Positions 1 through 64,000 of a stretch of 64,000 bases of DNA are shown here, one piece after another. The stretch comes from Rubrivivax sp. (GTDB lineage Bacteria; Pseudomonadota; Gammaproteobacteria; Burkholderiales; Burkholderiaceae_C), in NCBI GenBank assembly GCA_044225625.1, contig JBGAII010000003.1, forward strand, positions 11,234 to 75,233. The letters run 5' to 3'. Made by a program: the position numbers and the translations under genes. Under the pieces are notes generated by a model. The model did no database searches. It was not told the origin of the DNA and was given only the letters and a program-made list of their open reading frames with translations. Positions within the stretch are counted from its first letter, which is position 1. The number at the start of each line of letters is the position of its first letter.

Positions 1-2053
1 GCAGCATGCGGTTGCTGTTGAAGTTGCGCCGCTGCGCCGCCCCGTTGCTGAAGGTCTGCTGGCCGTAGAGCGCGGCGTTCAGGCCGTGGACCACGCCGCC
101 CACCAGTTGCGCCTCGACATTGCCCGGGTTCACCGTCAGGTAGCAGTCCAGCACGACGGCGACCCTGGTGACGCGGAACGAGGTGGCGCTGCTGCCCGAG
201 ACCTCGACCACCGTCGCGACGATGCTGTTGAAGGCCGACCCCACCGCGATGCCGCGCGCGCGGCCGCTGGGCAGCGTCGTGCCCCAGCCGGACAGTGTCG
301 CCGCGGCCTCGAGCACGGCCAGCCAGCGCGGATCGGTCAGCTTCGCGCGGCGGAACTGCAGCGGGTCCTGCTTGGCCGCCAGCGCCAGCTCGTCGACCAG
401 CGACTCGACGGCGAACAGGTTGATCGACGCGCCCACCGAGCGCCAGAAGCCGACGGGAATCGGCGACGGGTGGCTGACCCACTCCACCTTGCGGCTGCCG
501 AAGCTGTAGGGGATGTGGGCCGAACATTCGGTGGCCTGGCCGTCACCGGTGGCCGGCAGCGCGGCGCCGCGCTGGCCCATGATCGACGGCGACACGTTGC
601 GGTAGATCCAGGCCGTGACCTGACCGTTCGCGTCCAGCCCGGCCGAGGCCTTGACCAGCGCCATCGGCCGGTACTGGTCGCGACCGAAGTCTTCCTCGCG
701 CGGCCACACCAATTGCACCGGCCGCTGCACCGCCATGCCGACCTGCACCGCCTGCGCGATGAAGTCGAGCTCGGCCTTGCGTCCCAGACCGCCGCCGAGC
801 AGCGTGGTGTTCAGCCTGACCTGGTCCGCCCGCAGCCCGGTCATCGTCACGATCAGCGACAGGGCGCTGCGCGCCACCTGTGTCGGCGCCCAGACCTCGC
901 AGCGCACGCCCGGCTCGTAGTCGACGGTGCAGTTCAGCACCTCCATGCAGGCATGCGACAGATACGGCAAGGTGTAGCTGACATCCAGACGCTTGACGGT
1001 GTCGGCACGATCGAAGGCGGCCTGCGCGTCGGCGGTGCTCGACTCCACGGTGTACAGCGTGCCGGGCGGGTTCACGCCGCCGGCCACGTAGGGCGTGCCG
1101 GCCTTCGACAACACCTGCGCGTCGGCCAGGAACTGCGCGCTGTTCAGCGCGGACGCATTGGCAGGCGTCGTCCACCTGGCCGACACCGAACGCGCCATGC
1201 GCATCGCATCCCACGTCGTCGTGGCCACCACCGCCAGTGCATTGCGCGCCCCGGTCAGCTCGGTGCCGCGGCCGGTGCCGGCGATCACGCTCAACGGGAC
1301 CAGCGCCAGCGCACCGGATGGCGCGGCGGGCACGGCCGCCAGTGTCGAGCCGAAGCTCGGGCCGTGCCGTACCGCGGCGAACACCATGCCCGGCAGTCGC
1401 ACGTCGATGCCGTACCGGGCGCTGCCGTCCACCTTGGAGGGAATGTCCTGGCGCGCGAAGGTCCTGCCGATGACCTGCAGTGCGCTGTCGGGCACCAGCG
1501 CCGCGCCGGCCGGCGGCGTCAGCAACGCCGCGGCCGCCGCGACGTCGCCGTACGCGATCCGGCGGCCGCTGGACAGCTGCGTGATGACGCCGTTGCTGAC
1601 GGCGAAGTTCGAGCGGTTGCCGTCGCCGCTGAGGTTCATCGCCGCCTGCACCAGCATCTCGCGAGCGATCGCCGCGGCGTCGCGCAGTTTCCAGTAGTTG
1701 TTGCGCGTGACGCTGGAGCCGGCGGTGACGATGGCCGCGCCGATCGGCGCCGGCGTGGCCAGCGTCGCCTGCCCCTGCACCAGCGTGACGCGGTTGAAGT
1801 CGACCATCAGGTCCTCGGCCATCACCTGCGCCAGGCCCTGCAGCGAACCTTGTCCCATGTCGCTCGGGCCGACGGTGAGCGAGATGCTGTTGTCGGTGCC
1901 GACCGTGAGCCAGCTGTTCACCGGCTGCGGCGTGCCGGCAGCCAGGCTGGCGCACGGGGCCAGGCCGCCGCCCAGCGAGAAGCCCAGCGTCAGGCCGGCT
2001 CCGGCGGTGCTGCCCAGAAACTGCCGGCGGTCCATCGAGAGAGATGCGTCCAT
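1..2053 (-). CDS. Aldehyde oxidoreductase / isoquinoline 1-oxidoreductase-type molybdopterin-binding large subunit (IorB-like). N-terminal part only; the 3' end lies beyond the window start.
   Basis: Not in the ORF track because there is no stop codon inside the window. My minus-strand translation from an ATG near 2053 gives MDASLSMDRRQFLGSTAGAGLTLGFSLGG..., with a Tat-type RRxFL motif, and reads on with no stop. It sits about 20 nt downstream of the 2Fe-2S small-subunit gene and is preceded by an AAGGA RBS. The listed plus-strand ORF 86..2215 is its antisense frame. The start position is read by eye and may be off by 1-2 nt. Confidence 0.7.
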   Translation of the reverse strand, partial: MDASLSMDRRQFLGSTAGAGLTLGFSLGGGLAPCASLAAGTPQPVNSWLTVGTDNSISLTVGPSDMGQGSLQGLAQVMAEDLMVDFNRVTLVQGQATLATPAPIGAAIVTAGSSVTRNNYWKLRDAAAIAREMLVQAAMNLSGDGNRSNFAVSNGVITQLSSGRRIAYGDVAAAAALLTPPAGAALVPDSALQVIGRTFARQDIPSKVDGSARYGIDVRLPGMVFAAVRHGPSFGSTLAAVPAAPSGALALVPLSVIAGTGRGTELTGARNALAVVATTTWDAMRMARSVSARWTTPANASALNSAQFLADAQVLSKAGTPYVAGGVNPPGTLYTVESSTADAQAAFDRADTVKRLDVSYTLPYLSHACMEVLNCTVDYEPGVRCEVWAPTQVARSALSLIVTMTGLRADQVRLNTTLLGGGLGRKAELDFIAQAVQVGMAVQRPVQLVWPREEDFGRDQYRPMALVKASAGLDANGQVTAWIYRNVSPSIMGQRGAALPATGDGQATECSAHIPYSFGSRKVEWVSHPSPIPVGFWRSVGASINLFAVESLVDELALAAKQDPLQFRRAKLTDPRWLAVLEAAATLSGWGTTLPSGRARGIAVGSAFNSIVATVVEVSGSSATSFRVTRVAVVLDCYLTVNPGNVEAQLVGGVVHGLNAALYGQQTFSNGAAQRRNFNSNRML

Positions 2054-2073
2054 GGCGTCGTCCTTCCCCGTGC

Positions 2074-2514
2074 TCACAGGCCGGCCACCGCCTGCTTGAC
2101 ACGCTGGTACGTGCCGCAGACACACAGGTTCTTCACCTCCGACGCGATCTCCGCGCCGTGGTGGCCCGCCTTCATCGCGCAGGCGGTGGACATCAGCATG
2201 CCGCTCTGGCAGTAGCCGCACTGCGGCACCTGGTTCGCGATCCAGGCCTTCTGCGCGGGGTGGCTGCGGTCGGGCGACAGGCCCTCGATGGTGACGATCT
2301 GCTTGCCGGCGGCCGAGGACACGTCGAGCACGCAGGCGTGTTCCGGCTGCCCGTCCATCATCACCGTGCAGGCGCCGCAGACCTCGATGCCGCAGCCGTA
2401 CTTGGTGCCCGTGAGGTTCAGCACGTCGCGCAGCACCCACAGCAGCGGCATGTCGGCGCGGCTGACTTCGACGACATGGCTCTTTCCGTTGACGTTCAGG
2501 GTGTAGCTGGGCAT
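2074..2514 (-). CDS. (2Fe-2S)-binding small subunit of an aldehyde/isoquinoline oxidoreductase (IorA-like).
   Basis: Within ORF 2074..2658, the internal Met at residue 49 starts MPSYTLNVNGKSHVV. The protein has the CGxGxCGAC and QCGYCxxG 2Fe-2S motifs. An AGGA RBS lies upstream of the ATG at 2514. Confidence 0.85.
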   Translation of the reverse strand: MPSYTLNVNGKSHVVEVSRADMPLLWVLRDVLNLTGTKYGCGIEVCGACTVMMDGQPEHACVLDVSSAAGKQIVTIEGLSPDRSHPAQKAWIANQVPQCGYCQSGMLMSTACAMKAGHHGAEIASEVKNLCVCGTYQRVKQAVAGL

Positions 2515-2554
2515 GAAGGCTCCTGAGGGAAGTGGTGTCTCCTCATAATGTGCA

Positions 2555-2608
2555 GAACGCACATTTGAAGTGGTGACCACTTGTTGCCGTCGGCAACGGC
2601 AGCGGACA
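2555..2608. promoter_or_regulatory. Three short inverted repeats in the iorAB upstream region: ATGTGC-N5-GCACAT, AAGTGGTGACCACTT and GTTGCCGTCGGCAAC.
   Basis: Palindromes read directly in the intergenic sequence between the iorA start (2514) and the divergent gene at 2847. Confidence 0.3.
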
Positions 2609-2846
2609 GGCCTGCACGGGGGAGCATTTCGCCCGGTCGCGCTTACAAACGGATGCACTTCAGCGGCATGACACCGCGGCCCGGCCCGTTAGCGTATGTG
2701 CATGCAGCCCATTTCCAACGAGGTCGCCGCCGGCGCGGTCGTTCGATGCCCCGGCCCGCCCGCCATGCACCGGCCCGCCGCGCAGCACCTCATCAGACCC
2801 GTGCCCAGGGTCGGCGCACCGACGCCGCGCTCGGTAGCATGAACGC

Positions 2847-3746
2847 ATGCCGCCCACGCCGATCGCGCCGCCCCCCGATCCCCTGCCGGGAGACGAACTG
2901 CTGCATGCCCTGGACCGGCTGCTCGGGCCGCTGGCACGGCTGGCGCTGGCACGCGGGCTCGGTGCAGCGCAGCTCGAGGAGGCACTGCGTTTGTCCCTGG
3001 TGCGGGCAGCCGACCAGCAGCATGCGGGGTTGCTGCCGCACCGGCGCGTCAGCCGCATCGCCACGGCGACGGGACTGCACCGCCGCGAGGTCGCGCGCCT
3101 GGTGCAGCGGCTGCGCGAAGGCGAGGTCCTGCCCGCCGCACCCAGGCGCTCCGCGGCCGCGGAACTGTTCGCCCGCTGGCGCACCGACCCGCGCTTCTGC
3201 GACCGCCGCGGCCGGCCGCGCGTGCTGCCGCGACAGCTCGGTTCGGCGGATCGGCCGAGCTTCGAGATGCTGGCCCAGTCGCTGACACGGGACGTGCATC
3301 CGCGCAGCCTGCTGGACGAGATGCTGCGGCTGGGCCTGGCCACGCTGGACGAAAAGCGCGACACCGTCCGGCTCGCCGCGGACGGCTTCGTCCCGCGCGG
3401 CGACGAAGACCGCATGCTGCAGTTTCTGGGCGCCAACGTGGGTGACCACCTGTCGGCCGCGGTCGACAACGTGCTGGGCGACGGCCGGCGGCATCTGGAG
3501 CAGGCCGTCTTTGCGGACGGGCTGAGCGCAACCTCGATCGAGGACGCACACGCCTTGATCACCCGGCAGTGGAAGCGACTGCACGACGAACTCGTGGCCG
3601 CATTGCGGCGCAAGGTGGCCGACGACCAGGGCCGGCCAGACGCACGCCACCGGCTCCGCGTCGGCCTGTACAGCTTCGAAGACGCGCCGCCGGCAGCGGA
3701 CGACAGGCCGGCGCCCAACCCCACCAGAACGAAGGCAGGACGATGA
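2847..3746 (+). CDS. Hypothetical protein, possibly a regulator, containing an HTH-like segment (ATATGLHRREVARLVQRL).
   Basis: A 299 aa ORF with normal amino-acid composition. The opposite-strand ORFs are Arg/Ser-rich junk. Its stop overlaps the next start as ATGA (3743-3746). Confidence 0.5.
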   Translation: MPPTPIAPPPDPLPGDELLHALDRLLGPLARLALARGLGAAQLEEALRLSLVRAADQQHAGLLPHRRVSRIATATGLHRREVARLVQRLREGEVLPAAPRRSAAAELFARWRTDPRFCDRRGRPRVLPRQLGSADRPSFEMLAQSLTRDVHPRSLLDEMLRLGLATLDEKRDTVRLAADGFVPRGDEDRMLQFLGANVGDHLSAAVDNVLGDGRRHLEQAVFADGLSATSIEDAHALITRQWKRLHDELVAALRRKVADDQGRPDARHRLRVGLYSFEDAPPAADDRPAPNPTRTKAGR

Positions 3747-4972
3747 CGCGCATCCGTTTCGACCGGCTCGGCGGATTCGCCGGCCTGCGCAGCGCCCTGC
3801 TCCGCATGCTGCTCGCCCTGACCCTGGCCGGCTGCGGCGGCGGTGCGGGTCTTGCGGGCGGCGACGGCGGCTCCGGCGGCGTGGGCAGCGGCGGCACCGG
3901 CACCTTCGCGGTCGGGCCGATCAGTGGCTATGGCTCGATCCTGGTCAACGGCATTCGCTACGACCTCGGCCAGCTGAGTGCAGCGCCGCGCGACGACGAC
4001 GACGGTGAACGTGCCGTCGCGACACTGCAGCTGGGCACGGTGGTTCGCGTCGAAGCCGGGCCGATCGACTTCGGTGCCAGCCCGCCGCGTGCGGTGGCCC
4101 GGACGGTGCGCGTCAGCAGCGAGGTGGTGGGCCCGGTCGAGTCCGTGGTCGACGACGCCGCCGGCCGCACGCTGCGCGTCGCAGGGCAGACCGTGCGCAT
4201 CCAGGCAGGCACCACCGTGCTCGATGAACGTCTGTCCGCCGGCGCACCGGCGCCCGGCGACTGGATCGAGGTCTACGGTGCCATCGACGGCGCGGTGTCA
4301 CCGGCACGCATCGTGGCCACGCGGATCGAGCCGCATGCGGCCGATGGCGCGCGGGTGCGCGGCACCGTCACCGACATCGGCACATCGGCCTTGCGCATCG
4401 GCAGCGGCGTCTACGGCTTCGGCGGCGGCACGCCGCCCGCGGGCGCGGCGATGGGCAGCCTGCTGCAGTTGCGCCTGCAAGGCAGCGCCGGCGAAGGCTG
4501 GCAGGTGGCCACCGTGGCCGATGCGCCGACGGCGCCGGCCGAGGCGGCGGCCGCCCATGTCGAGGGACGGGTGACGAGCATCGTTTCGTCCGACCGCTTC
4601 GTGGTCGATGACCTCGTCGTGGATGCCGGCGGTCTGTCGACCGCCGGGCTGACCCTCGGCCGCAGGGTCGTGGTGGAAGGCCCGATCCGCGCCGGTGTAC
4701 TGCACGCCGAGTCGCTGCAGTTCAAGAGCGACGACGACAGTCCCGGGCAGGCGGAGCCCTACGAGTTCCACGGCACCATCGCCACCGCCGACACGGTGGC
4801 TGCGACCTTCAGCCTGAGCGGCCGCAGTGAACTGTTCCGTCTGGGCCCCGGCACGCGCTATGAAGGCGGTGGTGCCGCCAGAGCGGTCGCGGGCGTACGA
4901 CTGGAGATGCGGGGCACGCTCAACGCCGACGGCCGCAGCGTCGACGTGGTCTTCGTCCACTTCGAGGACTAG
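3743..4972 (+). CDS. Lipoprotein with a Gly-rich linker and repeated beta-rich domains (DUF5666-like).
   Basis: Internal Met (MTRIRFDRLGG...) preceded by an AGGACG RBS. Lipobox LTLAGC. Shows the repeated V..V.G.V..V motif organisation. The listed ORF start at 3569 is an upstream GTG extension. Confidence 0.6.
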   Translation: MTRIRFDRLGGFAGLRSALLRMLLALTLAGCGGGAGLAGGDGGSGGVGSGGTGTFAVGPISGYGSILVNGIRYDLGQLSAAPRDDDDGERAVATLQLGTVVRVEAGPIDFGASPPRAVARTVRVSSEVVGPVESVVDDAAGRTLRVAGQTVRIQAGTTVLDERLSAGAPAPGDWIEVYGAIDGAVSPARIVATRIEPHAADGARVRGTVTDIGTSALRIGSGVYGFGGGTPPAGAAMGSLLQLRLQGSAGEGWQVATVADAPTAPAEAAAAHVEGRVTSIVSSDRFVVDDLVVDAGGLSTAGLTLGRRVVVEGPIRAGVLHAESLQFKSDDDSPGQAEPYEFHGTIATADTVAATFSLSGRSELFRLGPGTRYEGGGAARAVAGVRLEMRGTLNADGRSVDVVFVHFED

Positions 4973-4993
4973 GGCCGGCGGCCGCAGCGCGCT

Positions 4994-6199
<1,206 letters not shown>

Positions 6200-6286
6200 G
6201 CGGGCTCCTCTGCTGGTCTGAGAATCTGCGGCGGATGTTCCACGCGCCGCGCGGCATGCGCAAGCTCCTTGGCGACAGGGCTGTCC

Positions 6287-8017
6287 TCAGCGCGACAGCG
6301 CTGCGTCGGGCGCGCCGGGCAGGTCGCCGCGGCGAACGCCCTCTGCCAGCGCGGCACGCGTGATCTTTCCCGATTCGGTCTTCGGCAGCTCCGGCAACAG
6401 GTGGAAGGCCACCGGACACTTGTAGGCCGCGAGCCGCTCGCGGCAATGGCGCTGCAGTGCCTGCGGGTCGAAGTTCACGCCATCGCCAACCGACAGGAAT
6501 GCCAGCACGGTCTCGCCTCGATAGGCATCCGCCGCACCCACCACCGCCACCTCGCGCACGCCCGGATAGTCATACAGCACGTCCTCGACCTCGCGCGGCC
6601 AGACCTTGAAGCCCGATGCGCAGATCATGTCCTTCTTGCGGTCGACGAGATAGAACCATCCGGCCTCGTCGCGAAAGCCCACGTCGCCGGTATGCATCCA
6701 TCCGCCCGCCAGCGCCTCGGCGCTCTCCTGCGGCTTGCGCCAATACCCGGCCATCACGGCTGGCCCACGCACCAGCAGTTCGCCCGCCTGCCCCACAGGC
6801 AGAGGCAGGCCGTCGTCGCCGACGACGATGGCATCGACGCCCGAAACCGGCAGCCCGATCGACAGCGCACCCGATTGCGGATCCACCGGGATCGGACCCT
6901 CGGCCGGCGCCAGGTGGCTGGGCGCGCACAACTCGGTCATGCCGTAGGAGCTGCGAATCGATCGACCCATGCGCTGCTCGAACGCATTGACGACTGCGGG
7001 CGCGATCGGCGCGCCACCGGAGTACAGGTGGTGAAAGCTCTCGAAGTGGGCACGCGAGGCCTGCGGTCGGCTCATCAGCGCAATGAACGCGGTGATCGCA
7101 CCGATGATGAAGGTGGGCCGGTGTTCGATGAAGGCGTCCAGCGCGACGTCGGGCTGGAAGCGATAACCGAGGATCTGACTCGCGCCGGCGGCGAAGGCCG
7201 TCACCAGCTGCAGCTCGAAGCCGGTCACGTGGAACAGCGGCGCCAGGCCGAACAGCCGCGACGCGCCGTTCAAGCCGAAGTGGTCCACCGCGATGCGCGC
7301 ATTGAAGACGAGGCTGCGGTGCGTCAGCATGGCGCCCTTGGGCACGCCGGTGGTACCCGAGGTGTAGAGCAGCACGGCCACATCGTCGGCCCGCGGCGCT
7401 GCAGCGACGAAGGACGGATCGACCGGCCCCTGGAGCAGCGCCGAAAGGGAGTCGGCCACCGGCGGAACGGGTTCGGCCGGCGGTGGCAGGACACGTGCGT
7501 CGTCGCGCGACTGCCCCGCGCGCGGCGAACTCCAGAGCACACACGGCGGCGGGCTCAGGGGCGCCACCGCCTCGCGCACCGCGTCCCATTGATCGTCGTG
7601 GCAGAACACTGCCGACGGCGTGCAGTCGGCGAAGAGCCGCACCAGCTCCGGCCTGCGATACATCGGGTTCAGCACCACGGCGATCGCCGCCAGCTTCCAC
7701 GCCGCCAGCGTCGCCACCACGAAGGCCGGCGTGTTCTGCATCACGATGGCGACGCGATCACCGCGCCCAACGCCGCGCCCGCGAAGTGCTGCTGCCGTCA
7801 GGTCGCTGAGGCGGTCAAGCTCCCGATAGTCGATGCGGCGGTCGAAATACGTCAGCGCGGCGGCCTCATGCGGCACGGCTCGGAAGAGATCGAGCGCCGT
7901 GCACTCTTCGGGCAGCGGACGCTGCAACTGCACGCCGGGTACGGCCCGCCAGGGGCATTCGGTCGCCGCCGTCTCGCGCGCGTTCGCTACGGCAGAAGGC
8001 AGGATCGTGTCGCTCAT
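6287..8017 (-). CDS. AMP-dependent synthetase/ligase (acyl-CoA synthetase family).
   Basis: Internal Met MSDTILPSAV within ORF 6287..8623. Carries the AMP-binding motifs LLYTSGTTGVPKGAML, YGMTE and GWxHTGD. Its start overlaps the GntR stop as ATGA. Confidence 0.85.
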   Translation of the reverse strand: MSDTILPSAVANARETAATECPWRAVPGVQLQRPLPEECTALDLFRAVPHEAAALTYFDRRIDYRELDRLSDLTAAALRGRGVGRGDRVAIVMQNTPAFVVATLAAWKLAAIAVVLNPMYRRPELVRLFADCTPSAVFCHDDQWDAVREAVAPLSPPPCVLWSSPRAGQSRDDARVLPPPAEPVPPVADSLSALLQGPVDPSFVAAAPRADDVAVLLYTSGTTGVPKGAMLTHRSLVFNARIAVDHFGLNGASRLFGLAPLFHVTGFELQLVTAFAAGASQILGYRFQPDVALDAFIEHRPTFIIGAITAFIALMSRPQASRAHFESFHHLYSGGAPIAPAVVNAFEQRMGRSIRSSYGMTELCAPSHLAPAEGPIPVDPQSGALSIGLPVSGVDAIVVGDDGLPLPVGQAGELLVRGPAVMAGYWRKPQESAEALAGGWMHTGDVGFRDEAGWFYLVDRKKDMICASGFKVWPREVEDVLYDYPGVREVAVVGAADAYRGETVLAFLSVGDGVNFDPQALQRHCRERLAAYKCPVAFHLLPELPKTESGKITRAALAEGVRRGDLPGAPDAALSR

Positions 8018-8787
8018 AGACGCCCGGCATCGCTCAATGGGGGCAGCTTGTTCGCCGTGCTGCCCCAGCCCGCAGCCGGATCGGCAGCCATCTTCTCGAT
8101 CAGCAGCCGCGTGCGGCGGATGTGCAGGTGCACGATGCTGCGCGCACCCTCGGCGTCGCGGGCGCGCAGCATCGCCATCAGCATCAGGTGCTGCGGATCG
8201 GAGAACGGCAACCCATCCTTTGCCAGCGAGTCCTTGACGAACCAGCGCCGGAAGTGCTGCGTGTTGTTCCAGAAGCGCTCCACCATGCGGCGCAGTTGCG
8301 GCAATGGTGCGCGCGAGTAGGTCTTCAGGTGGAACTGCCGGTCCAGGCTGATGTATTCCTGGATGCTGTCGCAGCTCTCCAGACGCTGCACCATCTCGTC
8401 CAGCGCAGCGATGTCTTCGTCGCTCAGATGCGGCACGCTTTCGGCAATGGCCAGAGGCTCCAGCACCTCGCGGATCTTGTAGACCTCGATCGACTCCTGC
8501 GACGTCACGTCGGCAATCCATGCGCCGCGGTTCGGTGCCAGCACCACCAGTCCCTCGGTCTGCAGCTGGCGAAGCGCCTCGCGCACCGGAATGCGGCTGG
8601 CACCGAACTTTGCCGCGAGCCACTCCTGGCCCACCCGCATGCCGGGCAGCATCTCGCCGTCGATCACCGCGCGCCGGATCTCGTCCGCGACGCGCATGCT
8701 CAGCAGGTGAACCTCGTCGTCGGCCGCGACCGGCGCGGCGCTGTTCTTCGGTGGTGGCGTGGTATTCGGCATGGCGCGTCGGTACAT
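8014..8787 (-). CDS. GntR family transcriptional regulator (FadR/FCD subfamily).
   Basis: N-terminal wHTH (EMLPGMRVGQEWLAAKFGASRIPVREALRQLQTEGLV) followed by an FCD-type C-terminal domain. The start is MYRRAMPNTT (8787), or alternatively MPNTT (8772). Confidence 0.85.
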   Translation of the reverse strand: MYRRAMPNTTPPPKNSAAPVAADDEVHLLSMRVADEIRRAVIDGEMLPGMRVGQEWLAAKFGASRIPVREALRQLQTEGLVVLAPNRGAWIADVTSQESIEVYKIREVLEPLAIAESVPHLSDEDIAALDEMVQRLESCDSIQEYISLDRQFHLKTYSRAPLPQLRRMVERFWNNTQHFRRWFVKDSLAKDGLPFSDPQHLMLMAMLRARDAEGARSIVHLHIRRTRLLIEKMAADPAAGWGSTANKLPPLSDAGRL

Positions 8788-8789
8788 CG

Positions 8790-10301
8790 TCAGTGGATGG
8801 CGGCGTACATGATCTTCTCCTGCGTGGCGTCCGCCGCCGACATCTCTTCGACGATACGCCCGCCGCGTGCCACCAGCACCCGGTCGGCGATGGCCAGGAT
8901 CTCCGGCAGGTACGAGGAGATGACCATCACCGCCTTGCCCTGCGCCGCCAGCTCGCGGATGGCCTTGTGGATCTGCGGAATCGCGCTGACGTCGACACCA
9001 CGCGTCGGCTCGTCGAAGATCACCACCGACGGCTCCTGCGCCAGCGACTTGGCCACCACCACCTTCTGCTGGTTGCCGCCGGAGTATTCGATGATGCGCA
9101 GGCTGCGCTTCAGGGCCGAGATCGACAGCGCCTCGATCCAGCGGTCGGCGATGCGCTTCATCTCGCGCCGCGAGTACCACCAGCGCCGCACGCGCGGCGA
9201 TGCCAGGTAGCCGAGGTAGATGTTCTCGTCCACCGTCATGGTCTCGAAGAAGCCATCGACCTTGCGGTCCTCGGTGATATAGGCGATGCCGTCGCGCACT
9301 GCCTGGCGCGGCACGCGGTAGCGCACGGGCTTGCCGCGCAGGTAGATCATTCCGCCGCGCAGGAAGTTGCGCTTGCGCGCGCCGCAGACCACCTGCGCCG
9401 CCTCGCTGCGGCCGGCGCCCACCAAGCCGAACACACCCACCACTTCGCCGGCGAAGAGCGAGAACGACATGTTCTTGACGATGCTGCCCATCGTCACGTT
9501 CTCCACCGACAGCAGCTTCTCGCCGCGGCGCTGCGCCTCGCCCCCGACGGTCCGCTGCGGCGCGTACTCCACCTCGCGGCCGATCATCATGCGCACCAGG
9601 TCGTCGCGCGAGACCTCGCGTGAGGCCACCGTCCCGATGCGCCGGCCGTCGCGCAGCACGGTGATGCGGTCGGCCAGCTCCAGCGCCTCTTCCAGCGCAT
9701 GCGAGATGAAGATGATGCCGGCCCCGGCTTCGCGCAGCGTGTTCATCAGGTGGAACAGGTGCTGGGTCTCTTCCGGCGTCAGCGAAGCCGTCGGTTCGTC
9801 GAAGATGAAGATGCGCGCGTTCTGACGCACCGCGCGCACGATCTCCACCATCTGCCGTTTGGCGGTGCCAAGATTCTCCACCAGCGTCAATGCGTCGACG
9901 TTGAAGTTCAGCGACTGCAGCGACTGCGTGGCCGCGATGTTGATCTTGCTGAAGCGAGTGATGAAGCTCTCGTTGCCCAGCTCGAGGTTCTGCGCCACCG
10001 TCATCGACGGCACCAGACTGGACTCCTGATAGACCATCGCCACGCCGCCGCGCAGCGCCTCTCGCGGCGACGCGAAGGAGACCTCGCGGCCGTCGATCAG
10101 GTACTGGCCGTCACTGAGCCTGATCGCACCCGCGATGGCCTTGCTCAGCGTGGACTTGCCTGCACCGTTCTCGCCCAGCAGCGCATGAATCTCACCTGCG
10201 CGCAGGTCGAAGTCGACCTTCTCGATCGCGTGCAGGCCGCCATAGACCTTGCTTCCCTGAACGATCTGCAGCAGCGGCCGCTGCGCCTCTGCGGTGCTCA
10301 T
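8790..10301 (-). CDS. Sugar-type ABC transporter ATP-binding protein with duplicated ATPase domains (RbsA/MglA/XylG-like).
   Basis: Starts MSTAEAQRPLLQIVQGS and has a GGGGAGGGA RBS. Two Walker A sites (GENGAGKST and GLVGAGRS) and an LSGGNQQK signature. Start overlaps the upstream stop as ATGA. Confidence 0.9.
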   Translation of the reverse strand: MSTAEAQRPLLQIVQGSKVYGGLHAIEKVDFDLRAGEIHALLGENGAGKSTLSKAIAGAIRLSDGQYLIDGREVSFASPREALRGGVAMVYQESSLVPSMTVAQNLELGNESFITRFSKINIAATQSLQSLNFNVDALTLVENLGTAKRQMVEIVRAVRQNARIFIFDEPTASLTPEETQHLFHLMNTLREAGAGIIFISHALEEALELADRITVLRDGRRIGTVASREVSRDDLVRMMIGREVEYAPQRTVGGEAQRRGEKLLSVENVTMGSIVKNMSFSLFAGEVVGVFGLVGAGRSEAAQVVCGARKRNFLRGGMIYLRGKPVRYRVPRQAVRDGIAYITEDRKVDGFFETMTVDENIYLGYLASPRVRRWWYSRREMKRIADRWIEALSISALKRSLRIIEYSGGNQQKVVVAKSLAQEPSVVIFDEPTRGVDVSAIPQIHKAIRELAAQGKAVMVISSYLPEILAIADRVLVARGGRIVEEMSAADATQEKIMYAAIH

Positions 10302-11422
10302 CGTGCTCCCTCCCCCGCGACCCCATCGGGCGGCAATTCCACCAGCAGGCCGCGGCCCTTGGCCAAGGCGAGCACGCGCGCGCCGAGACTGCGCACCGCG
10401 GTCACACCGTGAACGCGGCCTTCGACCCGGCTGTGCAGGCTGTACAGCACCTGCGCTTCGGCGTCGAGCCTTGCCACCAGACCATACGAACGGGGTGGCG
10501 CCCAAGGCTTCTGGATGCCGAGCTTCTTGATGCGACCGATCTGCGTCGGCTCGCGGTAGTCGAAGCGGCCTTCCAGGCTCGGCCCGATCCACAGCTCGCG
10601 CGGCACACGCGCCATCATCGATTCGCAGAAGGCGCGTTCGCGCAGCACGAACTCGATCAGCTGCGTGCGCATGCCGAAGAAGGCCATCCAGTAGCCGCCG
10701 CGGGCATCGGCCGTGATGCGCGACGGATAACCGGCGTAGTTGCGCACGATCGTGCGCGCCGCGCCGCCGGCGGCCGGCAGCGCCGACAGGCGGTGCGACC
10801 ACGATTCGGTGACCAGCAGTTCGCGGCCATCGATCGAGGGCGCCACGCCGGCCGGCCAGTCGAGCCCGTCGGCGACCACGCGTGCCTGCTCCAGCCGCGG
10901 GTCGCAGGCAATCAACCGGCCCGAAGGCCGCCGCGCCTGCATCAGGTCGGGCAGCCAGTCTTCGGGCCGGTTGTGGCGCGAGCCTTCGCAGACATAGATG
11001 GTGCCGTCCTGCGCCACGGCCACCGCGGTGGGACAGGTGATCGGCACACCGCCGGCTTCGGCCAGCGTGCCCACCACCGTGCCCTCGGGCGACAGTGCCA
11101 CCAGCCCCAGGCCGGAAACGGCGGCCAGCAGCCGGCCGTCGCGGCTGCGCGTCAGCCCCGTCACTGCGCCGCGCAGCCGCGCGAAGACGCTGCGCTGCTC
11201 GAAGTCCGGCCCGGTGCAGCGCAGCACGCGGTCCTCGCTCGACACGTACAGCACGCCATCGTCGCCGCCGACCAGGTCGTCGGGAGCTTCGATCACCGGC
11301 CCTAGCACGCGCGACGCATCGAGCCGGCTGTTCGGCGAGAACGGGCCATCGAGCATCGGGATCACGTGCTGCTCGCGATTGGGGAACAGCACGCGGTCGA
11401 TGACATCGCGGATCAGTGCCAT
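10298..11422 (-). CDS. Strictosidine synthase-like / SMP-30 / gluconolactonase-type beta-propeller protein.
   Basis: Starts MALIRDVIDRVLFPN with a GGGAGGGG RBS. Has motifs similar to the C-terminal domain of the upstream permease fusion (GRLIACDP..., DGTIYV..., YWMAFF). ATGA overlaps at both ends. Confidence 0.75.
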   Translation of the reverse strand: MALIRDVIDRVLFPNREQHVIPMLDGPFSPNSRLDASRVLGPVIEAPDDLVGGDDGVLYVSSEDRVLRCTGPDFEQRSVFARLRGAVTGLTRSRDGRLLAAVSGLGLVALSPEGTVVGTLAEAGGVPITCPTAVAVAQDGTIYVCEGSRHNRPEDWLPDLMQARRPSGRLIACDPRLEQARVVADGLDWPAGVAPSIDGRELLVTESWSHRLSALPAAGGAARTIVRNYAGYPSRITADARGGYWMAFFGMRTQLIEFVLRERAFCESMMARVPRELWIGPSLEGRFDYREPTQIGRIKKLGIQKPWAPPRSYGLVARLDAEAQVLYSLHSRVEGRVHGVTAVRSLGARVLALAKGRGLLVELPPDGVAGEGAR

Positions 11423-13539
11423 CAGCGTGCCCCTCCCCAGTAGGAGGTCCAGCCCTGCCAGTTCGGGTCGGCACCGGGCAGGCGCACGCGGCCGATGCGG
11501 TTGTTCTCCAGGCCGCCGATGTAGAGCCAACCCTTGTGCTCGCGCACCGAGGTGATGGTCGGGTGGGAACGGCCGCCCGGGTCCCACAGCGACTCGCTGA
11601 CGACCCCCCGGTCGTCGAACTTGATGATGCAGCCGTAGTTGATGCCGGGGCAGAGCCATTCGTCCGGCGGGATCTGCTTGACCATGCGGATGCGGAAGCC
11701 CGGGTCGGCCATCGCCAGGTCATACACCGGCGACCGCAGGCCCACCAGGGCCAGCCAGTAGCTGCCGTCCGACGCGCGGTTGATGTTGTCGCAGTAGCCC
11801 GGCAGATTGTCGATCAGCACCTCGCACTGGCCGGCCTTGTCGCCCTCGATCCAGTAGCGGTAGACGCGGCACAGCCAGGTGCTGGCCCACAGCACCGAGC
11901 GGCCGTCGTGCGCCACGCACACGCCGTTCGGGAAGGTCAGGCCCTTCAGCACCGTGCGCGTGACGCCGGTCTCCGGATCGTGGCAGATCAGCCGGCCATT
12001 GCCGCGGCCCTCGAAACCGTCGAGCGCCCAGTCGGCGAGTTCGTAGCGTGTGGTCGCCTCGCTGAAGTAGATCTTGCCGTCCGGCGCGATGTCCAGATCG
12101 TCGGCCAGATACAGACGAGAGTCGTCCTTCAGTCGCGTGCGCGTGCGTGTGGTGCGGTCGGTGACCTTGAACACGGTCCTGTCCGGACGCACGCCATAGA
12201 CGCCCATGCCCGCGACGCAGGCAATGAGGTTCTCGTCACGGTCGAAGGCCAGGCCCAGCGGCCGTCCGCCGATGCGTGCGAACTCCTCGCGCACGGTGTA
12301 GTCGGGCGCCAGGAAACGCACGATCGAGCCATTGCGGGTGACGGTGTAGAGGTGATCTCGACGGTCGAGGATGATGTCCTCGGGGCCCTCGATCTGCCCG
12401 AGCGCGATCGCCTCGGCATCGCGCAGCCGGTCGTTCTCGGCGAAGGGCGTGCCGCTGTCGCGCGCGATGGAAGCCGGTGGCTCGAAGTCCACCCAGCTCG
12501 GCACGACGTAGACCTTCTGCTGGACCTTGCCCTTGTTCTTGACCCACTTGACATTGAAGCCCACGGCCACCAGCAACACGCTGCCGATCAGCGCCGTCGT
12601 CACGTTGCCGGACACGCCCATGCGCACCAGGCCGCTGACGAGCATGAAGATGATGGCCGCGCCCATCATCGCGCGCGCGATCGTGCCGCGGCCGCCTGCC
12701 AGGCTGATGCCGCCCAGCACCACCGCGGCCAGCGCGTTGATCTCCCAGCCCATGCCGGTGTCGGTGCCGGCGCTGTTCTGGCGCGCAGCGTAGAAGATGC
12801 CGGCCAGCGCCGCCAGCGCGCCGGAGATGACGTAGGCCGAGAACAGCGCACGCTTGACGTTGACGCCGGCATGGCGCGCCGCCTTGCGGCTGGAACCCAC
12901 GGCCATGATGTGCAGGCCCGGGCGCACGCGGGTGAGGAAGAAGTGGGCCACCACCGCAACCAGCAGCAGCGCGCAGACGTTGGCGGGCACGCCCAGCAGC
13001 GTGCCGGCGCCGAGGAAGTCCCACACCGGACTGTCGCTGCTGACACTGGCGAGTTCCTCCGTGTGCGCAGCGGTGAGCTTGTTGTACAGGGCACGCAGCA
13101 CGATCAGCGTGACCAGCGTGGTCAGGAACGGCCGCGTCTTGCCGTAGGCGATGAGCGCGCCGTTGAGTGCGCCGACCAGCGAGCCGAAGACCACCACGAG
13201 CAGCACCATCAGCGGCAGCGGCAGGCCCAGCACCAGGTGCAGGTACAGCGCGAGGAAATTGGCCATGGCGAACACCGACCCCACCGACAGGTCGATGCCG
13301 CCGGACAGCACGGCCACGGCCATGGCCACGGCCACCATCGCCTGTTCGGCAAAACTCAGCGAGAGCTGGCGCAGGTTGGTCAGGTCGGTATAGCCGGGGA
13401 CGAGGAACGCGAAGCTCAGGAAGACTGCCACCGTCAACACGAACGGGATGATCGGCTCCATCCACCGCTTTTCGAGCAGTTCACCGAGGAAGACTTGCGG
13501 CGAGTGCCGGTGCCACAGTCGCAGCAGGTTGGTCGTCAT
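11422..13539 (-). CDS. Fusion protein: sugar ABC transporter permease (RbsC-like, N-terminal, about 330 aa) joined to a strictosidine synthase-like / SMP-30 beta-propeller domain (C-terminal, about 370 aa).
   Basis: A single uninterrupted 2.2 kb ORF. The N-terminus (MTTNLLRLWHRHSPQVFLGELLEKRWMEPIIPFVL...) has multiple TM helices typical of ribose/xylose permeases. A K-rich linker (NVKWVKNKGKVQQK) follows, then DRRDHLYTVTRNGSIVRF...GRLICHDPETG...GSYWLALVG. Start is taken at ATG 13539; an alternative GTG at 13620 lies directly after the SBP stop. Confidence 0.75.
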   Translation of the reverse strand: MTTNLLRLWHRHSPQVFLGELLEKRWMEPIIPFVLTVAVFLSFAFLVPGYTDLTNLRQLSLSFAEQAMVAVAMAVAVLSGGIDLSVGSVFAMANFLALYLHLVLGLPLPLMVLLVVVFGSLVGALNGALIAYGKTRPFLTTLVTLIVLRALYNKLTAAHTEELASVSSDSPVWDFLGAGTLLGVPANVCALLLVAVVAHFFLTRVRPGLHIMAVGSSRKAARHAGVNVKRALFSAYVISGALAALAGIFYAARQNSAGTDTGMGWEINALAAVVLGGISLAGGRGTIARAMMGAAIIFMLVSGLVRMGVSGNVTTALIGSVLLVAVGFNVKWVKNKGKVQQKVYVVPSWVDFEPPASIARDSGTPFAENDRLRDAEAIALGQIEGPEDIILDRRDHLYTVTRNGSIVRFLAPDYTVREEFARIGGRPLGLAFDRDENLIACVAGMGVYGVRPDRTVFKVTDRTTRTRTRLKDDSRLYLADDLDIAPDGKIYFSEATTRYELADWALDGFEGRGNGRLICHDPETGVTRTVLKGLTFPNGVCVAHDGRSVLWASTWLCRVYRYWIEGDKAGQCEVLIDNLPGYCDNINRASDGSYWLALVGLRSPVYDLAMADPGFRIRMVKQIPPDEWLCPGINYGCIIKFDDRGVVSESLWDPGGRSHPTITSVREHKGWLYIGGLENNRIGRVRLPGADPNWQGWTSYWGGAR

Positions 13540-13626
13540 CGTGCGGGTGGAATCTGAGGATGAGATGGACAGGGCAGCGCACGGCTGCCGCCGCTCGGGC
13601 GGCAGCCGGTGGCCAGTCACGGGCCG

Positions 13627-14661
13627 CTATTTGGATGCGGTCTTCGGCACGGTGAAGCAGTAGGCCCGGTCCGCCGCACTGCGCACCCAATACGGCGTGG
13701 TGTAGTAGGCGGTGCGCTTGGTGCCCGGCTTGTCGCCGCTCTGGATCAGCGTCAGCACCGCGTTGACGATGGCCTCGCCCTGGGTGTCCGCGCGATACGA
13801 CAGGTTGGTGTGGAACAGTCCCTGCTCGAGCATGTCGCAGTCGGCCGGCTGGCCGTCGCTGGCGACCCAGACCTTCACCTTGCCCGCCTTTCCGGCGGCC
13901 TTGATCGCCTGCGCCGCGCCGGCGGCATGCGGCCCCCACACGCTCAGCACGCCGCACAGGTCGGGGTTCTGCTGCAGCACCGTGGTGGTGATCTCGCCGG
14001 CCTTGTTGGCGTCCCAGTTGGTGGGCTGCGAGGACACGACCTTGATCGACTTGTCGGCGTTGAAGATGTCCATCGCGCCGCGCTTCATGTCCAGCGAATA
14101 GGCCGCGGTGGCCTCACCTTCGAGGATCGAGATCTTGCCCGAACCCTTGCCGCCACCGCACTCGGCGACGATGTCCTTGGCAAGGCGGCGGCCGAGGTCA
14201 CGCGGATCGACGCCGACGTAGGCATCGGTCAGCGTGTTCGACGCCATGTTCACCTGAATGACGTAGATGCCGGCGTCCATCGCCCGCTTGAGTTCGCGCG
14301 CCAGCAACGTGACATTGGGGTTCTGCACCACCAGCACGTCGGGCTTGGAATTGATCAGTTCGCTCACTGCCTGCAGTTGCACGTCGGACTTGAAGTTGGC
14401 ATCCCGGACGACGAACTTGATGCCGTAGTCGTCGAAGTGCGTCTTCATGTTGCGCGTCCACTCCGACTCGAGCACGCCCATCCACACCGGCGCCCAGGCC
14501 ACGGTCTTGCCCTTGACCGCCTTGTCGAAGTTGGCGCGCAGTTCCTCGCGCGGTTCGGCCGCCGACACCGCCATGGAGGCTGCGAGCGCGGCCAACGAGG
14601 CCGTGGCAACGCTCATACGTCGCAGCGCGACCTGGATCCGGTTCGATGGGGTCTTCTTCAT
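13627..14661 (-). CDS. Sugar ABC transporter periplasmic substrate-binding protein (RbsB/LacI-fold type).
   Basis: Internal Met MKKTPSNRIQVALRRMSVATASLAALAASMAVSA is a signal peptide. An AGGAGA RBS lies upstream. The body has type-I PBP features. Confidence 0.85.
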   Translation of the reverse strand: MKKTPSNRIQVALRRMSVATASLAALAASMAVSAAEPREELRANFDKAVKGKTVAWAPVWMGVLESEWTRNMKTHFDDYGIKFVVRDANFKSDVQLQAVSELINSKPDVLVVQNPNVTLLARELKRAMDAGIYVIQVNMASNTLTDAYVGVDPRDLGRRLAKDIVAECGGGKGSGKISILEGEATAAYSLDMKRGAMDIFNADKSIKVVSSQPTNWDANKAGEITTTVLQQNPDLCGVLSVWGPHAAGAAQAIKAAGKAGKVKVWVASDGQPADCDMLEQGLFHTNLSYRADTQGEAIVNAVLTLIQSGDKPGTKRTAYYTTPYWVRSAADRAYCFTVPKTASK

Positions 14662-14737
14662 TGCAGTCTCCTTGGGTGGGGGTGCCGAATGCGGCACCCG
14701 CTGTGGCGCCTCGGCGGAAATGGCGCTGGCGGGTCCG

Positions 14738-15724
14738 TCAGTCGCCTTGTTTGGATGTTTCCTCGTCGCGCGGGTAGAGCACGGCGTCGAGCACAATGGC
14801 CACCAGCAGCACGATGCCCTTGACGATGTTCTGCGTCTGCACGTCCATGTCGAGGATCGTCATGCCGTTCAGCAGCACGCCGATCAGCAGCGTGCCGGCA
14901 ATGACGCTCATCACGTTGCCGCGCCCGCCGGTGAGGCTGACGCCGCCGAGCACGACAACCATGATGACGTCGAAGATCAGCGTCGACTCGACCACCTGCA
15001 GGTGCATCAGCGAGGTCTGCGCGATCATCACCACGCCGCCGACGTAGCCGACACCGGCGCACAGCGCGTACTGCAGCATCGTCAGCGGGCGGGTTGGCAG
15101 GCCAGCCAGGCGCGCGGCCTCTGGGTTGTCGCCGTGTGCGTAGATGAAGCGGCCGAGCACGGTGCGCGACAGCAGCACGTGCACGCCGATGGCCGCCGCA
15201 GCAAACACCAGCAGCGGCGCCGGCACGCCGCCGGCGACATTGCCGCCCAGCCTCAGGAAATCTTCGTGCCCCGGCCCGAGGTTGACCACGAAGTGCTGGA
15301 CGGCGGTGGAGCGAATGATGCCCAGCACGGCCAGGCCCGACGCCAGCGTCGTCAACAGCGGCGGCATCTCTATCACCGAGATCAGCCAGCCGTTGAGCAG
15401 CCCGACGGTGACCGCCAGCAGCAACCCCACCGCCAGCGCCAGCGGGGTGGCCCAGCCGTCGTTCATCAACAGGATGGCGATCGCCGTGGCGGCGGCCATC
15501 GACGACACCTGCGACAGGTCGAGGCCGCGCGCAATGACGACGATGGCCATGCCCAGTGCCAGCACGCCCAGGATCGAGATGTTGCGGGCCATCGCGAACA
15601 GGTTGCCGAGCCTCAGGAAGCCGGGCAACAACAGGCTGAAGACCACGAACACCAGCACGCACAGGCCGAGCACAGCCATCGCCTGGGTGGGTCTGCGTAC
15701 CGTGTGGGCGGCGCCCCGTGCCAT
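14738..15724 (-). CDS. Sugar ABC transporter permease (RbsC/branched-monosaccharide family).
   Basis: Starts MARGAAHTVRRPTQAMAVLGL, preceded by an AGGAGA RBS. Highly hydrophobic and multi-spanning. First gene of the minus-strand operon. Confidence 0.85.
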   Translation of the reverse strand: MARGAAHTVRRPTQAMAVLGLCVLVFVVFSLLLPGFLRLGNLFAMARNISILGVLALGMAIVVIARGLDLSQVSSMAAATAIAILLMNDGWATPLALAVGLLLAVTVGLLNGWLISVIEMPPLLTTLASGLAVLGIIRSTAVQHFVVNLGPGHEDFLRLGGNVAGGVPAPLLVFAAAAIGVHVLLSRTVLGRFIYAHGDNPEAARLAGLPTRPLTMLQYALCAGVGYVGGVVMIAQTSLMHLQVVESTLIFDVIMVVVLGGVSLTGGRGNVMSVIAGTLLIGVLLNGMTILDMDVQTQNIVKGIVLLVAIVLDAVLYPRDEETSKQGD

Positions 15725-15764
15725 TCGTCTTCTCCTGCTTCTCGTGGCCCGCCTGTCGGCTGGC

Positions 15765-15898
15765 AATGGATCGATTCTTCAACCACATGGATCCACAAGT
15801 CAATCATTGGATCCATAACATCTCGTAAACACCTATAAATTCCCAATACACGGCCTAAACTCGCAACTATGGATCCAAACAAGTCAAAAAGGATCCGC
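15765..15898. promoter_or_regulatory. AT-richer divergent promoter region carrying an array of the perfect palindrome TGGATCCA.
   Basis: Copies at 15789, 15809 and 15870, plus GGATCC at 15891 and a degenerate TGGATCGA at 15767. Spacings are 20, 61 and 21 bp. The region lies between the ABC operon start (15724, minus) and the AI-2E transporter (16008, plus). Confidence 0.4.
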
Positions 15899-16007
15899 AG
15901 TGATGTGCCGAGACGGCATTCAGCGAGCCGTGTAGGACAAGGCCGATGTCATCTGACGGCGAAGTCCGCCAAGTCGTTGCGCCGCCGATCCCGATACTTC
16001 CACCACG

Positions 16008-17189
16008 ATGCAAGCTCAACTTCATGCCCAGGCGGACGGGGCCGCTGACGCCGCCGCCGGGCCGACCGCGGCGTCAGCGGCTGCCGAACCGCCTCATTTG
16101 CCCCTCGATCTGCGCAGCGCTTCGCTGATGCTGATCGCGTTGATGGCGGGCCTGTACATGCTGCGCTGGGCCGGCGCGGTGATCATTCCGGTGCTGCTCG
16201 CGGTGATGGTCAGCTATGCACTGTCGCCGCTGCTCGAGCGCCTGCAGCGCGCGGGCATGGCACGCACCGCGGCCGCAGCAGCGCTGTTGCTGGCGGTCAC
16301 CGGCGGTGTCGGCTCGATGGTCTACTCGCTCAGCGACGATGCCACGGCCATGATCGAATCGCTGCCCCAGGCCGCGCAGAAGCTGCGCAGTGCGCTGCGC
16401 GCCCCGCGTGGCGAGTCGGAAGGACCGATCGCCAAGGTGCAGCGCGCCGCCGAGAAGATCGAGCAGGCGGCCGAGGTCAGCACCGTGTCGGCGCCGCAGC
16501 CCGTCAAGGGCGTGACCCGCGTGCAGGTGGAGCCACCGAAATTCAGCGTCCGTTCGTACCTGTGGAGCGGCACGCTAGGGCTGGCCGGCCTGCTCGGGCA
16601 GGCGGTCGTGGTGCTGTTCCTCGCCTTCTTCCTGCTGGCGTCCGGCGATGGCTTCCGGCGCAAGCTGGTCAAGATCGTTGGGCCGAGACTGAGCCGCAAG
16701 AAGATCACCGTGCAGATGCTGGACGAGATCGATGCGCAGATCCGCCGCTACCTGCTGGTGCAGATCGGCACCAGTGTGCTGGTCGGCCTCGTCACCTGGG
16801 TCGTGCTGTCGAGCTTCGGCCTCGAGCGTGCGGCGGTGTGGGGCGTGGTCGCGGCGGTGCTGAACCTGGTGCCCTACGTCGGCGCGCTCGTCACCGCCGG
16901 TGCGCTGGCGCTGGTCGCCTTCCTGCAGTTCGGCACGCCGGGCATGGCCCTGGGCGTCGGCGCGGCCTCATTGGCCATCAACACGCTCGAGGGCAACCTG
17001 CTCACGCCGTGGCTCACCGGCCGGGCGTCGCGCATGAACCCGGTGCTGATCTTCGTCGGCGTGCTGGCCTTCGGCTGGCTGTGGGGCCTGTGGGGCCTGT
17101 TGCTCGGCGCACCGCTGCTGATGGCCGCGAAGGTGGTGTGCGATCACGTGGAGAACCTGAAGCCGGTCGGCGAGCTGATGAGTGCGTGA
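16008..17189 (+). CDS. AI-2E family transporter (PerM/YhhT/TqsA-like, UPF0118).
   Basis: Eight-TM membrane protein with the characteristic C-terminal half (LVPYVGALVTAGALALVAFLQFG...GNLLTP...NPVLIFVGVLAFGWLWGLWGLLLGAPLL). The N-terminal 40 aa are Ala/Gln low-complexity, so the true start may be the later Met at about 16128. Confidence 0.75.
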   Translation: MQAQLHAQADGAADAAAGPTAASAAAEPPHLPLDLRSASLMLIALMAGLYMLRWAGAVIIPVLLAVMVSYALSPLLERLQRAGMARTAAAAALLLAVTGGVGSMVYSLSDDATAMIESLPQAAQKLRSALRAPRGESEGPIAKVQRAAEKIEQAAEVSTVSAPQPVKGVTRVQVEPPKFSVRSYLWSGTLGLAGLLGQAVVVLFLAFFLLASGDGFRRKLVKIVGPRLSRKKITVQMLDEIDAQIRRYLLVQIGTSVLVGLVTWVVLSSFGLERAAVWGVVAAVLNLVPYVGALVTAGALALVAFLQFGTPGMALGVGAASLAINTLEGNLLTPWLTGRASRMNPVLIFVGVLAFGWLWGLWGLLLGAPLLMAAKVVCDHVENLKPVGELMSA

Positions 17190-17205
17190 CCGGAGGAGAA
17201 ATCGA

Positions 17206-18066
17206 ATGCGAAAACTATGGTCTGGAATTCTCGTCGCCTGCGTGTGCGCCACGTCGGCGACCGCTCAGGTGAGCATCGGCATCGCGACGCCGGGCATCAG
17301 CATCGGCATCCAGCTGCCGGCCTATCCGCAACTGGTGGCCGTGCCAGGCTACCCGGTGTACTACGCGCCGGCGCTGAACACGAACTACTTCTTCTACGAC
17401 GGCCTGTACTGGGTGTTCCAGGGCAACAACTGGTACGCGAGCAGCTGGTACAACGGCCCCTGGTCACTGGTGCAACCTCTGTACGTGCCGGTGTACGTGC
17501 TGCGTGTGCCCGTGCGCTACTACCGCGCGCCGCCGCCGTACTTCCATCCGTGGCGTGCCGATGCACCACCGCGCTGGGGCGAACGCTGGGGCCCGGGTTG
17601 GCAGCAGCAGCGCAAGGGCTGGGACCAGTGGAACCGTCACGCTGTGCCGGCCCCGGCGCCGTTGCCGGTCTACCAGCGCCAGTACGGCGGCGACCGCTAT
17701 CCGCACGAGGCGCAACGCCAGCAGGCGCTGAGCGCGCAGAACTACCGCTACCAGCCCAGAGACCCGATGGTGCGCGAACAGCATGATGCCGTGGCGGCAC
17801 GGGAACGGCCGCCGACCCGCGCGCCACAACCGATGGCCCAGGAGCCGGAGCGTCCGCCGCCGCCGGTGGCCCAGAAGGGTCCGCCGCAGAAGGCGGCACC
17901 ACAGGGGCCGGCGCCGAGCGAGCTGCACTCGAACCGGAGCGCTTCACCGCCGCCCGCGGCCCCGCCGCAGAAGGGCCCGCCTCAGGCGAAGGGCAACGAG
18001 AAGGGCAACGAAAGGGGCAACGGCGACCACGGCCGTGGCCAGGGTGGTGGGAAACCGCAGTCGTAG
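17206..18066 (+). CDS. Secreted hypothetical protein: Tyr/Trp-rich N-terminal domain followed by a Pro/Gln-rich C-terminal region.
   Basis: Internal Met MRKLWSGILVACVCATSATAQVS is a signal peptide. A GGAGGAG RBS lies at 17191-17197. Later shows PPPxxQKGPPQ repeats. Confidence 0.6.
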   Translation: MRKLWSGILVACVCATSATAQVSIGIATPGISIGIQLPAYPQLVAVPGYPVYYAPALNTNYFFYDGLYWVFQGNNWYASSWYNGPWSLVQPLYVPVYVLRVPVRYYRAPPPYFHPWRADAPPRWGERWGPGWQQQRKGWDQWNRHAVPAPAPLPVYQRQYGGDRYPHEAQRQQALSAQNYRYQPRDPMVREQHDAVAARERPPTRAPQPMAQEPERPPPPVAQKGPPQKAAPQGPAPSELHSNRSASPPPAAPPQKGPPQAKGNEKGNERGNGDHGRGQGGGKPQS

Positions 18067-18077
18067 GCCCGCAGCCG

Positions 18078-19004
18078 TCACGCAGGCGCCGCGTAGCCGG
18101 CGTAGGACTGCTTCAGCGTGGCGTGGTTCAACAGCATCTCGGCCTTCAGCACCAGGCCGGCCGCGTCGTAGATGCGCGAGCGCACCCAGTACGACTCGGT
18201 GCGCTTGCTCTGCGCCAGAGCGACGATCTCGCGCCGGATCAGGTAGTCCTCGCCGACGAACAGCGGCCCGTCGACCATGCGGATCTGCTGGTCGGCGAAC
18301 AACCCGACCACCGGGCCCCTGACGGGGAAGCCGGCCTGGGCGTTGCTGTATTCGGCCAGTACGCTGACCATTTCCAGCGGAATGATCGGCCGGCCCCACG
18401 GGCTGGCTGCGGCGTCGGCGTACCACGGCGAGGCTTCGGTGATCTTGGCCAGCTTCTGCCGCAGACTGAACGGATACAGCGCGCCCATGTGCTGGTCGGC
18501 ATCCATGCGCACCCGTTCGTCGGCGCGGCCCACCATGCCGACGTGCAGGTCGGCCAGGATCCGCAGTTCGCCGGGCGGACGCAATTGCGCCATGCGCTCT
18601 TCCAGCAGCGTCGGGCCGCCGCCCAGGCTGGCGCTGGCCTCCAGCACCGGCGTGCCGTCGGCCTTCTCGGCCCAGGCGCGCGTGCGGACCACGGCGGGGT
18701 CGGCTCCGGCCGCGGGCAGCTCGACGAACGCGCGCACCGACTCGCCCTCCACCACCATGTTCTGGTAGTGCGCCGACAGGCAGCCGCGCTCGAACCAGGC
18801 GCGGCCCCACAACTGCACCAGCAGCGGCGCGAACTGGCTGAAGTGCGTCGGCCCCTCGATCGGCCCGGCGCGGAAGCCCAGCGTCTCGGCCGTCGCATCG
18901 TCGTGGATCGAGCTGTGGCCGCCGTATTCCTGCTCGGCCAGCATCTGCTTCGGCTCGCGCAGCGGGCCGCTCAGCGCCAGTGGTGTGTCGAAGGCTCTGC
19001 TCAT
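18078..19004 (-). CDS. Hypothetical protein, possibly double hot-dog / MaoC-like fold.
   Basis: 308 aa ORF with normal composition. The overlapping frames are Arg-rich junk. The functional call is weak. Confidence 0.45.
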   Translation of the reverse strand: MSRAFDTPLALSGPLREPKQMLAEQEYGGHSSIHDDATAETLGFRAGPIEGPTHFSQFAPLLVQLWGRAWFERGCLSAHYQNMVVEGESVRAFVELPAAGADPAVVRTRAWAEKADGTPVLEASASLGGGPTLLEERMAQLRPPGELRILADLHVGMVGRADERVRMDADQHMGALYPFSLRQKLAKITEASPWYADAAASPWGRPIIPLEMVSVLAEYSNAQAGFPVRGPVVGLFADQQIRMVDGPLFVGEDYLIRREIVALAQSKRTESYWVRSRIYDAAGLVLKAEMLLNHATLKQSYAGYAAPA

Positions 19005-19065
19005 GTGGGCTTACTCCGCGCAGCGCGCCGCCGAACGAGTGCTTGGGAACGGCGGCCCGGCGCGC

Positions 19066-19716
19066 TCATGCGGTCACCCTCTGCAGCCGCACGTGCTGAG
19101 CATGCTCCGAGGCCTGGTGCTCGGTGCAGCGGAAGCCCAGCGCAGCGAGGTCGATGCCGGCGAACAGCGCCTCGCCGCGGCCCAGCAGCACCGGCGACTG
19201 CACCAGATGCATCTCGTCCACCAGTTCGGCCTGCAGGTACTGGCGCACCGTGGCGACGCCACCGCCGATGCGCACGTCCTTGCCGGCGGCCGCCTCACGG
19301 GCACGCTGCAGCGCCTCGTGGATGCCACCGGTGACGAAGTGGAACACCGTGCCGCCCTTCATTGCCAGCGGCGGCCGCGGGTGGTGCGTCAGCACGAACA
19401 CCGGCACGTGATACGGCGGCTCGTCGCCCCACCAGCCCTTCCAGGCGTCGTCGAGCCAGGGCCCGCGCACCGGGCCGAACATGTTGCGCCCCAGGATCCA
19501 GGCGCCGATGTTGCCGAAGCTGCGGCGTGCCCAGTCGTCGTCGATGCCGCCATCGCCGCCCTCCCCCGCATGCATCGCGTTGAAGGTGCGCGTGTGGAAC
19601 ATCCACTGGTGCAGCCCGAGGCCGCCCATGCCGAGCGGGTTCTGCAGGCTCTGGTCGGGGCCGGCACCGAAACCGTCGATCGACACCGCGAAGGCAAGTA
19701 CCTTGAGCTGGGACAC
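19066..19716 (-). CDS. Dihydrofolate reductase family protein (RibD C-terminal domain / YwjB-like).
   Basis: GTG start at 19716 gives VSQLKVLAFAVSIDGFGAGPDQS, with an AGGAGC RBS 5 nt upstream. Conserved GRNMFGP and VFVLTHHPR motifs. Confidence 0.75.
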   Translation of the reverse strand: MSQLKVLAFAVSIDGFGAGPDQSLQNPLGMGGLGLHQWMFHTRTFNAMHAGEGGDGGIDDDWARRSFGNIGAWILGRNMFGPVRGPWLDDAWKGWWGDEPPYHVPVFVLTHHPRPPLAMKGGTVFHFVTGGIHEALQRAREAAAGKDVRIGGGVATVRQYLQAELVDEMHLVQSPVLLGRGEALFAGIDLAALGFRCTEHQASEHAQHVRLQRVTA

Positions 19717-19840
19717 GGCTGCTCCTGTCACGCAGCAGCCCGCGGCCCGGCGGGTGCTGCACGCTGCGTAGACCACCGATGCTAGACGACCCGCGCAGCG
19801 ACGCTGCCGCAACCGGGAACGCCGCAGACCATCGACATTG

Positions 19841-19885
19841 GTTGCGCAACGCAACAATTACGCTAGAATGTTGCGTCGCGCAACC
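19841..19885. promoter_or_regulatory. Putative MarR operator overlapping a -10 TAGAAT box: TTGCGCAACGCAAC...GTTGCGTCGCGCAAC inverted repeats.
   Basis: Read directly in the sequence. It lies immediately upstream of the MarR start (19893) and is divergent from the DHFR-family gene. Confidence 0.45.
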
Positions 19886-19892
19886 AATCGGC

Positions 19893-20327
19893 ATGTTCTT
19901 GGCCCCACCCTTGCCCCACCAGCTGCGCCAGCTCGTCGGCCTGTTCGTGCGCTCGCAGCGCCGCCATCTGCAACCGGTGCAGATGCAGCCGCAGGAGCAT
20001 CTGCTGCTTCAGCTGAACCGCCTGGGCCCGGTGACCCAGGGCGAACTCGGCCGCACGGTCGGGCTGGACAAGAGCTGGATCAGCCGCATCGTCGACCGCT
20101 TCGTGGCCGACGGCCTGGTCGAGCGCCTACCGCTGCCGGAGGACCGGCGCTGCCTGCAGCTGCGGCTGACGCCGAGCGGCGGCGCACGCGCGCGCCAGCT
20201 CGACCAGCTGCTCGACGCTCATGCGGCGCAGATGCTGGCCGGCATTCCACGCGCCGCGCAGCCGGCGTTGAGCGCCGCGCTGCAGACGCTGATCGATGCG
20301 CTGCAGCCCGCCGAACCGAAGACCTGA
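19893..20327 (+). CDS. MarR family transcriptional regulator.
   Basis: Starts MFLAPPLPHQLRQLVGLF. The wHTH segment reads LNRLGPVTQGELGRTVGLDKSWISRIVDRFVADGLVERLPLPEDRR. Its stop is 1 nt from the MFS start. Confidence 0.85.
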   Translation: MFLAPPLPHQLRQLVGLFVRSQRRHLQPVQMQPQEHLLLQLNRLGPVTQGELGRTVGLDKSWISRIVDRFVADGLVERLPLPEDRRCLQLRLTPSGGARARQLDQLLDAHAAQMLAGIPRAAQPALSAALQTLIDALQPAEPKT

Positions 20328-20328
20328 C

Positions 20329-21933
20329 ATGGATCCGACCCGCGCCTTCGCCACCGCGGCGCCCGACGCCGCCAGCGCTGCCGCGGCTGCGCGCAGCTTC
20401 CGCGCGTCGCTGGCCGCGATGATCGGCATCTGCCTGGTGTTCATGCTGACCGCGCTGAACACCTCGGTCGTCGGCACCGCGATGCCACGCATCGTGGCCG
20501 ACCTGCGCGGCTACGACCTGTACCCGTGGGCCGCGTCGGCCTTCCTGATGACCAACGCCATCACGATCCCGATCACCGGTCGGCTGGGCGACCTGTACGG
20601 CCGCAAACCCTTCGTGCTCGCCGCGGTGGTGCTGTTCACGCTCGCGTCGGCGGCCTGCGGCCTGGCGCAGACGATGATGCAGCTGATCCTGGCACGCGCT
20701 GCGCAGGGCTTCGCCGGCGGCATGCTGATCGGCGTCGTCGCAGCCTGCGTGCCCGACCTGTTCCCCGATCGCGTGCAGCGCGTGCGCTGGCAGGTGCTGC
20801 TGTCGTCGAGCTTCGGCGTCGCGCTCGCCGTCGGCCCGTGGCTCGGCGGCTGGGTCACCGAACACCTGGGCTGGCGCTACGTGTTCTTCGTCAGCCTGCC
20901 GGTGGCGCTGGCCGCACTGCCGGTGGTGTGGCGCTACCTGCCGCACACCGTGCACCACGACGGCGGCGACCGGCGCATCGATTGGCTCGGCGTCGTGCTG
21001 CTGGCGGCAGGCATCGGCAGCCTGCTGTTCGCCGCCGAATATGCGCAGGTCCACGGCCTGGCCAGCGCACCGTCGCTGGCGCTGTGGGCGCTGACCGCGC
21101 TGGCCTGCACCGCCTTCTTCCGTCACCAGTACCGCACCGCGGCGCCGATCGTGCCGCCGGCCGTGCTGGACGACCGTGCGTCGCGCCTGCTGATGGTGCT
21201 GGGCGTGCTCACCGGGCTGTCGATGTTCCTGCTGGTGTACTACGCGCCGCTGTTGCTGCAGGGCAGCTTCGGCTTGTCGCCGAACGAGGCCGGCATCGTG
21301 ATGACGCCGCTGCTGGCCTGCATCACCGTGGGCAGCATCGTCAACGGCCGCATCCTGCCCCGCCTGCGCCGCGCCGAGCGGCTGCTGGCCTGGGGACAGC
21401 TGGTGCTCGTTGCCGGCTGCCTGCTGCTGACGCAGGTGGATGCGCACACGCCGCGCGCGACGCTGATGTGGATCTTCGCGCTGTGCGGCGTCAGCCTGGG
21501 CTTCCAGCTGCCGAACCTGACGCTGCAGATGATCGAGGTGGCCGGCCGCCGCCACTTCGGTGTCGCCTCCGCGCTGGTGCAGTCCACGCGCATGATCGGC
21601 AGCATGGTCGGCGTGGGCCTGGCCAGCGTGCTGGTGAACACGGTCTACGCGCGCGGCGTCGATGCGATGCTGGCGCGCTCGCCGGCCACCGACCCCGAAG
21701 TCGCGCATCTGCTCGCATCGCCACAGGTGCTGCTGCGCGCGCAGGACCATGACGCACTGCTGGCCGCGGCGCAGCGGCTGGGCCTGGACCCCGCGCCGTG
21801 GATCGAGGCCGCCAAGCTGGGCCTGGCCAGCGGCACGCATGCCGCATTCCTGCTGTGCGCGCTGGCGTCTCTGGCGTGCTTTGCGATCAGCCTGAAGCTG
21901 CCCGCCTTGGACATGCGCGCGCGCCGCGCCTGA
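20329..21933 (+). CDS. MFS transporter, DHA2 (EmrB/QacA-like) 14-TMS drug:H+ antiporter family.
   Basis: Starts MDPTRAFATAAP. Contains MPRIVADLRGYDLYPWAASAFLMTNAITIPITGRLGDLYGRKP. Operonic with the MarR gene. Confidence 0.85.
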   Translation: MDPTRAFATAAPDAASAAAAARSFRASLAAMIGICLVFMLTALNTSVVGTAMPRIVADLRGYDLYPWAASAFLMTNAITIPITGRLGDLYGRKPFVLAAVVLFTLASAACGLAQTMMQLILARAAQGFAGGMLIGVVAACVPDLFPDRVQRVRWQVLLSSSFGVALAVGPWLGGWVTEHLGWRYVFFVSLPVALAALPVVWRYLPHTVHHDGGDRRIDWLGVVLLAAGIGSLLFAAEYAQVHGLASAPSLALWALTALACTAFFRHQYRTAAPIVPPAVLDDRASRLLMVLGVLTGLSMFLLVYYAPLLLQGSFGLSPNEAGIVMTPLLACITVGSIVNGRILPRLRRAERLLAWGQLVLVAGCLLLTQVDAHTPRATLMWIFALCGVSLGFQLPNLTLQMIEVAGRRHFGVASALVQSTRMIGSMVGVGLASVLVNTVYARGVDAMLARSPATDPEVAHLLASPQVLLRAQDHDALLAAAQRLGLDPAPWIEAAKLGLASGTHAAFLLCALASLACFAISLKLPALDMRARRA

Positions 21934-21937
21934 GCGT

Positions 21938-22483
21938 TCAGCGCGTGCGCGCCGCGGCGGCCTTCTTTCGCGTCGCACGTGCCGTGCTGCCCCAGGTGTC
22001 GGACGCCAGCTTGCCGCTGGCCACCCACAGCCATTCGATGCGGCTGTAGGTGAACGACACCTCTTCGTACTCCGTCCAGCGCAGCAGCGTGGCATCGCGC
22101 GTGTCCGGCATGACGAAGCGGATCTGGCACACGCGCGCGTCGCCCAGCCGCACCGTGTAGTACTGCTGCTCCACGCCGCTGGCAGAGCCGACCGTGCCCG
22201 TGCCCTTGGGCGTCCAGAACTGCAGCTCCCACTCGGTGGCCAGCTCGTTGCCGGCCAGCATCTGGTACAGCGGCACCGAGGCCGCATCCACCGGCTTGGT
22301 GACGACGAAGGGTTGATGCTGGCGCTTGCCGCTGGCCTGGCCGGTGGCGGCAGCGAACGGCTGGCTCAGCGCATGGCTTGCGGCCACCACCAGGATCTTG
22401 CCTTCGCGCCCTTTCTGCACGACCGAGCCCTTGATGTCGCCTTGCTGCTGGCCCTTGAGTTTGAGATAGGCGTTCAGTGCCAT
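21938..22483 (-). CDS. hcp: Type VI secretion system tube protein Hcp (TssD), present as an orphan copy.
   Basis: Starts MALNAYLKLKGQQQGDIKGSVVQKGREGKILVVAASHALSQPF, the typical Hcp1 N-terminus. An AGGGGGA RBS lies upstream. It has a short K/R-rich C-terminal tail. No other tss genes occur in the window. Confidence 0.85.
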   Translation of the reverse strand: MALNAYLKLKGQQQGDIKGSVVQKGREGKILVVAASHALSQPFAAATGQASGKRQHQPFVVTKPVDAASVPLYQMLAGNELATEWELQFWTPKGTGTVGSASGVEQQYYTVRLGDARVCQIRFVMPDTRDATLLRWTEYEEVSFTYSRIEWLWVASGKLASDTWGSTARATRKKAAAARTR

Positions 22484-22715
22484 GGGATCCCCCTGCGGTT
22501 TATGGTGCGCGCAATGTAGGCCTGCCACCGGGTGGTGTCGAGGACGGCGTCGAGCCCCCGCGCGGGCCGCAGGACCGCCGTGGCCGGAACCGCACCGGGT
22601 TGCGCCAAATCAACGCCTGCGGCGGCGGCACCTCAAGGCCGCCGGCAAAGCGCCGAAGTAGACGGTGCGACGTCCGGAAGGAGCGCCGCCCTTTCCCACT
22701 TCACGGACGCCCACG

Positions 22716-23828
22716 ATGTCTCTCCCCGACCGTTTCCGCCGCACCGCGCGGCCCCTGCTGGTAGCAGCCATGGCCGCGATCGCCGCCGCCGCACCCACGG
22801 CGCAGGCCTGCACCAGCTTCATGCTGACGGCCAAGGACGGCAGCCGCCTCTATGCCCGCACGATGGAGTTCGGCGTGGACATGAAGGCCCAGGTGACGGT
22901 GCTGCCGCGTGGCCTGGCGATGGCCGGCACGCTGCCCAACAACCAGAAGGGCAAGCAGTGGACCAGCCGCTATGCCGCGCTGGGCATGAACGGCTTCAAC
23001 CTGCCGATCCTGGTGGACGGCTTCAACGAGAAGGGCCTGGCCGGCGGCATGCTGTTCTTCCCCGGCTATGCCCAACTGGTGCCAGCCGGGCAGGCTCCAC
23101 AGGCCAAGGCGCTGGCCTCGTGGGAGTTCCTGGCCTGGGTGCTGACCAACTACGCCAGCGTGGCCGAGGTCAAGGCGGCCATCGCGGCCGGCGAGATCGT
23201 CATCGTCGACACCGTGCAGACCGACCTGGGCATTTCGCCGCCGCTGCACTACACGCTGCACGACCGCAGCGGCGCGTCGGTGGTGATCGAGCCGGTGGGC
23301 GGCAAGCTGGTGATGACCGACAACCCGTACACGGTGCTGACCAACGCGCCGGACATCGGCTGGCACATGACCAACCTGCGCAACTACAGCACACTGACGC
23401 CCGATTTCCCGCCGCCGCTGAAGGTCATGGGCCAGACGCTGGTGCCCTTCAGCACCGGCTCGGGCATGCGCGGCCTGCCAGGCAGCCAGAGCTCGCCGGC
23501 GCGCTATGTGCAGGCGGTGGCCTACGTGGCCACGCTGCCGCCGCCGGCCGATGCCTGGGGCAACGTGCGCAGCGCCGAGCACATCCTGAACCACTTCGAC
23601 CTGTCCAACGGCTCGGCTGGCGAGTACAGCGGCATCAAGGGCCAGGGCGGCTTCGAGCTGACCTACTGGACGGCCTTCTCCGACCTGGCCACCAACCGCT
23701 TCTACTTCAAGACCTACGACAACCAGCAGATGCGCTACGTGGACCTGAAGGACTTCGATCTGGACGCCAAGGCGCCGCGCTACCTGCCCACGACGCAGCC
23801 CTACCAGCCGCAGCGCCTGCAGCCGTGA
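22716..23828 (+). CDS. Choloylglycine hydrolase family protein (linear amide C-N hydrolase, Ntn-hydrolase fold; PVA/BSH-like), predicted secreted.
   Basis: Starts MSLPDRFRRTARPLLVAAMAAIAAAAPTAQA followed by CTSFML, i.e. a signal peptide then an N-terminal Cys nucleophile. Confidence 0.75.
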   Translation: MSLPDRFRRTARPLLVAAMAAIAAAAPTAQACTSFMLTAKDGSRLYARTMEFGVDMKAQVTVLPRGLAMAGTLPNNQKGKQWTSRYAALGMNGFNLPILVDGFNEKGLAGGMLFFPGYAQLVPAGQAPQAKALASWEFLAWVLTNYASVAEVKAAIAAGEIVIVDTVQTDLGISPPLHYTLHDRSGASVVIEPVGGKLVMTDNPYTVLTNAPDIGWHMTNLRNYSTLTPDFPPPLKVMGQTLVPFSTGSGMRGLPGSQSSPARYVQAVAYVATLPPPADAWGNVRSAEHILNHFDLSNGSAGEYSGIKGQGGFELTYWTAFSDLATNRFYFKTYDNQQMRYVDLKDFDLDAKAPRYLPTTQPYQPQRLQP

Positions 23829-23837
23829 CGGGCACGT

Positions 23838-24365
23838 TCAGCGCGGCCGGGTCGCGCGTCCCGTGATGTCGTCGCGGAAGAACAGCCGGAAGATGCGCTC
23901 CTCGCCGAGCGCACGGCCCAGCTCGCGGATCGCGCAGTAGTTGAGGATGACCACCAGGATCACGATCTGGATGCCCCAGAAGTGCGGCCAGATCATCTCG
24001 CCGAGCAGCTTGTGGTTGCCGGCGGCGATGCTGCCGGCCTCCTTGGTGGCGTCGTACAGCCGCTCCAGGTAGTGGATGACCGAGGCCAGGGCGAAGTAGA
24101 TGACGGTCTTCCAGAGGATGTTGTAGGCCAGCGGCTTCTCCGGAAAGCGGTTGATCGCCGGCAGCATGTCGGCCACCAGCACGGCCTTGCCCAGGATCAG
24201 CGCCGACAGCGCGATCTGCGCGGTGCTGCTGCCCGGCAGGCCGCTGCCGCTGGTCATCAGCGAGCGAACCAGGGCGATGACGTGCAGCGCGACGAAGAAG
24301 AACAGTGTCGGCGGCACCACCTTCAGGAACTCTTCCTTTAACTTGTGCAGCGTCGAATGGCTCAT
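23838..24365 (-). CDS. Hypothetical inner-membrane protein.
   Basis: Starts MSHSTLHKLKEEFLKVVPPTLFFFVALHVIALV and contains several TM segments. Confidence 0.5.
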   Translation of the reverse strand: MSHSTLHKLKEEFLKVVPPTLFFFVALHVIALVRSLMTSGSGLPGSSTAQIALSALILGKAVLVADMLPAINRFPEKPLAYNILWKTVIYFALASVIHYLERLYDATKEAGSIAAGNHKLLGEMIWPHFWGIQIVILVVILNYCAIRELGRALGEERIFRLFFRDDITGRATRPR

Positions 24366-24460
24366 GGGGCGGTGGACTCCGGCGGTGGATCGGGTGGGCA
24401 GGGCGCGCCACTGTAGCGTGCGAGCGGAGGCAGAATGCGGGACGCCCAACGAGACGCCCC

Positions 24461-25093
24461 ATGCCCCAGCTCGAAATCCTCGGCCGTTCCACCTCGATCA
24501 ACGTGCGCAAGGTCCTGTGGACCTGTGCCGAACTCGACCTGCCCTACACGCACGTCGAATGGGGCGCAGGCGATCTGTCGCTGCGCGACCCGGCCTACCT
24601 GGCGCTGAACCCGAATGCACTGGTGCCGGTGATCCGCGACGGCGACTTCGCGCTCTGGGAAAGCAACACCATCTGCCGGTACCTGGCGGCCAAGGCCGGC
24701 CGCACCGACCTGCTGCCGGCCGATCCCGCGGCGCGGGCACAGGTCGAGAAGTGGATGGACTGGCAGAACACCGAGCTGAACAACGCCTGGCGCTACGCCT
24801 TCATGGGCCTGGTGCGCAAGCACGCTGCCTATACCGATGCCGCGCAGATCGAGTCCAGCGTGCAGGCCTGGAACCGCCAGATGACGCTGCTGGACGAGGC
24901 GCTGCGCACCGGCGGCGACTACCTGGCCGCCCCGCATCTGACGCTGGCCGATGTGGTCGTGGGCCTGGCCATGCACCGCTGGTTCATGACGCCGATCGAC
25001 GACCGGCCGGCGTTGCCCGCGGTGGCGGCCTACTACGACCGGCTGAACGAGCGGCCGGGCTATCGCGCGCACGGGCGCAACGGCGTTCCCTGA
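24461..25093 (+). CDS. Glutathione S-transferase.
   Basis: Starts MPQLEILGRSTSINVRKVLWTCAELDLPY, contains ALVPVIRDGDFALWESNTICRYLA, and has a GST C-terminal domain. Confidence 0.85.
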   Translation: MPQLEILGRSTSINVRKVLWTCAELDLPYTHVEWGAGDLSLRDPAYLALNPNALVPVIRDGDFALWESNTICRYLAAKAGRTDLLPADPAARAQVEKWMDWQNTELNNAWRYAFMGLVRKHAAYTDAAQIESSVQAWNRQMTLLDEALRTGGDYLAAPHLTLADVVVGLAMHRWFMTPIDDRPALPAVAAYYDRLNERPGYRAHGRNGVP

Positions 25094-25111
25094 GGCTCGG
25101 GCGCGGCGGGA

Positions 25112-25792
25112 TCAGCCCGCAGCGGATTCGGCGACGAAGATGTCGACGCGGCGGTTGCGAGCCCGGCCGTCGGCGGTGGCGTTGTCGGCGATCGGCTCGC
25201 GCGAGCCGCGCCCGTCGATGGCAATGCGCTGGCCGGCGACGCCGTGCGCCACCAGGTAGTTGCGCACCGACGATGCGCGGTTCACCGACAGCGGGTCGTT
25301 GATCGCATCGCTGCCGGTGCTGTCGGTGTGGCCGACGATGCGCACGGTGGTGCGCGGGTTCTCGTTCAGCGTCTGCGCGAAACGGTCGAGGATCGGATCC
25401 AGGCCGGGGGCGATCTGCGCGCTGCCGGTGGCGAAGGAGATGTCGCTCGGCACTTCGAGCTTCAGCTGGTTGTCGGCGGTCTGCGACACCTTGACGCCGC
25501 TGCCCTGCGTGGCCGCTTCCATCTGCTGCTTCTGCTTGGCCATCTGGCTGGACCAGATGTAGCCGCCGAGCGCACCGACCGCCGCACCGGCCAGCGCGCC
25601 GTGCGTGCGGTTGCTGCCGTGCACCGCGGCACCGACGGCGGCTCCGGCGGCGGCGCCGATGGCGGTGTCGCGCGTCGGATTCGGGTTGTACGAGGAGGAC
25701 GCGCAGCCGGCCAGGGCGATGCTGCAGGCCAGTACGACGGCGGGTGAAAAGGTCGTTGCTTGCATGGCGGCGCATGCTGCCATGCAGGCCAT
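25112..25792 (-). CDS. OmpA-family lipoprotein (Gly-zipper N-terminal region plus OmpA-like peptidoglycan-binding domain).
   Basis: Lipobox SIALAGC. OmpA_C motifs IVGHTDSTGSDAINDPLSVNRASSVRNYLV...RNRRVDIFV. The start is ambiguous: MACMAAC at 25792 or MQATT at 25765. I initially misread this line by 1 nt, so the start positions here come from ORF-track frame arithmetic, not from my by-eye reading. Confidence 0.8.
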   Translation of the reverse strand: MACMAACAAMQATTFSPAVVLACSIALAGCASSSYNPNPTRDTAIGAAAGAAVGAAVHGSNRTHGALAGAAVGALGGYIWSSQMAKQKQQMEAATQGSGVKVSQTADNQLKLEVPSDISFATGSAQIAPGLDPILDRFAQTLNENPRTTVRIVGHTDSTGSDAINDPLSVNRASSVRNYLVAHGVAGQRIAIDGRGSREPIADNATADGRARNRRVDIFVAESAAG

Positions 25793-25830
25793 GCCGCGCC
25801 TGTAGGACGCCGCCGCGTCAGGCCACCGCG

Positions 25831-27338
<1,508 letters not shown>

Positions 27339-27890
27339 GGGCTTCGCGTTCAGACCGAGGGAATGTGTGCCCGTGATCGGCGCACAGCCGCCGCTCGTGA
27401 GTAAGGTCATCTGTCCTCACGGGGCCGGCGTTCCACATCGGCTGCGGTAGCGCGCTGGCGTCACCCGCGGTCTCCGGCCCACCTCGCGGGCGGCCGGCTT
27501 CTGTTCGCGGCCGGTACCTCATCACCACCGACCAGGCGGGGACCCAGCCAGCGTACCGCGAATGGGGCCTGCGCCCGCGGGTGGCCACCATCGCACTACA
27601 ACGAGCGCTCGCTGGGCGCCTGCACGAACACCGCGGTGGCGGCAGGGCGTGTGGTTCGGGTTTGCGGGCGCAGGCCCCATTCGCGGCACGCTGATCCCGT
27701 CACTGCCTGGTCAGTGGCGACGAGGCGATCTTCGCAGGCCCAAGTCGCTGGCCCGCGAGCGTGGGCCGGACGCGGGCCCGGACCACGCGCCACGCTGAAC
27801 GCTCGCATGCATGAACAACGAGCGTCCGCTAAGCGCCGTCAGCCGCCACCACCTCATCCACGCTCGATCGCAAAGCGATATGAACCGGGC

Positions 27891-29195
27891 TCAGACCCGC
27901 GGCGTCGGGTTCACCGCCACCGACGTGTCCTGCAGCAGCATGTGCACGTCGCCCAGCGCGCGCTCGGCAAAGCCGCCCTCGCAGTAGCTCAGGTAGAAGT
28001 GCCACATGCGCAGCAGCGCCTCGGGGTAGCCGCGCGCGCGCACCTGCTCGGCATTGGCGAACAGGTTGCGGCGCCAGGCCGCCAGCGTGGTGGCGTAGTG
28101 CGGGCCGATGTCCTCCAGGTCGACCAGACGCAGCGCCGACGCGCGCACCGCCGACTGCGTCAGTGCGCTCACCGACGGGATGCAGCAGCCCGGGAAGATG
28201 TGGCGCTTGATGAAGTCCACCGAATCGCGCGCCGACGCGTACTGCCGGTCGTCGATGGTGATGGCCTGCAGCAGCATCGTGCCGCCGGGCACCAGCAGCT
28301 CGTTGCAGCGGCGGAAGAAGGTGTCGAAGTAGTGGTGGCCCACGGCCTCGATCATCTCCACCGACACCAGCTTGTCGTAGCGGCCGTCCAGGTCGCGATA
28401 GTCGTCCATGCGCAGCGTGATGCGCTCGGCCAGGCCGGCGGCGTCGATGCGCTCGCGCGCCAGCGCATGCTGCTCGCGCGAGATGGTCGTCGTCGTCACG
28501 CGGCAGCCGTAGTGCCGTGCCGCGTGCAGCGCCAGCGCGCCCCAGCCGGTGCCGATCTCCAGCAGATGGTCGCCGGGCTGCAGATCGAGCTTGCGACAAA
28601 TGCGGTCGAGCTTGGCGGTCTGCGCCTGCTCCAGCGTCATGTCCGGCCGCTCGTAGACCGCGCACGAATACATCATCGTCGGGTCGAGGAACAGCTCGAA
28701 GAAGTCGTTGCCGATGTCGTAGTGCGCGGCGATGTTGCGGCGGCTGCCGCGGCGCGTGTTGCGCGACGCGGCGTGCAGCAGCCGGCGCGCGGGCTCGGCC
28801 AGCCGCGACCAGCCGCCGTCCAGGCCGTCGAGCAGGCCGCGGTTGACCAGCAGGATGCGCACCAGCGCGGTCAGGTCGTCCGCCGTCCAGTCGCCGGCCA
28901 TGAACGACTCGCCCGCGCCGACCGAGCCGCCGAAGGCCACCTCGCTGTAGAAGCGCGGGTCGCGCACCACCACCGTGGCCTGCAGCGCACAGTGCGCCGA
29001 GGCCCGGCCATAGGTATGACGGCGCGTGCCGTCGACGATCGTCAGCCGGCCGTGCTCCAGACCTTCCAGGCGCGCACGCAGCGTGCGTTCGGCCAGGGCT
29101 TCCAGGCCGCGCGCGATGCGCCCCGGACGTGCCGCGGCGGTGTCGGATGGCCTGGCACGCATGCGCTCGGCCAGCGTGGGATTCGTGCTCTTCAT
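27891..29195 (-). CDS. Cyclopropane-fatty-acyl-phospholipid synthase family SAM-dependent methyltransferase.
   Basis: Starts MKSTNPTLAERMRARP with a GGAG RBS. Contains the CFA-synthase region HYDIGNDFFELFLDPTMMYSCAVYE...LEIGTGWGALALHAARHYGCRVTTTTISREQ. Last gene of the sigma-E operon, with an ATGA overlap to DUF1365. Confidence 0.85.
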   Translation of the reverse strand: MKSTNPTLAERMRARPSDTAAARPGRIARGLEALAERTLRARLEGLEHGRLTIVDGTRRHTYGRASAHCALQATVVVRDPRFYSEVAFGGSVGAGESFMAGDWTADDLTALVRILLVNRGLLDGLDGGWSRLAEPARRLLHAASRNTRRGSRRNIAAHYDIGNDFFELFLDPTMMYSCAVYERPDMTLEQAQTAKLDRICRKLDLQPGDHLLEIGTGWGALALHAARHYGCRVTTTTISREQHALARERIDAAGLAERITLRMDDYRDLDGRYDKLVSVEMIEAVGHHYFDTFFRRCNELLVPGGTMLLQAITIDDRQYASARDSVDFIKRHIFPGCCIPSVSALTQSAVRASALRLVDLEDIGPHYATTLAAWRRNLFANAEQVRARGYPEALLRMWHFYLSYCEGGFAERALGDVHMLLQDTSVAVNPTPRV

Positions 29196-30010
29196 CGGGG
29201 ATGCTCCGTGGGTCGTGGGCGGACGGACAGCGCCGCGCGTGCGGCCTTCGACCGCGTCGGATGGTCGTGGACGGGAACCCGCTTCAGCCACAGGCGCAGG
29301 GCCTGCCAATGGATGGCGGCGATCACCTGGGCCGTCATCCACGGAAAACGCAGCAGCGTACCGGCCAGCGCGGCGCCCCCGACCGGGACGCGCCGCAGCG
29401 CGAGCGTCGCGCCGAAGACCGGCGCCACGCCGGCGTCGGTGCCGTCCGCAGGCCGCAGCGCCATGTGCACCGCCAGCGCCTCGCCGGGCGTGTGCAGCTG
29501 CCAGTCGTAGCGCAGCGCCATTGGCTGGAACGGCGAGACGTGCATCAGCTTGTCGCTGCGCGCACGCAGCACCTCGGCGCCGGGCTCGGACTGCGGCAGC
29601 ACGTAGCAATGGCGCTCGCCCCAGGGCGTGTTGGTGACCTCGGCGACCACCGTCTCCACCGACTGCCCGGCGGCGTCGAAGCAGTAGTAGAAGCTGACCG
29701 GGTTGAAGACGAAGCCGAAGATGCGCAGGTGCGTCAGCAGGCGGATCGGGCCGGCCGGCCGGCGGCCGGTGCGCTCGGCCACCAGCGCACGCACCGCCTC
29801 GTCCAGCGGCAGGGCCGGGTCGCCCAGGTGATCGCGGCGGTCGAAGCGGGCCAGTGCCGTGCGCGACGTGGACCACAGCCAGCGGCCGCGGAACACCTGG
29901 TCCAGCTCGGCCAGGTCGAGGTAGGCCATGAACAGCCGGTAGCGGAACGCATGCCGGCGCGGCGCCAGCCGCCGGTGATCAAGCCACCCGTGATAGAGCG
30001 CGCTGTGCAT
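29192..30010 (-). CDS. DUF1365 family protein.
   Basis: Starts MHSALYHGWLDHRRLAPRRHAFRYRLFMAYLDL. Family membership and its conserved placement between the oxidoreductase and the CFA synthase support the call. Confidence 0.75.
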   Translation of the reverse strand: MHSALYHGWLDHRRLAPRRHAFRYRLFMAYLDLAELDQVFRGRWLWSTSRTALARFDRRDHLGDPALPLDEAVRALVAERTGRRPAGPIRLLTHLRIFGFVFNPVSFYYCFDAAGQSVETVVAEVTNTPWGERHCYVLPQSEPGAEVLRARSDKLMHVSPFQPMALRYDWQLHTPGEALAVHMALRPADGTDAGVAPVFGATLALRRVPVGGAALAGTLLRFPWMTAQVIAAIHWQALRLWLKRVPVHDHPTRSKAARAALSVRPRPTEHPR

Positions 30011-31304
30011 CGTCGGCCCCGGCCGGTTCGGCAAGGTGGCGGGCGGCATCGAAACGGGTCCCCGCCGGCAGGGCGCTCCCCACGCCGTCCTCGTGGAAGC
30101 CATAGCGCCAATAGGCGCCGCAGTAGTGCGTTCGATGGTGGGTCGCGGCGGCGCCGCTGATCTCGCCGTGCCGCTGCTGCGCGGCGGCGCCCGCCGGCGT
30201 GAACAGCGGGTGCGTATAGTCCATGCGGCGCAGCACGCGCCGCGGGTCCACGTGTGCGCCGGCGTTCAGCGTGACGCAGAAGCGGTGAGGCGACTGCAGG
30301 CCCTGCAGCACGTTCATGTCGTAGGTCAGCGCTACGCCCGAAGCCGCGCCGGGAAGCCGGTGGTAGTTCCACGCCGCGCGGGCGCGCGGGCGGCGCGGCA
30401 GCAACGCGGTGTCGGTGTGCAGCAGCGCCTCGTTGTGCTGGTACGGCAAGGCACCGAGCACCTCGCGCTCGGCGCGCGATGGGTCGGCCAGCAGGCGCAG
30501 CGCCTGGTCGGCATGGCAGGCCAGGAACACGTGATCGAAGCGCTCGGGTGCGGCGCCGCGCACCTGCAGCGTCACGCCGTCGGGCCGGCGGCGGATCGAC
30601 TGCACCGGGCTGTTCAGGCGGATGCGCTCGCGGAACGGCGCCACCAGCCGCTCGACGTAGCGCGCCGAGCCGCCGCGCACCACGCGCCACACCGGCCGGT
30701 CGTTCACCGTCAGCATGCCGTGGTTGTGCAGGAAACGCACGAAGAAGCGCGCCGGGAAGTCGAACATCCGCGCCGGATCGGTGGACCAGATCGCCGCGCC
30801 CATCGGCACCAGGTAGTCGTCGACGAAGCGGCCACGGAAGCGGTGCGCGGCGAGCCACGCGCCGAGCGTGCGCTCCGCGCCCTCTTCCTGCAGCAGCGCC
30901 GGTGCCTCACGATGGAAGCGCATGATCTCCGCCAGCATGCCGAGGAACCCCGGGTTCAGCAGGTTGAGCCGCTGCGCGAACAGGCCGTTCAGCGACGTGC
31001 CGTTGTATTCCAGCCCGCGGGCGTCGTTGCGCACCGAGAAGCTCATCGAGCTGGGCTGCGATTCGACGCCCAGTTCGTCGAGCAGCGCGATGAAGTTGGG
31101 GTAGGTGCGGTCGTTGAAGACGATGAAGCCGGTGTCCACCTGCTGGCTCTCGCCGTCGAGTTCGATGGTGTGCGTGTGCGTGTGGCCGCCGATGCGGTCG
31201 TCGGCTTCGAACACCGTCAGGTCGTGGCCGGCGCGGTGCAGCCGGTACGCGGCCACGTTGCCGGCGATGCCGGTGCCGACCACGGCAATCTTCAGCGCGC
31301 TCAT
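29979..31304 (-). CDS. NAD(P)/FAD-dependent oxidoreductase (amine-oxidase-like).
   Basis: Starts MSALKIAVVGTGIAGNVAAYRLHRAGHDLTVFEADDRIGGHTHT, the dinucleotide-binding motif. A GGAGGA RBS lies upstream. ATGA overlap with the desaturase stop; overlaps DUF1365 by about 31 nt. Confidence 0.8.
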   Translation of the reverse strand: MSALKIAVVGTGIAGNVAAYRLHRAGHDLTVFEADDRIGGHTHTHTIELDGESQQVDTGFIVFNDRTYPNFIALLDELGVESQPSSMSFSVRNDARGLEYNGTSLNGLFAQRLNLLNPGFLGMLAEIMRFHREAPALLQEEGAERTLGAWLAAHRFRGRFVDDYLVPMGAAIWSTDPARMFDFPARFFVRFLHNHGMLTVNDRPVWRVVRGGSARYVERLVAPFRERIRLNSPVQSIRRRPDGVTLQVRGAAPERFDHVFLACHADQALRLLADPSRAEREVLGALPYQHNEALLHTDTALLPRRPRARAAWNYHRLPGAASGVALTYDMNVLQGLQSPHRFCVTLNAGAHVDPRRVLRRMDYTHPLFTPAGAAAQQRHGEISGAAATHHRTHYCGAYWRYGFHEDGVGSALPAGTRFDAARHLAEPAGADDAQRALSRVA

Positions 31305-32311
31305 CGAAGGTCCTCCGTGCTGCCCCCGGCCGCCTCGCGCACCGCGGCCGGCACCGGCTTCAGGCCGTGGATCAGGCCCAGCGCAGCCAGCAGCCGCAGG
31401 CCGTACCAGGTGAGATCGATCTCCCACCAGAAGAAGCCCTGCCGCGCCGCGGCCGGGTAGTGGTGATGGTTGTTGTGCCAGCCTTCGCCGAAGGTCAGCA
31501 GTGCCAGCCACAGGTTGTTGCGCGACGCATCGCGCGTCGCATAGCGCCGGCTGCCGAAGCGGTGCGCGAAGGAATTGATGCTGAAGGTGGCGTGGTACAG
31601 CGCCACCGTCGACACGCAGAAGCCCCACACCACCATCTGCGCGCCGCTGGTGCCCCACGACGGCGCGAAGGCCTCGGCCAGCGCGCCGAAGGCCCACAGC
31701 GCCGCCACCAGCAGCAGCGGCACCAGCGCATCCCAGCGGTCGAGGAAGCGCAGTTCCGGGAAAGACGCCAGCGAACGCACCAGCGCGTCGCGCCGCGCGA
31801 AGTTCTCGCGCGCCATGAACCAGCCCATGTGGCTCCAGGCGAAACCATGGCGCAGCGCGGAATGGCTGTCTTCCGGCTGGTCGGCATGCACGTGGTGATG
31901 CCGGTGGTGCGATGCCCACCACAGCGGCCCGCGCTGCGCGGCCGCCGCGCCGAGCAGCGCAAAGAAGAACTGCACGCCACGCCCGGCACGAAAGGCCTGG
32001 TGCGAGAAGTAGCGGTGGTAGAAGCCGGTGATCGCGAACATGCGCAGCGCATACAGCGTCACCGCCACGGCCACGGCGACCGGGCTCGCGCCGACCCAGG
32101 GCAGCGCCAGGCAGCCGGCATGAATGGCAACGAACGGCACCTGCCGCAGCCAGTCGATGCGGCGCGGGTCGCCAGCGTCGACGCCGCCGGCACCGCCGTC
32201 GAACCAGGCCCGCAGCAGCGCGCGGGCACGTGCCGGCCGGCTGGCCGCCGGGCGTGCGGCGGCCGGCGGCCGCATCCGGCCGCCGTCCTCGCCGTGGGCG
32301 CCGGGCTTCAT
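31301..32311 (-). CDS. Acyl-CoA (fatty acid) desaturase.
   Basis: Histidine boxes HRYFSH, HHRHHH and HNNHHH. Start taken at MKPGAHGED (32311), preceded by a GGAGG RBS. ATGA overlap with DUF1295. Confidence 0.8.
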   Translation of the reverse strand: MKPGAHGEDGGRMRPPAAARPAASRPARARALLRAWFDGGAGGVDAGDPRRIDWLRQVPFVAIHAGCLALPWVGASPVAVAVAVTLYALRMFAITGFYHRYFSHQAFRAGRGVQFFFALLGAAAAQRGPLWWASHHRHHHVHADQPEDSHSALRHGFAWSHMGWFMARENFARRDALVRSLASFPELRFLDRWDALVPLLLVAALWAFGALAEAFAPSWGTSGAQMVVWGFCVSTVALYHATFSINSFAHRFGSRRYATRDASRNNLWLALLTFGEGWHNNHHHYPAAARQGFFWWEIDLTWYGLRLLAALGLIHGLKPVPAAVREAAGGSTEDLR

Positions 32312-33093
32312 CCGCGCTGCCTCCAGGGCACGAAGGCCGGCGTGCGGCGCACGTAGTCCGCATAGCCCGGGCGATGGCGGCCGAGGTCCTGCTCCAGCAG
32401 CGGCACGCCCGACACCTTCAGCAGCAGCAGCGTCATCAGCAGCGGCGACAGCAGCGTCCACCAGGCGCCGGCCGCGGCCGCGACGAGCCACAGCCCCCAC
32501 CACAGGCAGCATTCGCCGAAGTAGTTGGGGTGCCGCGACAGGCGCCACAGCCCCTGGTCCATGACCCGGCCGCGGTTGCGCGGGTCGGCCCGGAAGCGCG
32601 CCATCTGCGCATCGGCCACGGCCTCGAACAGCAGGCCGAAGGCGGCCACCGCCAGGCCCAGCCCGTCGAGCGCCTGCCAGGGCGCGGGGCTGGCCACCGC
32701 GGCCATCAGCGGCGCGGCGACGATCCAGCCGAGCAGCGCCTGCAGGCCGAAGACCAGATACAGGCTCTTCCATTGGAAGTGCGGTTCGTTGCGCCGGCGG
32801 ATCGCCTGGTAGCGCCGGTCCTCCGGCTGGCCGCGGTGGCGCCGGCTGATGTAGACGGACAGGCGCAGCGCCCAGGCGCCGGCCAGCCCAAGCACGGCCG
32901 CCGCGCGCGGACCGTCGGCCGGCAGCAGCGCGGCCACCACCAGGGCCGGCACCAGCACCAGGAAGCCCCAGGCGCTGTCGACGATGCTGACGTCGCGGCG
33001 GCGCAGGCTGCGGGCCCAGACGGCCAGCGCCAGCAGCGCGCCGGCACCGAGGCCCGCCACGGCGGCCTGCAGCCAGACGGCATCGGGCGTCAT
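32308..33093 (-). CDS. DUF1295 family membrane protein (steroid-5alpha-reductase/ICMT-like fold).
   Basis: Starts MTPDAVWLQAAVAGLGAGALLALAVWA. Conserved RHPNYFGECCLWWGLWL motif. ATGA overlap with the upstream gene. Confidence 0.75.
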   Translation of the reverse strand: MTPDAVWLQAAVAGLGAGALLALAVWARSLRRRDVSIVDSAWGFLVLVPALVVAALLPADGPRAAAVLGLAGAWALRLSVYISRRHRGQPEDRRYQAIRRRNEPHFQWKSLYLVFGLQALLGWIVAAPLMAAVASPAPWQALDGLGLAVAAFGLLFEAVADAQMARFRADPRNRGRVMDQGLWRLSRHPNYFGECCLWWGLWLVAAAAGAWWTLLSPLLMTLLLLKVSGVPLLEQDLGRHRPGYADYVRRTPAFVPWRQRG

Positions 33094-33686
33094 GCCCGCA
33101 CCCCGCAGGACCGCGCGTCGGCCGGCGCTGCGGTGGCCCGCTCCAGCCGTTGCGCGGCCGCCAGCAACAGCGGCACGATCAGTGCCCAGCCGACACCCAG
33201 CACGCCCATGGCCAGCAGCGGATCGGGAAAGTGGCAGGCACCGAAGCGTGCTGCGGCCGCATAGGACAGCGCGCCACCGACGCCACCGAACAGCGCCGCC
33301 AGCAGCGGCCGGCCGTGCAGCCAGCGCAGCGGCTCGCGCAGCATCGGCGCGAACAGCGCCCACAGCGCCAGGATCCACACCGGCGCCCAGCCCGGCAGCG
33401 GGCCCGGCGAGGCATAGACGACGATACCGCTGCGCGCCAGCAGGCTGTCCCAGACCAGGCCGACGGCCAGCGCCACGCCGATCAGCCCGAGGTCGGCCAT
33501 CCGCGCCTTGCTGAAGGCCAGCGCCAGCAGCACGACCACCGCCACCGCCGCGATGCCGGCGCCGGCCTGGCCGCGGGCCGCGCCGATGACGCAGCCGAAC
33601 CAGGCCCCCTGGAACAGCGCGAAGCCGATCGCCAGGCGCAGCAGGCGCGCAGCGCCGCTCGGCGCGTCGTCGTCGCGGAATGGCAT
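33090..33686 (-). CDS. Small polytopic membrane protein (DUF2878-like) commonly found in CFA-synthase-like operons.
   Basis: Starts MPFRDDDAPSGAARLLRLAIGFALFQGAWFGCVIGAARG and is hydrophobic throughout. TGATG overlap with the upstream MT gene. Confidence 0.55.
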   Translation of the reverse strand: MPFRDDDAPSGAARLLRLAIGFALFQGAWFGCVIGAARGQAGAGIAAVAVVVLLALAFSKARMADLGLIGVALAVGLVWDSLLARSGIVVYASPGPLPGWAPVWILALWALFAPMLREPLRWLHGRPLLAALFGGVGGALSYAAAARFGACHFPDPLLAMGVLGVGWALIVPLLLAAAQRLERATAAPADARSCGVRA

Positions 33687-34720
33687 CAGCGCGGCTCGAA
33701 CAGGTAATGCGCCACCCACCACTCGCGACCGTGGTCGTGGCCGAAGAGCTCGGCGCAGGACAGGAAGAACAGCCGCCAGCGCATCCACCACAGGCCGGCG
33801 CGCTCGGCGCCGTAGGTCTGGGCGACGATCGGCCACAGCGTCTCGCGCCGCGCGTCCATGTTCGCCAGCCAGGCCTCGGAGGTGCGCGCGTAGTGCGTGC
33901 CGTCCCAGCGCCAGCGCGACAGCAGGCGCAGGTCGTCCTGGAAGCGCAGCGCCAGGTCGTCGCTGGGCATCATGCCGCCGGAGAAGAAGTGCTCCGACAT
34001 CCAGTCGGTGTCGTCCTGGACGTCGAAGGCATAGGGCGTCGACCGGTGGACGAACACGTGCATGAAGAAGCGGCCACCCGGCTCGAGCCAGCGCGCGACG
34101 CGGCCGAACATCCGGGGCCAGTTGCGCAGGTGCTCGAACATCTCCACCGATACGACACGGTCGAACGTACCGTCCGGTTCGAAGTGCTCGGCATTGCACG
34201 TGACGACGTCGACGTTGCGCAGGCCGCGGCGGCGCGCCGCGTCCTCGATGTAGGCCCGCTGCGAATGCGAGTTCGACACGGCGGTGATGCGGCTCCGCGG
34301 AAAGCGGTGCGCCATCCACAGCGTCAGCGAGCCCCAGCCGCAGCCGAGCTCCAGGATGCGCTGGCCGTCGGCGAGTTCCGCGCGCTCGCACGTCGCCGCC
34401 AGCGCCCGCTCCTCCGCTTCGAGCAGGTCGGTGACGCCTTCGGGCCACCACGCCGAGCTGTACTTGCGATGTGGACCCAGCACTTCGGCGAAGAACTCGG
34501 CGGGCACCTCGTAATGCTGCTCGTTCGCCTTGTGCGGCAACAGCGCGATCGGTGCGTCGCGCATCGCGGCGACGAAGGCTTCCGTGCGCGCGGCGGCGGC
34601 GCCCGCGTCGCGAGCGTCGATGGCGGAAAGGCGCGCGCGGAGCAGGCGGCGGATGCCGGCGCGAACCAGCGCGTCGGGCACGATGCCGCGTTCGGTGGCC
34701 GTGATGGCGAGGTTGGACAC
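33686..34720 (-). CDS. Class I SAM-dependent methyltransferase of the CFA-synthase family (second, paralogous copy). First gene of the 7-gene operon.
   Basis: GTG start giving VSNLAITATERGIV, with a GGGGAGA RBS 7 nt upstream. Alternative ATG at 34837. Contains LELGCGWGSLTLWMAHRFPRSRITAVSNSHSQRAYI. Confidence 0.75.
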   Translation of the reverse strand: MSNLAITATERGIVPDALVRAGIRRLLRARLSAIDARDAGAAAARTEAFVAAMRDAPIALLPHKANEQHYEVPAEFFAEVLGPHRKYSSAWWPEGVTDLLEAEERALAATCERAELADGQRILELGCGWGSLTLWMAHRFPRSRITAVSNSHSQRAYIEDAARRRGLRNVDVVTCNAEHFEPDGTFDRVVSVEMFEHLRNWPRMFGRVARWLEPGGRFFMHVFVHRSTPYAFDVQDDTDWMSEHFFSGGMMPSDDLALRFQDDLRLLSRWRWDGTHYARTSEAWLANMDARRETLWPIVAQTYGAERAGLWWMRWRLFFLSCAELFGHDHGREWWVAHYLFEPR

Positions 34721-34770
34721 GTTCGTTCTCCCCGGACCGGTGGTTCGCAGTGGGCCTGCGTCACCGACTT

Positions 34771-34797
34771 CTACGGGCCGGCGCGAGGATTGGATCA
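34771..34797 (-). promoter_or_regulatory. ECF sigma-E/ChrR-type promoter (TGATCC-N17-GTA) driving the methyltransferase...CFA synthase operon.
   Basis: The minus strand reads TGATCCAATCCTCGCGCCGGCCCGTAGAAG. It has the same architecture as the divergent rpoE-side promoter. Confidence 0.5.
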
Positions 34798-34829
34798 GTG
34801 GCCGGCCCGGGACACGGTGCGAAGCGAGG

Positions 34830-34856
34830 TGATCCAATGCGGCTTACGCTCCGTAC
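34830..34856 (+). promoter_or_regulatory. ECF sigma-E/ChrR-type promoter (TGATCC-N17-GTA) upstream of the sigma/anti-sigma pair, consistent with autoregulation.
   Basis: The plus strand reads TGATCCAATGCGGCTTACGCTCCGTACAACC, about 110 nt upstream of the sigma-factor ATG. Confidence 0.5.
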
Positions 34857-34966
34857 AACCGTCCATGCACCTCGCCAGGCACCATGCCGACGGGCCGGCC
34901 GGCGGGCGGACGCGCAAGCTCGCGGCTCACGTCGTCGTGTACGCTCACCCTCGCGCCCTGCCACGC

Positions 34967-35554
34967 ATGCCTACGCCCGACGAGCTCAACGACTGGATGC
35001 GCGCCGTCGCCGCGGCGGGCGACCGCACGGCCTTTGCCGCGCTGTTCCGCCATTACGCACCTCGCGTGAAGGGCTTCCTCGTACGCTCCGGCACACCCGA
35101 CGGCGTGGCGGAGGAACTGGCGCAGGATGCGATGGCCGCGCTGTGGCGGCGCGCGGCGAGCTTCGACCCCACGCGCGCGCAGCTGTCCACCTGGCTCTTC
35201 GCGATCGCGCGCAACCTGGCCATCGACCAGCACCGGCGGCTCGGCGGATTCGCGTATGTGGAAGGACTGGACGAGAACGACGAAGGCGCCGGGATCGGCC
35301 TGGATGGCAACGCGCGGCCCGCGCCGGTGCGGCCCGACGATGCCGCGGCGAATGCCGAGCGCGACCGCCGCGTGCGCATGGCGCTGGCCGAGTTGCCGCC
35401 CGAACAGGCCGACGTGCTGCGCCGCTCGTTCTACGACGAGGACGCGCATGCGACGATTGCGGCGGAATTGGGCCTGCCGCTCGGCACCGTGAAGTCCCGC
35501 ATCCGGCTGGCCGTGAAGCACCTGCGGCAACTGCTCGACGATTACGCATCATGA
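34967..35554 (+). CDS. RNA polymerase ECF sigma factor (RpoE/sigma-24 of the ChrR-partnered group).
   Basis: Starts MPTPDELNDWMRAVAAAGDRTAFAALFRHYAPRVKGFL. Region 2 reads LAQDAMAALWRRAASFDP...STWLFAIARNLAIDQHRR. Region 4 has an HTH. ATGA overlap with chrR. Confidence 0.85.
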   Translation: MPTPDELNDWMRAVAAAGDRTAFAALFRHYAPRVKGFLVRSGTPDGVAEELAQDAMAALWRRAASFDPTRAQLSTWLFAIARNLAIDQHRRLGGFAYVEGLDENDEGAGIGLDGNARPAPVRPDDAAANAERDRRVRMALAELPPEQADVLRRSFYDEDAHATIAAELGLPLGTVKSRIRLAVKHLRQLLDDYAS

Positions 35555-36225
35555 TCCGACACCATCCCGCCGACGACCTGTTGCTGCCGCTTGCGGCGGG
35601 GCGCCTTGCCATGGGCCCCGCGCTCGTCGTGGGTGCGCACGTCGAAGGCTGCGCGGAATGCCGCGCGCGCGTGCGGACCTTGCAGGCGATCGGCGGCGCG
35701 TTGCTCGACGACGGGGAACCGCTGGCTTTGGCGCCGGACGCGTTCAGCCGGACGCTCGCGCGCATCGATGCGGGCGTCGCGAAGGACCGGAAGGTTGCTC
35801 GGCGACACGCCGCTGCGGAAGCGGAGCGCGCGCCTTTGCCGATGCCGCCCGGTACTGCGTGGCCGGAGGCGCTCGCGGGCTGCACGTCGCGTGGCTGGCG
35901 CTGGATGGGCCCCGGCATGCGCTACGCGCGACTGACCTCGCCGCGGGATCCGGACGCCAAGCTCTACCTGCTGCGCATCGGCGGCGGGCGCAGCCTGGCC
36001 CAGCACTCGCATCGTGGCATCGAGCTCACGCAGGTGATGACCGGCTCGTTCGACGACGGGCGCTCGACGTTCGCCGCCGGCGATTTCGACGCCACCGACG
36101 ACGACGTGAATCACCAGCCGATCGTCGCGCGCGGCGACGAGTGCATCTGCCTTGCGTATGTCGAAGGATCGTTGCGCTTCGATGGCCGGCTCGCGGCGGC
36201 CGTGGGGCGGATGATCGGGATGTGA
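35551..36225 (+). CDS. chrR: Anti-sigma factor ChrR (zinc-binding anti-sigma domain plus cupin).
   Basis: Starts MIRHHPADDLLLPLAAGRLAMGPALVVGAHVEGCAECRARV. This is the canonical ChrR N-terminus with H...C..C zinc ligands, followed by a cupin-type C-terminus. Confidence 0.85.
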   Translation: MIRHHPADDLLLPLAAGRLAMGPALVVGAHVEGCAECRARVRTLQAIGGALLDDGEPLALAPDAFSRTLARIDAGVAKDRKVARRHAAAEAERAPLPMPPGTAWPEALAGCTSRGWRWMGPGMRYARLTSPRDPDAKLYLLRIGGGRSLAQHSHRGIELTQVMTGSFDDGRSTFAAGDFDATDDDVNHQPIVARGDECICLAYVEGSLRFDGRLAAAVGRMIGM

Positions 36226-36235
36226 ATCGCGCGCG

Positions 36236-36637
36236 TCAGGCCGTCGCCGACCAGACACGAAACGCCAGCGCCGAGCACGTCGACGTAATGAACGTGCCCC
36301 ACGCGAGGTCGATCATCGTCAGCGACCACGGCCAGTCGCGCAGCGTGGCCTGGTTCGTGAAGTCGTAGGCAGCATAGGCGACGAAGCCGAACAGCGCGCC
36401 GCGCCACCACGCTTCCAGCGTCGTCGACGCGGGCGTGAGCACGAACACCCCGAGCCCCACGAAGTACACCGCGTAGAACATCGCCGCCGGCGCCAGGTCG
36501 AAGCCGTCGCGCATCAGGTGGCCGATGGCCGGACGGTAGACGCGCGATGCGGTGAGCGTCAGCCAGGTCGCGTCCATGGCCAGGAAAGTGGCGATGCCGA
36601 CGATGGCGGCGAGTGTGCAGCGTGCAGTGGGCGTCAT
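36236..36637 (-). CDS. DUF2177-like small membrane protein.
   Basis: Starts MTPTARCTLAAIVGIATFLAMDATWLTL. About 133 aa with 3-4 TM segments. Lies 1 nt downstream of the preceding gene. Confidence 0.55.
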   Translation of the reverse strand: MTPTARCTLAAIVGIATFLAMDATWLTLTASRVYRPAIGHLMRDGFDLAPAAMFYAVYFVGLGVFVLTPASTTLEAWWRGALFGFVAYAAYDFTNQATLRDWPWSLTMIDLAWGTFITSTCSALAFRVWSATA

Positions 36638-36638
36638 G

Positions 36639-37316
36639 TCATTCGATCCGGTAGGCGAGATGGCGGCCGTGGTCGACCGTGGTGTCGAGTCCGATCCAGC
36701 GGTCGCCCGCGTACCAGACGTCGATCGGATGGGCGAGGCCGGTGATGCGCAGCCCGCGCGCCGGCGTCGGCTTGCCCGCGACGTCGATCGTCGTCTCGGC
36801 GAGTGCGGAAATCGTGACGTCGGTCGCACGGCCCGTGCTTGCGTCGAAGAGGCGTGCGGTGCCCGGCGCCAGCGGTTTCCAGTAGGCGAAGCTCATCGCG
36901 CAGCCGGTGTGATCGACCTCTGTCCGTGCAGGCGCCGCGGCCTCACGCAGCGTGACGTCCAGGCGGCCGCCGACGGCGCGTGCCACGACGTCATTGACCT
37001 TGCCGTTGTCGTCGGTGTGTGCGTCCACGGACTTGAGGCATCCGCGTTCCCAGTCTTCGCGCGCGCGGTAGCGATAGGCGTACACCGCGATGCCCAGCAG
37101 CCGCACGTCGAAGGAGGCGCTGGTCGTCAGCGCAAAGCCGTCGCCGTCGACGGGCGTGCGCGTATAGCGGTGCGTGCCGATCGGCGCGCCGTCGAGGTAA
37201 GCCGTGAAGTTCCAGTGGACCGCGGCATCGCTGGCCGCGATCGCATGGACCGCCGCGAATGCGCCGGCCCAGAAGACCAATACCCACCGCGCCGTCGCCG
37301 CCGCACGCGTACCCAT
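36639..37316 (-). CDS. Secreted hypothetical protein.
   Basis: Signal peptide MGTRAAATARWVLVFWAGAFAAVHA. A sigma-E-type promoter ends only a few nt upstream, so the mRNA may be leaderless. Confidence 0.5.
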   Translation of the reverse strand: MGTRAAATARWVLVFWAGAFAAVHAIAASDAAVHWNFTAYLDGAPIGTHRYTRTPVDGDGFALTTSASFDVRLLGIAVYAYRYRAREDWERGCLKSVDAHTDDNGKVNDVVARAVGGRLDVTLREAAAPARTEVDHTGCAMSFAYWKPLAPGTARLFDASTGRATDVTISALAETTIDVAGKPTPARGLRITGLAHPIDVWYAGDRWIGLDTTVDHGRHLAYRIE

Positions 37317-37324
37317 GTCCGGTA

Positions 37325-37366
37325 TACGCGGCGGCGGGCGTTTGGATCACTCGTCGCGAGTGATCC
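37325..37366. promoter_or_regulatory. Third sigma-E-type promoter (minus strand: TGATCC-N16-GTA) embedded in an inverted repeat, GGATCACTCGTCGCGAGTGATCC.
   Basis: The minus strand reads TGATCCAAACGCCCGCCGCCGCGTATACC immediately before the start of the 36639..37316 gene. A mirror-image TGATCC box on the plus strand (37361) has a weaker GTT in the -10 position. Confidence 0.4.
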
Positions 37367-37384
37367 GGCACGGCGTGGCGCTCG

Positions 37385-38389
37385 TTACGCGAGCTTGCCC
37401 GTGTACTTCTCGAGCAGCGCCCAAGCCTCGGCGCCGTACTTGCCCTTCCACTCCTCGTAGAAGCCGGCGGCGCGCAGCTTGTTGCGGAACGAATCGCTCT
37501 TGGGCGAGTTGAACACCATGCCCTTGGCGGCCAGATCCTTCGCGACCGTCGCGTTCAGTTCGGCGACGTCCGCGCGTTCCTTCATGCCCGCGGCGTTGAT
37601 GTGCTTGGCGCAGATCGCGCGCAGGTCGGCCGGCATCGCTTCCCAGGCCTTGCCGTTGGCCAGAAACCAGAAGCCGTCCCACATGTGGTTGGTCATCGAG
37701 CAGTACTTCTGCACTTCGTACAGCTTGGCGGTCTGGATGATCGCGAGCGGATTCTCCTGGCCGTCGACGATCTTCGTTTGCAACGCCGAATAGACCTCCG
37801 CGAAATTGATCGACGCGGGCGAGGCTTCCAGCGCCTTGAACATCGACGTCCACAGCGGCGATACCGGCACGCGGATCTTGAAGCCCTTCAGGTCGTCCGC
37901 CGTGTTGATGGGCTTGGTCGACGACGTGATCTGGCGGAATCCGTTGTCCCAGATCTTGTCCATCGGCACGATGCCGGCCTTGGTGATCTGCGCACGCACG
38001 AACGCACCGAGCTCGCCGTCCAGCGCCTTCCACACGGCGTCATAGTCGGGGAACGCGAAGCCGATGCCGGTGATCGACGTCGACGGCACCAGCGTCGACA
38101 GGATGAGGCCCGACAGCGTGAAGAACTCCAGCGCGCCCGAGCGCATCTGGCTCAGCATGTCGGTGTCCGAGCCCAGCTGGTTGTTCGGGAAGATCTGGAT
38201 GTCGACGCGGCCCTTCGTCTCCGCGCGGATGGCGTCGGCCATCTCCTTGGCGCGCAGGTTCATCGGGTGCGTGACGGGCAGGTTGTTCGCGTACTTGTAG
38301 GCGAACTCGGCCTGCTGCGCGAAGGCGGGGCCGAACGGTACGACGGCGGCCGCCGCCGCCGTCATCTTGACGAAATCGCGTCGCTTCAC
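37385..38389 (-). CDS. TRAP transporter substrate-binding protein (DctP family), orphan with no dctQM nearby.
   Basis: GTG start giving VKRRDFVKMTAAAAAVVPFGPAFA (Tat signal), preceded by a GGAGGAAG RBS. DctP-family body. GTGA overlap with the SDR stop. Confidence 0.85.
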   Translation of the reverse strand: MKRRDFVKMTAAAAAVVPFGPAFAQQAEFAYKYANNLPVTHPMNLRAKEMADAIRAETKGRVDIQIFPNNQLGSDTDMLSQMRSGALEFFTLSGLILSTLVPSTSITGIGFAFPDYDAVWKALDGELGAFVRAQITKAGIVPMDKIWDNGFRQITSSTKPINTADDLKGFKIRVPVSPLWTSMFKALEASPASINFAEVYSALQTKIVDGQENPLAIIQTAKLYEVQKYCSMTNHMWDGFWFLANGKAWEAMPADLRAICAKHINAAGMKERADVAELNATVAKDLAAKGMVFNSPKSDSFRNKLRAAGFYEEWKGKYGAEAWALLEKYTGKLA

Positions 38390-39207
38390 TTCTGCTTCCT
38401 CCGGTTTCTCATCGGACTGAATTGTTGGCGCAGCGTGGGCAGCCCGACGCCCATCGCTTCGAAACCGCCGTCGGCGGCCAGGGTTTGACCGTTGATGTAG
38501 CTTGCCTCGTCGCTGCACAGGAAGACGACCGCGTTGGCGATCTCTTCCGGCGTGCCATAGCGCTCGAGCGGAATGACGTCGTGGTAGTCCGAGCGGATGG
38601 CGACGCTGTGCACGAGCTTGGCCATGTCGGTATCGACGGGCCCCGGCGCGACGCAATTGACGCGGATGCCGGCGGTGCCGAGCTCCACCGCGTACTGCTT
38701 CGTCAAGTGGATCAGCGCCGCCTTGCTGGTGCCGTACGCGACGCGCAGCGTGCTGGCGCGCAGGCCCGAGATCGACGCGATGTTGACGATGGCGCCGCCG
38801 CCATTCGCCAGCATGTAAGGCGCGCAGGTGTGCGTGCAGTTGAACGCGCCGCCCAGGTTCGTCGCGAGCACCTTCTGCCATTCGGCGAACGACGTCTCCA
38901 GGATCGGCTTGAAGATCGCGATGCCCGCGTTGTTCACCAGTGCGTCGATGCGGCCGAAGTGCTTCGCGACCTTGGCGATTGCCTTATCCACCTGCTTGGC
39001 GTCGGACACGTCGCAGTGGAGCGCGAGCACGCGGGCCTTGTCCGCCAGCGCCTTGTAGGTGGCCTTCAGCGTCTTGCCGTCGATGTCGAGCAGCGCGACG
39101 CGATAGCCTTGCGCGAGGAAGCGCCGCGCGATGGCGAGGCCGATGCCGCGCGCGCCGCCGGTGACGATGGCGACGCGGGACGAGGCGGATGTGCGGGACC
39201 TGGGCAT
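38386..39207 (-). CDS. SDR family NAD(P)-dependent oxidoreductase.
   Basis: Starts MPRSRTSASSRVAIVTGGARGIGLAIARRF with the TGxxxGIG motif. Also NNAG and a YxxxK catalytic motif. Confidence 0.85.
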   Translation of the reverse strand: MPRSRTSASSRVAIVTGGARGIGLAIARRFLAQGYRVALLDIDGKTLKATYKALADKARVLALHCDVSDAKQVDKAIAKVAKHFGRIDALVNNAGIAIFKPILETSFAEWQKVLATNLGGAFNCTHTCAPYMLANGGGAIVNIASISGLRASTLRVAYGTSKAALIHLTKQYAVELGTAGIRVNCVAPGPVDTDMAKLVHSVAIRSDYHDVIPLERYGTPEEIANAVVFLCSDEASYINGQTLAADGGFEAMGVGLPTLRQQFSPMRNRRKQK

Positions 39208-39309
39208 GGCGGCACGGGCGTGAAGACACGGGGTCCGCAGTGTACGACGCCTGCGTTTTGCGCCGCAGCGTCCGCTGGTGGATGAAGCGACCGCCCTGCG
39301 GGCGCGCAC

Positions 39310-39714
39310 TCAGGAATCGCCGTCGACCAGGTTGCGCAACTGCTGGCGCAGCGCCTTGCGCCCGGCGACATTGGTGGCACGATAGGCCGCCAACGCGAGG
39401 TCGAGGAACGCGGCCTCCGCTGCGGACGGACCCGCAGCCGCATGCATCACGTCGAGCCATCCGGCCGGCTGTCCGCAGCAGTGCTCGATTTGCCGCGCGA
39501 GCTTGTCGCCGATGGGACGTGAGGCCTTGACCTGGCTCCACATGCTGGGCGAGATCTGGAGCGCAGCGGCGAACGCCTGTTCGAGGCCCTTGGGCCCGGC
39601 ACCCGCGGCGAACGCCTTCTCGGCGTGTTCGTGGAACAGCCGCAGCACGTTCTGGCGACGGGTGACGGTGACGTTGCTCACGCGGTGTGGCCTCGCTGCA
39701 ACAAGGGACGCCAC
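39310..39714 (-). CDS. Hypothetical small protein, possibly an HTH DNA-binding protein.
   Basis: 134 aa ORF of reasonable composition, with a Cro/CI-like stretch LQISPSMWSQVKASRPIGDKLARQIE. The start codon is uncertain. Confidence 0.35.
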   Translation of the reverse strand: MASLVAARPHRVSNVTVTRRQNVLRLFHEHAEKAFAAGAGPKGLEQAFAAALQISPSMWSQVKASRPIGDKLARQIEHCCGQPAGWLDVMHAAAGPSAAEAAFLDLALAAYRATNVAGRKALRQQLRNLVDGDS

Positions 39715-39731
39715 GCATTGTCGCAGAGGGG

Positions 39732-39760
39732 TTGACGGTGTCGTAAAGAGTCTTTACAGT
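39732..39760 (+). promoter_or_regulatory. Sigma-70-like promoter: TTGACG - 17 nt - TACAGT.
   Basis: Read directly in the low-GC intergenic stretch. It points into a region with no convincing ORF. Confidence 0.4.
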
Positions 39761-39766
39761 CCGCCT

Positions 39767-40038
39767 CCTTGCAATGCAATCTGCATCGTTCGACTGAAGC
39801 TGTGCCCATGACCATTTCGTTCATCGCCCTGCCAACGCGCCCCGAAACGGGTGCGTCCGCGCTCGTTCGCGCGGCGCGCTGTTTTGACGCGCCGAAGCGC
39901 GCGTGCAATGGCGTGCATCGGTTTTATGGACAGCGGTTGGATTGCAACACCCCGGGAAGGCGGCTCGTGTAAACGCAGCCGCCCACGCTCTGTTCGACAG
40001 AGGCCCGGAGACCGCAAGGTTCCGGGCCTTTTTGTTTT
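39767..40038 (+). ncRNA. Candidate small RNA of about 270 nt, bounded by a consensus-like promoter and an intrinsic terminator. Alternatively a leaderless mRNA for a 54-67 aa peptide.
   Basis: The promoter at 39732-39760 and the terminator at 40002-40038 bracket a GC-rich, stem-rich segment. The only ORF (39769..39972) lacks an RBS. Confidence 0.35.
40002..40038 (+). terminator. Rho-independent terminator: GGCCCGGA-loop-TCCGGGCC followed by TTTTTGTTTT.
   Basis: An 8 bp GC stem with an 11 nt loop and a T-tract, read directly. Confidence 0.6.
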
Positions 40039-40494
40039 GCGCATGACCTACGCACGGCAACGTGCGTGACGCGATTGGAAGGATCGCGCCGCGGTGGCAA
40101 CAGGATCGCGGACGCTCTTTGACAATTCGGACGAGGCAACGGCCGGCGCAAGCCGCGCCGCCCGTTGCCTCCACTTCGGGTGTGCCCATGCACTCCGCGA
40201 CCAGGCCACAGGGTGCTGCTGGTCCGGGATGTGCGTGGCCCGCAGCCGGGCCCCGTGCAGCGAAAACACGACGTCCGTCGGGACGCTCGCGCGTGGGCAC
40301 AGCCGAAGTGGAGCAACGGATCGCCGCATGCGCGATCCACGAAATCGCCGCCAAGCCCGAGGCTTGCCGGCAACAGCATCTGTCGTGAAAGGCAAACGCT
40401 CACAGGCCGGGGATTCGCAAGTCCCGCCGGTGCGCGGCAACCGGGTCAGCCCGTCGTTGTCGCGTATGCCGCGCTGCCGGAAGCGATCGATACC

Positions 40495-40553
40495 GGTGAC
40501 ACAGTGGTCTGCCGCAGTGCGCTGGCCAGGTTCGATTCCTGGTGTCACCGCCC
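40495..40553 (+). ncRNA. tRNA-mimic mini-element.
   Basis: A perfect 7 bp acceptor-like stem (GGTGACA/TGTCACC) flanks a 24 nt spacer. A perfect T-arm (CCAGG-TTCGATT-CCTGG) follows, then G and CCC. It is too short to hold D and anticodon arms, so it is not a complete tRNA gene. Confidence 0.35.
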
Positions 40554-40623
40554 CTGGATAGCTCAGTGGGTAGAGCAACGACCTCATCAGTCGTGTGTCG
40601 CGGGTTCGAGTCCGCTCCAAAGC
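40552..40623 (+). tRNA. tRNA-like gene with CAU anticodon (Met/Ile2-type), degenerate and possibly a pseudogene or tRNA mimic.
   Basis: Canonical D-arm (TAGCTCAGTGGGTAGAGC). Perfect anticodon stem ACGAC/GTCGT with loop CTCATCA. T-loop GGTTCGAGTCC. However, the acceptor stem pairs at only 5 of 7 positions (CCCTGGA vs TCCAAAG), the T-stem is 4 bp with an 8-nt loop, position 37 is C, and no CCA is encoded. Confidence 0.4.
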
Positions 40624-40871
40624 CTTGTAAAGGGCCGCAAGGCCAAACGCCGGACGTGCGGCGCGGAACGTTGTACCTGCGCGCGCATCAGCGGCGCCCG
40701 TCCGTGCGGCGAGCACGCGAAGGTTTCGCGGCCACGGCCAGCGGAAGCGGTTCGCAGTCTGAACGCCGCCAACGCGCACCGGGGTTCCGGGCGTTCGCAC
40801 TCGTCGTCCGCGGTCGCCGCTGTAACGGCAACTATTTGTCAACACGCTTCCAACCAGGAAGGAGAACTCCC

Positions 40872-42008
40872 GTGAAGATCAAGCGTGTCACCGTGAAGAA
40901 GAACGAACGTGGAATCCTGCTGCGCAACGGCGACTTCGAGCGCGTGCTGCGCCCGGGCGCGTACTGGCTGTTCACGCTCGTCGACGAGCTGACGGTCGAG
41001 CGCTACGCACTCGAGCAGCCGGCGTTCATCGGCCCGCTGGCCGATTACCTGATGGCGGCCGAGCCGGCCGTCGTCGCGGCGGATTTCGTGCGTGTCGATC
41101 TCGGCGAAACCGAAGTCGGGCTGCGCACCGAGAACGGCACGCTGGTCGAGGTGCTGGCGCCGGGCACCCGTCGCCTGTACTGGAAGGGTCTCGTCGACGT
41201 GCGCGTCGAGGTGATCGACATCGGTGCGACGGCCGCGGTGTCGCCGGCGATCGCGTCGCGCTTCGTGCAGACGCAACTGCGTTCGCGCTCGGTGGCGGGG
41301 CTCGCGGGCGTGGCGCAGGTGCAGGTGCCGGAGTACGGCGCGGCGCTGCTGTGGATCGACGGCAAGGTCGAGCGGCTGCTCGAGCCGGGCTCGTATGCGT
41401 TCTGGAAGTTCAACCGGAACGTGGTCGTGGAGCTGGTGGACCTGCGTCTGCAGGCGCTCGAAGTGACCGGGCAGGAGATCCTGACGCGCGACAAGGTCGC
41501 GCTGCGGATCAACCTGTCGGCCACCTGGCGCTTCACGGACGTGCTGAAGGCCTACCGCGAACTCGCCAAGCCGGCGGAACAGCTGTATCGCGAGCTGCAG
41601 TTCGGACTGCGTTCGGCGGTCGGGACGCGTTCGCTCGACGAGCTGCTGGAGAACAAGACGGTGATCGACGACGTCGTGATCGCGCAGGCGACCGCCAAGC
41701 TCGCAGGCTATGGCCTGAAGCTCGAAGGCGTTGGCGTGAAGGACATCGTGCTCCCGGGCGAGATGAAGACCATCCTCGCCCAGGTGGTCGAGGCCGGCAA
41801 GTCGGCCGAGGCCAACGTGATCCGTCGTCGCGAGGAAACCGCCGCGACGCGTTCGCTGCTCAACACGGCCAAGGTGATGGAGGACAACCCCGTCGCGCTG
41901 CGCCTGAAGGAGCTGGAAACGCTGGAGCGCGTGGCCGAGCGCATCGACCGGATCTCCGTGTACGGGGGCCTGGACCAGGTGCTGAACGGCCTCGTGAAGC
42001 TGCGCTGA
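40872..42008 (+). CDS. Slipin / SPFH (band-7) domain protein.
   Basis: GTG start (VKIKRVTVKKNERGILLRNGDFERVLRPGAYWLF) with a GGAAGGAGAA RBS. SPFH core and a C-terminal coiled-coil region. Confidence 0.8.
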   Translation: MKIKRVTVKKNERGILLRNGDFERVLRPGAYWLFTLVDELTVERYALEQPAFIGPLADYLMAAEPAVVAADFVRVDLGETEVGLRTENGTLVEVLAPGTRRLYWKGLVDVRVEVIDIGATAAVSPAIASRFVQTQLRSRSVAGLAGVAQVQVPEYGAALLWIDGKVERLLEPGSYAFWKFNRNVVVELVDLRLQALEVTGQEILTRDKVALRINLSATWRFTDVLKAYRELAKPAEQLYRELQFGLRSAVGTRSLDELLENKTVIDDVVIAQATAKLAGYGLKLEGVGVKDIVLPGEMKTILAQVVEAGKSAEANVIRRREETAATRSLLNTAKVMEDNPVALRLKELETLERVAERIDRISVYGGLDQVLNGLVKLR

Positions 42009-42105
42009 GCCGCTTTGAGGCGATTGTCATGCACCGTAAGGTGCACGTTGGGGGAGGCTGCATTGGCAGCCTCCCCTGGAATGTGAGAATGGTGATGGAA
42101 ACTGA

Positions 42106-43326
42106 ATGATGGAAACGAACTGGATTCATGAAGACGTGGGCGGCGGCGTGCCGCTCAAGATGTGGACGCGCGGCGTGCCCATCGAGGACGAGGCGAAGCG
42201 CCAGCTGCAGAACACGGCGCGCCTGCCGATCGTCTTCCGCCACATCGCTGCGATGCCCGATGTGCATTTCGGCATCGGCGCGACCGTCGGCTCGGTGATT
42301 CCCACCGTGAAGGCGATCATTCCCGCCGCGGTCGGCGTGGACATCGGCTGCGGCATGATGGCCTGCAAGACGACGCTGACGGCCGAGGACCTGCCCGACA
42401 ACCTGGCGCCGCTGCGCGCGGCCATCGAGCGCGCGGTGCCGCATGGCCGCACGCCCGGCAGCCGCGACCCCGGTGCGTGGCAAACGCCGCCCGGTACGGT
42501 TGGTACGGCATGGGCGCAACTCGAGCCGGCGTTCACGGAGCTCTGCCGCGACTTCCCCAAGCTGGCCAAGACCAACCACATCCAGCACCTGGGCACGCTG
42601 GGCAGCGGCAACCATTTCATCGAGGTCTGCCTCGACGAGGCGGGCGCCGTGTGGTTCATGCTGCATTCGGGCTCGCGCGGCGTGGGCAACGCGATCGGGA
42701 CGATGTTCATCGAGCTCGCGAAGCAGGACGCGCTGCGTCACGAGGCGCACCTGCCGGATCGCGACCTGGCTTATTTCGAGGAAGGCAGCCGTCATTTCGA
42801 CGACTACGTCCGCGCGGTGAGCTGGGCCCAGCGCTTCGCGGCGATCAACCGCGAGGTGATGATGCGGCGCGTGATCGAGGCGACGAAGACGGTGCTGCGC
42901 AAGAACTTCCAGACGCACGTCGAGGCGGTGAACTGTCACCACAACTACGTGCAGAAGGAGCGCCACTTCGAAACCGACGTCTACGTCACCCGTAAGGGTG
43001 CGGTCAACGCGAAGGCGGGTCAGCTGGGCATCATCCCGGGCAGCATGGGCGCGCGCAGCTACATCGTGCGCGGCAAGGGCAACCGCGAGTCGTTCGAGTC
43101 CTGCTCGCACGGCGCGGGCCGCGCCATGAGCCGCGGCGAAGCCAAGCGCCGCTTCACGCTGGCCGACCATCGCGCCGCCACCGAAGGCGTCGAATGCCGG
43201 AAGGACAAGGACGTCATCGACGAGACGCCCGCGGCCTACAAGGACATCGACGCCGTGATGGAGGCGCAACGCGACCTGGTCGACGTCGTGCACACGTTGA
43301 AGCAGGTGGTGTGCGTGAAGGGTTAG
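42106..43326 (+). CDS. rtcB: RNA-splicing ligase RtcB (3'-phosphate/5'-OH RNA ligase).
   Basis: 406 aa with diagnostic RtcB motifs throughout: MPDVHFGIGATVGSV, GVDIGCGM, GSGNHFIE, NCHHNY, GSMGARSYIV and SCSHGAGR. Confidence 0.9.
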   Translation: MMETNWIHEDVGGGVPLKMWTRGVPIEDEAKRQLQNTARLPIVFRHIAAMPDVHFGIGATVGSVIPTVKAIIPAAVGVDIGCGMMACKTTLTAEDLPDNLAPLRAAIERAVPHGRTPGSRDPGAWQTPPGTVGTAWAQLEPAFTELCRDFPKLAKTNHIQHLGTLGSGNHFIEVCLDEAGAVWFMLHSGSRGVGNAIGTMFIELAKQDALRHEAHLPDRDLAYFEEGSRHFDDYVRAVSWAQRFAAINREVMMRRVIEATKTVLRKNFQTHVEAVNCHHNYVQKERHFETDVYVTRKGAVNAKAGQLGIIPGSMGARSYIVRGKGNRESFESCSHGAGRAMSRGEAKRRFTLADHRAATEGVECRKDKDVIDETPAAYKDIDAVMEAQRDLVDVVHTLKQVVCVKG

Positions 43327-43338
43327 GCAGCAACGAAG

Positions 43339-43368
43339 GCGCCCGGCGAGAGCCGGGCGCTTTTTTTT
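43339..43368 (+). terminator. Rho-independent terminator after rtcB: GCGCCCGGC-GAGA-GCCGGGCGC followed by TTTTTTTT.
   Basis: A 9 bp GC stem, tetraloop and an 8-T tract, read directly. Confidence 0.65.
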
Positions 43369-43419
43369 CGTCGAGTCGCCAAGTCCGGCGTCATGCGCGG
43401 GCGGCCGCCCGCCATCTGT

Positions 43420-44745
43420 TCAAGGCACCAGCCGCCGCCCGGGCAAGGCCAGCTGCGGCAGCAGCTTGGGCACGTCGCGCCGCGCGAAGCGCCGAATGCG
43501 CCAACCGTTGACCAGCGCATAGACGATCATCCACAGCGGCAGCGACAACAGCGCCATCAGGAAGCCGCCCACGACAGGCGCCACCATCTTGTCCCGCAGC
43601 AGATAGGTGGAACTGCCCAGTTGCCAGGCGAGCACCAGCAGCGGGACGAAGATCCAGCCGCGCATCGACAGGATGCCGCCGAGCGCATCGTCGATGATCG
43701 TCGCGCGTTCCGCCCGCGTATGGTTGCGGAACAGCACCCATTCGCCTTCCTTGCGCAGGCGCCGGCTGGCGATCAGGCCGGAGATCGAGTCCCCGTTCGC
43801 GGCGCGCAACTCGGCGCCGGTCACGTGGACCGGTAGCGACCCGTTCGCAGTCACGAGGTCGAACGCCTCGTGGTGGCTCGACGACGACTGGCTGGTGCGG
43901 CTCCAGACCCGGCCCCACTGGTCGATCCGCTCGGTGATCGTGGTCGTGGTTTCCGTCCATACGCGGTAGTTGCTGATGGTGCCGGACCGCGCAGCGAGCG
44001 CGTAGCGCCGCAAGCCGGCGCGGATGTACGGCGGCTCGCCGGTCACGTCGAACGGCATCAGCTCGCGCGCGAGCAACAGCAGCAACAGCACGCCGAAGAT
44101 CGCGCAGATCTGCACGGTGGCCTGGCGCTCCAGCGGCGACATCTGCGACCACGCCGACGGCTTGTAGTTCGGGTCCTGCGCCGCGATCCGCTGGCGCTCG
44201 TTCTCGCGCAGCGCCTGGAGGTTCGCCGCGTCGGCGCCCATCGTGTCGAGGTAGAGTTTGTGGAAGCCGGGCGAGAAGTAGCGCTTCAGCAGGTCGTCGC
44301 GCAGTTCGTCGCTGTTCTGGTACGCGTTGAGCCCGCCGACCCATTTCGCGCGCGGCGAGTCCATCGTGTCCTGTTTGGGATCGAACGTGGCGAACGCCTG
44401 TTTCTGCAGGCGCCCCGAGGCTGCGGCGTAGTCGTCGAGCAGCTTGCGCTCGCCGGGCGCGTAGTCGTTGTGGAAGCGACGATTGCCGGCGAGCTCCTGG
44501 ATCATCCGGCGCAGCCGGTTGAGCGCACCGGCCTGGTGTTGCAGCGTGTCCAGCGCGTCCGTCCCCTTCGCGTCGGCGATCACGCGCTCCGCGGTGGGGA
44601 ATTCGGCGAGATACCGCGGGTCCGGGGTGGCGGTGCCGTTGCCCGCCGGCTGCGCGGCGGCGCCGAAGGCGATCGAGAGCAAGGCGGCAAGCAGCAACAG
44701 GCAGCGCGCGGCAGCCCGCGCCGCGGGCAAGGACGATGGAAGCAC
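43420..44745 (-). CDS. Hypothetical membrane-anchored protein with an N-terminal signal peptide and C-terminal TM segments.
   Basis: 441 aa ORF. Starts MLPSSLPAARAAARCLLLLAALLSIAFGAAAQP. Two to three hydrophobic helices near the C-terminus. No recognisable domain. Confidence 0.5.
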   Translation of the reverse strand: MLPSSLPAARAAARCLLLLAALLSIAFGAAAQPAGNGTATPDPRYLAEFPTAERVIADAKGTDALDTLQHQAGALNRLRRMIQELAGNRRFHNDYAPGERKLLDDYAAASGRLQKQAFATFDPKQDTMDSPRAKWVGGLNAYQNSDELRDDLLKRYFSPGFHKLYLDTMGADAANLQALRENERQRIAAQDPNYKPSAWSQMSPLERQATVQICAIFGVLLLLLLARELMPFDVTGEPPYIRAGLRRYALAARSGTISNYRVWTETTTTITERIDQWGRVWSRTSQSSSSHHEAFDLVTANGSLPVHVTGAELRAANGDSISGLIASRRLRKEGEWVLFRNHTRAERATIIDDALGGILSMRGWIFVPLLVLAWQLGSSTYLLRDKMVAPVVGGFLMALLSLPLWMIVYALVNGWRIRRFARRDVPKLLPQLALPGRRLVP

Positions 44746-44829
44746 GAGCGGAAATCCGGACAGCGGGTGTTGCGATCGACGGAGGTAGTTGCCTCCGTCA
44801 CGGCGATGCGCGCCGAAGTCCCTGCGCGC

Positions 44830-45696
44830 CTACTCGATATTCTGCACCTGCTCGCGCATCTGCTCAATCAGCACCTTGAGCTCGAGCGACACGTTCGACA
44901 GCTCGGCGTCGACGGATTTCGAGCCGAGCGTGTTCGCTTCACGATGCAGTTCCTGCGCCAGGAAATCGAGCCGCTTGCCTGCCGCGCCGCCGGCGTTCAG
45001 CACGCGCTTCACTTCGCCGACGTGCGTCTTCAGCCGCTCCACTTCCTCCGCGACGTCGACTTTCGTTGCGAACAGCGCCAGCTCCTGTTTCATCCGCTCG
45101 TCGCCGGCATCGGCGCCGATCTCGCGCAGCTTGGCGCCGAGCTTGTCCATGTACGCGGCCTGGATCGCGGGGATGCGCGGGGCCACGCGCTGCACCTGCG
45201 CGAGGATCGCGTCACACGCGCCCGTGAGCATCGCCTTGATCTTGTCGCCTTCGCGGGCGCGCGACGCGGCGAGGTCGGACAGCGCCTGGTTGACGAGTTC
45301 GTGCACGCGCGCGGCGAGCGCCTCCGCCGGCACGGACGTTTCGGCGACGACGCCGGGCCAGCGCAGCACCTCCGCGGTGGTCAGCGGCGCGATGCCCGGC
45401 ACCAGGCGCGCGACTTCGGCGCCGGCGCGCGCGAGTTCCGCGATGCGGCCGGCGTCCACGGCGAGGCTCGAACTGCCGGCCACCGGCCGCGCCAGGCTGA
45501 TCCGGCACTCGACCTTGCCGCGCTTAAGCTCGGCGGCGATCCGCTCGCGGATGGCGGGCTCCAACAGCCGCAATTCGTCAGGCATCCGCAGGCTCAGGTC
45601 CAGGTAGCGGTGGTTGACGCTGCGCAGTTCGACGGTGAGGGCCAGGCCCGGCCATTCGGCCGATTCCGACGCATAGCCGGTCATGCTGAGAATCAT
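44830..45696 (-). CDS. YicC/YloC family endoribonuclease (stress-induced protein).
   Basis: Starts MILSMTGYASESAEWPGLALTVELRSVNHRYLDLSLRMPDELR, the canonical YicC N-terminal domain, with a DUF1732-type C-terminus. Confidence 0.8.
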   Translation of the reverse strand: MILSMTGYASESAEWPGLALTVELRSVNHRYLDLSLRMPDELRLLEPAIRERIAAELKRGKVECRISLARPVAGSSSLAVDAGRIAELARAGAEVARLVPGIAPLTTAEVLRWPGVVAETSVPAEALAARVHELVNQALSDLAASRAREGDKIKAMLTGACDAILAQVQRVAPRIPAIQAAYMDKLGAKLREIGADAGDERMKQELALFATKVDVAEEVERLKTHVGEVKRVLNAGGAAGKRLDFLAQELHREANTLGSKSVDAELSNVSLELKVLIEQMREQVQNIE

Positions 45697-45856
45697 CGTG
45701 GGTGTGCGGGACCGCCGGACGGACCCGGTTCGTTGCGCGGGCGCCCATTGTAAGGGACAGGCAGCCCGGTCCGGTGGCACATGAATTGCGGTTCCGCGGG
45801 GAACCTGCGAAACTGGAAAGCCCCTGCGCAGTACAACGCAAGGCCTTGATTTACCG

Positions 45857-46795
45857 ATGGCTGTCACCAACCAATCCCTGCCGGCGAACTATCAGTTGCT
45901 GAACTACCGGATCGACCGGCAGATCAGCCGCGGCGGCTTCTCGATCGTCTACCGCGCGTACGACGAGACGGGCGCGCCCGTCGCCATCAAGGAATACCTG
46001 CCGTCGTCGCTGGTGCTGCGCACGGAAGGCGACATCGTGCGGGCGTCGTCGGCCGAGAACCTCACGTCGTTCCGCTACGGGATGAAGTGCTTCTTCGAGG
46101 AAGGCCGCGCGCTCGCCAAGATCAACCATCCCAACGTCGTGCGCGTGTTGAATTTCTTCCGCGCCAACGAGACGGTGTACATGGTGATGCGCTACGAGCG
46201 CGGGCGCACGCTGCAGCAGCAGATCCAGATGCGCCAGGACCAGATGTCCGAGCGCTTCGTCCGCCACGTGTTCATGCACCTGCTGAACGGCCTGCGCGAA
46301 GTGCACACGCACAAGCTTTTGCACCTCGACATCAAGCCGGCCAACATTTATCTCCGCACCGACGGGACGCCGGTGCTGCTGGACTTCGGCGCCGCGCGGC
46401 AAACGCTCACCAACACGCGCGCGAAGTTGGCGCCGATGTACACGCCGGGCTTCGCGGCGCCGGAGCAGTATCGGGATCCGGACCGCCTCGGGCCCTGGAC
46501 GGACGTGTATGGCGCGGGTGCGTCGATGTTCGCGTGCCTCGCGGCGTTCGCGCCGCAGGCGGCCGACGCGCGCCTGCAGGAAGACCACCTGGTGTCGGCC
46601 AAGAAGATCTGGGCGGGGCAGTACTCGGACAACATCCTCGAGGTGATCGACTGGTGCCTGCGGCTCGACCCGCTGGAGCGGCCGCAGTCGGTTTTCGCGC
46701 TGCAGAAGGCGATCCGCGACATCCCCACCAAGAAGCGCAAGCTCTCGTTCCTGGGCAACGTGAAGAAACTCCTGTTCACCGAAATCGGGGCATAG
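45857..46795 (+). CDS. Serine/threonine protein kinase (Hanks-type), cytosolic with no sensor domain.
   Basis: GxGxxS-like loop (ISRGGFSIVYRAYD), VAIKEY lysine, catalytic HLDIKPANIYL, DFG (LLDFGAA) and APE. Confidence 0.85.
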   Translation: MAVTNQSLPANYQLLNYRIDRQISRGGFSIVYRAYDETGAPVAIKEYLPSSLVLRTEGDIVRASSAENLTSFRYGMKCFFEEGRALAKINHPNVVRVLNFFRANETVYMVMRYERGRTLQQQIQMRQDQMSERFVRHVFMHLLNGLREVHTHKLLHLDIKPANIYLRTDGTPVLLDFGAARQTLTNTRAKLAPMYTPGFAAPEQYRDPDRLGPWTDVYGAGASMFACLAAFAPQAADARLQEDHLVSAKKIWAGQYSDNILEVIDWCLRLDPLERPQSVFALQKAIRDIPTKKRKLSFLGNVKKLLFTEIGA

Positions 46796-46814
46796 GCCAG
46801 GCAACTCCGCGCCC

Positions 46815-47738
46815 ATGCGCTTCACGATATTCCAGGAATCGCGCCGCGGTTCCCGCAAGGTCAACCAGGACCGGATCGCGTACACGTACGGACGCGACAC
46901 GCTGCTGCTCGTCATCTGCGACGGCATGGGCGGCCACGCGGGCGGCGAGATCGCAGCGCAGATCTGCGCGCGGCTCTTCATCGAGCGCTTCCAGCAGGAA
47001 GCGAAGCCGGTGCTCAAGAACCCGCTCAAGTTCCTGCAGGACACGATGCAGCGCGCGCACGCGGCGCTGGGCTCCTACGCGAACCAGTTCTCGATGCTGG
47101 AGACGCCGCGCACCACCTGCGTAGCGGTCGTCGTGCAGGCCGGGCATGCCTACTGGGCGCACGTCGGCGACTCGCGCTTCTACCTGTTCCGCCAGGGCGG
47201 GCTGATCGCGCAGACCAAGGACCACTCCAAGGTGCAGTACCTGGTCGACCAAGGGCTGATCGGCGCGCACGAGGTGGTCACGCACCCGGATCGCAACAAG
47301 ATCTTCTCCTGCCTGGGTGGGCTCGTGGAGCCGATCGTCGACCTCTCCAAGCGCACGCCGCTGCGCAACGGCGACGTGATGGTGCTGTGCACGGACGGCC
47401 TGTGGGCCGTGATGCCGCAGAACGAGATGTCGACGTGGCTCACGTCGGCGCCGATCCTCAAGACCGCGCCGCAGATGATGCGCGAGGCCGAGAAGCGCGG
47501 CGGGCCGGAAGGCGACAACCTGTCGACGATCGTCGTGCGCTGGGGCGCGGACCTTGCCACCGAGCAGGCGTCGACGGCGACGATCACCGAGTCGCTGGGG
47601 CTGGGCGAATTCGAGACGGCGATCGAGAAGACCGTGACGCTCACCGATCGCGCCGGTGCCAATCGCGACCTCACCGACGACGAGATCGAGCGCGCGATCC
47701 AGGAGATCCAGTCGACGATCCAGAAGTACCGGCGCTGA
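46815..47738 (+). CDS. PP2C-family serine/threonine phosphatase (Stp-like).
   Basis: Motifs DGMGGHAGGEIAA, HVGDSRFYLF and CTDGLW. It follows the kinase after 19 nt. Confidence 0.85.
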   Translation: MRFTIFQESRRGSRKVNQDRIAYTYGRDTLLLVICDGMGGHAGGEIAAQICARLFIERFQQEAKPVLKNPLKFLQDTMQRAHAALGSYANQFSMLETPRTTCVAVVVQAGHAYWAHVGDSRFYLFRQGGLIAQTKDHSKVQYLVDQGLIGAHEVVTHPDRNKIFSCLGGLVEPIVDLSKRTPLRNGDVMVLCTDGLWAVMPQNEMSTWLTSAPILKTAPQMMREAEKRGGPEGDNLSTIVVRWGADLATEQASTATITESLGLGEFETAIEKTVTLTDRAGANRDLTDDEIERAIQEIQSTIQKYRR

Positions 47739-49360
47739 TGGATCGGGGTCAGGCTCGATTTCGACGTTGGTTGCACGCGGTCGGTCGGGGCATTGCGCCG
47801 AGTGTCCGCGTGAAATGGCGGCGGGCGTCGTTGGTGACCCCATTGCTTGCGTTGCTGGCCGGGTGCTCGCTGTCGCCGGCCATCCAGCAGAACGCGGTCG
47901 AGTACAACGCGGCCGCCGCCAACTACAGCGACGAGCTGCTGCTGTACACCCTGCTGCGCGCACGCGACGAGGCGCCGCTCAACATGCTGGCGTTGTCCAC
48001 GATCAACGGCGCGCTGAGCCTGCAGGGGTCGGTAGGAACGACGATCTCGTACTCGGGCCTGCGCGGCGGCAGCGCGACCCAGGGCTTCGGCGGCGTCGTC
48101 ACGCCGTCCATGCTCGCGACGTCGTCGCCGACGTTCAGCATGGCGTCGCTGAACACACAGGGCTTCACGCTGGGCATCATCCAGCCCGTGTCGCCGGTGT
48201 ATATCGCGAGCAAGTGGAGCAACGGCGCCGACCGCGAGTTCCTGCTGCGCCTCTTCATCAAATCGATCCGAATGAACGAGGGCGGGCGCTATCGCGACTA
48301 CTTCAACAACCCCTCGTCGCCGGAAGAAATTGCGGCGTTCAATGCGAAGCTGCACGGGTGGATCCCGCACATGACGATGCGTGCGCTCACCGTGCTGGAG
48401 CCGCTGGGACCGCCGTTCGATCCGGCGATCGACGCGCGCGTGACCGCCACGCTGTCGACGCCGGCGAGCGGGGATGCGACACCGGCGTCGACGACCCCGG
48501 TGCCGTCCGCCAATCCGGCGGCCACGGCCATGCTCGGCGCCTACCAGCACCTGTTGCCGCTCGGCACCGGTGCCTACCGCGTCGGCAACGCGCCGCCCGT
48601 GTCGCGCCCGGGCGTGACGACGCTGCAGCTGTATCGCGAATTCCCGCAGCAGGTGGTGCTGTGCATCGACCGGCGCGCGCTTGGTGACGAGGCGCTCGCT
48701 GTCACCACCGCGCCTCTGGTCGCGGAATCGCCCACCGTGGCCAATGCACAGGTGGCGCAAGCGCTCAAGTCCGCCGCGCTGGCCGGGGCGGGCGCCAGCG
48801 GACGTGCCGCGGCCGGCGGCACGGCCGTCGCCGGGTCCGGCACGGGGCCCATCAACGGCCGCGCGCCCGGTGGCGTGGGCTCGCCGCCGGCATCGCTCGG
48901 CACCAACCTCAAGGTCGACCGCATCGCGGCCATCGTGCCGCGCGAGGTGTGCACGCAGGACGAGCTCGTGCTGCCCGCGATGACCGAGGAGAAGAACGCG
49001 CGCGACAGCAGCACGTTCAGCCACGTCGAATGGCGTTCGGTCGCCGAGGTGATCCAGTACCTCGGCGCGATGTTGCGCACCGGCACGCCCGACGACGCGC
49101 GGACATGGCGCGAATCGTCGCGCGATGGCGGCGATGGCGCGCTCAACGTGATGTTCGCCGCGAGCACCGCCGGCGAGGCCGGCTTCGTCGCGATCGACTA
49201 TCGCGGGCAACGCTACGCGGTGAATACGGACGCCGCGCGCAAGCCCGGCGCGCCGCGCGACCACAGCCTGCAGGCGATGGCGCTTGTCAGCGAGCTCATC
49301 AGCGCCGCGAAGGTGTCCAGCGACATCCCCACGACGCAGCCGATCCAGTTGCTGCCCTGA
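47738..49360 (+). CDS. Large lipoprotein of unknown function, co-transcribed with the kinase/phosphatase pair.
   Basis: Starts MDRGQARFRRWLHAVGRGIAPSVRVKWRRASLVTPLLALLAGCS with an LLAGC lipobox. TGATG overlap with the phosphatase stop. 540 aa with no recognisable domain. Confidence 0.6.
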   Translation: MDRGQARFRRWLHAVGRGIAPSVRVKWRRASLVTPLLALLAGCSLSPAIQQNAVEYNAAAANYSDELLLYTLLRARDEAPLNMLALSTINGALSLQGSVGTTISYSGLRGGSATQGFGGVVTPSMLATSSPTFSMASLNTQGFTLGIIQPVSPVYIASKWSNGADREFLLRLFIKSIRMNEGGRYRDYFNNPSSPEEIAAFNAKLHGWIPHMTMRALTVLEPLGPPFDPAIDARVTATLSTPASGDATPASTTPVPSANPAATAMLGAYQHLLPLGTGAYRVGNAPPVSRPGVTTLQLYREFPQQVVLCIDRRALGDEALAVTTAPLVAESPTVANAQVAQALKSAALAGAGASGRAAAGGTAVAGSGTGPINGRAPGGVGSPPASLGTNLKVDRIAAIVPREVCTQDELVLPAMTEEKNARDSSTFSHVEWRSVAEVIQYLGAMLRTGTPDDARTWRESSRDGGDGALNVMFAASTAGEAGFVAIDYRGQRYAVNTDAARKPGAPRDHSLQAMALVSELISAAKVSSDIPTTQPIQLLP

Positions 49361-49433
49361 TCCGCGGGCGCTTCGCGCCGGCGTCCGGTAGCGCGCGTGC
49401 ACGCACGTTGGGGGCGGACCCTATAATCGCGGG

Positions 49434-50192
49434 ATGCGCCACCTGATCCTGGACACCGAGACCACGGGCCTCGACCCGCGGCAAGACCATCGGATCATCG
49501 AAATCGCCGTGCTGGAGCTCGTGGACCGCCGGCCCACCGGGCGCACGTTGCACATGCACCTGGACCCCGAGCGCGAGATCGACGCCGGGGCCACCGAAGT
49601 CCACGGGATGCGCTGGGACGACCTGCGCGGCAAGCCGAAGTTCGGCGACGTCGCGCACGAACTGATCGCGTTCCTGCAGGGCGCCGAGTGGATAATCCAC
49701 AACGCGCCGTTCGACGTCGCCTTCCTCGACGCCGAGTTCGGCCGCCATGGCCATCCGCTGTGCAGCGTGCACGCGGCGCGCATCGTCGACACGCTGGCGA
49801 TGGCACGCGAGGCCTTTCCCGGCCGCCGCAACAGCCTGGACGCGCTGTGCGAGCGCTTCGGCGTCGACAACAGCGGCCGCACGTTGCACGGCGCGCTGCT
49901 CGACGCGCAACTGCTGTCCGAGGTGTGGCTCTCGCTGACGCGCGGCCAGGACGCGCTCGCCATCGACATGACGCCGCCGGCGCCGCCGCGGCCGGTGCTG
50001 GCGCGCGAAGGCGGCGAGACCGGGCGCGTGCCGCTGATCGTGCTCGCGCCGAGCGCCGACGAGCTGGCCGCCCATGCCGCTTACCTTGCGGCGCTGGACA
50101 AGCAGACCAAGGGCCGTTGCGTATGGCTCGCGCGGGAGCGCGCGGCGAATCCCGTCGCGCCGCCCGCGGGCCCGACGCCCGCCGCCGCCTGA
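49434..50192 (+). CDS. DEDDh 3'-5' exonuclease of the DNA polymerase III epsilon (DnaQ) family.
   Basis: Exo I motif MRHLILDTETTGLDP, Exo II IIHNAPFDVAFL and Exo III HGALLDAQLLSEV. A TATAAT box lies about 15 nt upstream. Confidence 0.8.
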   Translation: MRHLILDTETTGLDPRQDHRIIEIAVLELVDRRPTGRTLHMHLDPEREIDAGATEVHGMRWDDLRGKPKFGDVAHELIAFLQGAEWIIHNAPFDVAFLDAEFGRHGHPLCSVHAARIVDTLAMAREAFPGRRNSLDALCERFGVDNSGRTLHGALLDAQLLSEVWLSLTRGQDALAIDMTPPAPPRPVLAREGGETGRVPLIVLAPSADELAAHAAYLAALDKQTKGRCVWLARERAANPVAPPAGPTPAAA

Positions 50193-51706
50193 TGCCCATC
50201 GACTACCTGCAGAAGATCCTGACGGCGCGCGTATACGACGTGGCGCAGGAAACGCCGCTCGAGTTCGCGCCGACGCTGTCGCGCCGCACCGGCAACCGCA
50301 TCCTGCTGAAGCGCGAGGACCAGCAGCCGGTGTTCTCGTTCAAGCTGCGGGGCGCCTACAACAAGATGGTCAACCTGACGCCGGCCGAGCGCGCGAAAGG
50401 CGTGCTCGCCGCGTCGGCGGGCAACCATGCGCAAGGCGTCGCGCTCGCGGCGCAGAAGCTCGGCTGCAAGGCGACGATCGTGATGCCGGTGACCACGCCG
50501 CAGATCAAGATCAACGCCGTGGCCGCGCGCGGCGCGCACGTCGTGCTGCGCGGCGACTCGTACAGCGATGCCTACGCGCACGCGCTGGCGCTGCAGAAGA
50601 AGTCCGGCGCCACGTTCGTCCATCCCTACGACGATCCCGACGTCATCGCGGGCCAGGGCACGATTGGCGTCGAGATCCTGCGCCAGTGCGAAGGCCCGCT
50701 CGACGCGATCTTCGTCGCCATCGGCGGCGGTGGGCTGATCTCCGGCATCGCGGCTTACGTGAAGCGCGTGCGCCCCGACGTGCGCATCATCGGCGTGCAG
50801 CCCACCGACAGCGACGCGATGGCGCGCTCGATCGCCGCCGGCCGCCGCGTGGAACTCGCGCACGTCGGCCTCTTTGCCGACGGCGTGGCGGTGAAGCAGG
50901 TGGGCAGGGAGACGTTCAGGATCGCGCGCGAACTCGTCGACGAGATCGTGCTGGTGGATACGGACGCCACATGCGCCGCGCTGAAGGACGTGTTCGAGGA
51001 CACGCGCAGCGTGCTGGAGCCCGCGGGCGCGCTGGCGATCGCGGGCGCCAAGCAGTGGATCGCGGCCAACAAGGCGCGCGGCGGCACGTTCGTCGCCGTC
51101 GCCTGCGGCGCGAACATGAATTTCGACCGCCTGCGCTTCGTCGCCGAGCGCGCCGAGGTCGGCGAGCAGCGCGAGGCGCTGATCGCGGTGACCATCCCCG
51201 AGCAGCCCGGCAGTTTCCGCGCGTTCTGCGCGCTGCTGGGAAAGCGCTCGATCACCGAGTTCAATTACCGCTACGCGGGTCCGGGCGTCGCGCACCTGTT
51301 CGTCGGGCTGGAAGTGGGCAACCGCGACGAGACGCGCAAGCTGCTCGCCGAGCTGAAGAAGCGCCGCATCGACGCGTTCGACCTGACCGACAACGAAATG
51401 GCCAAGCTGCACGTGCGCCACCTGGTGGGCGGCCACGCGCCGGCGGCGGAGCACGAGATCGTCTACCGCTTCGAATTTCCCGAGCGGCCCGGCGCGCTGA
51501 TGAAGTTCCTCGACAGCATGAGCGCCGGCTGGAACATCAGCCTCTTCCACTACCGCAATCACGGCGCCGACTACGGTCGCGTGCTGGTCGGCATGCAGGT
51601 GCCGCCCGGCGACAAGCGGGCGTTCAAGGCGTTCCTGGACGGTTTGGGGTATGACTACGTCGATGAGACGGCCAACCCCGCTTACGCCATGTTCCTCGGC
51701 CGTTGA
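50192..51706 (+). CDS. ilvA: Threonine ammonia-lyase, biosynthetic (IlvA), with a C-terminal ACT-like regulatory domain.
   Basis: Starts MPIDYLQKILTARVYDVAQETPLEFAPTLSRRTGNRILLKREDQQPVFSFKLRGAYNKM (the PLP lysine region). Full IlvA-length at 504 aa. TGATG overlap with the exonuclease stop. Confidence 0.9.
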   Translation: MPIDYLQKILTARVYDVAQETPLEFAPTLSRRTGNRILLKREDQQPVFSFKLRGAYNKMVNLTPAERAKGVLAASAGNHAQGVALAAQKLGCKATIVMPVTTPQIKINAVAARGAHVVLRGDSYSDAYAHALALQKKSGATFVHPYDDPDVIAGQGTIGVEILRQCEGPLDAIFVAIGGGGLISGIAAYVKRVRPDVRIIGVQPTDSDAMARSIAAGRRVELAHVGLFADGVAVKQVGRETFRIARELVDEIVLVDTDATCAALKDVFEDTRSVLEPAGALAIAGAKQWIAANKARGGTFVAVACGANMNFDRLRFVAERAEVGEQREALIAVTIPEQPGSFRAFCALLGKRSITEFNYRYAGPGVAHLFVGLEVGNRDETRKLLAELKKRRIDAFDLTDNEMAKLHVRHLVGGHAPAAEHEIVYRFEFPERPGALMKFLDSMSAGWNISLFHYRNHGADYGRVLVGMQVPPGDKRAFKAFLDGLGYDYVDETANPAYAMFLGR

Positions 51707-51731
51707 GCGGCGGTTGCGCCGGCCGCGCGCG

Positions 51732-52316
51732 TCATTCGAGCCGGTCGATGCACACCTGCATCGCCGCGCCCAGGTCGCGGATCAGGTCGGCGTCGGGCAT
51801 GGCCACCAGCCGCGGCGTTTCGAAGATGTAGCGCGACGAGAGCAGGCCCACGATCTGGCTTCCCACCAGCGCGACGACGGCCTCGAGGTTGCGGAAATTC
51901 CCGTACTGCCTGAACACGTTGCGATACGCCTCCGCAAACGGCTCGCCATAGCGTTGCCGCGCGTCCATGCTCGTAAAGGAGGTCAGCAGCATCGCGCGGC
52001 GGATATTCCGGTGCGCGGGATCGCGCCAAGCCGTGACGATGCGCTCCACGATCGCCTCGCCGAGATGTGCGAGCGGGACGCCCGCGAATTGCTCCGGGGC
52101 CACCGGCTTGAACTCCATCGCGGTGGCAAAGAGCCGCTCTTTGCTCCCGTAGTAGCGCATCACCATCGCGGGGTTGATGTTTGCCGCCGCCGCGATGGCG
52201 CGGATCGTCGCGTTGTCGTAGCCTTGCCGGGCAAACACCGCCCTGGCCGCTTCGAGAATACGGTCGCGGGTGGGCTGGGAGCGCAGGGGCCGATGCTCCA
52301 AGTTGTTGATTTGCAT
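51732..52316 (-). CDS. TetR/AcrR family transcriptional regulator.
   Basis: N-terminal HTH: RILEAARAVFARQGYDNATIRAIAAAANINPAMVMRYYGSKERLF. Confidence 0.85.
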   Translation of the reverse strand: MQINNLEHRPLRSQPTRDRILEAARAVFARQGYDNATIRAIAAAANINPAMVMRYYGSKERLFATAMEFKPVAPEQFAGVPLAHLGEAIVERIVTAWRDPAHRNIRRAMLLTSFTSMDARQRYGEPFAEAYRNVFRQYGNFRNLEAVVALVGSQIVGLLSSRYIFETPRLVAMPDADLIRDLGAAMQVCIDRLE

Positions 52317-52319
52317 ATT

Positions 52320-52410
52320 GTTAATATCTTATTGCAAACCTTCGTTTGCAAACGACTGTTGAAGCATGTAGAGTGCAAACGTTGGGTTGCATACCTATGT
52401 TTGCAATCAT
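52320..52410. promoter_or_regulatory. AT-rich divergent promoter with repeated TTTGCAAAC-type half-sites, including the perfect 10 bp palindrome GTTTGCAAAC. Putative TetR operators.
   Basis: Five copies of TTGCAAAC, GTGCAAAC, TTGCATAC or TTGCAATC within about 80 bp, between the TetR gene (minus) and the repeat-precursor gene (plus). Confidence 0.45.
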
Positions 52411-52468
52411 ATCCCAAACCCGCGGGGCGGGGCCATCCGGGGTAAGGCCCGGGCTACAGGAGTTCACA

Positions 52469-52918
52469 ATGTCATCGAAGCAGAAGCTGTCCCAAGCGCT
52501 CGCAGCCGTCCTCCCGGCCGGCGCGGTGGGTGCATCCGTCGTGCTGGCGCTGGCGCCCGCGCAGGCGGCGACGGTGTCGTCCGTGACCACCGCATCGACG
52601 CCGGCCACGCCGGCCACCGTTGCCGAGCGGCTCGAGGCGATCCGCGCCGGCGTTTCCGCGGCAATCGTCGCGCCGGCTCCCGCTGCGGCGGATGAAGCCG
52701 CCAGCGAGACCGCCGACGAAACGGCGGAAGGCGGTGCGTTCATCCCGACGTGGTGGGGCAACGGCGGCTGGGGCCGCTTCGGCATCGGCTGGGGCAATGG
52801 CGGCTGGCACAACTGGGGCAACGGCTGGCACAACTGGGGGAACGGTTGGCACAACTGGGGCAACGGCGGCTGGAACAACTGGCACAACGGCTGGAACAAC
52901 TTCTGGCACAACGCCTGA
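52469..52918 (+). CDS. Secreted Gly/Trp/Asn/His-rich tandem-repeat protein, a candidate precursor for the adjacent radical SAM/SPASM enzyme (GRRM-like system).
   Basis: Starts MSSKQKLSQALAAVLPAGAVGASVVLALAPAQA (signal peptide) after an AGGAG RBS. A Thr/Ala/Pro linker follows, then WWGNGGWGRFGIGWGNGGWHNWGNGWHNWGNGWHNWGNGGWNNWHNGWNNFWHNA. This tail is encoded by three near-identical 21 bp direct DNA repeats (GGCTGGCACAACTGGGGCAAC). Confidence 0.7.
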   Translation: MSSKQKLSQALAAVLPAGAVGASVVLALAPAQAATVSSVTTASTPATPATVAERLEAIRAGVSAAIVAPAPAAADEAASETADETAEGGAFIPTWWGNGGWGRFGIGWGNGGWHNWGNGWHNWGNGWHNWGNGGWNNWHNGWNNFWHNA

Positions 52919-52945
52919 CCGCGGCGCGAGACGAGCGAGCCCCCG

Positions 52946-54178
52946 ATGGCCTCATCTGCGACCCGTCCCGGCTGCGCGCACGCGCCGTCGACGTCCGTCG
53001 TCGTCGTGCAGCCCACGCCGTTCTGCAACATCGACTGCAACTACTGCTACCTGCCGGATCGCAGCGACAAGTCCACGATGGCGGACGCCACGCTGCGCGC
53101 GCTGTTCGAGAAGCTGTTCGCGTCGGGCTGGGCGGCGTCGCACGTCACGGTGATCTGGCACGCGGGCGAGCCGCTGGTGATGCCCGTCGCGTGGTACGAG
53201 CGCGCGTTCACGCTGATCGAGTCGCTGCGGCCCGCGCACGTGGGCATCCATCACTCGTTCCAGACCAACGGCACGCTGTTGTCGAAGGCGTGGTGCGACC
53301 TCTTCAAGCGCTGGCACGTGGGCGTCGGCGTCAGCATCGACGGCCCGCGTCGCTTCAACGACGCGCATCGCGTCGGGCGTGACGGGCGCAGCACCTACGA
53401 CAAGGTGATCAAGGGCCTGCGGCTGCTGCGCGACGAGGACGTGCCTTTCCACGTGATCTCGGTGCTCACCGACGAGAGCCTGGACGCGCCCGACGAGATG
53501 CTCGCGTTCTACCGCGAGCACGGCGTCACCAACGTGTGCTTCAACGTCGAGGAATCGGAAGGCAGCCACGTGTCGGCGCTGTTCGCCAGCGCCGCGCCTG
53601 CCGCGCGCTTCCGGGCGTTCCTGGAGCGTTTCTGGCGCGAGGCGCGACGCGACGGCAGCGTGGAGTTCATCCGCGAGGTCGACGGGATGATCCCGCGCGT
53701 CTTCCGCCCCGAGGGCGGCGCGATGCACAACGTGCAGGTGGAGCCGTTCGCGATGCTGAACGTCGACTGCCGCGGCAACGCGTCGACGTTCTCGCCGGAG
53801 TTGCTGGGCCTGCGCAACGCGACGTACGGCGACTTCATCGTCGGCAACGTCAACACGGACACGTTCGAGGCGATGCGCGACAGCGCCGCGCTCGCGGCCA
53901 TGGCGCGCGACATCGCGGCGGGCGTCGAGCGCTGCCGCTCGTCGTGCGACTACTTTTCCGTCTGCGGCGGCGGCGCGCCGGTCAACAAGCTCACCGAGAA
54001 CGGCTCGTTCGACAGCGCCGCCACGGGCTTCTGCGAGTTGACGCAGAAGGTGGCCACCGACCTGGTGCTCGACGCGTTCGACCGCCTGCAGGGCCTGCCC
54101 GTACCGCCCCTCGCCGCAATGCCGCCGCCGTCCGCGCGCGCCGAACGGCGCCGCACCATTCCGCTCGTGCCCGTCTGA
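52946..54178 (+). CDS. Radical SAM / SPASM-domain maturase (anSME-like).
   Basis: CNIDCNYC (CxxxCxxC) at residues 27-34. Cys-rich C-terminal SPASM-type region (CRGNAS...CRSSCDYFSVCGGG). Lies 27 nt downstream of the repeat-protein gene. Confidence 0.85.
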   Translation: MASSATRPGCAHAPSTSVVVVQPTPFCNIDCNYCYLPDRSDKSTMADATLRALFEKLFASGWAASHVTVIWHAGEPLVMPVAWYERAFTLIESLRPAHVGIHHSFQTNGTLLSKAWCDLFKRWHVGVGVSIDGPRRFNDAHRVGRDGRSTYDKVIKGLRLLRDEDVPFHVISVLTDESLDAPDEMLAFYREHGVTNVCFNVEESEGSHVSALFASAAPAARFRAFLERFWREARRDGSVEFIREVDGMIPRVFRPEGGAMHNVQVEPFAMLNVDCRGNASTFSPELLGLRNATYGDFIVGNVNTDTFEAMRDSAALAAMARDIAAGVERCRSSCDYFSVCGGGAPVNKLTENGSFDSAATGFCELTQKVATDLVLDAFDRLQGLPVPPLAAMPPPSARAERRRTIPLVPV

Positions 54179-54228
54179 TGCAACGACGGGCGAACCACGC
54201 ATTCATCGAATCGAACCGGAGACTCTCC

Positions 54229-54984
54229 ATGCAACGCAAATCCTTCGCGGCAGCGCTGGCTGCCACCACGCTGGCGCTGGGCACTTCCGTGGCGCTCGCG
54301 CAGACGCCGTCCGCACAACGTCCGGCCATGGCGCCCTCGGGCCCGACGCCGGCGCAACTGGCGGAGATGCCGCCCGCGGCGGGTCTGTCGCCCGCGCAGG
54401 CGGCGCCGCTCACCGCCAACGAGACCCCGGTGCATGCCGTGCTGCGCATCGCCAGCGTCGAGGTCGTGCGCACGACGCGGCAACCGTACATGGACATCGT
54501 CCGCGTGCGCGGCCTGGCCAGCAGCAACGGCTGGGAAGAAGTGGAACTCGTGCCGCTTACGCGCGGCTCGCCGCCGGACGGTATCTTGCACCTCGTCATG
54601 GTTGCGCGGCCGCCGGCGGGCGCCGCCACGGCCACCGGCTACGAACCCGTGGAAGCGATCCTGCCGCTCTCGAGCCCGGCCGCGTACAAGGGCGTCAGCG
54701 TGCACGCCGCGGCCAATTCCGTGGAGGTCGACACGTCGCCCGGCTATTCTGAGGCGAAGCCGATCAACGACGATTGCGGTGCCTGTGTCGGCAAGATCCT
54801 GCTCGCGAAGGGCGCAACGGCGGGGCCCGCGGCGGGCGCCGAGACGATCACCGAAGACCAGCTGCCGCCCGGAACGCGCGTCGTGCGGCCGGGCGACGGC
54901 CTGATGGGCATCGGTTCCAATCCCAACCGCCTGTCACTGCTCGTCAACAAGGAAGGCCGGATCGTCTCGGCCATCTGGGACTGA
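54229..54984 (+). CDS. Secreted protein with a C-terminal I78-family peptidase-inhibitor-like domain.
   Basis: Signal peptide MQRKSFAAALAATTLALGTSVALAQT after a GGAGA RBS. The C-terminus (LPPGTRVVRPGDGLMGIGSNPNRLSLLVNKEGRIVSAIWD) is I78-like. Confidence 0.5.
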   Translation: MQRKSFAAALAATTLALGTSVALAQTPSAQRPAMAPSGPTPAQLAEMPPAAGLSPAQAAPLTANETPVHAVLRIASVEVVRTTRQPYMDIVRVRGLASSNGWEEVELVPLTRGSPPDGILHLVMVARPPAGAATATGYEPVEAILPLSSPAAYKGVSVHAAANSVEVDTSPGYSEAKPINDDCGACVGKILLAKGATAGPAAGAETITEDQLPPGTRVVRPGDGLMGIGSNPNRLSLLVNKEGRIVSAIWD

Positions 54985-55006
54985 TGGTCGAATCGAGGAC
55001 TGCGTC

Positions 55007-55444
55007 ATGAACAAGTTCGCCATGCCCGCCGCGTTCGGGGCCGTCATTGCCTTCGCGGCCTCCGGCTGCGCTACGGCCACGCAGCAGATCACGATGGGCG
55101 ACACCAACATGTGCCTCAACGTGGTCAACCACGGCTCCCCGGAACCCGGTGCCGTCGTCAACGTGAAGCCTTGCGACCCTTGGCAGAACCAGCAATGGAC
55201 GTACAACGGAGACGGCACGATCACCGGCGTCGGCGGCTTCTGCATCGACGTCAAGGGCGGCCAGGGCGTCAACGGCGCGGACGTCATCTACACGCCGTGC
55301 TCCGGCGCGCCGAGCCAGAAGTGGACGCCATCCAACGGCAGCTTCGTTGGGGTCGGCGGCAAGTGCCTGGACGTGCTCGACGGCCTGCACGTGGTGCTCA
55401 ACACCTGCAACGGGACGCCGACCCAGCGCTGGATCTCGCGGTAG
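55007..55444 (+). CDS. Ricin-type beta-trefoil lectin-domain lipoprotein.
   Basis: Lipobox FAASGC. Three QxW repeats (QQW, QKW, QRW) with the spacing of a beta-trefoil. Confidence 0.75.
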   Translation: MNKFAMPAAFGAVIAFAASGCATATQQITMGDTNMCLNVVNHGSPEPGAVVNVKPCDPWQNQQWTYNGDGTITGVGGFCIDVKGGQGVNGADVIYTPCSGAPSQKWTPSNGSFVGVGGKCLDVLDGLHVVLNTCNGTPTQRWISR

Positions 55445-55462
55445 CAGGCTGGCGACGCCGTG

Positions 55463-55492
55463 AAAAGGGCTGCCCGCGGGCAGCCCTTTTCG
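55463..55492. terminator. Bidirectional intrinsic terminator: AAAA-GGGCTGCC-CGCG-GGCAGCCC-TTTT.
   Basis: A perfect 8 bp stem flanked by an A-tract and a T-tract. It sits between the convergent ricin-lectin gene (plus) and the TctC gene (minus). Confidence 0.6.
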
Positions 55493-55514
55493 CGTGGCGT
55501 GGACGCGCGCCGCG

Positions 55515-56513
55515 TCAGTCGACCGTCGCGCCGCTCGCCTTGACCACCTTGCCCCACTTCTCGCGCTCGGCGGCGACGAAGGCGGCGAACGCGGCCGGCG
55601 GCTCGCCGACGTTCTCGGAGCCGGTTTCGGTCAGGATGCGTTGCCAGTCGGGCCCCTGCATGATCTTCAGCGCCGCGGCATTCAGCTTGGCCACGATGTC
55701 GGGCGGCGTCTTCGCCGGCGCGAAGAAGCCGTACCACGCATAGGACTCGAAGCCGCTCATCCCGGCTTCCGAGAACGTCGGCACGTCGGGCAGCGCGGAC
55801 GAGCGCTTGGCGCTGGTGATCGCGATCGCGCGCACCTTGCCCGCCTTGATCATCGGCAGGATGGCGATGGCGCTGTCGAACATGATCGGCACGTGGCCGC
55901 CGACGAGGTCGGAGATCGCCGGCGCCGAGCCCTTGTACGGCACGTGCGTGATGTCGAGGCCCGCGGTGGTCTTGAACAGTTCGCCGGTCAGGTGCTGCGG
56001 CGTGCCGTTGCCGGACGACGCGTATTGCACGTTGCCCTTCTGCGCCTTGATCCAGGCGATCAGCTCGGTCAGGTTCTTCGCCGGCACCGACGGGTTGACG
56101 GCGAGGATCAGCGGCACGCGGAGCAGGTTGGTGATCGGCGCGAGGTCCTTCGCGGGATCGAACGCCATCTGCTTGTAGAGGCTCGGGTTGATGGCCACCG
56201 GCGCGCTCGACGTGATCAGCAGCGTGTAGCCGTCCGGCTTGGCTTCCGTGACGAGCGTCGTCCCGAGGTTGCCGCCGGCGCCGCCGCGGTTGTCGATGAT
56301 GAACGATTGGCCGAGCAGTTCCGTGAGGCCCTTGGCCATCGGCCGTGCCGCGATGTCCGAGGGCCCGCCCGGCGGCCAGGGCACGATGATCGTGACGGGG
56401 TGGGTCGGCCAGGCCTGCGCCTGGACGGCGAAGGGCACGAGGCCCAGCGCGGCCAGGGAGCCGGCGGCCAGCAGTTTCAGCAAAGTGCGCAACGAAGTGA
56501 CGACAGGGGGCAT
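55515..56513 (-). CDS. Tripartite tricarboxylate transporter substrate-binding protein (TctC / Bug family), orphan.
   Basis: Signal peptide MPPVVTSLRTLLKLLAAGSLAALGLVPFAVQA. Motifs PGGPSDIAARPMA and DNRGGAGG. Listed ORF 55515..56549. Confidence 0.85.
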   Translation of the reverse strand: MPPVVTSLRTLLKLLAAGSLAALGLVPFAVQAQAWPTHPVTIIVPWPPGGPSDIAARPMAKGLTELLGQSFIIDNRGGAGGNLGTTLVTEAKPDGYTLLITSSAPVAINPSLYKQMAFDPAKDLAPITNLLRVPLILAVNPSVPAKNLTELIAWIKAQKGNVQYASSGNGTPQHLTGELFKTTAGLDITHVPYKGSAPAISDLVGGHVPIMFDSAIAILPMIKAGKVRAIAITSAKRSSALPDVPTFSEAGMSGFESYAWYGFFAPAKTPPDIVAKLNAAALKIMQGPDWQRILTETGSENVGEPPAAFAAFVAAEREKWGKVVKASGATVD

Positions 56514-56902
56514 GGCAGGACTCGCGGCGGGTTGAGCCAGGTTGGCCACGCCGATGATACCGCCTGCGCACGCGAAGCCGGTGGGCAGTGCTCATGCATT
56601 TGGCATAGAAAATGCGCCTGCAGCCGGCACACCTTGCCCCTTTGCGTCAGCGCGCGACGGTCTCGCTTTGCGAACCTGTTGCGTTTTCATCGAAATCGAC
56701 GCCAAGTGCCGATTCCGGCAAGGTTTGTGCTCTAGGCAGTTGGTTGACCCCGTGGCACACTCCCGCGCAGGGAGGGGGTGCCGGACCGCTTGCCGCCCGA
56801 AGGGCAAGCCGGCGGTCGGGTCGATTCGCAATCGCCGCGAGGCGCACCAAACAAGTGCGCGCGTGGCCCGGGCGGGCAACCGCCGGAAGAAAGGACCAGC
56901 GT

Positions 56903-57298
56903 TTGGCGGATACGAATCCCCTGTCGGGCGTCAAGGTGATGGTGATCGACGATTCGAACACCATCCGCCGCAGCGCCGAGATCTTCCTGCTCCAGGCCGG
57001 TTGCACGGTCATCCTGGCGGAAGACGGCTTCGACGCGCTGTCGAAGATCACCGACCATCGTCCCGACCTCATCTTCGTCGACATCATGATGCCGCGGCTC
57101 GACGGCTACCAGACGTGCGAGCTCATCAAGAAGAACGCCAAGTTCCGCACGACGCCGGTCATCATGCTGTCGTCCAAGGACGGCCTCTTCGACCGCGCGC
57201 GCGGCCGGATGGTGGGCTCCGATCAATACCTGACCAAGCCGTTCACCAAGGAAAGCCTGCTGAAGGCCGTGGCGGCGCACGTGAAAGCTGCTGCATGA
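56903..57298 (+). CDS. pilG: Twitching-motility response regulator PilG (CheY-like).
   Basis: TTG start with an AAAGGA RBS, giving (M)ADTNPLSGVKVMVIDDSNTIRRSAEIFLLQAGCTVILAEDGFDALSKITDHRPDLIFVDIMMPRLDGYQTCELIKKN...SDQYLTKPFTKESLLKAV. Near-identical in organisation to Pseudomonas PilG. The start could be the later ATG at MVIDD. Confidence 0.85.
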   Translation: MADTNPLSGVKVMVIDDSNTIRRSAEIFLLQAGCTVILAEDGFDALSKITDHRPDLIFVDIMMPRLDGYQTCELIKKNAKFRTTPVIMLSSKDGLFDRARGRMVGSDQYLTKPFTKESLLKAVAAHVKAAA

Positions 57299-57657
57299 TC
57301 AAGAAGATCCTGATCGTCGACGACTCGCCCACCGAACGCCACGTCCTCAACGACCTGCTGACAAAATCCGGCTACGAGGTCGTGGCCAGCGACAACGGCG
57401 AGGACGCGATCCTCAAGGCCAAGCTGCTGAAGCCCGACCTCATCCTGATGGATGTCGTGATGCCGGGACTCAACGGCTTCCAGGCCACGCGCGCGATCAG
57501 CCGCGATCCGGATACGCGCACCATCCCGGTCATCCTGTGCACCTCCAAGAGCCAGGAGACCGACAAGATCTGGGGCATGCGCCAGGGGGCGCGCGACTAC
57601 GTCGTGAAGCCCGTCGTCCGCGACGAGCTCCTCACCAAGATCGCCGCGCTCGGCTGA
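57295..57657 (+). CDS. pilH: Response regulator PilH (CheY-like).
   Basis: Starts [22 protein letters not shown]...[25 protein letters not shown] overlap with pilG. Confidence 0.85.
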
Positions 57658-57672
57658 CGCGGGACCCACGCC

Positions 57673-58200
57673 ATGGCCCGCGCCGCACGCCTCGACCTCC
57701 GGACGTTCCAGCAGGAACTCGCCACGCGGCTCGCCAGCAAGACGGCGGCGCAGGTGGAGTCGTCGCGTCTCGGCCTCGACTGCGGCGACGCGCAATGGCT
57801 CATCCGCCTGGCCGACGCCGGCGAGGTGATCACGGTGCCGCTGATCGTGCCGGTGCCGCTGACGCAACCGTGGTACCTCGGCATCTCGAACATCCGCGGC
57901 AACCTGTTCAGCGTCGTCGACTTCGCGCGCTTCCTGGGCCTTGCGCCGACGCCACTCGGCAGCGGCCACCATGCGCGGCTGGTGCTGTTCGGGCCGCGCA
58001 CGGGCGAACTGAACGCCGGCATCATCGTCCGGCGCGTGCTGGGGCTGCGCAACCTTGCGGAGCTCGCACCCGCGGCGGCGCCGGAAAACCCGCCGGGCTG
58101 GTATGCCCAGCGGTGGATGGATGGGGACGGGCGTGCCTGGCAGGAAATCGACCTGGGCAAGCTCGCGCGCGATCCTGCGTTCCTGCAGGTCGGGCAATGA
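57673..58200 (+). CDS. pilI: CheW-like coupling protein PilI.
   Basis: 175 aa with a CheW-like domain. Positioned between pilH and pilJ. Confidence 0.8.
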   Translation: MARAARLDLRTFQQELATRLASKTAAQVESSRLGLDCGDAQWLIRLADAGEVITVPLIVPVPLTQPWYLGISNIRGNLFSVVDFARFLGLAPTPLGSGHHARLVLFGPRTGELNAGIIVRRVLGLRNLAELAPAAAPENPPGWYAQRWMDGDGRAWQEIDLGKLARDPAFLQVGQ

Positions 58201-58224
58201 ACGTCTAGAGGGACGGAGGCGGTA

Positions 58225-60432
58225 ATGGCACTGAAGATTTCGGGCAAGCTGTTCGGCGGCGACAAACCTGCGAAGGCGGGCGCGTCGGACCTCGACATGC
58301 CGACGACGCAGGTCAAGATGGGCAAGAACACGCCGGCCGGCTACGACCCGCTGGCGTCCGCGTCCGTCATGGACCAGATCCGCGCCGGCGGCGTCCCCAG
58401 CAAGGGCAGCAAGCTGCCGATGATCGGCAACCTGCCGGTCGTCAAGCAGTTCCAGATCCTGGGCTTCCTGCTGCTGCTGTTCATCGTGCTCGCGGCGCTG
58501 ATGCTGTTCCTCGACCAGCGCGCGCGCGAACAGGGCGCGGCGGCGGGCGCCACGGCGACGGAAATGCAGATGCTGTCGCAGCGCCTCGCACGCGCCTCCG
58601 CGATGGCGGCGCAAGGCCAGGCAGCGGGCTTCCCCGCCGTGCGCGACAGCCGCGACAAGTTCGCGAACGACTTCCGCGCGCTGGCCGAAGGTGGCGTCAC
58701 GCACGGCACGTCGATCGACGCGCTGCAGGATCCGGCCGCCACGGCGCTGCTGGCCGACATCCGCACGCGCTGGGAGCGCGTCGACGCCGCCGCCAACACG
58801 GTGATCGGCAACGAGCAGGCGCTGACGTCGCTGGCCAAGGGCCTGGAGGCGGTCAACCAGAACAACAGCGCGGTGCTCGAGCTCGCGCAGCAGGCCGGCC
58901 TGCAGTTCGCGCAGTCCAACGGCTCGCCGCGCGAAATCGATTTCACCAACCAGCTCGCGGTGCTGTCGCAGCGCATCGCCAAGAACGCGAACACGCTGGC
59001 CTCGTCCGACGAAGTGGACCCGGAAACGGCCTTCCTGCTGGGCAAGGACGCGGGCACGTTCCGCGACATCGTCAACGGCTTGCTGAAGGGCAGCGACCCG
59101 CTGCGCCTGCCGGGCGTGCGCAACGAGGAAGTGCGCGCGACGCTCGTCGAGCTGCAGAAGCGTTTCGCAGCCTACGACACGGGCGTGGCGAGCATCCTGT
59201 CGTCGATGCAGCGGCTGACGGCCGCCAAGCAGGCGGCGCGCACGATCAACAACGAATCCGAGAACCTGCTCGCCAAGTCCACCGACCTGGCCGCCACCGT
59301 CGAAGGCGGCGGCCGCGCGCACCTGTTCACGCTGTGGGCGTCGATCGTGTTCGGCCTGCTGGCGCTCGTGTGCCTCGTGTTCCTGGGCAAGGTCTTCCTC
59401 GACGATGCGCGGGCCCGCGCGAGCGAGAGCGAAGGCGAGAACAAGCGGAACCAGGAAGCCATTCTGCGGCTGCTGAACGAGATGGGTAACCTGGCCGACG
59501 GCGACCTGACCGTGCAGGCCTCGGTGACGGAAGACGTGACGGGCGCCATCGCGGACTCCATCAACTTCACGATCGAAGAATTGCGCACGCTGGTGCGCGG
59601 CATCAACAGCGCGACGGACCAGGTGACCAAGGCGACGCAGGAAACGCAGGCCATCTCGAACCGCCTGTACGAAGCGTCGCAGCGGCAAAACAAGGAAATC
59701 CAGCAGGCCTCCGCGTCCGTGCTGCAGATGGCGCAGTCGATCAGCGAAGTCGCGCAGAACGCGTCGCAGTCCGCCAAGGTGGCCCAGATGCAGCTGGCGG
59801 CCGCCGAGAAGGGCGGCATGGCCGTGCAGAACCAGATCGCGGGCATGAACGACATCCGCTCGCAGATCCAGGACACGTCCAAGCGGATCAAGCGCCTGGG
59901 CGAATCGTCCCTCGAGATCGGCGAAATCGTGGAACTGATCTCGGACATTACCGAGCAGACGAACGTGCTGGCGCTGAACGCCGCCATCCAGGCCGCGTCC
60001 GCCGGCGAAGCGGGCCGCGGCTTCACGGTGGTGGCGGAAGAAGTGCAGCGGCTGGCCGAACGCTCCGGCGAGGCGACGAAGCAGATCGAGGCGATCGTGA
60101 AGACCATTCAGGCGGACACGCAGGACGCGGTGGCCGCCATGGAGAAGTCGACGGTGGGCGTGGTCGAAGGGACCAAGCTGTCCGACGCGGCGGGCCAGGC
60201 GCTGACGGAGATCCAGACGGTGTCGCGCGACCTCGCCAACCTGATCTCGCGGATCTCGTCGCAGACGCAGATGCAGTCGACGTCGGTGACGGAAGTGACG
60301 CGCGGCATGCAGGGCATCCTGAAGATCACGGAAGAAACCACCGAGGGCACGAAGCAGACGAACGTGTCCATCGGCCAGCTCACGCGATTGGCCGCCGAGC
60401 TCCGCTCGTCGGTCGCCGGCTTCAAGGTCTGA
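58225..60432 (+). CDS. pilJ: Methyl-accepting chemotaxis protein PilJ.
   Basis: 735 aa with an N-terminal TM, a periplasmic region, a second TM, HAMP, and a C-terminal MCP signalling domain. Confidence 0.85.
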
Positions 60433-60437
60433 CCATC

Positions 60438-63400
60438 ATGGCGGGCGACAGCAACTCCGGCCGCGGCAGCGCGGACGGCGCTGCCGACACGTTCGACGTC
60501 GGCCCGCTGTCCTGGGTCCACGGCGAGATCGACCAGGCGCTGACGCGCGGGCTCGACGCGCTCGCCACGTTCAAGGCGGCACCGAAGGAAGCGATCGCGC
60601 TCAAGCACGCGCGCACGCACATCCACCAGGCCGCGGGCGCCATCCAGATGGTGGGGCTCGACGCGGTCGTCGCGTACACGGACGAGATCGAGCGCCAGCT
60701 CACGCGGCTCGAGGAACTGCCGGCCGCGCAGGCACCGGCGGCCGTCGACCTCGTCGACCACGCATGCCGGCGCCTCAAGATCTTCCTGGACGAGCTCGTC
60801 AACGGCGCGCCGCCGGTGCCGCTGAAGCTCTTCCCCGAATACGAGCAGATGCAGGGCGCGCGCGGCGTGAAGGCCGTCGCGCCAACCGATCTCTTCTATC
60901 CCGACCTCGGCGCGCGGCCGCCCAAGGTGCCGGCGCGCGAGGCGCTGCCGATCTCGCGGCTGCAATCGCTGCTGGTCAAGCAGCGGCGTATCTACCAGCG
61001 CGGCCTGCTGTCGTGGCTGCGCGGCGACGCCGACGGCATCGCGCAGATGAAGGGCGCGATCGCCGACATCGAGGAAGCGACGACGCAGGCGCCGCTGCGC
61101 GCGTTCTGGTGGTCGAGCGGCGCGCTGTTCGAAGCGCTCGGCGCCAAGGGCCTGGAGCCGTCGTTCGGCGTCAAGCAGCTCACAGCGCGCATCGACCTGC
61201 AGATCCGCCGCGTGCTGGGCGGCAGCGCCAAGGTGGCCGACCGGCTCCGCCGCGAAGTGCTCTACTACGTCGCGATCGCCGCGCCCACCGGGCCGCAGGT
61301 GCAGGGCGTGCAGAAGACGTTCCATCTCGGCGGGCTCATCCCGTCCGCGGATGTGCTCAATGCGGACCTGGTGCGACTGCAGCCCTTGCTGCGCGAGGCA
61401 CGCGAGCAACTGGTCGGCGCCAAGGACGCGTGGCTCAAGTTCGCGTCGGGCCGTGCGGAGAACCTGCCCAAGCTCAAGGCCACGCTGACGTCGGTGCACA
61501 CCAAGGCCGCCGACGTGCGCAACGGCGCGCTGATGAAGCTCACGTCGGCGCTGGTCGAGCGGCTGGACAAGATGCCGGCGTCGGGCGTGTCCGAGTCGGT
61601 GGCGATGGAGTACGCGACGGCGCTGCTGCTCGCCGAGAGCGCGTTCGACAACTACTCGAACCTGGGCCCGGATTTCCCCAAGCAGGTCGACGCGATGATC
61701 GGGCGGCTCGACGCCGCGCGCGCCGGCCGCGGCGTACCGACCTCCGGCGCGCCGGCGCTGGACGAAATGTCCCGCCGCGCGCAGGAGCGGATGCTGCTGG
61801 CGCAGGTGGGTCGCGAGATCCAGGCCAACCTGCGGCACATGGAACAGGTGCTCGACGCGTTCTTCCGCGACAACAGCAAGCGCGCGGAACTCGCGAGCCT
61901 GGCCAAGGACAGCGCGCAGATCCGCGGCGCGCTGCTGATGCTGGGGCTCACCGACGCCGAGAAGCTGCTGATGTCCTGCCAGGCCCAGATCGACTCGTAC
62001 GTCGGCAGCGAGGAGCCCGTCGACAACGACGACCTCGAGATGCTCGCCGAATCGCTGTCGGGACTCGGCTTCTACATCGAGGCCGTCGAGCAGCAGCGCC
62101 CGGATCGCGAGCGGCTGATCGCGCCGCTGATCGCCAAGCGCTCCGGCGAGACGACGGTGGTGGAGATCGACGACGACGCGAAGTCGGTCGAGAGCGCCGT
62201 GGCCGAGCTGCGCGGGCAGCTGCCGGCGCTGCTCGACGAGCTCCACGCGGGTGGTCCGCGCGCCGCCTCGCGCGCCGCGCTCAAGTCCAAGCTCGAAGCG
62301 CTGCGCGACGACGCGGAGCTGATCGGCGACGCGACGCTCGTGCAGCAGACGCAGTCGGCGCTGGCCGAGCTCGATGCCGGCGGCGATGCGCTTGCCAAGG
62401 CCGTCGACGCGATCGCCGACACCACGGCCGCCGCCGCGCCGGAGATCTCGGACGAGACCAAGCGCCTGCTCGAGACCGACGCCACCGCGTTCGACGGCGA
62501 GCTGCTCGACATCTACCTCACCGAAGCGCACGAGGTGCTGGACACCATCGCCGCGCATCGCAAGGTGCTTGCGGCCAACCCGAGCGACCGCGAGGCACTG
62601 CGCACGATCCGCCGCGGCTTCCACACGCTGAAGGGTTCGGGCCGCATGGTGGGCCTCACGGATCTCGGCGAACTCGCGTTCGAAGTCGAGCGCGTGCACA
62701 ACCGCCTGCTCGAGGAAGACCGCGCCGTGACTCCCGCGGTGCTCGCGATGATCGGCGTCGCCGAGCGTGATTTCCGCACGTGGATCGCCGCGCTGCAGGA
62801 CACGAAGCGCGTGACGCCCGACCCGACCGCGTTGCGCGCGGCCATCTCCGCCGTGCTCGCCGAGCTGCCGCCGGGCCCAGGCCCCGCCACGCCGCCGCCC
62901 ACGCCCGGCAAGCCGCGGCTCGTGGACATCCCGGAAGCTACCGGTGCCGCGTTGCCCGCGCGCGACGACGGACCGCCGCCGCTCGCGCTGGTCGACGAGC
63001 TCGACGACCTCGACGCCTTGCTCGACCGCGATGCGCGCGAAGCGAGCGGCATCGATTTCGTGAAGCCGGACGTGCCGCTCACCACGGCGCCGCCGGCGCC
63101 GGCAGCGGCGCCCGCAGCGGCGCCCGCGAAGGGCGACTGGGAGCTCGACCTCGACCTCGAGCCGCTCGACGTGCCGGTGGCCTCGCCGGTGCCGGCCCCG
63201 CTTGCTTCACCCGCCTCCGTCGCGCCGCTCGCCGCGCCCGTGATCGCGCCGGCGTCGCACGACCTGCCGCCGCTGGTGGACTTGCCGGAGCTCGGCAGCG
63301 CGCCGGGCCTCGCGCCGCAGATCGTCGTGCGCGATGCGGTGGCCGCGGACGAGCTCGCGTCCGCCCAGGATCTGACCATCGCAGCCGACGAACCCGCACC

Positions 63401-64000
63401 GGGCTTGCGGCTCGTCGCCGACAACGACCTCGAGCAGATCGAGCTGCCGCCGCTCGACGACGGCCTGCACGATGCCGTGCACGCGGTCGACGCCCTGGCG
63501 CCCGCCGCGGCCAACGAGGCCGCGCCGCACGCGCAGCCGCTGGCGGAGGTGCTGCCGTTCGCGACGCCGGCTGCGGCCGGTGGCGGTGATGGGGAAGGTC
63601 CGAGCGCGGACGATGACGACGTCGTGATCGGCGACGTCACGCTGTCCGCCGCGCTCTACCGCATCCTGGCCGACGAGGCCGACGAACACCTGGCGACGCT
63701 GCATCACGAGTTGTCGCTGCTGCAATTCGAACCGCAACGCGTGCCGTCGCCGGCGATGGTCCGCGCGAGCCACACGTTGTGCGGCATCCATCGCACGGGC
63801 GGATTTCCGGTCGTCGCCACCACGGCCAAGTCGCTCGAGCTGGCGTTGAGCGCGCTGGCTGAGCACGCACCGCCGTTGCCCTCGCATGCGCAACCGATCC
63901 TCGCGCGTGCCGTCGCCGCGCTGACGGAGCTCGTGGCGCGGATCAAGCAACACGCCGGGTTTACCGCGGCCGATCGCGAGGAGGCCGACGCCGTGGGCGC
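60438..64000 (+). CDS. chpA: Chemosensory hybrid histidine kinase ChpA (PilL-type, multiple Hpt domains). 5' part only; it runs beyond the window end.
   Basis: Not in the ORF track because there is no stop inside the window. The ATG at 60438 lies 6 nt after the pilJ stop. My translation gives MAGDSNSGRGSADGAADTFDVGPLSWVHGEIDQALTRGL... and later Hpt motifs (RRGFHTLKGSGRMVGL). Listed ORFs 60764..62770 (+) and 60108..62699 (-) are Arg-rich wrong-frame or antisense. Confidence 0.8.
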   Translation, partial: MAGDSNSGRGSADGAADTFDVGPLSWVHGEIDQALTRGLDALATFKAAPKEAIALKHARTHIHQAAGAIQMVGLDAVVAYTDEIERQLTRLEELPAAQAPAAVDLVDHACRRLKIFLDELVNGAPPVPLKLFPEYEQMQGARGVKAVAPTDLFYPDLGARPPKVPAREALPISRLQSLLVKQRRIYQRGLLSWLRGDADGIAQMKGAIADIEEATTQAPLRAFWWSSGALFEALGAKGLEPSFGVKQLTARIDLQIRRVLGGSAKVADRLRREVLYYVAIAAPTGPQVQGVQKTFHLGGLIPSADVLNADLVRLQPLLREAREQLVGAKDAWLKFASGRAENLPKLKATLTSVHTKAADVRNGALMKLTSALVERLDKMPASGVSESVAMEYATALLLAESAFDNYSNLGPDFPKQVDAMIGRLDAARAGRGVPTSGAPALDEMSRRAQERMLLAQVGREIQANLRHMEQVLDAFFRDNSKRAELASLAKDSAQIRGALLMLGLTDAEKLLMSCQAQIDSYVGSEEPVDNDDLEMLAESLSGLGFYIEAVEQQRPDRERLIAPLIAKRSGETTVVEIDDDAKSVESAVAELRGQLPALLDELHAGGPRAASRAALKSKLEALRDDAELIGDATLVQQTQSALAELDAGGDALAKAVDAIADTTAAAAPEISDETKRLLETDATAFDGELLDIYLTEAHEVLDTIAAHRKVLAANPSDREALRTIRRGFHTLKGSGRMVGLTDLGELAFEVERVHNRLLEEDRAVTPAVLAMIGVAERDFRTWIAALQDTKRVTPDPTALRAAISAVLAELPPGPGPATPPPTPGKPRLVDIPEATGAALPARDDGPPPLALVDELDDLDALLDRDAREASGIDFVKPDVPLTTAPPAPAAAPAAAPAKGDWELDLDLEPLDVPVASPVPAPLASPASVAPLAAPVIAPASHDLPPLVDLPELGSAPGLAPQIVVRDAVAADELASAQDLTIAADEPAPGLRLVADNDLEQIELPPLDDGLHDAVHAVDALAPAAANEAAPHAQPLAEVLPFATPAAAGGGDGEGPSADDDDVVIGDVTLSAALYRILADEADEHLATLHHELSLLQFEPQRVPSPAMVRASHTLCGIHRTGGFPVVATTAKSLELALSALAEHAPPLPSHAQPILARAVAALTELVARIKQHAGFTAADREEADAVG

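Follow-up and report, generated by a model that had tools for sequence, protein, structure and literature searches.

Importers of the CUT2 type, such as RbsABC, YtfQRT-YjfF and LsrACDB of E. coli, use a Peripla_BP_4 solute-binding protein (SBP), BPD_transp_2 permeases and a single polypeptide with two NBDs. Chemistry is tied to translocation, making transport irreversible, in the peptidase-containing ABC exporters, in PTS group translocation and in the vectorial acylation by FadL/FadD. For gamma-lactones, Rhodococcus erythropolis reportedly has the qsd operon, with the lactonase QsdA, the acyl-CoA ligase QsdC and the regulator QsdR; QsdA is said to be a phosphotriesterase-like lactonase of the amidohydrolase fold, the regulator to be TetR-type, and a dedicated ABC importer or fusion not to be part of the system. 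The known Ca-dependent propeller lactonases and esterases are soluble or lipoprotein-bound and have no transporter fusion, and the plant strictosidine synthase-like (SSL) proteins belong to the secretory pathway and are not parts of transporters. Finally, the Pseudomonas putida lva system and mammalian ACAD10/ACAD11 act on 4-hydroxy acids by way of 4-phospho-acyl-CoA, and the relevant passages of PMC12440821 name no ABC importer and no lactonase among the parts of either system.

The window studied here (the whole 64,000-nucleotide stretch of Rubrivivax sp. DNA) holds an operon with the same type of binding protein, permeases, two-NBD polypeptide and heterodimeric membrane part as the CUT2 importers, but none of its members scores near an equivalog cut-off, one permease bears a 340-residue enzyme domain predicted to face the cytoplasm, another propeller gene separates the genes of the fused permease and the ATPase, and the neighbours encode acyl-CoA enzymes, not sugar enzymes. 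Its logic would be that reported for qsd, i.e. lactonase, CoA ligase and regulator for gamma-lactone assimilation, whereas the likeness to the peptidase-containing exporters, PTS and FadL/FadD is conceptual, as those systems export, or use phosphorylation or CoA esterification. The features are:

15774-15803, minus strand: sigma-70-like promoter match (TTGACT-18-AAGAAT), the sole such match in the region
14738-15724, minus strand: permease 1 (328 aa), RbsC/AraH-type BPD_transp_2, without an extra domain
13627-14664, minus strand: periplasmic solute-binding protein (345 aa), Peripla_BP_4
13583-13607, minus strand: GC-rich hairpin with an 11-bp stem, in the 87-nt gap 3' of the binding-protein gene
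11422-13539, minus strand: fusion gene (705 aa), a single unbroken ORF
12523-13539, minus strand: fusion residues 1-339, RbsC-type permease domain (Pfam, 6.9e-36)
12445-12522, minus strand: fusion residues 340-365, lysine-rich tether of low confidence in the AlphaFold2 model
11422-12444, minus strand: fusion residues 366-705, six-bladed SSL/SGL propeller (Pfam)
10298-11425, minus strand: free SSL paralog (375 aa)
8790-10301, minus strand: tandem-NBD ABC ATPase (503 aa), RbsA/AraG type, with two Pfam ABC_tran stretches
8014-8787, minus strand: GntR-family regulator with FCD effector domain (alternative start 8772)
6287-8017, minus strand: acyl-CoA synthetase (ACS; 576 aa), an AMP-binding ligase
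6200-6286, minus strand: 87-nt spacer between the ACS and ACAD genes
4994-6199, minus strand: ACAD10/ACAD11/LvaC-type acyl-CoA dehydrogenase-fold enzyme (ACAD; 401 aa)

Gene content, order and strand of this eight-gene operon (permease, SBP, fusion, SSL, ATPase, GntR, ACS, ACAD) agree with an earlier, sequence-only reading, as do the ATGA overlaps of fusion/SSL, SSL/ATPase and GntR/ACS, the TGA-CG-ATG junction that puts the ATPase stop 2 nt from the GntR start, and the 87-nt gap between ACS and ACAD. That all genes are translationally coupled, as it stated, is too strong, since gaps of 73 nt and 87 nt separate permease 1 from SBP and SBP from fusion. The region end that it placed at 15766 is the TTG of the longest ORF; the ATG at 15724 fits the 328-aa call of the metagenome records. 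For the GntR gene, gene callers also use the second ATG, 15 nt further on at 8772 (252 aa). Over about 60 loci the median spacing is 2 nt for fusion/SSL and -4 nt for SSL/ATPase.

The promoter match sits inside an AT-richer stretch (about 15770-15900) containing three TGGATCCA palindromes and two TTGACTTGT..GGATCCAT repeats, which are a candidate operator. The palindromes are shared only with the closest Burkholderiales loci (L001, L010 and L019) and are absent from the alphaproteobacterial loci. The hairpin behind the binding-protein gene (-31.8 kcal/mol, z -2.1) is modest against the GC-rich background.

The permease::propeller fusion is not an assembly artefact. An identical copy of the protein is found on 18 contigs, and each of the three loci displayed derives from an ENA metagenome assembly of its own. 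The same Pfam architecture recurs in over 120 clusters whose identity is 72% or higher. Genomes of at least 68 species, spanning four bacterial classes (Alpha-, Beta- and Gammaproteobacteria and Desulfobacterota), contain fusion loci, many of these species being plant- or soil-associated, and full-length relatives extend down to about 40% identity; the fusion is therefore old as well as real. The order of this five-gene core (permease 1, SBP, fusion, SSL, ATPase) is invariant in every locus where it is readable. It had been considered that the fusion might be widespread and already characterised; widespread it is, but our literature searches found no paper describing it, nor any binding-protein-dependent importer to which a cytoplasmic hydrolase is tethered.

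Judged by its protein families, the importer is a CUT2-type (ribose-family), binding-protein-dependent system with two different permeases. Permease 1 (BPD_transp_2, Pfam 1.7e-34), found in 65 of 69 loci, has AraH and RbsC as its best NCBIfam matches, far under the equivalog cut-offs, and the ATPase likewise stays under the cut-off for AraG (3.6e-137). The binding protein (Peripla_BP_4, Pfam 1.4e-46; no NCBIfam equivalog) starts with a signal-peptide-like segment (…AASMAVSAAEP…), and its nearest solved structures are distant (allose-binding protein, 2e-19). Binding protein and permeases are thus of the sugar type, a class assignment that does not give the identity of the ligand.

In the fusion, the permease half (BPD_transp_2, 1e-36 to 6.9e-36) is predicted by AlphaFold2 to have ten transmembrane (TM) helices with the N-terminus inside: residues 27-46, 53-78, 86-103, 108-132, 137-158, 186-205, 228-254, 263-275, 286-306 and 311-339. 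The NBD-coupling loop (about residues 206-227) has six helices before it and four after. The N-terminus is basic, five lysines directly follow TM10, and the lysine positions of the tether (…KWVKNKGKVQQK…) are conserved; at residues 330-351 the pLDDT drops below 50. The model of the full protein is of moderate confidence only (pLDDT 72.7, pTM 0.53) and does not give a docking site for the propeller. The helix count, the inward N-terminus and the lysine-rich tether together predict a propeller that faces the cytoplasm, as the sequence-only reading had proposed. An external propeller, opening the lactone before the binding protein takes up the acid, would be in line with the extracytoplasmic location of some SSL-family proteins, such as animal APMAP, and the topology of the fusion rests on prediction. 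Such an arrangement is nevertheless extremely unlikely: the model has an even number of TM helices, N-terminus, coupling loop and C-terminus are on the same side, the five lysines stand right behind TM10, and the paralog encoded alongside lacks a signal peptide.

The fused propeller matches Str_synth (5e-20), SSL_N (1e-15) and SGL (3e-10) in Pfam, and STR, TGW6, DFPase, Rpa3624, PON1 and Drp35 in Foldseek. It shares the six-bladed fold and the E/N(D)/N/D pattern of Rpa3624, PON1, Drp35, SMP30, XC5397 and DFPase, at an identity of only about 14-16% in the Foldseek alignments, whereas the best matches in both sequence and fold are plant TGW6 and strictosidine synthase, with which it has the SSL_N and Str_synth domains in common. 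Equivalents of the Ca ligands are all present, as E (IEGPED), D (LADDLD), N (FPNG) and D-N (CDN), and align with E59/N167/N226/N272 of TGW6, whose counterparts in DFPase, XC5397 and Drp35 are Ca ligands (PMC10958001). In the lactonase Rpa3624, which also converts gamma-valerolactone to 4-hydroxyvalerate, the corresponding residues E15/N123/N172/D229 bind Ca and are required for hydrolysis (PMC9843451). All four positions and the adjacent Asp are invariant in 65 of 65 fusions. This set fits the ester or lactone hydrolase proposed earlier, and the fused propeller is probably a lactone- or ester-splitting enzyme. A role as Pictet-Spenglerase is ruled out, because a Thr stands where strictosidine synthase has its catalytic Glu309.

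TGW6, the best solved-structure match by sequence (2.7e-20), is an IAA-glucose hydrolase that splits an acyl-glucose ester, not a lactone, and its crystals contain no bound Ca (PMC10958001). The binding protein might accordingly recognize the glycosyl moiety of a conjugate of the acyl-glucose type, such as a plant 1-O-acyl-glucose ester, which the propeller would cleave as TGW6 does; the synthetase and ACAD would then take over the acid, and central metabolism the sugar. The sugar-type SBP, permeases and ATPase, the plant or soil habitat of many hosts and, beside the distant modules, an RpiR/SIS regulator of a type that usually senses sugar derivatives all speak for this idea. We nonetheless regard it as improbable: a sugar kinase, isomerase or other sugar-catabolic gene does not recur beside the module, the partners that do recur (ACS, ACAD10/11-type enzyme, 3-hydroxyacyl-CoA dehydrogenase, SDR and APH) point to 4-hydroxy or 4-oxo acids, and two of the Ca ligands in the fused domain are acidic, against a single one in TGW6. 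The lack of conserved sugar-catabolic genes nearby also makes a classical sugar lactone, suggested earlier, a less likely substrate.

The free paralog is also a propeller and is predicted to be cytoplasmic. With only one of the four metal ligands left, it is not the second lactonase of the same kind that had been envisaged. It carries an invariant 29-aa insertion loop (residues about 286-316), disordered in the monomer model, and probably assists the tethered enzyme or the transporter without being a catalyst itself, as a lid, adaptor or regulator. A heterodimer of the tethered and the free propeller, as suggested earlier, may form; this loop and the tight coupling of the fusion, SSL and ATPase genes across loci favour it only indirectly. 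Beta-propellers are often interaction platforms, the paralog is strongly conserved despite its lost metal site, and TGW6 itself binds no Ca; one could therefore imagine that both SSL domains sense a ligand or act as scaffold, gating the transporter in the manner of trans-inhibition. For the fused domain, however, the invariant ligand positions and Asp are what is expected of an active enzyme, and the fold matches are hydrolases and lyases of the N6P type, so that we consider this very unlikely.

Among the 45 loci with enough flanking sequence, GntR is adjacent in 40, while ACAD is present in 31 and ACS in 30 (about 67-89%). The ACS has generic PDB matches only. The ACAD matches ACAD11 structures (2wbi, 1.2e-141; 8v3u, 1.6e-140) and has the equivalents of mouse R626, H634, R637 and D753; R/H/R/D is kept across 40 locus ACADs, except that one of them has a gap at the D. 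The R/H/R phosphate site and catalytic Asp, as defined in PMC12440821, are family-specific and shared with lva and ACAD10/ACAD11. By these matches and residues the protein is of the ACAD10/11/LvaC type, which needs a 4-phospho intermediate, and not the ordinary beta-oxidation dehydrogenase assumed before; the link to CoA activation and beta-oxidation is stronger than had been claimed. A kinase for this step is absent across the entire window, and just 7 of the 68 genome loci have one within 10 kb; neither a kinase nor an SDR is encoded in the operon, and both must therefore come from elsewhere. Relatives of the operon do hold the full set: in the closest (L076; ATP-GntR-ACS-SDR-APH-ACAD-FadB), SDR and APH kinase genes lie between ACS and ACAD, where the window has its spacer, giving a set that resembles the levulinate pathway, and in L077 two transporter modules flank ACS-SDR-APH/ACAD. 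The APH corresponds to the kinase domain of ACAD11 (1e-83). Read in one frame, the spacer looks like the C-terminus of APH, which is a hint only, as the nucleotide similarity (z 2.3) is not significant.

The enzyme type suggests 4-hydroxy acids and hence gamma-lactones. Cyclisation of 4-hydroxyacyl thioesters occurs readily, and carboxylates are typically sensed by FCD regulators. The propeller could then serve salvage, re-opening the gamma-lactones to which 4-hydroxy acids, or their CoA or AMP esters, cyclise spontaneously, with a free 4-hydroxy or 4-oxo acid, or an unrelated sugar, being imported and the tether merely providing co-expression or localisation. The ACS and ACAD10/11-type enzyme in the same operon would suit this, as would the spontaneous interconversion of gamma-valerolactone and 4-hydroxyvalerate (PMC9843451). 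A repair enzyme, however, would not obviously need a covalent link to a permease, and this link has been kept throughout the fusion's range; the translational coupling to the ATPase would be left unexplained, and in distant lineages neither ACS nor ACAD accompanies the five-gene core. We therefore think salvage unlikely.

The reading that we prefer, to which we give an even chance, is that of a conserved catabolic module of eight genes in which a gamma-lactone or related ester is imported, opened in the cytoplasm, activated with CoA and passed to beta-oxidation. The binding protein would capture a small neutral ring ester in the periplasm, most likely a gamma-lactone or enol-lactone of furanose-like shape and less likely another ester, and the transporter would hand it to the cytoplasmic face. 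There the Ca-dependent, paraoxonase-like hydrolase, held at the C-terminus of one permease by a tether of about 30 residues, would open the ring to a charged 4-hydroxy (or 4-oxo) acid that is unable to diffuse out. The acid would induce the operon via the GntR/FCD regulator and be activated by the synthetase; after 4-O-phosphorylation the ACAD would yield the enoyl-CoA for beta-oxidation, the kinase (and SDR) step being supplied from outside the operon. The distant five-gene cores (about 50% identity) have an RpiR/SIS regulator, SDR or nitrile hydratase as neighbours and no ACS or ACAD nearby, and the core may therefore serve more than one substrate class.

The window has a G+C content of about 70%, and shadow frames crowd its raw ORF lists. 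Translation, together with Pfam and NCBIfam searches, resolved eight consecutive genes on the minus strand:

14738-15724, minus strand: permease 1 (BPD_transp_2)
13627-14664, minus strand: binding protein (Peripla_BP_4)
11422-13539, minus strand: permease::SSL fusion, 705 aa in a single ORF (BPD_transp_2, then SSL_N, Str_synth and SGL)
10298-11425, minus strand: free SSL protein, 375 aa
8790-10301, minus strand: tandem-NBD ATPase
8014-8787, minus strand: GntR/FCD regulator
6287-8017, minus strand: AMP-binding CoA ligase (acyl-CoA synthetase, ACS)
4994-6199, minus strand: acyl-CoA dehydrogenase (ACAD)

The junctions are as the sequence-only reading had described them. ATGA overlaps connect the fusion to the free SSL gene, the latter to the ATPase gene and the regulator to the ligase, TGA-CG-ATG separates ATPase and regulator, and 87 nt precede the ACAD gene. 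The same reading had taken all importer genes to be translationally coupled. The first three genes lie 73 and 87 nt apart, so that coupling does not extend to the operon as a whole.

The importer is of the CUT2 (ribose) type in its permeases, its binding protein and its two-NBD ATPase. Both permeases match BPD_transp_2 (Pfam, 1.7e-34 and 6.9e-36), and the binding protein matches Peripla_BP_4 (cluster B; 1.4e-46) and starts with a hydrophobic segment ending in AVSA|AEP, a probable export signal as read from the translation. The ATPase (503 aa) carries ABC_tran in two stretches, and its scores against the AraG, XylG and RbsA models range from 1e-121 to 1e-137. As to a monosaccharide substrate, the NCBIfam equivalog scores are all far under the cut-off, and the closest solved binding proteins match at 1e-19 only.

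By sequence, the permease domain had no match in the PDB, and the topology of the fusion therefore rests on the structural model and the charge pattern. The model contains ten long helices, six before and four after a basic loop at residues 206-227, the counterpart of the NBD-coupling loop in the permease family. The N-terminus is basic, TM10 continues into KWVKNKGKVQQK, of which the lysines are conserved, and a low-confidence tether of about 30 residues joins TM10 to the propeller. Given the helix count, the basic N-terminus and the lysines after TM10, the N-terminus, the coupling loop and the C-terminus are all predicted to lie in the cytoplasm. The fused propeller is thus predicted to face the cytoplasm, in agreement with the placement proposed earlier.

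The strands of the fused domain span residues 376-686 in the AlphaFold2 model and form a six-bladed propeller, with target-normalised Foldseek TM-scores of 0.65-0.77 against STR, TGW6, DFPase, Rpa3624 and Drp35. Among solved structures, the closest by sequence is that of TGW6 from rice, which hydrolyses the IAA-glucose ester; the strictosidine synthases come next. Activity as a strictosidine synthase (Pictet-Spenglerase) was considered and rejected. In the HMMER alignment with 6n5v, H-F-E of ...GEHFEQ... stands opposite T-I-T of the invariant HPTITS, and since the position of the catalytic Glu is taken by Thr, a Pictet-Spengler function is excluded. In strictosidine synthase this catalytic residue is Glu309, which acts with His307.

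The metal site points to hydrolysis. Akabane et al. (PMC10958001) treat residues E59, N167, N226 and N272 of TGW6 as the counterparts of those that ligate Ca in DFPase, in the gluconolactonase XC5397 and in Drp35. At these positions the HMMER alignment places E (IEGPED), D (LADDLD), N (FPNG) and D-N (CDN) of the fusion, the equivalence of E59 being based on the GPE motif, where there is no significant alignment segment. The ligand positions are invariant in 65 fusion sequences. In the lactonase Rpa3624 of R. palustris, E15, N123, N172 and D229 bind Ca and are needed for activity; this enzyme also converts gamma-valerolactone to 4-hydroxyvalerate (PMC9843451). By its fold and ligand set the fused domain fits the Ca-dependent beta-propeller lactonases and esterases (SGL/PON/DFPase type), and it is best regarded as a putative hydrolase.

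The free paralog retains the propeller fold (pLDDT 81, pTM 0.83, with agreement from Foldseek). Its ligand positions read P-D/CPTAV/WPAG/YPSR, and three of the four ligands are absent in all 60 sequences. Judged by these residues, it would fall outside the four-ligand lactonase/esterase type. The most conserved segment of the paralog is a 29-residue insertion (…EPTQIGRIKKLGIQKPWAPPRSYGL…) at about 286-316, and residues 282-311 are the least confident stretch of the monomer model (pLDDT <50). Strong conservation together with apparent disorder is a typical combination for an interface element, and we infer that the insertion serves as one.

An assembly artefact or frameshift, a possibility that the sequence-only reading had left to be checked, does not account for the fusion. 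The identical 705-aa protein occurs on 18 contigs, and three displayed loci, from three different ENA assemblies, share the eight-gene context. The same four Pfam domains recur in every one of the clusters, over 120 in number and formed at 90% identity, that match at 72% identity or higher. The architecture was also found at 68 loci when one genome was scanned for each species. The closest named genome is that of Pseudacidovorax intermedius (86%). Further hosts include many Bradyrhizobium, Rhodopseudomonas, Xanthobacteraceae, Roseiarcus, Chelatococcus, Hypericibacter, Oceanibacterium, Sneathiella and Alcanivorax, as well as Castellaniella at about 50% identity and two Desulfobacterota MAGs. 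In an exhaustive profile-free search, identity among the full-length relatives went as low as about 40%. In public annotations the protein has no other name than 'ABC transporter permease', 'ribose transport system permease' or 'SMP-30/gluconolactonase/LRE family protein'. At three loci from nanopore-derived MAGs (L072, L073 and L075) the fusion gene is apparently split into two ORFs; sequencing frameshifts explain this most simply, genuine split variants being the less simple possibility.

The wider family holds other arrangements as well: tandem SSL-SSL two-propeller proteins and permease-ATPase single-chain fusions (P0222, P0174, P0193, P0256; P0157, P0166), a protein with two BPD_transp_2 stretches, i.e. 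a permease-permease fusion (P0187), and an 863-aa protein in which the SSL domain follows an N-terminal region without Pfam match (P0200). The tandem SSL-SSL proteins lend slight, Rosetta-stone support to a pairing of the two propellers.

In Rhodopseudomonas telluris (L005, 389-6109) the module adjoins Tn7-like TniQ/TniB/transposase genes. The window proteins share 74-88% identity with their alphaproteobacterial counterparts, whereas the closest named genome is that of a betaproteobacterium. Together, these observations suggest that the module has spread horizontally.

Genes in the related loci were called with a per-locus codon-usage caller, which reproduces the deposited annotation of locus L004, and were then clustered. 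Shadow ORFs and over-extended N-termini made greedy longest-ORF calling and single-linkage clustering of stop-to-stop ORFs unsuitable at 70% GC. The order permease 1, binding protein, fusion, free SSL protein, ATPase is invariant wherever it is readable. Median spacings are 71 and 115 nt at the first two junctions of this five-gene core, 2 nt between fusion and SSL gene and -4 nt between SSL and ATPase gene. Among the 45 loci with enough flank, a GntR/FCD gene is adjacent in 40, an ACS gene in 30 and the same ACAD gene in 31. Fifteen loci add a 3-hydroxyacyl-CoA dehydrogenase and several an SDR; an APH-type kinase lies beside the ACAD gene in seven of the 68 genome loci, as well as in L076 and L077.

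In the branch at about 50% identity (Castellaniella and others), the neighbours of the five-gene core are an RpiR/SIS regulator, an SDR and a nitrile hydratase. In L067 (14863-16145; 51% identity) the alpha and beta subunits of nitrile hydratase directly follow the ATPase gene and an SDR gene lies upstream, neighbours which hint that this branch handles a different substrate class.

A clue to the pathway comes from the dehydrogenase. The closest matches of the window ACAD are human and mouse ACAD11 (1e-141 and 1e-140); the best classical ACAD scores 3e-44. As Rashan et al. (PMC12440821) showed, ACAD10/11 and bacterial LvaC act on 4-phosphoacyl-CoA, produced from 4-hydroxyacyl-CoA by an APH-type kinase domain, with R626, H634, R637 and the catalytic D753 (mouse ACAD11 numbering) as the family signature. 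Equivalents of the R/H/R helix and of the catalytic D are all present in the window ACAD, within two conserved motifs. All 40 ACADs from the related loci have R, H and R, and 39 have D, the remaining sequence having a gap there. Similarity and signature residues thus assign the window enzyme, at the sequence level, to the ACAD10/ACAD11/LvaC type. For ACS, the matches in the PDB are too generic to suggest a substrate.

Compared with an lva-type operon (LvaA kinase, LvaC ACAD, LvaD SDR and LvaE CoA ligase), the window operon has the ligase and the ACAD only. No APH homologue was found in the whole 64-kb window, nor an SDR in the operon, and the kinase is absent from most of the ACAD-containing operons; a kinase may be encoded elsewhere in the genome. 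All four functions are encoded in L076, the closest relative of the window operon (fusion 88% identical), with the order ...ATPase-GntR-ACS-SDR-APH-ACAD-FadB; here the full levulinate-pathway enzyme set is attached to the transporter. The APH proteins of some loci match the ACAD11 kinase domain at 1e-83. L077, a forest-soil contig (1-21032), carries two complete, convergent five-gene modules flanking ACS-SDR-APH, a second GntR gene and ACAD. In the window, one frame of the spacer between ACS and ACAD (6200-6286) encodes a peptide resembling the C-terminus of the APH protein (PIGELAWRRAQEHLGAR*) that is located there in the closest relative. At the nucleotide level the similarity of this 87-nt spacer to the kinase gene (z 2.3) is within the shuffle range and not significant. 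The peptide hints that the spacer may be the deletion scar of a kinase gene.

Two elements may contribute to control of the operon:

15770-15900, minus strand: AT-richer leader with three TGGATCCA palindromes and two TTGACTTGT(N0-2)GGATCCAT repeats
13583-13607, minus strand: perfect GC hairpin with an 11-bp stem and no T-run, 3' of the binding-protein gene

The sole sigma-70-like promoter match (15803-15774) lies immediately upstream of permease 1, and one leader repeat element sits between its -35 and -10. The palindromes and repeats are a candidate repressor operator. They were seen in the window lineage and in two Burkholderiales relatives only (L010 and L019); a role of the TGGATCCA palindromes as a family-wide operator was rejected, since only the closest Burkholderiales loci have them. 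The hairpin (-31.8 kcal/mol for a 52-nt context, z -2.1) may, by analogy with other ABC operons, stabilise the mRNA or set stoichiometry. No Rfam family was found in 4500-16500. Around the operon, four sites are not common to the other loci:

16008-17189, plus strand: AI-2E-family transporter, divergent from the operon
21938-22528, minus strand: type VI secretion Hcp
22665-23828, plus strand: choloylglycine-hydrolase-family amidase
2074-2658, minus strand: [2Fe-2S] subunit, with a molybdopterin oxidoreductase downstream

Opened gamma-lactones are 4-hydroxy acids and opened enol-lactones are 4-oxo acids, of which the CoA esters can be reduced by an SDR. As the simplest reading of all the parts, we infer that the compound scavenged by the system would be small and neutral, a lactone or an ester of related kind. 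A gamma-lactone resembles a furanose in shape and would in this respect be a suitable ligand for a binding protein of the ribose family. At the cytoplasmic exit the tethered hydrolase would open the ring, so that the product is trapped as an anion. The synthetase would then activate the acid, O4 phosphorylation would follow, and the LvaC/ACAD11-type enzyme would convert the phosphorylated intermediate for beta-oxidation, with the GntR/FCD protein sensing the acid or its CoA ester. The outline of the original idea of coupled transport and hydrolysis stands, sharpened in several respects and without its universal coupling. A tentative and rather unlikely possibility is a hydrolytic group translocation, in which the translocation path would hand a neutral, membrane-permeant lactone or ester straight to the tethered Ca-hydrolase, to leave it as a trapped anion, and the co-translated degenerate paralog would dock via its invariant basic loop, as a lid or adaptor tying catalysis to the ATPase cycle.

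The component families are known: the CUT2 importer, the N6P-type propeller hydrolases, ACAD10/11/LvaC and the FCD regulator. What appears to be new is their combination, a binding-protein-dependent importer with a cytoplasmic hydrolase on one permease and a degenerate paralog encoded between the permease and ATPase genes. No description of the fusion was found in the literature, the coverage of which was thin for subscription journals.

ABC importers are normally pure translocators. If the proposal is true, the enzyme-permease fusion would represent a new means of irreversible uptake for a membrane-permeant neutral compound. Lactones such as gamma-valerolactone are biomass solvents, flavour compounds, signalling molecules and lipid-peroxidation products, and a defined uptake-plus-hydrolysis cassette would serve the engineering of lactone tolerance or utilisation. 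The module would also place the ACAD10/11 route of 4-hydroxy-acid catabolism, defined only recently, in a concrete bacterial setting and connect it to a step dedicated to uptake and ring opening.

What the first reader, a model, noticed from the sequence alone, without database searches (positions are those of the whole stretch)
39715..40868. Unusually long (about 1.15 kb) non-coding region upstream of the slipin-rtcB pair, containing a promoter/terminator-bounded sRNA candidate
No ORF of plausible composition exists here on either strand; all listed ones are Arg/Pro-rich. The first 330 bp are lower in GC. A near-consensus sigma-70 promoter (TTGACG, 17 nt, TACAGT at 39732-39760) points into a stem-rich segment. 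It ends at a strong intrinsic terminator (GGCCCGGA...TCCGGGCC followed by TTTTTGTTTT, 40002-40038), which defines a transcript of about 270 nt. The only ORF inside (39769..39972) lacks an RBS. Downstream, about 450 bp of GC-rich DNA carries repeated GGCAAC and GATCGCG words before the tRNA-like elements. This looks like a regulatory or non-coding RNA locus, not spacer DNA.
Basis: seen in the sequence. Interest (0 to 1): 0.55.

Follow-up and report, generated by a model that had tools for sequence, protein, structure and literature searches.

The report
Translation-sensing leader of RtcB repair operon
The long "empty" stretch before the slipin-rtcB genes is the control region of an RNA-repair operon, holding a repressor-controlled promoter, a short reading frame whose translation probably decides whether a terminator forms, an unclassified structured RNA, and the remains of a lost tRNA gene array.

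Summary
The promoter (39732-39760), the terminator (40003-40038) and the ~1.19 kb gap are real and conserved. The reading as a stand-alone sRNA is only partly right.

In 46 related Burkholderiales loci and 63 of 65 regulator-anchored metagenome loci, the same promoter-to-terminator unit sits next to a divergent 123-aa regulator with a weak lambda-repressor-like fold match. It lies upstream of tRNA gene arrays (up to 23 genes), HNH, a band-7-associated tRNA-like gene, slipin and RtcB.

The unit always contains a small ORF (window 39808-39972, 54 codons). Its frame is open in 46/46 leaders. Its stop codon (TAG/TAA/TGA) sits in a covarying hairpin loop, and pN/pS is about 0.9, which is the pattern of a leader peptide.

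An invariant CCGGG lies 18 nt before the stop. It matches the terminator's 3' arm and pairs with its 5' arm. This antiterminator is the minimum-energy fold of the nascent RNA in 41/46 leaders.

Best explanation: a ribosome-dependent attenuator that lets transcription through when translation falters.

Downstream in the window lie:
- an rrn-type boxA
- a decayed tRNA-Gly half
- a 145-nt four-way-junction RNA with no Rfam match
- a deletion scar where the array, PcfJ and HNH were lost

Nothing here has been tested experimentally.

The parts
39310..39681 (-). Divergent regulator gene (123 aa), probable repressor with a lambda-repressor-like helix-turn-helix fold
   Evidence: ORF. The identical 123-aa protein and 2349 homologues are all 'hypothetical' with no Pfam domain. 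AlphaFold2 pLDDT is 83, and the best PDB fold matches are all Cro/cI-type HTH proteins (5d50 Rep E = 0.02, ClgR, HipB, cI), though the scores are weak.
39732..39760 (+). Sigma-70-like promoter TTGACG-17-TACAGT of the leader and operon
   Evidence: 1 found vs 0.2 expected. The same promoter is the only site found in L010 1000-4100. It is conserved in about 30 genome loci.
39743..39757 (.). 15-bp palindrome GTAAAGAGTCTTTAC between the -35 and overlapping the -10, the probable operator of the divergent regulator
   Evidence: Near-invariant GTAAAGA[G/C]TCTTTAC at the same place in 30 loci and in nearly all regulator-anchored metagenome loci. Single copy in the window. Binding by the regulator is inferred.
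39808..39972 (+). Leader ORF, 54 codons (MTISFIALPTRPETGASALVRAARCFDAPKRACNGVHRFYGQRLDCNTPGRRLV*)
   Evidence: Homologous ORFs in 46/46 leaders. The frame stays open for at least 43 codons before the Pro codon, while the other frames do not. The stop falls 6 codons after the Pro codon in 41/46, with TAG/TAA/TGA interchanging. pN/pS is 0.5-1.5. No Pfam match. Translation is inferred.
39952..39956 (+). CCGGG (Pro-Gly codons), proposed 5' strand of the antiterminator that pairs with CCCGG at 40004-40008
   Evidence: It matches the core of the terminator's 3' arm. The helix is 89% paired across 46 leaders, against 53% or less in slid controls. It is part of the minimum-energy fold of the nascent RNA in 41/46 leaders, including the window. 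The Pro codon is always CCG or pairing-preserving UCG, apart from one CCA (L039).
39959..39983 (+). Hairpin H1, with the leader stop codon TAA (39970-39972) in its loop
   Evidence: 8 of 9 pairs show compensatory changes across 46 leaders.
39988..40002 (+). Small hairpin H2 (CTCTGT-TCG-ACAGAG) abutting the terminator
   Evidence: 91% paired across 46 leaders.
40003..40038 (+). Intrinsic terminator T: stem 40003-40028, GCAA loop, U-tract 40029-40038
   Evidence: -26 kcal/mol, z = -4.4. 93% paired with compensatory changes. It is the minimum-energy fold of the full leader in 43/46.
40114..40125 (+). rrn-type boxA-like element GCTCTTTGACAA (relatives have GCTCTTTAACAA), preceded by hairpins at 40046-40112
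   Evidence: Unique in the window, 0 expected. It aligns with exact boxA matches in relatives about 60-70 nt after the terminator. NusB/NusE binding is inferred.
40130..40173 (+). Decayed 3' half of the first array gene, tRNA-Gly(GCC). The 5' half and the preceding stem are deleted.
   Evidence: Alignment with intact tRNA-Gly(GCC) genes of L005, L010, L017 and others. ARAGORN and Rfam call no tRNA here.
40169..40313 (+). Conserved structured RNA ('block c'): long closing stem plus three arms (four-way junction), no known family
   Evidence: -93.4 kcal/mol, z = -6.15. 94% paired, 23/47 pairs with double changes, 0/500 shuffles reach this. No Rfam hit at E <= 10. Present in 14/15 long regulator-anchored loci.
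40314..40367 (.). Junction where relatives carry the rest of the tRNA array, sometimes a PcfJ-like gene, and an HNH gene (a deletion scar)
   Evidence: The gap between block c and the pre-slipin block is 63 nt here, against 700-2400 nt in L039, L010 and L023.
40368..40624 (+). Conserved block containing a truncated tRNA-like element (40494-40550) and the band-7-associated tRNA-like gene (40552-40624)
   Evidence: Rfam tRNA 40.6 bits; ARAGORN tRNA-Met(CAT). Conserved in most loci with sufficient upstream sequence; ARAGORN calls a tRNA at this position in about half, with a variable anticodon. The b7a-tRNA was described by Burroughs and Aravind 2016, as cited in bioRxiv 10.1101/312249.
40625..40871 (+). 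5' UTR of the slipin gene, with the conserved motif GCTGTAACGGCAAC (40819-40832) and the RBS GGAAGGAG
   Evidence: Alignment of 25 loci. No sigma-70-like promoter here.
40872..42008 (+). Slipin / SPFH (Band_7) gene
   Evidence: Pfam Band_7, E = 1.8e-32.
42106..43326 (+). RtcB RNA ligase gene
   Evidence: Pfam RtcB, E = 4.7e-130.

Best explanation
The region is the control and RNA-gene part of an RNA-repair operon.

Proposed chain of events:
1. Transcription starts at the promoter 39732-39760. The divergently encoded 123-aa HTH protein probably represses it through the palindrome 39743-39757.
2. The first ~270 nt are a leader carrying a 54-codon ORF (39808-39972).
3. As RNA polymerase proceeds, the CCGGG of the Pro-Gly codons (39952-39956) can pair with the terminator's 5' arm (CCCGG, 40004-40008). 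This closes a three-way junction around hairpins H1 and H2 and prevents the terminator from forming.
4. A ribosome that translates to the stop codon in the H1 loop covers exactly this CCGGG, which lies 18 nt upstream of the stop. The terminator then forms and transcription ends, leaving a ~270-nt RNA.
5. When ribosomes are slow, stalled or absent (translational stress, damaged tRNAs), the antiterminator wins and transcription reads through. It continues into boxA, the structured RNA 'block c', the tRNA-like genes, slipin and rtcB. In relatives it also enters a long tRNA gene array and an HNH gene.

Shown by computation: conservation of all the elements, preservation of the ORF, covariation of H1 and the terminator, the alternative pairing, and the genomic linkage.

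Inferred: translation of the ORF, the direction of the switch, repressor binding and boxA function.

The window carries a reduced form of the island in which the tRNA array, PcfJ and HNH have been deleted.
For: 1. Conservation and linkage:
- The promoter, operator, leader and terminator recur in 46 SPFH-anchored loci.
- The leader tail (ORF end, H1, H2 and terminator) was found in 63 of 65 regulator-anchored metagenome loci.
- It always sits upstream of block c, tRNA arrays, HNH, b7a-tRNA, slipin and RtcB.
- In L131 the terminator lies 29 nt before the rtcB start, and in L093 only block c and a tRNA-like element lie in between.
- No other sigma-70-like promoter was found between the leader and slipin in the window or in L010; the scan found none at all in L017, where the leader's -35 is cut off by the contig end.

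2. The ORF is kept as an ORF:
- 0 in-frame stops in 25/25 leaders, against 44 and 16 stops in the other two frames.
- The frame is open for at least 43 codons in 46/46 leaders.
- The stop sits exactly 6 codons after the Pro codon in 41/46, with TAG 28, TAA 9, TGA 9.
- ORF lengths range from 34 to 66 codons, always in frame.
- pN/pS is about 0.9, so the act of translation is conserved, not the peptide.

3. RNA switch:
- H1 + H2 + terminator are 88.7% paired, with 13 pairs showing double changes; 0/500 shuffles reach this.
- The antiterminator is 89.4% paired, against 53% or less when slid.
- It is the minimum-energy fold of the nascent RNA in 41/46 leaders, and the terminator is the minimum-energy fold of the complete RNA in 43/46.
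- The antiterminator also forms in whole TSS-to-terminator-5'-arm transcripts in 21/25.
- The Pro codon is CCG in all but one of the leaders that keep Pro (CCA in L039), or pairing-preserving UCG.

4. Biological context: in Anabaena, a tRNA L-array, HNH, a slipin gene and rtcB are co-induced by translation inhibitors (PMC8421152, PMC10272220).
Against: - No transcript, ribosome or reporter data exist for any member.
- The antiterminator core is only 5 bp in the window. In 39 of 100 leader tails it has 5 pairs or fewer, and a group of 34 has an A.A mismatch next to the core, so flank covariation is partial.
- The terminator is about 10-15 kcal/mol more stable than the antiterminator state, so the switch must be kinetic.
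- The Shine-Dalgarno is weak in the window (UGAAG) and in some relatives.
- In a 66% GC genome, open frames of ~55 codons are not rare; frame +2 is open in 12/25 leaders.
- The direction of regulation (translation leads to termination) is deduced from geometry only.
- The window's copy has a diverged C-terminus (TPGRRLV vs HPGEGSA) and may be partly degenerate.
Confidence: 0.6

Rival explanations
1. Stand-alone trans-acting small RNA gene of about 270 nt. The promoter and terminator define an sRNA that base-pairs with targets elsewhere, and the ORF is incidental.
For: It has its own promoter and a strong terminator. The leader folds better than shuffled sequence, z = -3.1. Terminated attenuator transcripts can accumulate and sometimes act in trans (general knowledge).
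Against: - Only the ends of the unit are conserved in sequence; the ~200-nt body is too diverged for blastn, so there is no conserved seed.
- The ORF frame and stop position are nevertheless preserved in 46/46 leaders.
- The terminator's 5' arm has a conserved competitor.
- The unit always lies in cis, co-oriented, directly upstream of the same gene set.
- No Rfam family reaches its gathering score.
Confidence: 0.12
2. Ordinary small-protein gene with its own terminator. The downstream RNA genes and slipin-rtcB are transcribed from a separate, unrecognised promoter.
For: The conserved ORF has conserved N-terminal (MK..H.V.T.RP..G) and C-terminal (HPGEGSA) motifs and no indels in the first 22 codons. 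The simple promoter scan covers only sigma-70 consensus sites.
Against: - pN/pS is 0.5-1.5.
- The middle of the peptide varies freely in sequence and length, 34-66 aa.
- The conserved peptide motifs coincide with RNA hairpins: CCC-N5-GGG, and H1 with compensatory changes that alter the peptide, such as GEGSA to RRLV or GEECV.
- No Pfam match.
- In L131 only 29 nt separate the terminator from the rtcB start.
Confidence: 0.1
3. Evolutionary relic. In this genome the island is decaying (array, PcfJ and HNH lost, tRNA-Gly broken), and the leader, although derived from a functional attenuator, no longer regulates anything.
For: The tRNA-Gly 5' half and the array are deleted. The antiterminator is reduced to 5 bp, the Shine-Dalgarno is weakened, boxA has one mismatch, and the leader C-terminus has diverged.
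Against: - The promoter, operator, ORF, H1 (with compensatory changes), H2, the terminator, block c, b7a-tRNA, slipin and rtcB are all intact.
- The antiterminator is still the minimum-energy fold of the nascent RNA.
- Array-less minimal versions recur independently, with different deletion end points (L019, L032). REG-leader-block c-rtcB units are also common, which suggests a stable functional configuration.
Confidence: 0.13

Closest known systems
Ribosome-dependent (leader-peptide) transcription attenuators: trp/his/thr/pheA leaders, and the antibiotic-responsive leader ORFs upstream of resistance genes in Firmicutes
   Same: A short translated ORF lies in a 5' leader, followed by an intrinsic terminator. 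The terminator's 5' arm has an alternative partner, and ribosome position decides which structure forms. As with the antibiotic-responsive class, the default without a translating ribosome is read-through.
   Different: - No sequence homology to any of them.
- No run of regulatory codons.
- The antiterminator's 5' strand lies inside the ORF, 18 nt before a stop codon that sits in a hairpin loop.
- The regulated genes are tRNA genes, non-coding RNAs and RNA-repair enzymes rather than biosynthetic or resistance genes.
- It is combined with a repressor/operator and a boxA.
[quoted passage not shown]
   Same: The same gene set is involved: a long tRNA array, HNH endonuclease, slipin and RtcB. [quoted passage not shown]
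   Different: - In Anabaena the genes are scattered and share TrcR (ribbon-helix-helix) sites. Here they form one island with an unrelated HTH regulator and a leader-peptide attenuator.
- The window itself has lost the array.
- How translational stress is sensed is unknown in Anabaena.
[quoted passage not shown]
   Same: A slipin/Band_7 gene is followed by rtcB and preceded by a tRNA-like gene (40552-40624).
   Different: As far as I can tell, that description does not cover the upstream regulator, the leader attenuator, boxA or the block c RNA. I could not read the paper itself.
RtcR / sigma-54 control of rtcBA in E. coli and Salmonella, with Rsr-Y RNA (YrlA)
   Same: A divergently encoded regulator controls an rtcB operon that also encodes structured non-coding RNAs, and the operon is induced by damage to the translation apparatus.
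   Different: - No RtcR (CARF-AAA+) is present.
- No sigma-54 promoter.
- No Ro/Rsr.
- YrlA matches only weakly, and at the tRNA-like element (18 bits vs gathering score 69).
rrn-operon antitermination leader (boxB-boxA-boxC)
   Same: GCTCTTTAACAA (one mismatch in the window), preceded by a hairpin and placed ahead of long untranslated RNA genes.
   Different: It stands before a tRNA array and RNA-repair operon rather than rRNA, and downstream of a conditional terminator.

Membership tests
Leader-peptide transcription attenuator | Short ORF with a start codon and ribosome-binding site inside the 5' leader | tested here: met
   ORF 39808-39972. Homologous ORFs are open in 46/46 leaders. The Shine-Dalgarno is AGGA-like in most relatives and weak (UGAAG) in the window.
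Leader-peptide transcription attenuator | Intrinsic terminator between the promoter and the regulated genes | tested here: met
   No other sigma-70-like promoter was found downstream. In L131 the terminator is 29 nt from the rtcB start.
Leader-peptide transcription attenuator | Mutually exclusive antiterminator whose formation depends on ribosome position | tested here: inconclusive
   The alternative pairing CCGGG/CCCGG is present and is the minimum-energy fold of the nascent RNA in 41/46 leaders. Its spacing to the stop codon is fixed. However, the helix is short (4-7 bp), flank covariation is partial, and dependence on the ribosome is inferred.
Leader-peptide transcription attenuator | Run of regulatory codons for the controlled amino acid (classical biosynthetic type) | tested here: not met
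   There are no codon runs, and the middle of the peptide is variable. It would therefore belong to the general translation-sensing type, not the amino-acid type.
Leader-peptide transcription attenuator | Regulated read-through demonstrated in vivo or in vitro | not testable with these tools
   No expression data are available.
Trans-acting bacterial sRNA | Independent transcription unit with a conserved sequence (seed) and no conserved ORF | tested here: not met
   The body of the unit is not conserved in sequence, while an ORF is conserved. No Rfam family reaches threshold.
L-array (long tRNA gene array) island | Tandem array of many co-oriented tRNA genes | tested here: not met
   The window has only a tRNA-Gly remnant and the b7a tRNA-like gene. 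Relatives have up to 21-23 tRNA genes. The window is a reduced derivative.
Band-7-RtcB system with b7a-tRNA | Band_7/SPFH gene adjacent to rtcB, with a tRNA-like gene upstream | tested here: met
   Pfam Band_7 and RtcB. tRNA-like gene at 40552-40624. Family description quoted.
RtcR/sigma-54-regulated rtcBA | RtcR (CARF + sigma-54 AAA+ activator) and a GG-N10-GC promoter | tested here: not met
   The divergent gene encodes a 123-aa protein without Pfam domains. The conserved GGCAC motif upstream of slipin lacks a conserved -12 GC.
rrn-type boxA antitermination site | boxA consensus GCTCTTTAACAA in the transcript ahead of long untranslated RNA | tested here: met
   Window GCTCTTTGACAA at 40114-40125, unique, 0 expected. 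Exact consensus in the aligned relatives. Binding by Nus factors is not testable.
Cro/cI (XRE) type HTH repressor | Recognisable HTH_3/XRE domain | tested here: inconclusive
   No Pfam or NCBIfam hit. The AlphaFold2 model (pLDDT 83) matches only Cro/cI-type proteins, with weak scores (best E = 0.02, TM 0.54). A palindromic operator is present.
Rfam families (for block c, 40169-40313) | Match to any curated covariance model | tested here: not met
   No hit at E <= 10 on a 166-nt query.

The most novel reading that the evidence does not exclude
The island has a dedicated translation-damage sensor. The leader ORF reports ribosome progress, and possibly the integrity of particular tRNAs. Only when translation falters does it license a coordinated rescue programme: backup tRNAs, RtcB ligase, slipin, a tRNA mimic, and a previously undescribed 145-nt four-way-junction RNA (block c). 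Block c travels with rtcB even when slipin and the array are absent. It may be an RtcB cofactor or decoy, analogous to the Y RNA that partners Ro.
Probability: 0.35. Interest if true: 0.8.

Novelty: new variant of a known kind. Interest (0 to 1): 0.62.

Why it matters
How bacteria detect damage to the translation apparatus and switch on RtcB and the otherwise silent long tRNA arrays is only partly understood. E. coli uses RtcR. In Anabaena the repressor TrcR is known, but the signal upstream of it is not (PMC10272220).

A leader ORF coupled to a terminator would make the ribosome itself the sensor. This gives a simple, directly testable mechanism for at least ~100 Burkholderiales loci.

The analysis also changes how this region should be annotated. 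It is a reduced tRNA-array island, and it contains an unclassified, strongly covarying RNA linked to rtcB.

Tried and rejected
- Rfam at gathering and at E <= 10 found only the tRNA-like gene. The ctRNA_p42d, Bp2_287 and asX2 hits are sub-threshold matches to the terminator hairpin, and scr5239 is a sub-threshold chance-level hit further downstream. Block c has no hit at all.
- Plasmid BLAST of the region gave one 56-nt tRNA-like match only.
- I first read TTGACA at 40120 as a second promoter. I rejected this because it aligns with boxA in relatives and has no -10.
- I considered a sigma-54 promoter in GGCAAC/GGCAC motifs and rejected it, because no conserved -12 GC is present.
- I considered block c as a Y RNA (YrlA) or tRNA mimic. 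It has no T-loop-like loop and no Rfam support, so it remains unclassified.
- I tested whether the leader ORF is a normal coding gene by pN/pS. It is not, at about 0.9.
- I looked for an upstream anti-antiterminator by folding whole nascent leaders and found none.
- Viral-contig scans for block c found nothing. Scans for the operator found two phage-like contigs without the leader.
- A lookup of the source contig gave only a 1.2-kb read assembly.
- The Burroughs and Aravind 2016 paper could not be opened.
- Literature searches for a leader peptide or attenuator at tRNA arrays or rtcB found nothing.
- The idea that leader codons match the array's tRNA set was judged untestable. By my own rough estimate of amino-acid frequencies in high-GC proteomes (not computed here), those amino acids already make up about 64% of an average proteome.
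Full report
**1. What is in the window**

- The gap runs from the start of a divergent gene to the slipin start (GTG 40872, RBS GGAAGGAG). The divergent gene is 39310-39681 on the minus strand. It encodes 123 aa, like the identical database protein and many of its homologues.
- Pfam confirms Band_7 (E = 1.8e-32) for 40872-42008 and RtcB (E = 4.7e-130) for 42106-43326. It finds nothing for the divergent gene or for the small ORF.
- The promoter TTGACG-17-TACAGT (39732-39760) is the only sigma-70-like site in 39000-41500, against 0.2 expected.
- The hairpin at 40003-40028 plus the run UUUUUGUUUU folds at -26 kcal/mol, z = -4.4.
- GC is slightly lower over 39600-40100.
- At gathering score, Rfam reports only a tRNA at 40552-40623. 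Everything else is sub-threshold, and the hits at about 39870-40090 are resemblances to the terminator hairpin.
- The long Arg/Pro-rich ORFs have no significant family match; the only listed hit is below its cut-off.
- The physical observation therefore holds.

**2. Relatives show what the region was**

- A search with the slipin protein returned 80 loci, mostly from Burkholderiales genomes (73-85% identity).
- BLASTN splits the window's gap into four conserved blocks:
  - the regulator gene plus promoter (39317-39770)
  - the terminator region (39974-40038)
  - a 144-nt block (40169-40312)
  - the last ~500 nt before slipin (40368-40870)
- In relatives the space between the third and fourth blocks is 0.7-2.4 kb instead of 63 nt.
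- ARAGORN shows that this space is filled with co-oriented tRNA genes, up to 21 in L017. They are followed in some loci by a PcfJ-like gene and in most by an HNH gene.
- The island layout is therefore: regulator (-) | promoter-leader-terminator | boxA | tRNA-Gly | block c | tRNA array | (PcfJ) HNH | tRNA-like gene | slipin | RtcB.
- The window, L019 and L032 are array-less versions. Their deletion end points differ.
- This is a proteobacterial counterpart of the 'L-arrays' of Santamaria-Gomez et al. In Anabaena, the L-array, an HNH gene and rtcB are co-induced by translation inhibitors (PMC8421152). The TrcR regulon also includes a slipin gene (PMC10272220).
- The tRNA-like gene before slipin is the 'band 7-associated tRNA' predicted by Burroughs and Aravind (quoted).

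**3. The promoter-terminator unit contains a conserved leader ORF**

- I extracted the unit from 25 loci and later from 46. Each has a small ORF that starts with GTG or ATG after an AGGA-like Shine-Dalgarno.
- The ORFs share the pattern M(K/N)..H.V.T.RP..G..AFVRAA ... HPGEGSA*.
- The window's version starts at ATG 39808: MTISFIALPTRPETGASALVRAAR...TPGRRLV*. It aligns without gaps over the first ~22 codons, and its UGAAG lies where relatives have GGAAG.
- In the 25 leaders the chosen frame has no stops. The other two frames have 44 and 16 stops.
- In all 46 leaders the frame is open for at least 43 codons upstream of the conserved Pro codon. The minimum is 0 and 3 codons in the other frames.
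- The stop lies exactly six codons after that Pro codon in 41/46, and it is TAG in 28, TAA in 9 and TGA in 9.
- ORF length varies from 34 to 66 codons, always in frame.
- Pairwise pN/pS is nevertheless 0.5-1.5.
- An ORF that is preserved while its peptide drifts is the pattern expected of a leader peptide. It fits neither an sRNA nor an ordinary protein gene.

**4. The RNA switch**

- I aligned 46 leader tails (A1).
- The stop codon sits in the loop of hairpin H1, and 8 of H1's 9 pairs show compensatory changes. A small hairpin H2 follows, then the terminator.
- Together these are 88.7% paired, with 13 pairs showing double changes; 0/500 shuffles reach this, and slid controls give 56% or less.
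- The changes that keep H1 paired do alter the peptide. Examples are GEGSA to RRLV in the window, and GEECV or GQGGG elsewhere. The constraint is therefore on the RNA.
- Just upstream of H1 lies an invariant CCGGG (the Pro-Gly codons). It has the same sequence as the core of the terminator's 3' arm, so it is complementary to the 5' arm.
- This antiterminator helix is 89.4% paired, against 53% or less when slid. The flanking pair is U-A in 20 leaders, A-U in 15 and C-G in 1. The next pair is C-G in 35 and U-G in 11.
- Folding alone recovers the antiterminator. When the RNA is cut after the terminator's 5' arm, the minimum-energy structure is the three-way junction (antiterminator closing H1 and H2) in 41/46 leaders, including the window. 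With the 3' arm added, the terminator wins in 43/46.
- The same holds for whole transcripts from the predicted start, in 21/25. No conserved upstream competitor is evident.
- In an enlarged set of 100 distinct leader tails the helix has 7 pairs in 31, 6 in 30, 5 in 32 and 4 in 7. One group of 34 has an A.A mismatch beside the core, so covariation at the flanks is only partial.
- The Pro codon is nevertheless never CCC or CCT; apart from one CCA (L039), it is CCG or the pairing-preserving UCG.

**5. Proposed mechanism (inferred)**

- A ribosome with the stop codon in its A site covers roughly 18 nt upstream of the stop. This figure comes from general knowledge of ribosome footprints.
- That span reaches exactly the CCGGG, which would explain the fixed 18-nt spacing.
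- Efficient translation thus hides the antiterminator's 5' strand. The terminator forms and a ~270-nt RNA is released.
- If ribosomes lag, stall early or fail to load, the antiterminator forms first and RNA polymerase reads through.
- Three observations support read-through as the route to the downstream genes:
  - No other sigma-70-like promoter is found between the leader and slipin in the window or in L010; the L017 scan found no promoter at all, because the leader's -35 is cut off by the contig end.
  - In L131 the terminator is 29 nt from the rtcB start.
  - Anchoring the search on the regulator instead of slipin gives 63 leaders in 65 loci. Of the 15 long loci, 14 have the leader, 14 block c, 12 HNH, 11 tRNA arrays and 8 RtcB.
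- L058 and L059 carry two leaders. One drives tRNAs, b7a-tRNA and slipin. The other drives block c and rtcB.

**6. Other layers of control**

- A 15-bp palindrome, GTAAAGA(G/C)TCTTTAC, lies between the -35 and the -10 in about 30 loci. In the window it is at 39743-39757 and occurs once.
- The regulator has no Pfam or NCBIfam match.
- Its AlphaFold2 model (pLDDT 83) matches only Cro/cI-type HTH proteins, and weakly (best E = 0.02). Repression through the palindrome is a reasonable inference.
- About 60-70 nt after the terminator, the aligned relatives carry GCTCTTTAACAA. I recognise this as the rrn boxA, and the same string is used as 'the boxA sequence of rrnB' in PMC2176067.
- The window has GCTCTTTGACAA at 40114-40125, which is unique in the window.
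- A boxA ahead of kilobases of untranslated RNA makes sense as protection against Rho. This is inferred.

**7. The rest of the gap in the window**

- After boxA the window lacks about 105 nt that relatives have: a long stem and the 5' half of tRNA-Gly(GCC). It keeps a decayed 3' half at 40130-40173.
- Block c (40169-40313) is intact. It folds at -93.4 kcal/mol, z = -6.15, into a long closing stem with three arms.
- Across 29 sequences block c is 94% paired, with 23 of 47 pairs showing double changes; 0/500 shuffles reach this, and slid controls give 50% or less.
- Block c matches no Rfam family even at E <= 10.
- It persists in array-less loci and sits directly between the leader and rtcB in several loci that lack slipin.
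- Positions 40314-40367 are the deletion junction.
- 40368-40624 holds the conserved pre-slipin block with two tRNA-like elements.
- 40625-40871 is the slipin 5' UTR. Its motif GCTGTAACGGCA(A/C)C is conserved even in Acidovorax loci that lack the leader.

**8. Verdict**

- The best-supported model is a translation-sensing leader-peptide attenuator. It is combined with a repressor/operator and a boxA, and it heads an RtcB RNA-repair operon that here has lost its tRNA array.
- The mechanism belongs to a known class. I found no description of it for rtcB or for tRNA arrays in the searchable literature.
- All functional steps remain to be tested.

Noticed in passing
window 40169-40313 (also L005 2183-2329, L093 ~1310-1447): A 145-nt four-way-junction RNA ('block c') with strong covariation, an invariant tandem U.G/G.U in one arm, and no Rfam match. 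It follows the leader in 14/15 long regulator-anchored loci. It stays next to rtcB even where slipin and the tRNA array are absent.
   Followed up: partly
window 40552-40624 and the equivalent position ~330 nt before slipin in the related loci: The anticodon of the band-7-associated tRNA-like gene differs from locus to locus (CAT, GAT, CGT, AAC, CAC, TTT, AGT, GAA, CTC, TGT, GTT, CGC). It is therefore unlikely to be a decoding tRNA. A second, truncated tRNA-like element (40494-40550) precedes it.
   Followed up: partly
window 40819-40832: The motif GCTGTAACGGCA(A/C)C, about 40 nt upstream of the slipin start, is conserved in all 25 loci examined. This includes Acidovorax loci that lack the regulator and the leader. 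It is not a convincing sigma-54 promoter, and its function is unknown.
   Followed up: partly
L058 and L059 (2513-2821 and 5528-5883): These loci carry two leader-attenuator copies. One precedes tRNAs, b7a-tRNA and slipin. The other, with the regulator gene, precedes block c and rtcB. This is a natural split of the operon into two separately attenuated units.
   Followed up: partly
L081 (IMGVR_UViG_3300025912_000055) and L082 (IMGVR_UViG_3300045996_000409): The operator palindrome GTAAAGA(G/C)TCTTTACAGT occurs in two viral contigs, twice in tandem in L081. L082 has the same TTGAC-spacer-operator promoter layout. Neither contig has the leader or any tRNAs. This suggests the regulator/operator pair has a phage-repressor origin.
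   Followed up: partly
leader stop codons, A1 columns 34-37 (window 39970-39972): The leader stop is TAG in 28 of 46 leaders, an unusual preference for high-GC genomes that mostly use TGA. It may reflect loop-sequence constraints or a dependence on RF1.
   Followed up: no
window 40056-40832: GGCAAC occurs 7 times in 0.78 kb, against about 1.1 per kb in the window overall. Two copies form the stem of the tRNA-Gly remnant and one lies in the conserved slipin 5' UTR motif. The others are not conserved in relatives.
   Followed up: partly
L131 430-570: In this locus the leader ORF is deleted. The promoter/operator and the terminator remain, and the terminator lies 29 nt before the rtcB start codon.
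   Followed up: no
window 43714-43803: ARAGORN calls a 90-nt tRNA-Gly(TCC) on the plus strand, inside a 441-aa minus-strand ORF. Rfam does not support it at gathering score, so it is probably a false positive.
   Followed up: no
L023 1674-2879 and 2916-3494 (also L001, L014, L074): A PcfJ-like gene (Pfam E = 1.5e-13) and an HNH endonuclease gene (E = 1.2e-15) are embedded between the tRNA array and the b7a-tRNA. L039 keeps only an N-terminal HNH fragment, and the window keeps nothing.
   Followed up: partly

Follow-up and report, generated by a model that had tools for sequence, protein, structure and literature searches.

Two tandem tRNA-like elements, A (positions 40495-40553) and B (40552-40623), lie on the forward strand upstream of the genes for a slipin and the RNA ligase RtcB in the window analysed here, a 64,000-nucleotide (64-kb) stretch of Rubrivivax sp. 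DNA. They are read here as modules of one slipin-rtcB leader RNA of ∼450 nt, an RNA partner of slipin-RtcB from which A is probably excised, and a probability of about 0.6 is given to this reading. Comparative sequence evidence clearly indicates that the leader RNA is conserved and functional.

The slipin-rtcB operon

The slipin, a Band-7/SPFH protein of 378 aa recognized by domain search, is encoded at 40872-42008 on the forward strand. A longer open reading frame spans 40542-42008, but the Band_7/SPFH domain occupies only its C-terminal part, and the real start is the GTG at 40872, served by the ribosome-binding site GGAAGGAG at 40857-64. Residues 185-365 of the slipin resemble the stomatin core, and the N-terminal ∼185 aa are without a match to solved structures and, by eye, without an obvious membrane segment; a model built from a shallow alignment reached a pLDDT of 43 and a pTM of 0.27. 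Stomatin forms 16-mer cages in recent structures. RtcB (406 aa, 42106-43326, forward strand; Pfam RtcB, E = 4.7e-130) follows, and an intrinsic terminator on the same strand, a 13-bp stem and then a T run at 43335-43368, ends the operon.

The left boundary of the locus is marked in the sequence by a terminator-like hairpin and T run at 40000-40040 on the forward strand, which closes the upstream unit, and a sub-threshold match to ctRNA_p42d is just that hairpin. Both elements fall within a non-coding stretch of ∼830 nt. B ends 248 nt before the GTG at 40872, so the initial annotation's placement of the pair immediately upstream of slipin does not hold, and this gap is itself a conserved structured domain. 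No terminator was found between the leader and the slipin ribosome-binding site, and the leader is contiguous with the mRNA. The neighbors, an SDR and a TRAP-type solute-binding protein upstream and YicC and a Ser/Thr kinase downstream, are unrelated to the operon.

Searches of the surroundings for further components were negative. Homologs of RtcR, RtcA, HTH, and HNH proteins were absent from the 64-kb window by tblastn, and no Ro60/TROVE domain occurred among the neighboring open reading frames scanned. ARAGORN found no tmRNA, and no Rfam tmRNA match was obtained in 39500-44500 even at E ≤ 10. The only candidate for a sigma-54 promoter of the window leader was a match with two mismatches at 40095, at chance level for the window (88 matches versus 88 expected), and a sigma-70 scan gave nothing upstream of the window leader.

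Conservation and covariation of the tandem pair

The first hints came from the Eleftheria terrae locus described below and from chromosome 2 of Burkholderia cenocepacia, on which a slipin homolog is preceded by a minihelix and then a tRNA-like element, the pair itself being preceded by a sigma-54-type promoter. Relatives were drawn from a species collection as the best 80 of at least 524 stretches encoding this slipin, with 62-85% identity; these 80 loci are mostly from Burkholderiales, with Rhodocyclales, a Silanimonas metagenome-assembled genome (MAG), and a MAG labeled Synechococcus in addition. Nearly all 80 contain two T-loop motifs ∼74 nt apart, located 250-450 nt before the slipin start.

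A structure for A and B was set by hand on 17 well-aligned copies (a MAFFT-based seed), which became the source of a covariance model, R1. In this seed alignment, pairing extends to 97.3% of cells, against 49% or less in slid controls, and compensatory changes occur at 18 of 33 pairs. R1 finds the tandem pair once per locus, at 64-141 bits and in several families, in 76 of the 80 slipin loci (the best 80 of at least 524). At a cut-off of at least 64 bits, the matches sit 300-450 nt ahead of the slipin start, and ordinary tandem tRNA genes in the 80 loci remain below 64 bits. The window copy scores 116 bits (E ∼3e-28) and is the single match in the 64-kb window.

Among 75 distinct copies, 97.3% of cells are paired versus 41-48% in slid controls, with 25 of 33 pairs compensatory and none of 500 shuffles reaching the observed values; because this alignment was fitted to R1, its pairing is inflated somewhat, and the MAFFT seed and RNAalifold agree with it in direction. 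Compensatory changes occur in every helix of A and B except the invariant D stem of B, GCUC/GAGC. A or B has been lost or remodeled in four slipin loci (L024, L055, L067, and L079), and thus neither module is absolutely required. Viral contigs yielded one slipin homolog, whose upstream region is cut off. A search for viral leader candidates gave at least 120 matches to GCCGGTG...CATGCCGC, which are attributed to chance, with A and B recognized by R1 in none of the 80 matching loci listed.

Of the three origins proposed in the initial annotation, namely tRNA-mimic ncRNAs tied to the RNA-repair module, a decaying tRNA gene, and an att-site scar, the first is supported by a covarying pair that keeps its place in the operon in 76 of 80 loci, many of which have an RtcR/sigma-54 promoter upstream of it. 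The reading of A and B as a decaying tRNA gene or as a scar of mobile-element integration could draw on the imperfect form of B and on some local loss, since the window is without the tRNA array and HNH gene of many relatives. Both versions are rejected on the conservation of the pair, which reflects purifying selection with compensatory changes across several families and a fixed position inside the operon; no integrase occurred among the open reading frames scanned within ∼5 kb. The probability left to decay or an att scar is next to nil.

Element A, an acceptor/T-arm minihelix

By sequence, covariance model, and comparative alignment, element A is a tRNA-like minihelix. A perfect 7-bp acceptor stem (GGTGACA at 40495-40501 with TGTCACC at 40543-40549) encloses a 24-nt spacer (40502-40525), which in the window copy holds a GG-containing linker and a weak internal hairpin, and a perfect T arm at 40526-40542 (CCAGG at 40526-30, TTCGATT at 40531-37, and CCTGG at 40538-42). 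The 3′ end consists of a discriminator G at 40550 and then CCC at 40551-53 (GCCC). The linker and internal hairpin apart, the sequence agrees in these respects with the initial description.

Across the family, a short GG linker and one small hairpin, with loops often of GCAA, GAAA, or UUCG type, replace the D and anticodon arms. The acceptor measures 6-7 bp in every copy, and T-arm anchoring reveals 54 different 5′ strands among 69 distinct copies; all seven of its pairs show compensatory changes among the 75 distinct sequences. For these comparisons, the 5′ halves of A were aligned by T-arm anchoring and then with the covariance model, MAFFT having been out of register between 6-bp and 7-bp acceptors. 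The 75-copy alignment contains no conserved G-U at the third acceptor pair, and A therefore has no tmRNA-like alanine identity.

An N-CCA sequence stands at the exact tRNA offset after the acceptor 3′ strand in 56 of 73 distinct copies. Copies without CCA mostly keep NCC with the last base altered, as in the GCCC of the window. A CCA-ended minihelix is a classical minimal substrate of RNase P. The layout of the family is acceptor-N-CCA-C-UGGA, in which the UGGA of B begins one base after the CCA; the 2-nt overlap between A and B is confined to formal tRNA-model coordinates.

The best Rfam matches to A are all sub-threshold, at 22.4 bits for tRNA-Sec and 22.1 bits for mascRNA. Single-sequence folding was uninformative, with z = -1.9 for A and z = 0.0 for B, and structural support for the elements therefore comes from comparative data.

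Element B, a tRNA-like cloverleaf

[quoted passage not shown] Its short acceptor (UGGA at 40555-58 with UCCA at 40616-19) is followed by a D arm (40561-76), by an anticodon arm whose loop is CUCAUCA (40578-94), and by a T arm from which 1 nt is deleted (40600-15). ARAGORN reports 40552-40624 as tRNA-Met (cat). The Rfam model RF00005 scores B at 40.6 bits, above its gathering score of 29, with E = 4e-5 over the whole window, and B is the sole Rfam match at or above gathering score in the 64-kb window.

These two calls are what favors B as a working CAU tRNA gene (elongator Met, initiator, or Ile2), with A as an unrelated hairpin. Under the tRNA model, however, five of seven acceptor pairs form, the other two being non-canonical, and the T loop or stem lacks one base, which leaves the T loop shortened; in the family, the acceptor has 3-5 bp, which covary (UGGA/UCCA versus UUCG/CGAA). 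No 3′ CCA is present in the window, and no single-stranded NCCA follows the B acceptor anywhere in the family, unlike in the neighboring array tRNA genes of relatives' genomes, 194 of 201 of which encode CCA. The window loop CUCAUCA, found in eight loci, places a pyrimidine (C) at position 37. Scores of 36-56 bits are obtained by B homologs on the Rfam tRNA model, and the elbow of B is preserved in an invariant D arm, UAGCUCAG...GG...AGAGC, and the T arm GGUUCGAnUCC.

The anticodon loop varies far more. It has 7 nt, with many different triplets, in 37 of 75 copies and is replaced by a GNRA tetraloop in 19 of 75, the rest being of other sizes; the tetraloop copies belong to Comamonadaceae and Burkholderia. 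Triplets at the orthologous position include CAU, GAU, CGU, GAA, UUU, and others. In relatives, ARAGORN misses the second element or assigns it a different anticodon nearly every time, with calls of Met, Thr, Ile, Val, Phe, Lys, Asn, Glu, Ala, Cys, Arg, Leu, and "stop", and some orthologs receive malformed anticodons of 2 or 4 nt. In score and cloverleaf, B thus resembles a canonical tRNA, but it departs from one in lacking the 7-bp acceptor with CCA and the conserved anticodon with a purine at position 37. Together with the conservation of A alongside B, these features make a working tRNA gene extremely improbable.

Judged by its sequence features, B imitates the structure of a tRNA and does not decode. 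The initial annotation had called it degenerate and allowed for a transcription error of its own. The imperfections (five of seven acceptor pairs, base loss in the T arm, and no CCA) are real. B is indeed called a tRNA, which is half of the outcome that was to have exposed such an error, but the score is low and no misreading was involved. The short acceptor and the absent CCA are family traits, so the label "degenerate" is misleading. In genome annotation, the tRNA-Met that standard tools report at B should be left out of the count of decoding tRNAs.

The diversity of loops is relevant to another explanation, in which B and hairpins resembling anticodon stem-loops act as bait for tRNA-targeting ribotoxins (anticodon nucleases), so that real tRNAs are protected, or so that fragments with 2′,3′-cyclic phosphates feed the CARF sensor of RtcR and are religated by RtcB. 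Strong variation of the loops between species, with tRNA-like CU-NNN-AA forms among them, fits such a decoy or sensor, as does an extra separate hairpin with a 5-bp stem and a 7-nt loop, similar to an anticodon stem-loop, in 17 loci. The GNRA tetraloop of Comamonadaceae and Burkholderia, however, cannot mimic an anticodon, and element A and the 5′ and 3′ domains described below are left unexplained. Evidence from the promoters and neighbors of the operon also bears on this explanation and is given with the locus types; on balance, it is unlikely.

Architecture of the leader RNA

Beyond what the initial annotation described, A and B prove to be modules of a much larger conserved RNA. RNAalifold applied to 24 Sphaerotilaceae leaders and mapped to the window delimits a leader of ∼450 nt at 40378-40829 on the forward strand, and in the conservation profile the conserved region extends from ∼40378 to the slipin ribosome-binding site. 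The consensus contains 119 pairs, of which 56 are compensatory; 96.0% of cells are paired versus 36-47% in slid controls, and none of 500 shuffles matches this. The window copy forms nearly all of the predicted helices. These close each domain locally, and no pairing of the two ends of the RNA is predicted.

The 5′ domain (40378-40491, forward strand), supported by RNAalifold, by pair counts with controls, and by the conservation profile, is a closed three-way junction. RNAalifold places two stacked closing helices, P1 (40378-86/40483-91) and P2 (40391-99/40471-78), below a hairpin at 40405-28 and a long one at 40429-70, all on the forward strand, and the near-invariant motifs of the domain are GCUCACAGG, GCCGGUG, and CAUGCCGC. 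Downstream of A and B, RNAalifold and pair counts identify a conserved GNRA-tetraloop hairpin at 40633-40644 on the forward strand, which reads GGCC-GCAA-GGCC in the window versus a family consensus of GGUC-GAAA-GACC; its one compensatory change, U-A to C-G, is in the window copy. The 3′ domain (40649-40829, forward strand) is predicted by RNAalifold as a rod of ∼180 nt made of helices 13-20, most with compensatory changes. It is closed by GCCG at 40649-52 with CGGC at 40826-29, carries a side hairpin at 40656-88, and continues as a long interrupted helix up to an apical stem at 40747-69. No Rfam family (Rfam 15) covers any of the parts of the leader.

The window leader belongs to a Sphaerotilaceae-like sequence group and looks like a slightly eroded or reduced member of the family, given the change of CCA to CCC, the base lost from the T arm of B, and the weak inner hairpin of A. 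Slipin and RtcB are intact in the window despite these RNA lesions.

The position of the leader within the 5′ region of the mRNA, with no terminator before the ribosome-binding site, would suit a purely cis-acting element equally well. In such a case, the slipin-rtcB mRNA would carry the tRNA-like modules as operators or processing sites with no free ncRNA function, for instance for feedback by RtcB or slipin on their own leader or for RNase P cleavage that sets mRNA stability. A precedent is ThrRS, which binds a tRNA-like operator for feedback. Also in line with a cis-acting element, the 3′ domain stops ∼40 nt before the Shine-Dalgarno sequence and the leader would start at the promoter in loci with a sigma-54 promoter. 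Against it, RNAalifold on the 24 leaders predicts no conserved helix that sequesters the Shine-Dalgarno sequence, and the lone predicted contact, between the CC of A and the Shine-Dalgarno GG, is invariant on both sides and hence unsupported. Known protein operators need far less than a leader of this size (∼450 nt), with its 119 conserved pairs, its two full tRNA mimics, and its encoded CCA, and related RtcB operons have free-standing Y RNAs in the same slot. A purely cis-acting leader is accordingly rated as doubtful, with a low but appreciable probability.

Locus types among relatives

Loci of the first type (Type 1) occur in Acidovorax, Delftia, Hydrogenophaga, Rhodocyclales, Burkholderia, and the MAG labeled Synechococcus, and their sigma-54 promoter (TGGCACGCATCTGGCA or similar) is found 490-700 nt ahead of slipin. 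In ∼35 of the best 80 of at least 524 loci, this promoter directly precedes the 5′ domain, a position that predicts a transcript start at the 5′ domain, at P1. In the same set of the best 80 of at least 524, an RtcR homolog is present in 32 loci and an RtcA homolog in 22; one locus, L044, combines a divergent RtcR gene with RtcA after RtcB.

Loci of the second type (Type 2) are those of Sphaerotilaceae and have no sigma-54 promoter. In 37 loci of this type, a gene for a 191-aa HNH endonuclease ends just before the leader, and in 27 loci arrays of 3-19 canonical tRNA genes are found further upstream. The window has a Sphaerotilaceae-like leader but neither the tRNA array nor the HNH gene.

These arrangements provide further points for and against the decoy or sensor explanation. 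tRNA fragments with a terminal cyclic phosphate activate RtcR, and YrlA has been suggested as a possible competitive inhibitor of an anticodon nuclease (PMC7790460); tRNA arrays, which adjoin the operon in many relatives, have been proposed as RNase sponges in cyanobacteria (PMC8421152). All of this is favorable to bait RNAs, yet an RNA encoded downstream of an RtcR-dependent promoter cannot be the primary sensor.

Other rtcB loci have other RNAs in place of the leader, or none that was recognized. At the slipin-free locus of Eleftheria terrae, a perfect sigma-54 promoter is separated from rtcB by a tRNA-like element that ends in CACCA and matches tmRNA ends at a score under the gathering threshold. 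The most similar rtcB in Alphaproteobacteria, at 72% DNA identity, is that of Novosphingobium pTHN, where the order is Ro60, four tandem YrlA-like RNAs, RtcB, and RtcA. The YrlA-like RNAs score 63.8, 40.3, 35.7, and 33.4 bits, and the first of these served as a positive control. The slot filled in the window by the RNA containing A and B and then slipin is filled in Novosphingobium by Ro60 and then Y RNAs. Upstream of rtcB on a Tistrella plasmid, no tRNA-like or Y RNA match was found.

Proposed function of the leader

The leader is most likely, we infer, a cofactor or scaffold partner of the slipin-RtcB repair module. It would form the 5′ part of the slipin-rtcB transcript, and its tRNA-like surfaces may be recognized by the tRNA ligase RtcB, by an oligomer of the stomatin-type slipin, or by both, which would parallel the pairing of Y RNA and Ro60 in other RtcB operons. 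A partner role with slipin-RtcB, the role already put forward for the b7a-tRNA, is favored by the Ro60/Y RNA slot of Novosphingobium, by the tRNA-like element of Eleftheria terrae, and by the stomatin-like core of the slipin. Element A, resembling a minimal RNase P substrate, would probably be cut at its 5′ end and then possibly trimmed or repaired to CCA, and such a cleavage would detach the 5′ domain from the downstream part of the transcript.

A bolder version, which is tentative and rather less probable than the partner role in general, takes the ∼450-nt RNA as hitherto undescribed and as the RNA subunit of a soluble particle of a stomatin cage and RtcB, from which RNase P would release a CCA-ended A with a role of its own. 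If this were true, the particle would correspond in bacteria to Ro-Y RNA or vault-vtRNA particles, and the released A would be a CCA-ended small RNA acting in RNA repair or its control.

The substrates of bacterial RtcB are still poorly known, as are its cofactors, and a leader with two tRNA mimics offers testable handles, including the assignment of each leader module to the protein that would bind it, action of RNase P and the CCA-adding enzyme, and the need of the RNA for repair or induction. The leader family also deserves an Rfam model of its own.

Comparison with known systems

The finding is only partly new. A tRNA-like partner of Band-7 proteins and RtcB was already predicted in 2016 by Burroughs and Aravind as the b7a-tRNA, according to the secondary description in a 2018 preprint by Wang et al. 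(10.1101/312249), which states that this RNA "strongly resembles an authentic tRNA", lists it as unvalidated at that date, and relays a proposed role as a cofactor analogous to, and functionally redundant with, YrlA. Compared through that description, B matches the b7a-tRNA type in shape and context, being a tRNA-like RNA beside a Band-7 gene followed by RtcB on the same strand, a layout present in 76 of 80 loci. The difference is that the secondary description has a single tRNA-like RNA (10.1101/312249). No Rfam 15 family exists for b7a-tRNA, and that preprint was the only description obtained in the literature searched. Neither Rfam nor the literature found contains element A with its CCA end or the ∼450-nt architecture, but the primary b7a-tRNA paper may cover them.

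YrlA (RF02553) is likewise an operon-encoded ncRNA beside rtcB under RtcR/sigma-54 control, as is the leader in many relatives, and, with T and D arms in its tRNA-like module, is paired with a ring- or cage-forming protein, Ro60. The leader differs in that it consists of two separately closed tRNA-like units and other domains, whereas YrlA has one permuted tRNA-like domain on a Ro-binding stem, and in the absence of Ro60 among the window open reading frames scanned near the operon, a YrlA gene being expected to lie no more than about 4 kb from a Ro60 (rsr) gene. The YrlA model matches the window at 18.4 bits against a gathering score of 69 (E = 3.3) over 40526-40576, which covers the T arm of A and the D arm of B. 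Chen et al. flagged T-arm/D-arm matches from dimeric tRNAs as a type of YrlA false positive, and with no Ro60 among the neighboring open reading frames scanned, identity with YrlA was rejected and the match treated as an artefact of tandem tRNA-like units. The likening to YrlA in the initial annotation therefore survives as an analogy and not as a family assignment.

Element A can be compared with mascRNA (MALAT1/MEN-beta) and the tRNA-like domain of tmRNA, which it resembles in having an acceptor and a T arm with no normal D or anticodon arms and, in most copies, a CCA end. It differs from them in being sub-threshold on all models, without a tag reading frame or a conserved G3-U70 pair, and both bacterial and operon-internal. 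Many Sphaerotilaceae loci, with the order tRNA array, HNH, leader, slipin, and rtcB, also resemble the cyanobacterial L-array/HNH/rtcB loci, although the papers on those arrays (PMC8421152) make no mention of slipin or a tRNA-like leader and the window is without array and HNH. Three systems would replace one another beside the same RtcB clade, namely Ro60 with Y RNAs, slipin with the leader RNA, and tRNA arrays with HNH.

Leader RNA domains flanking the tRNA-like elements

The tRNA-like minihelix (element A, 40495-40553) and the tRNA-like cloverleaf (element B, 40552-40623) lie within a leader RNA totalling ~450 nt, whose non-coding flanks are also conserved and supported by covariation. Upstream of the two elements is a three-way-junction domain (40378-40491); the downstream part (40633-40829) comprises a GNRA hairpin followed by a rod of 180 nt. 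No Rfam family matches either flanking domain.

In seventeen related loci, element B and the GNRA hairpin are separated by an additional hairpin (for example, at ~3711-3731 in L015, ~895-915 in L004, and ~3752-3772 in L012). Its stem is 5 bp long and its 7-nt loop follows the pattern CU-NNN-AA, so that it resembles a free-standing anticodon stem-loop; the window has no such hairpin. In a few slipin loci (L024, L055, L060, L067, and L079), elements A and B are remodelled, with a B lacking its D-arm, a single T arm, or plain hairpins replacing both elements; these loci still have the 5′ motifs as well as the GNRA hairpin.

Other rtcB operons

In the Novosphingobium pTHN operon (L204, 518-5721), Ro60 is followed by four tandem YrlA-like RNAs (2192-2939), RtcB, and RtcA, and this RtcB has 72% identity to that of the window at the DNA level. 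On an Eleftheria terrae plasmid (L002, 3643-3974), a perfect sigma-54 promoter (TGGCACgcgtgTTGC) precedes a tRNA-like element that sits directly upstream of rtcB, and the locus has no slipin gene. The tRNA-like element is 87 nt long (3866-3952), has a CACCA end, and aligns in Rfam to both ends of tmRNA.

Other features of the window

The sole exact match in the window to the sigma-54 consensus TGGCAC-N5-TTGC is at 45775-45789 (+); an ORF for a Ser/Thr protein kinase (45857-46795) starts ~70 nt downstream of it. ARAGORN called a 90-nt tRNA-Gly (tcc) at 43714-43803 (+), which is probably a false positive because it falls within long minus-strand ORFs that have no Pfam match and because it has no Rfam tRNA match even at E ≤ 10. 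A tandem repeat at 52754-52901 comprises ~4.7 copies of a 21-nt unit (CGGCTGGCACAACTGGGGCAA); as this period equals seven codons, it probably encodes a Gly/Trp/Asn-rich repeat.

Genes upstream of the leader RNA

An ORF of 108 aa (40062-40388, +) terminates within the start of the 5′ domain. It occupies the place of an HNH endonuclease gene found in relatives, has no Pfam match and no detectable similarity to that gene, and may be a remnant or spurious. The window contains no homologue of the HNH gene and no tRNA array. Long same-strand arrays of up to 19 canonical, CCA-encoding tRNA genes sit 1.2-3.9 kb upstream of slipin in related loci, including L064 (615-2872), L015 (1141-2819), L045 (1-2711), L006 (1332-2406), and ~23 others. 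Between array and leader RNA is the conserved HNH gene, encoding 191 aa (2901-3476 in L045), a position common to 37 loci. This gene recalls the HNH gene adjoining cyanobacterial L-arrays, which are co-regulated with rtcB.
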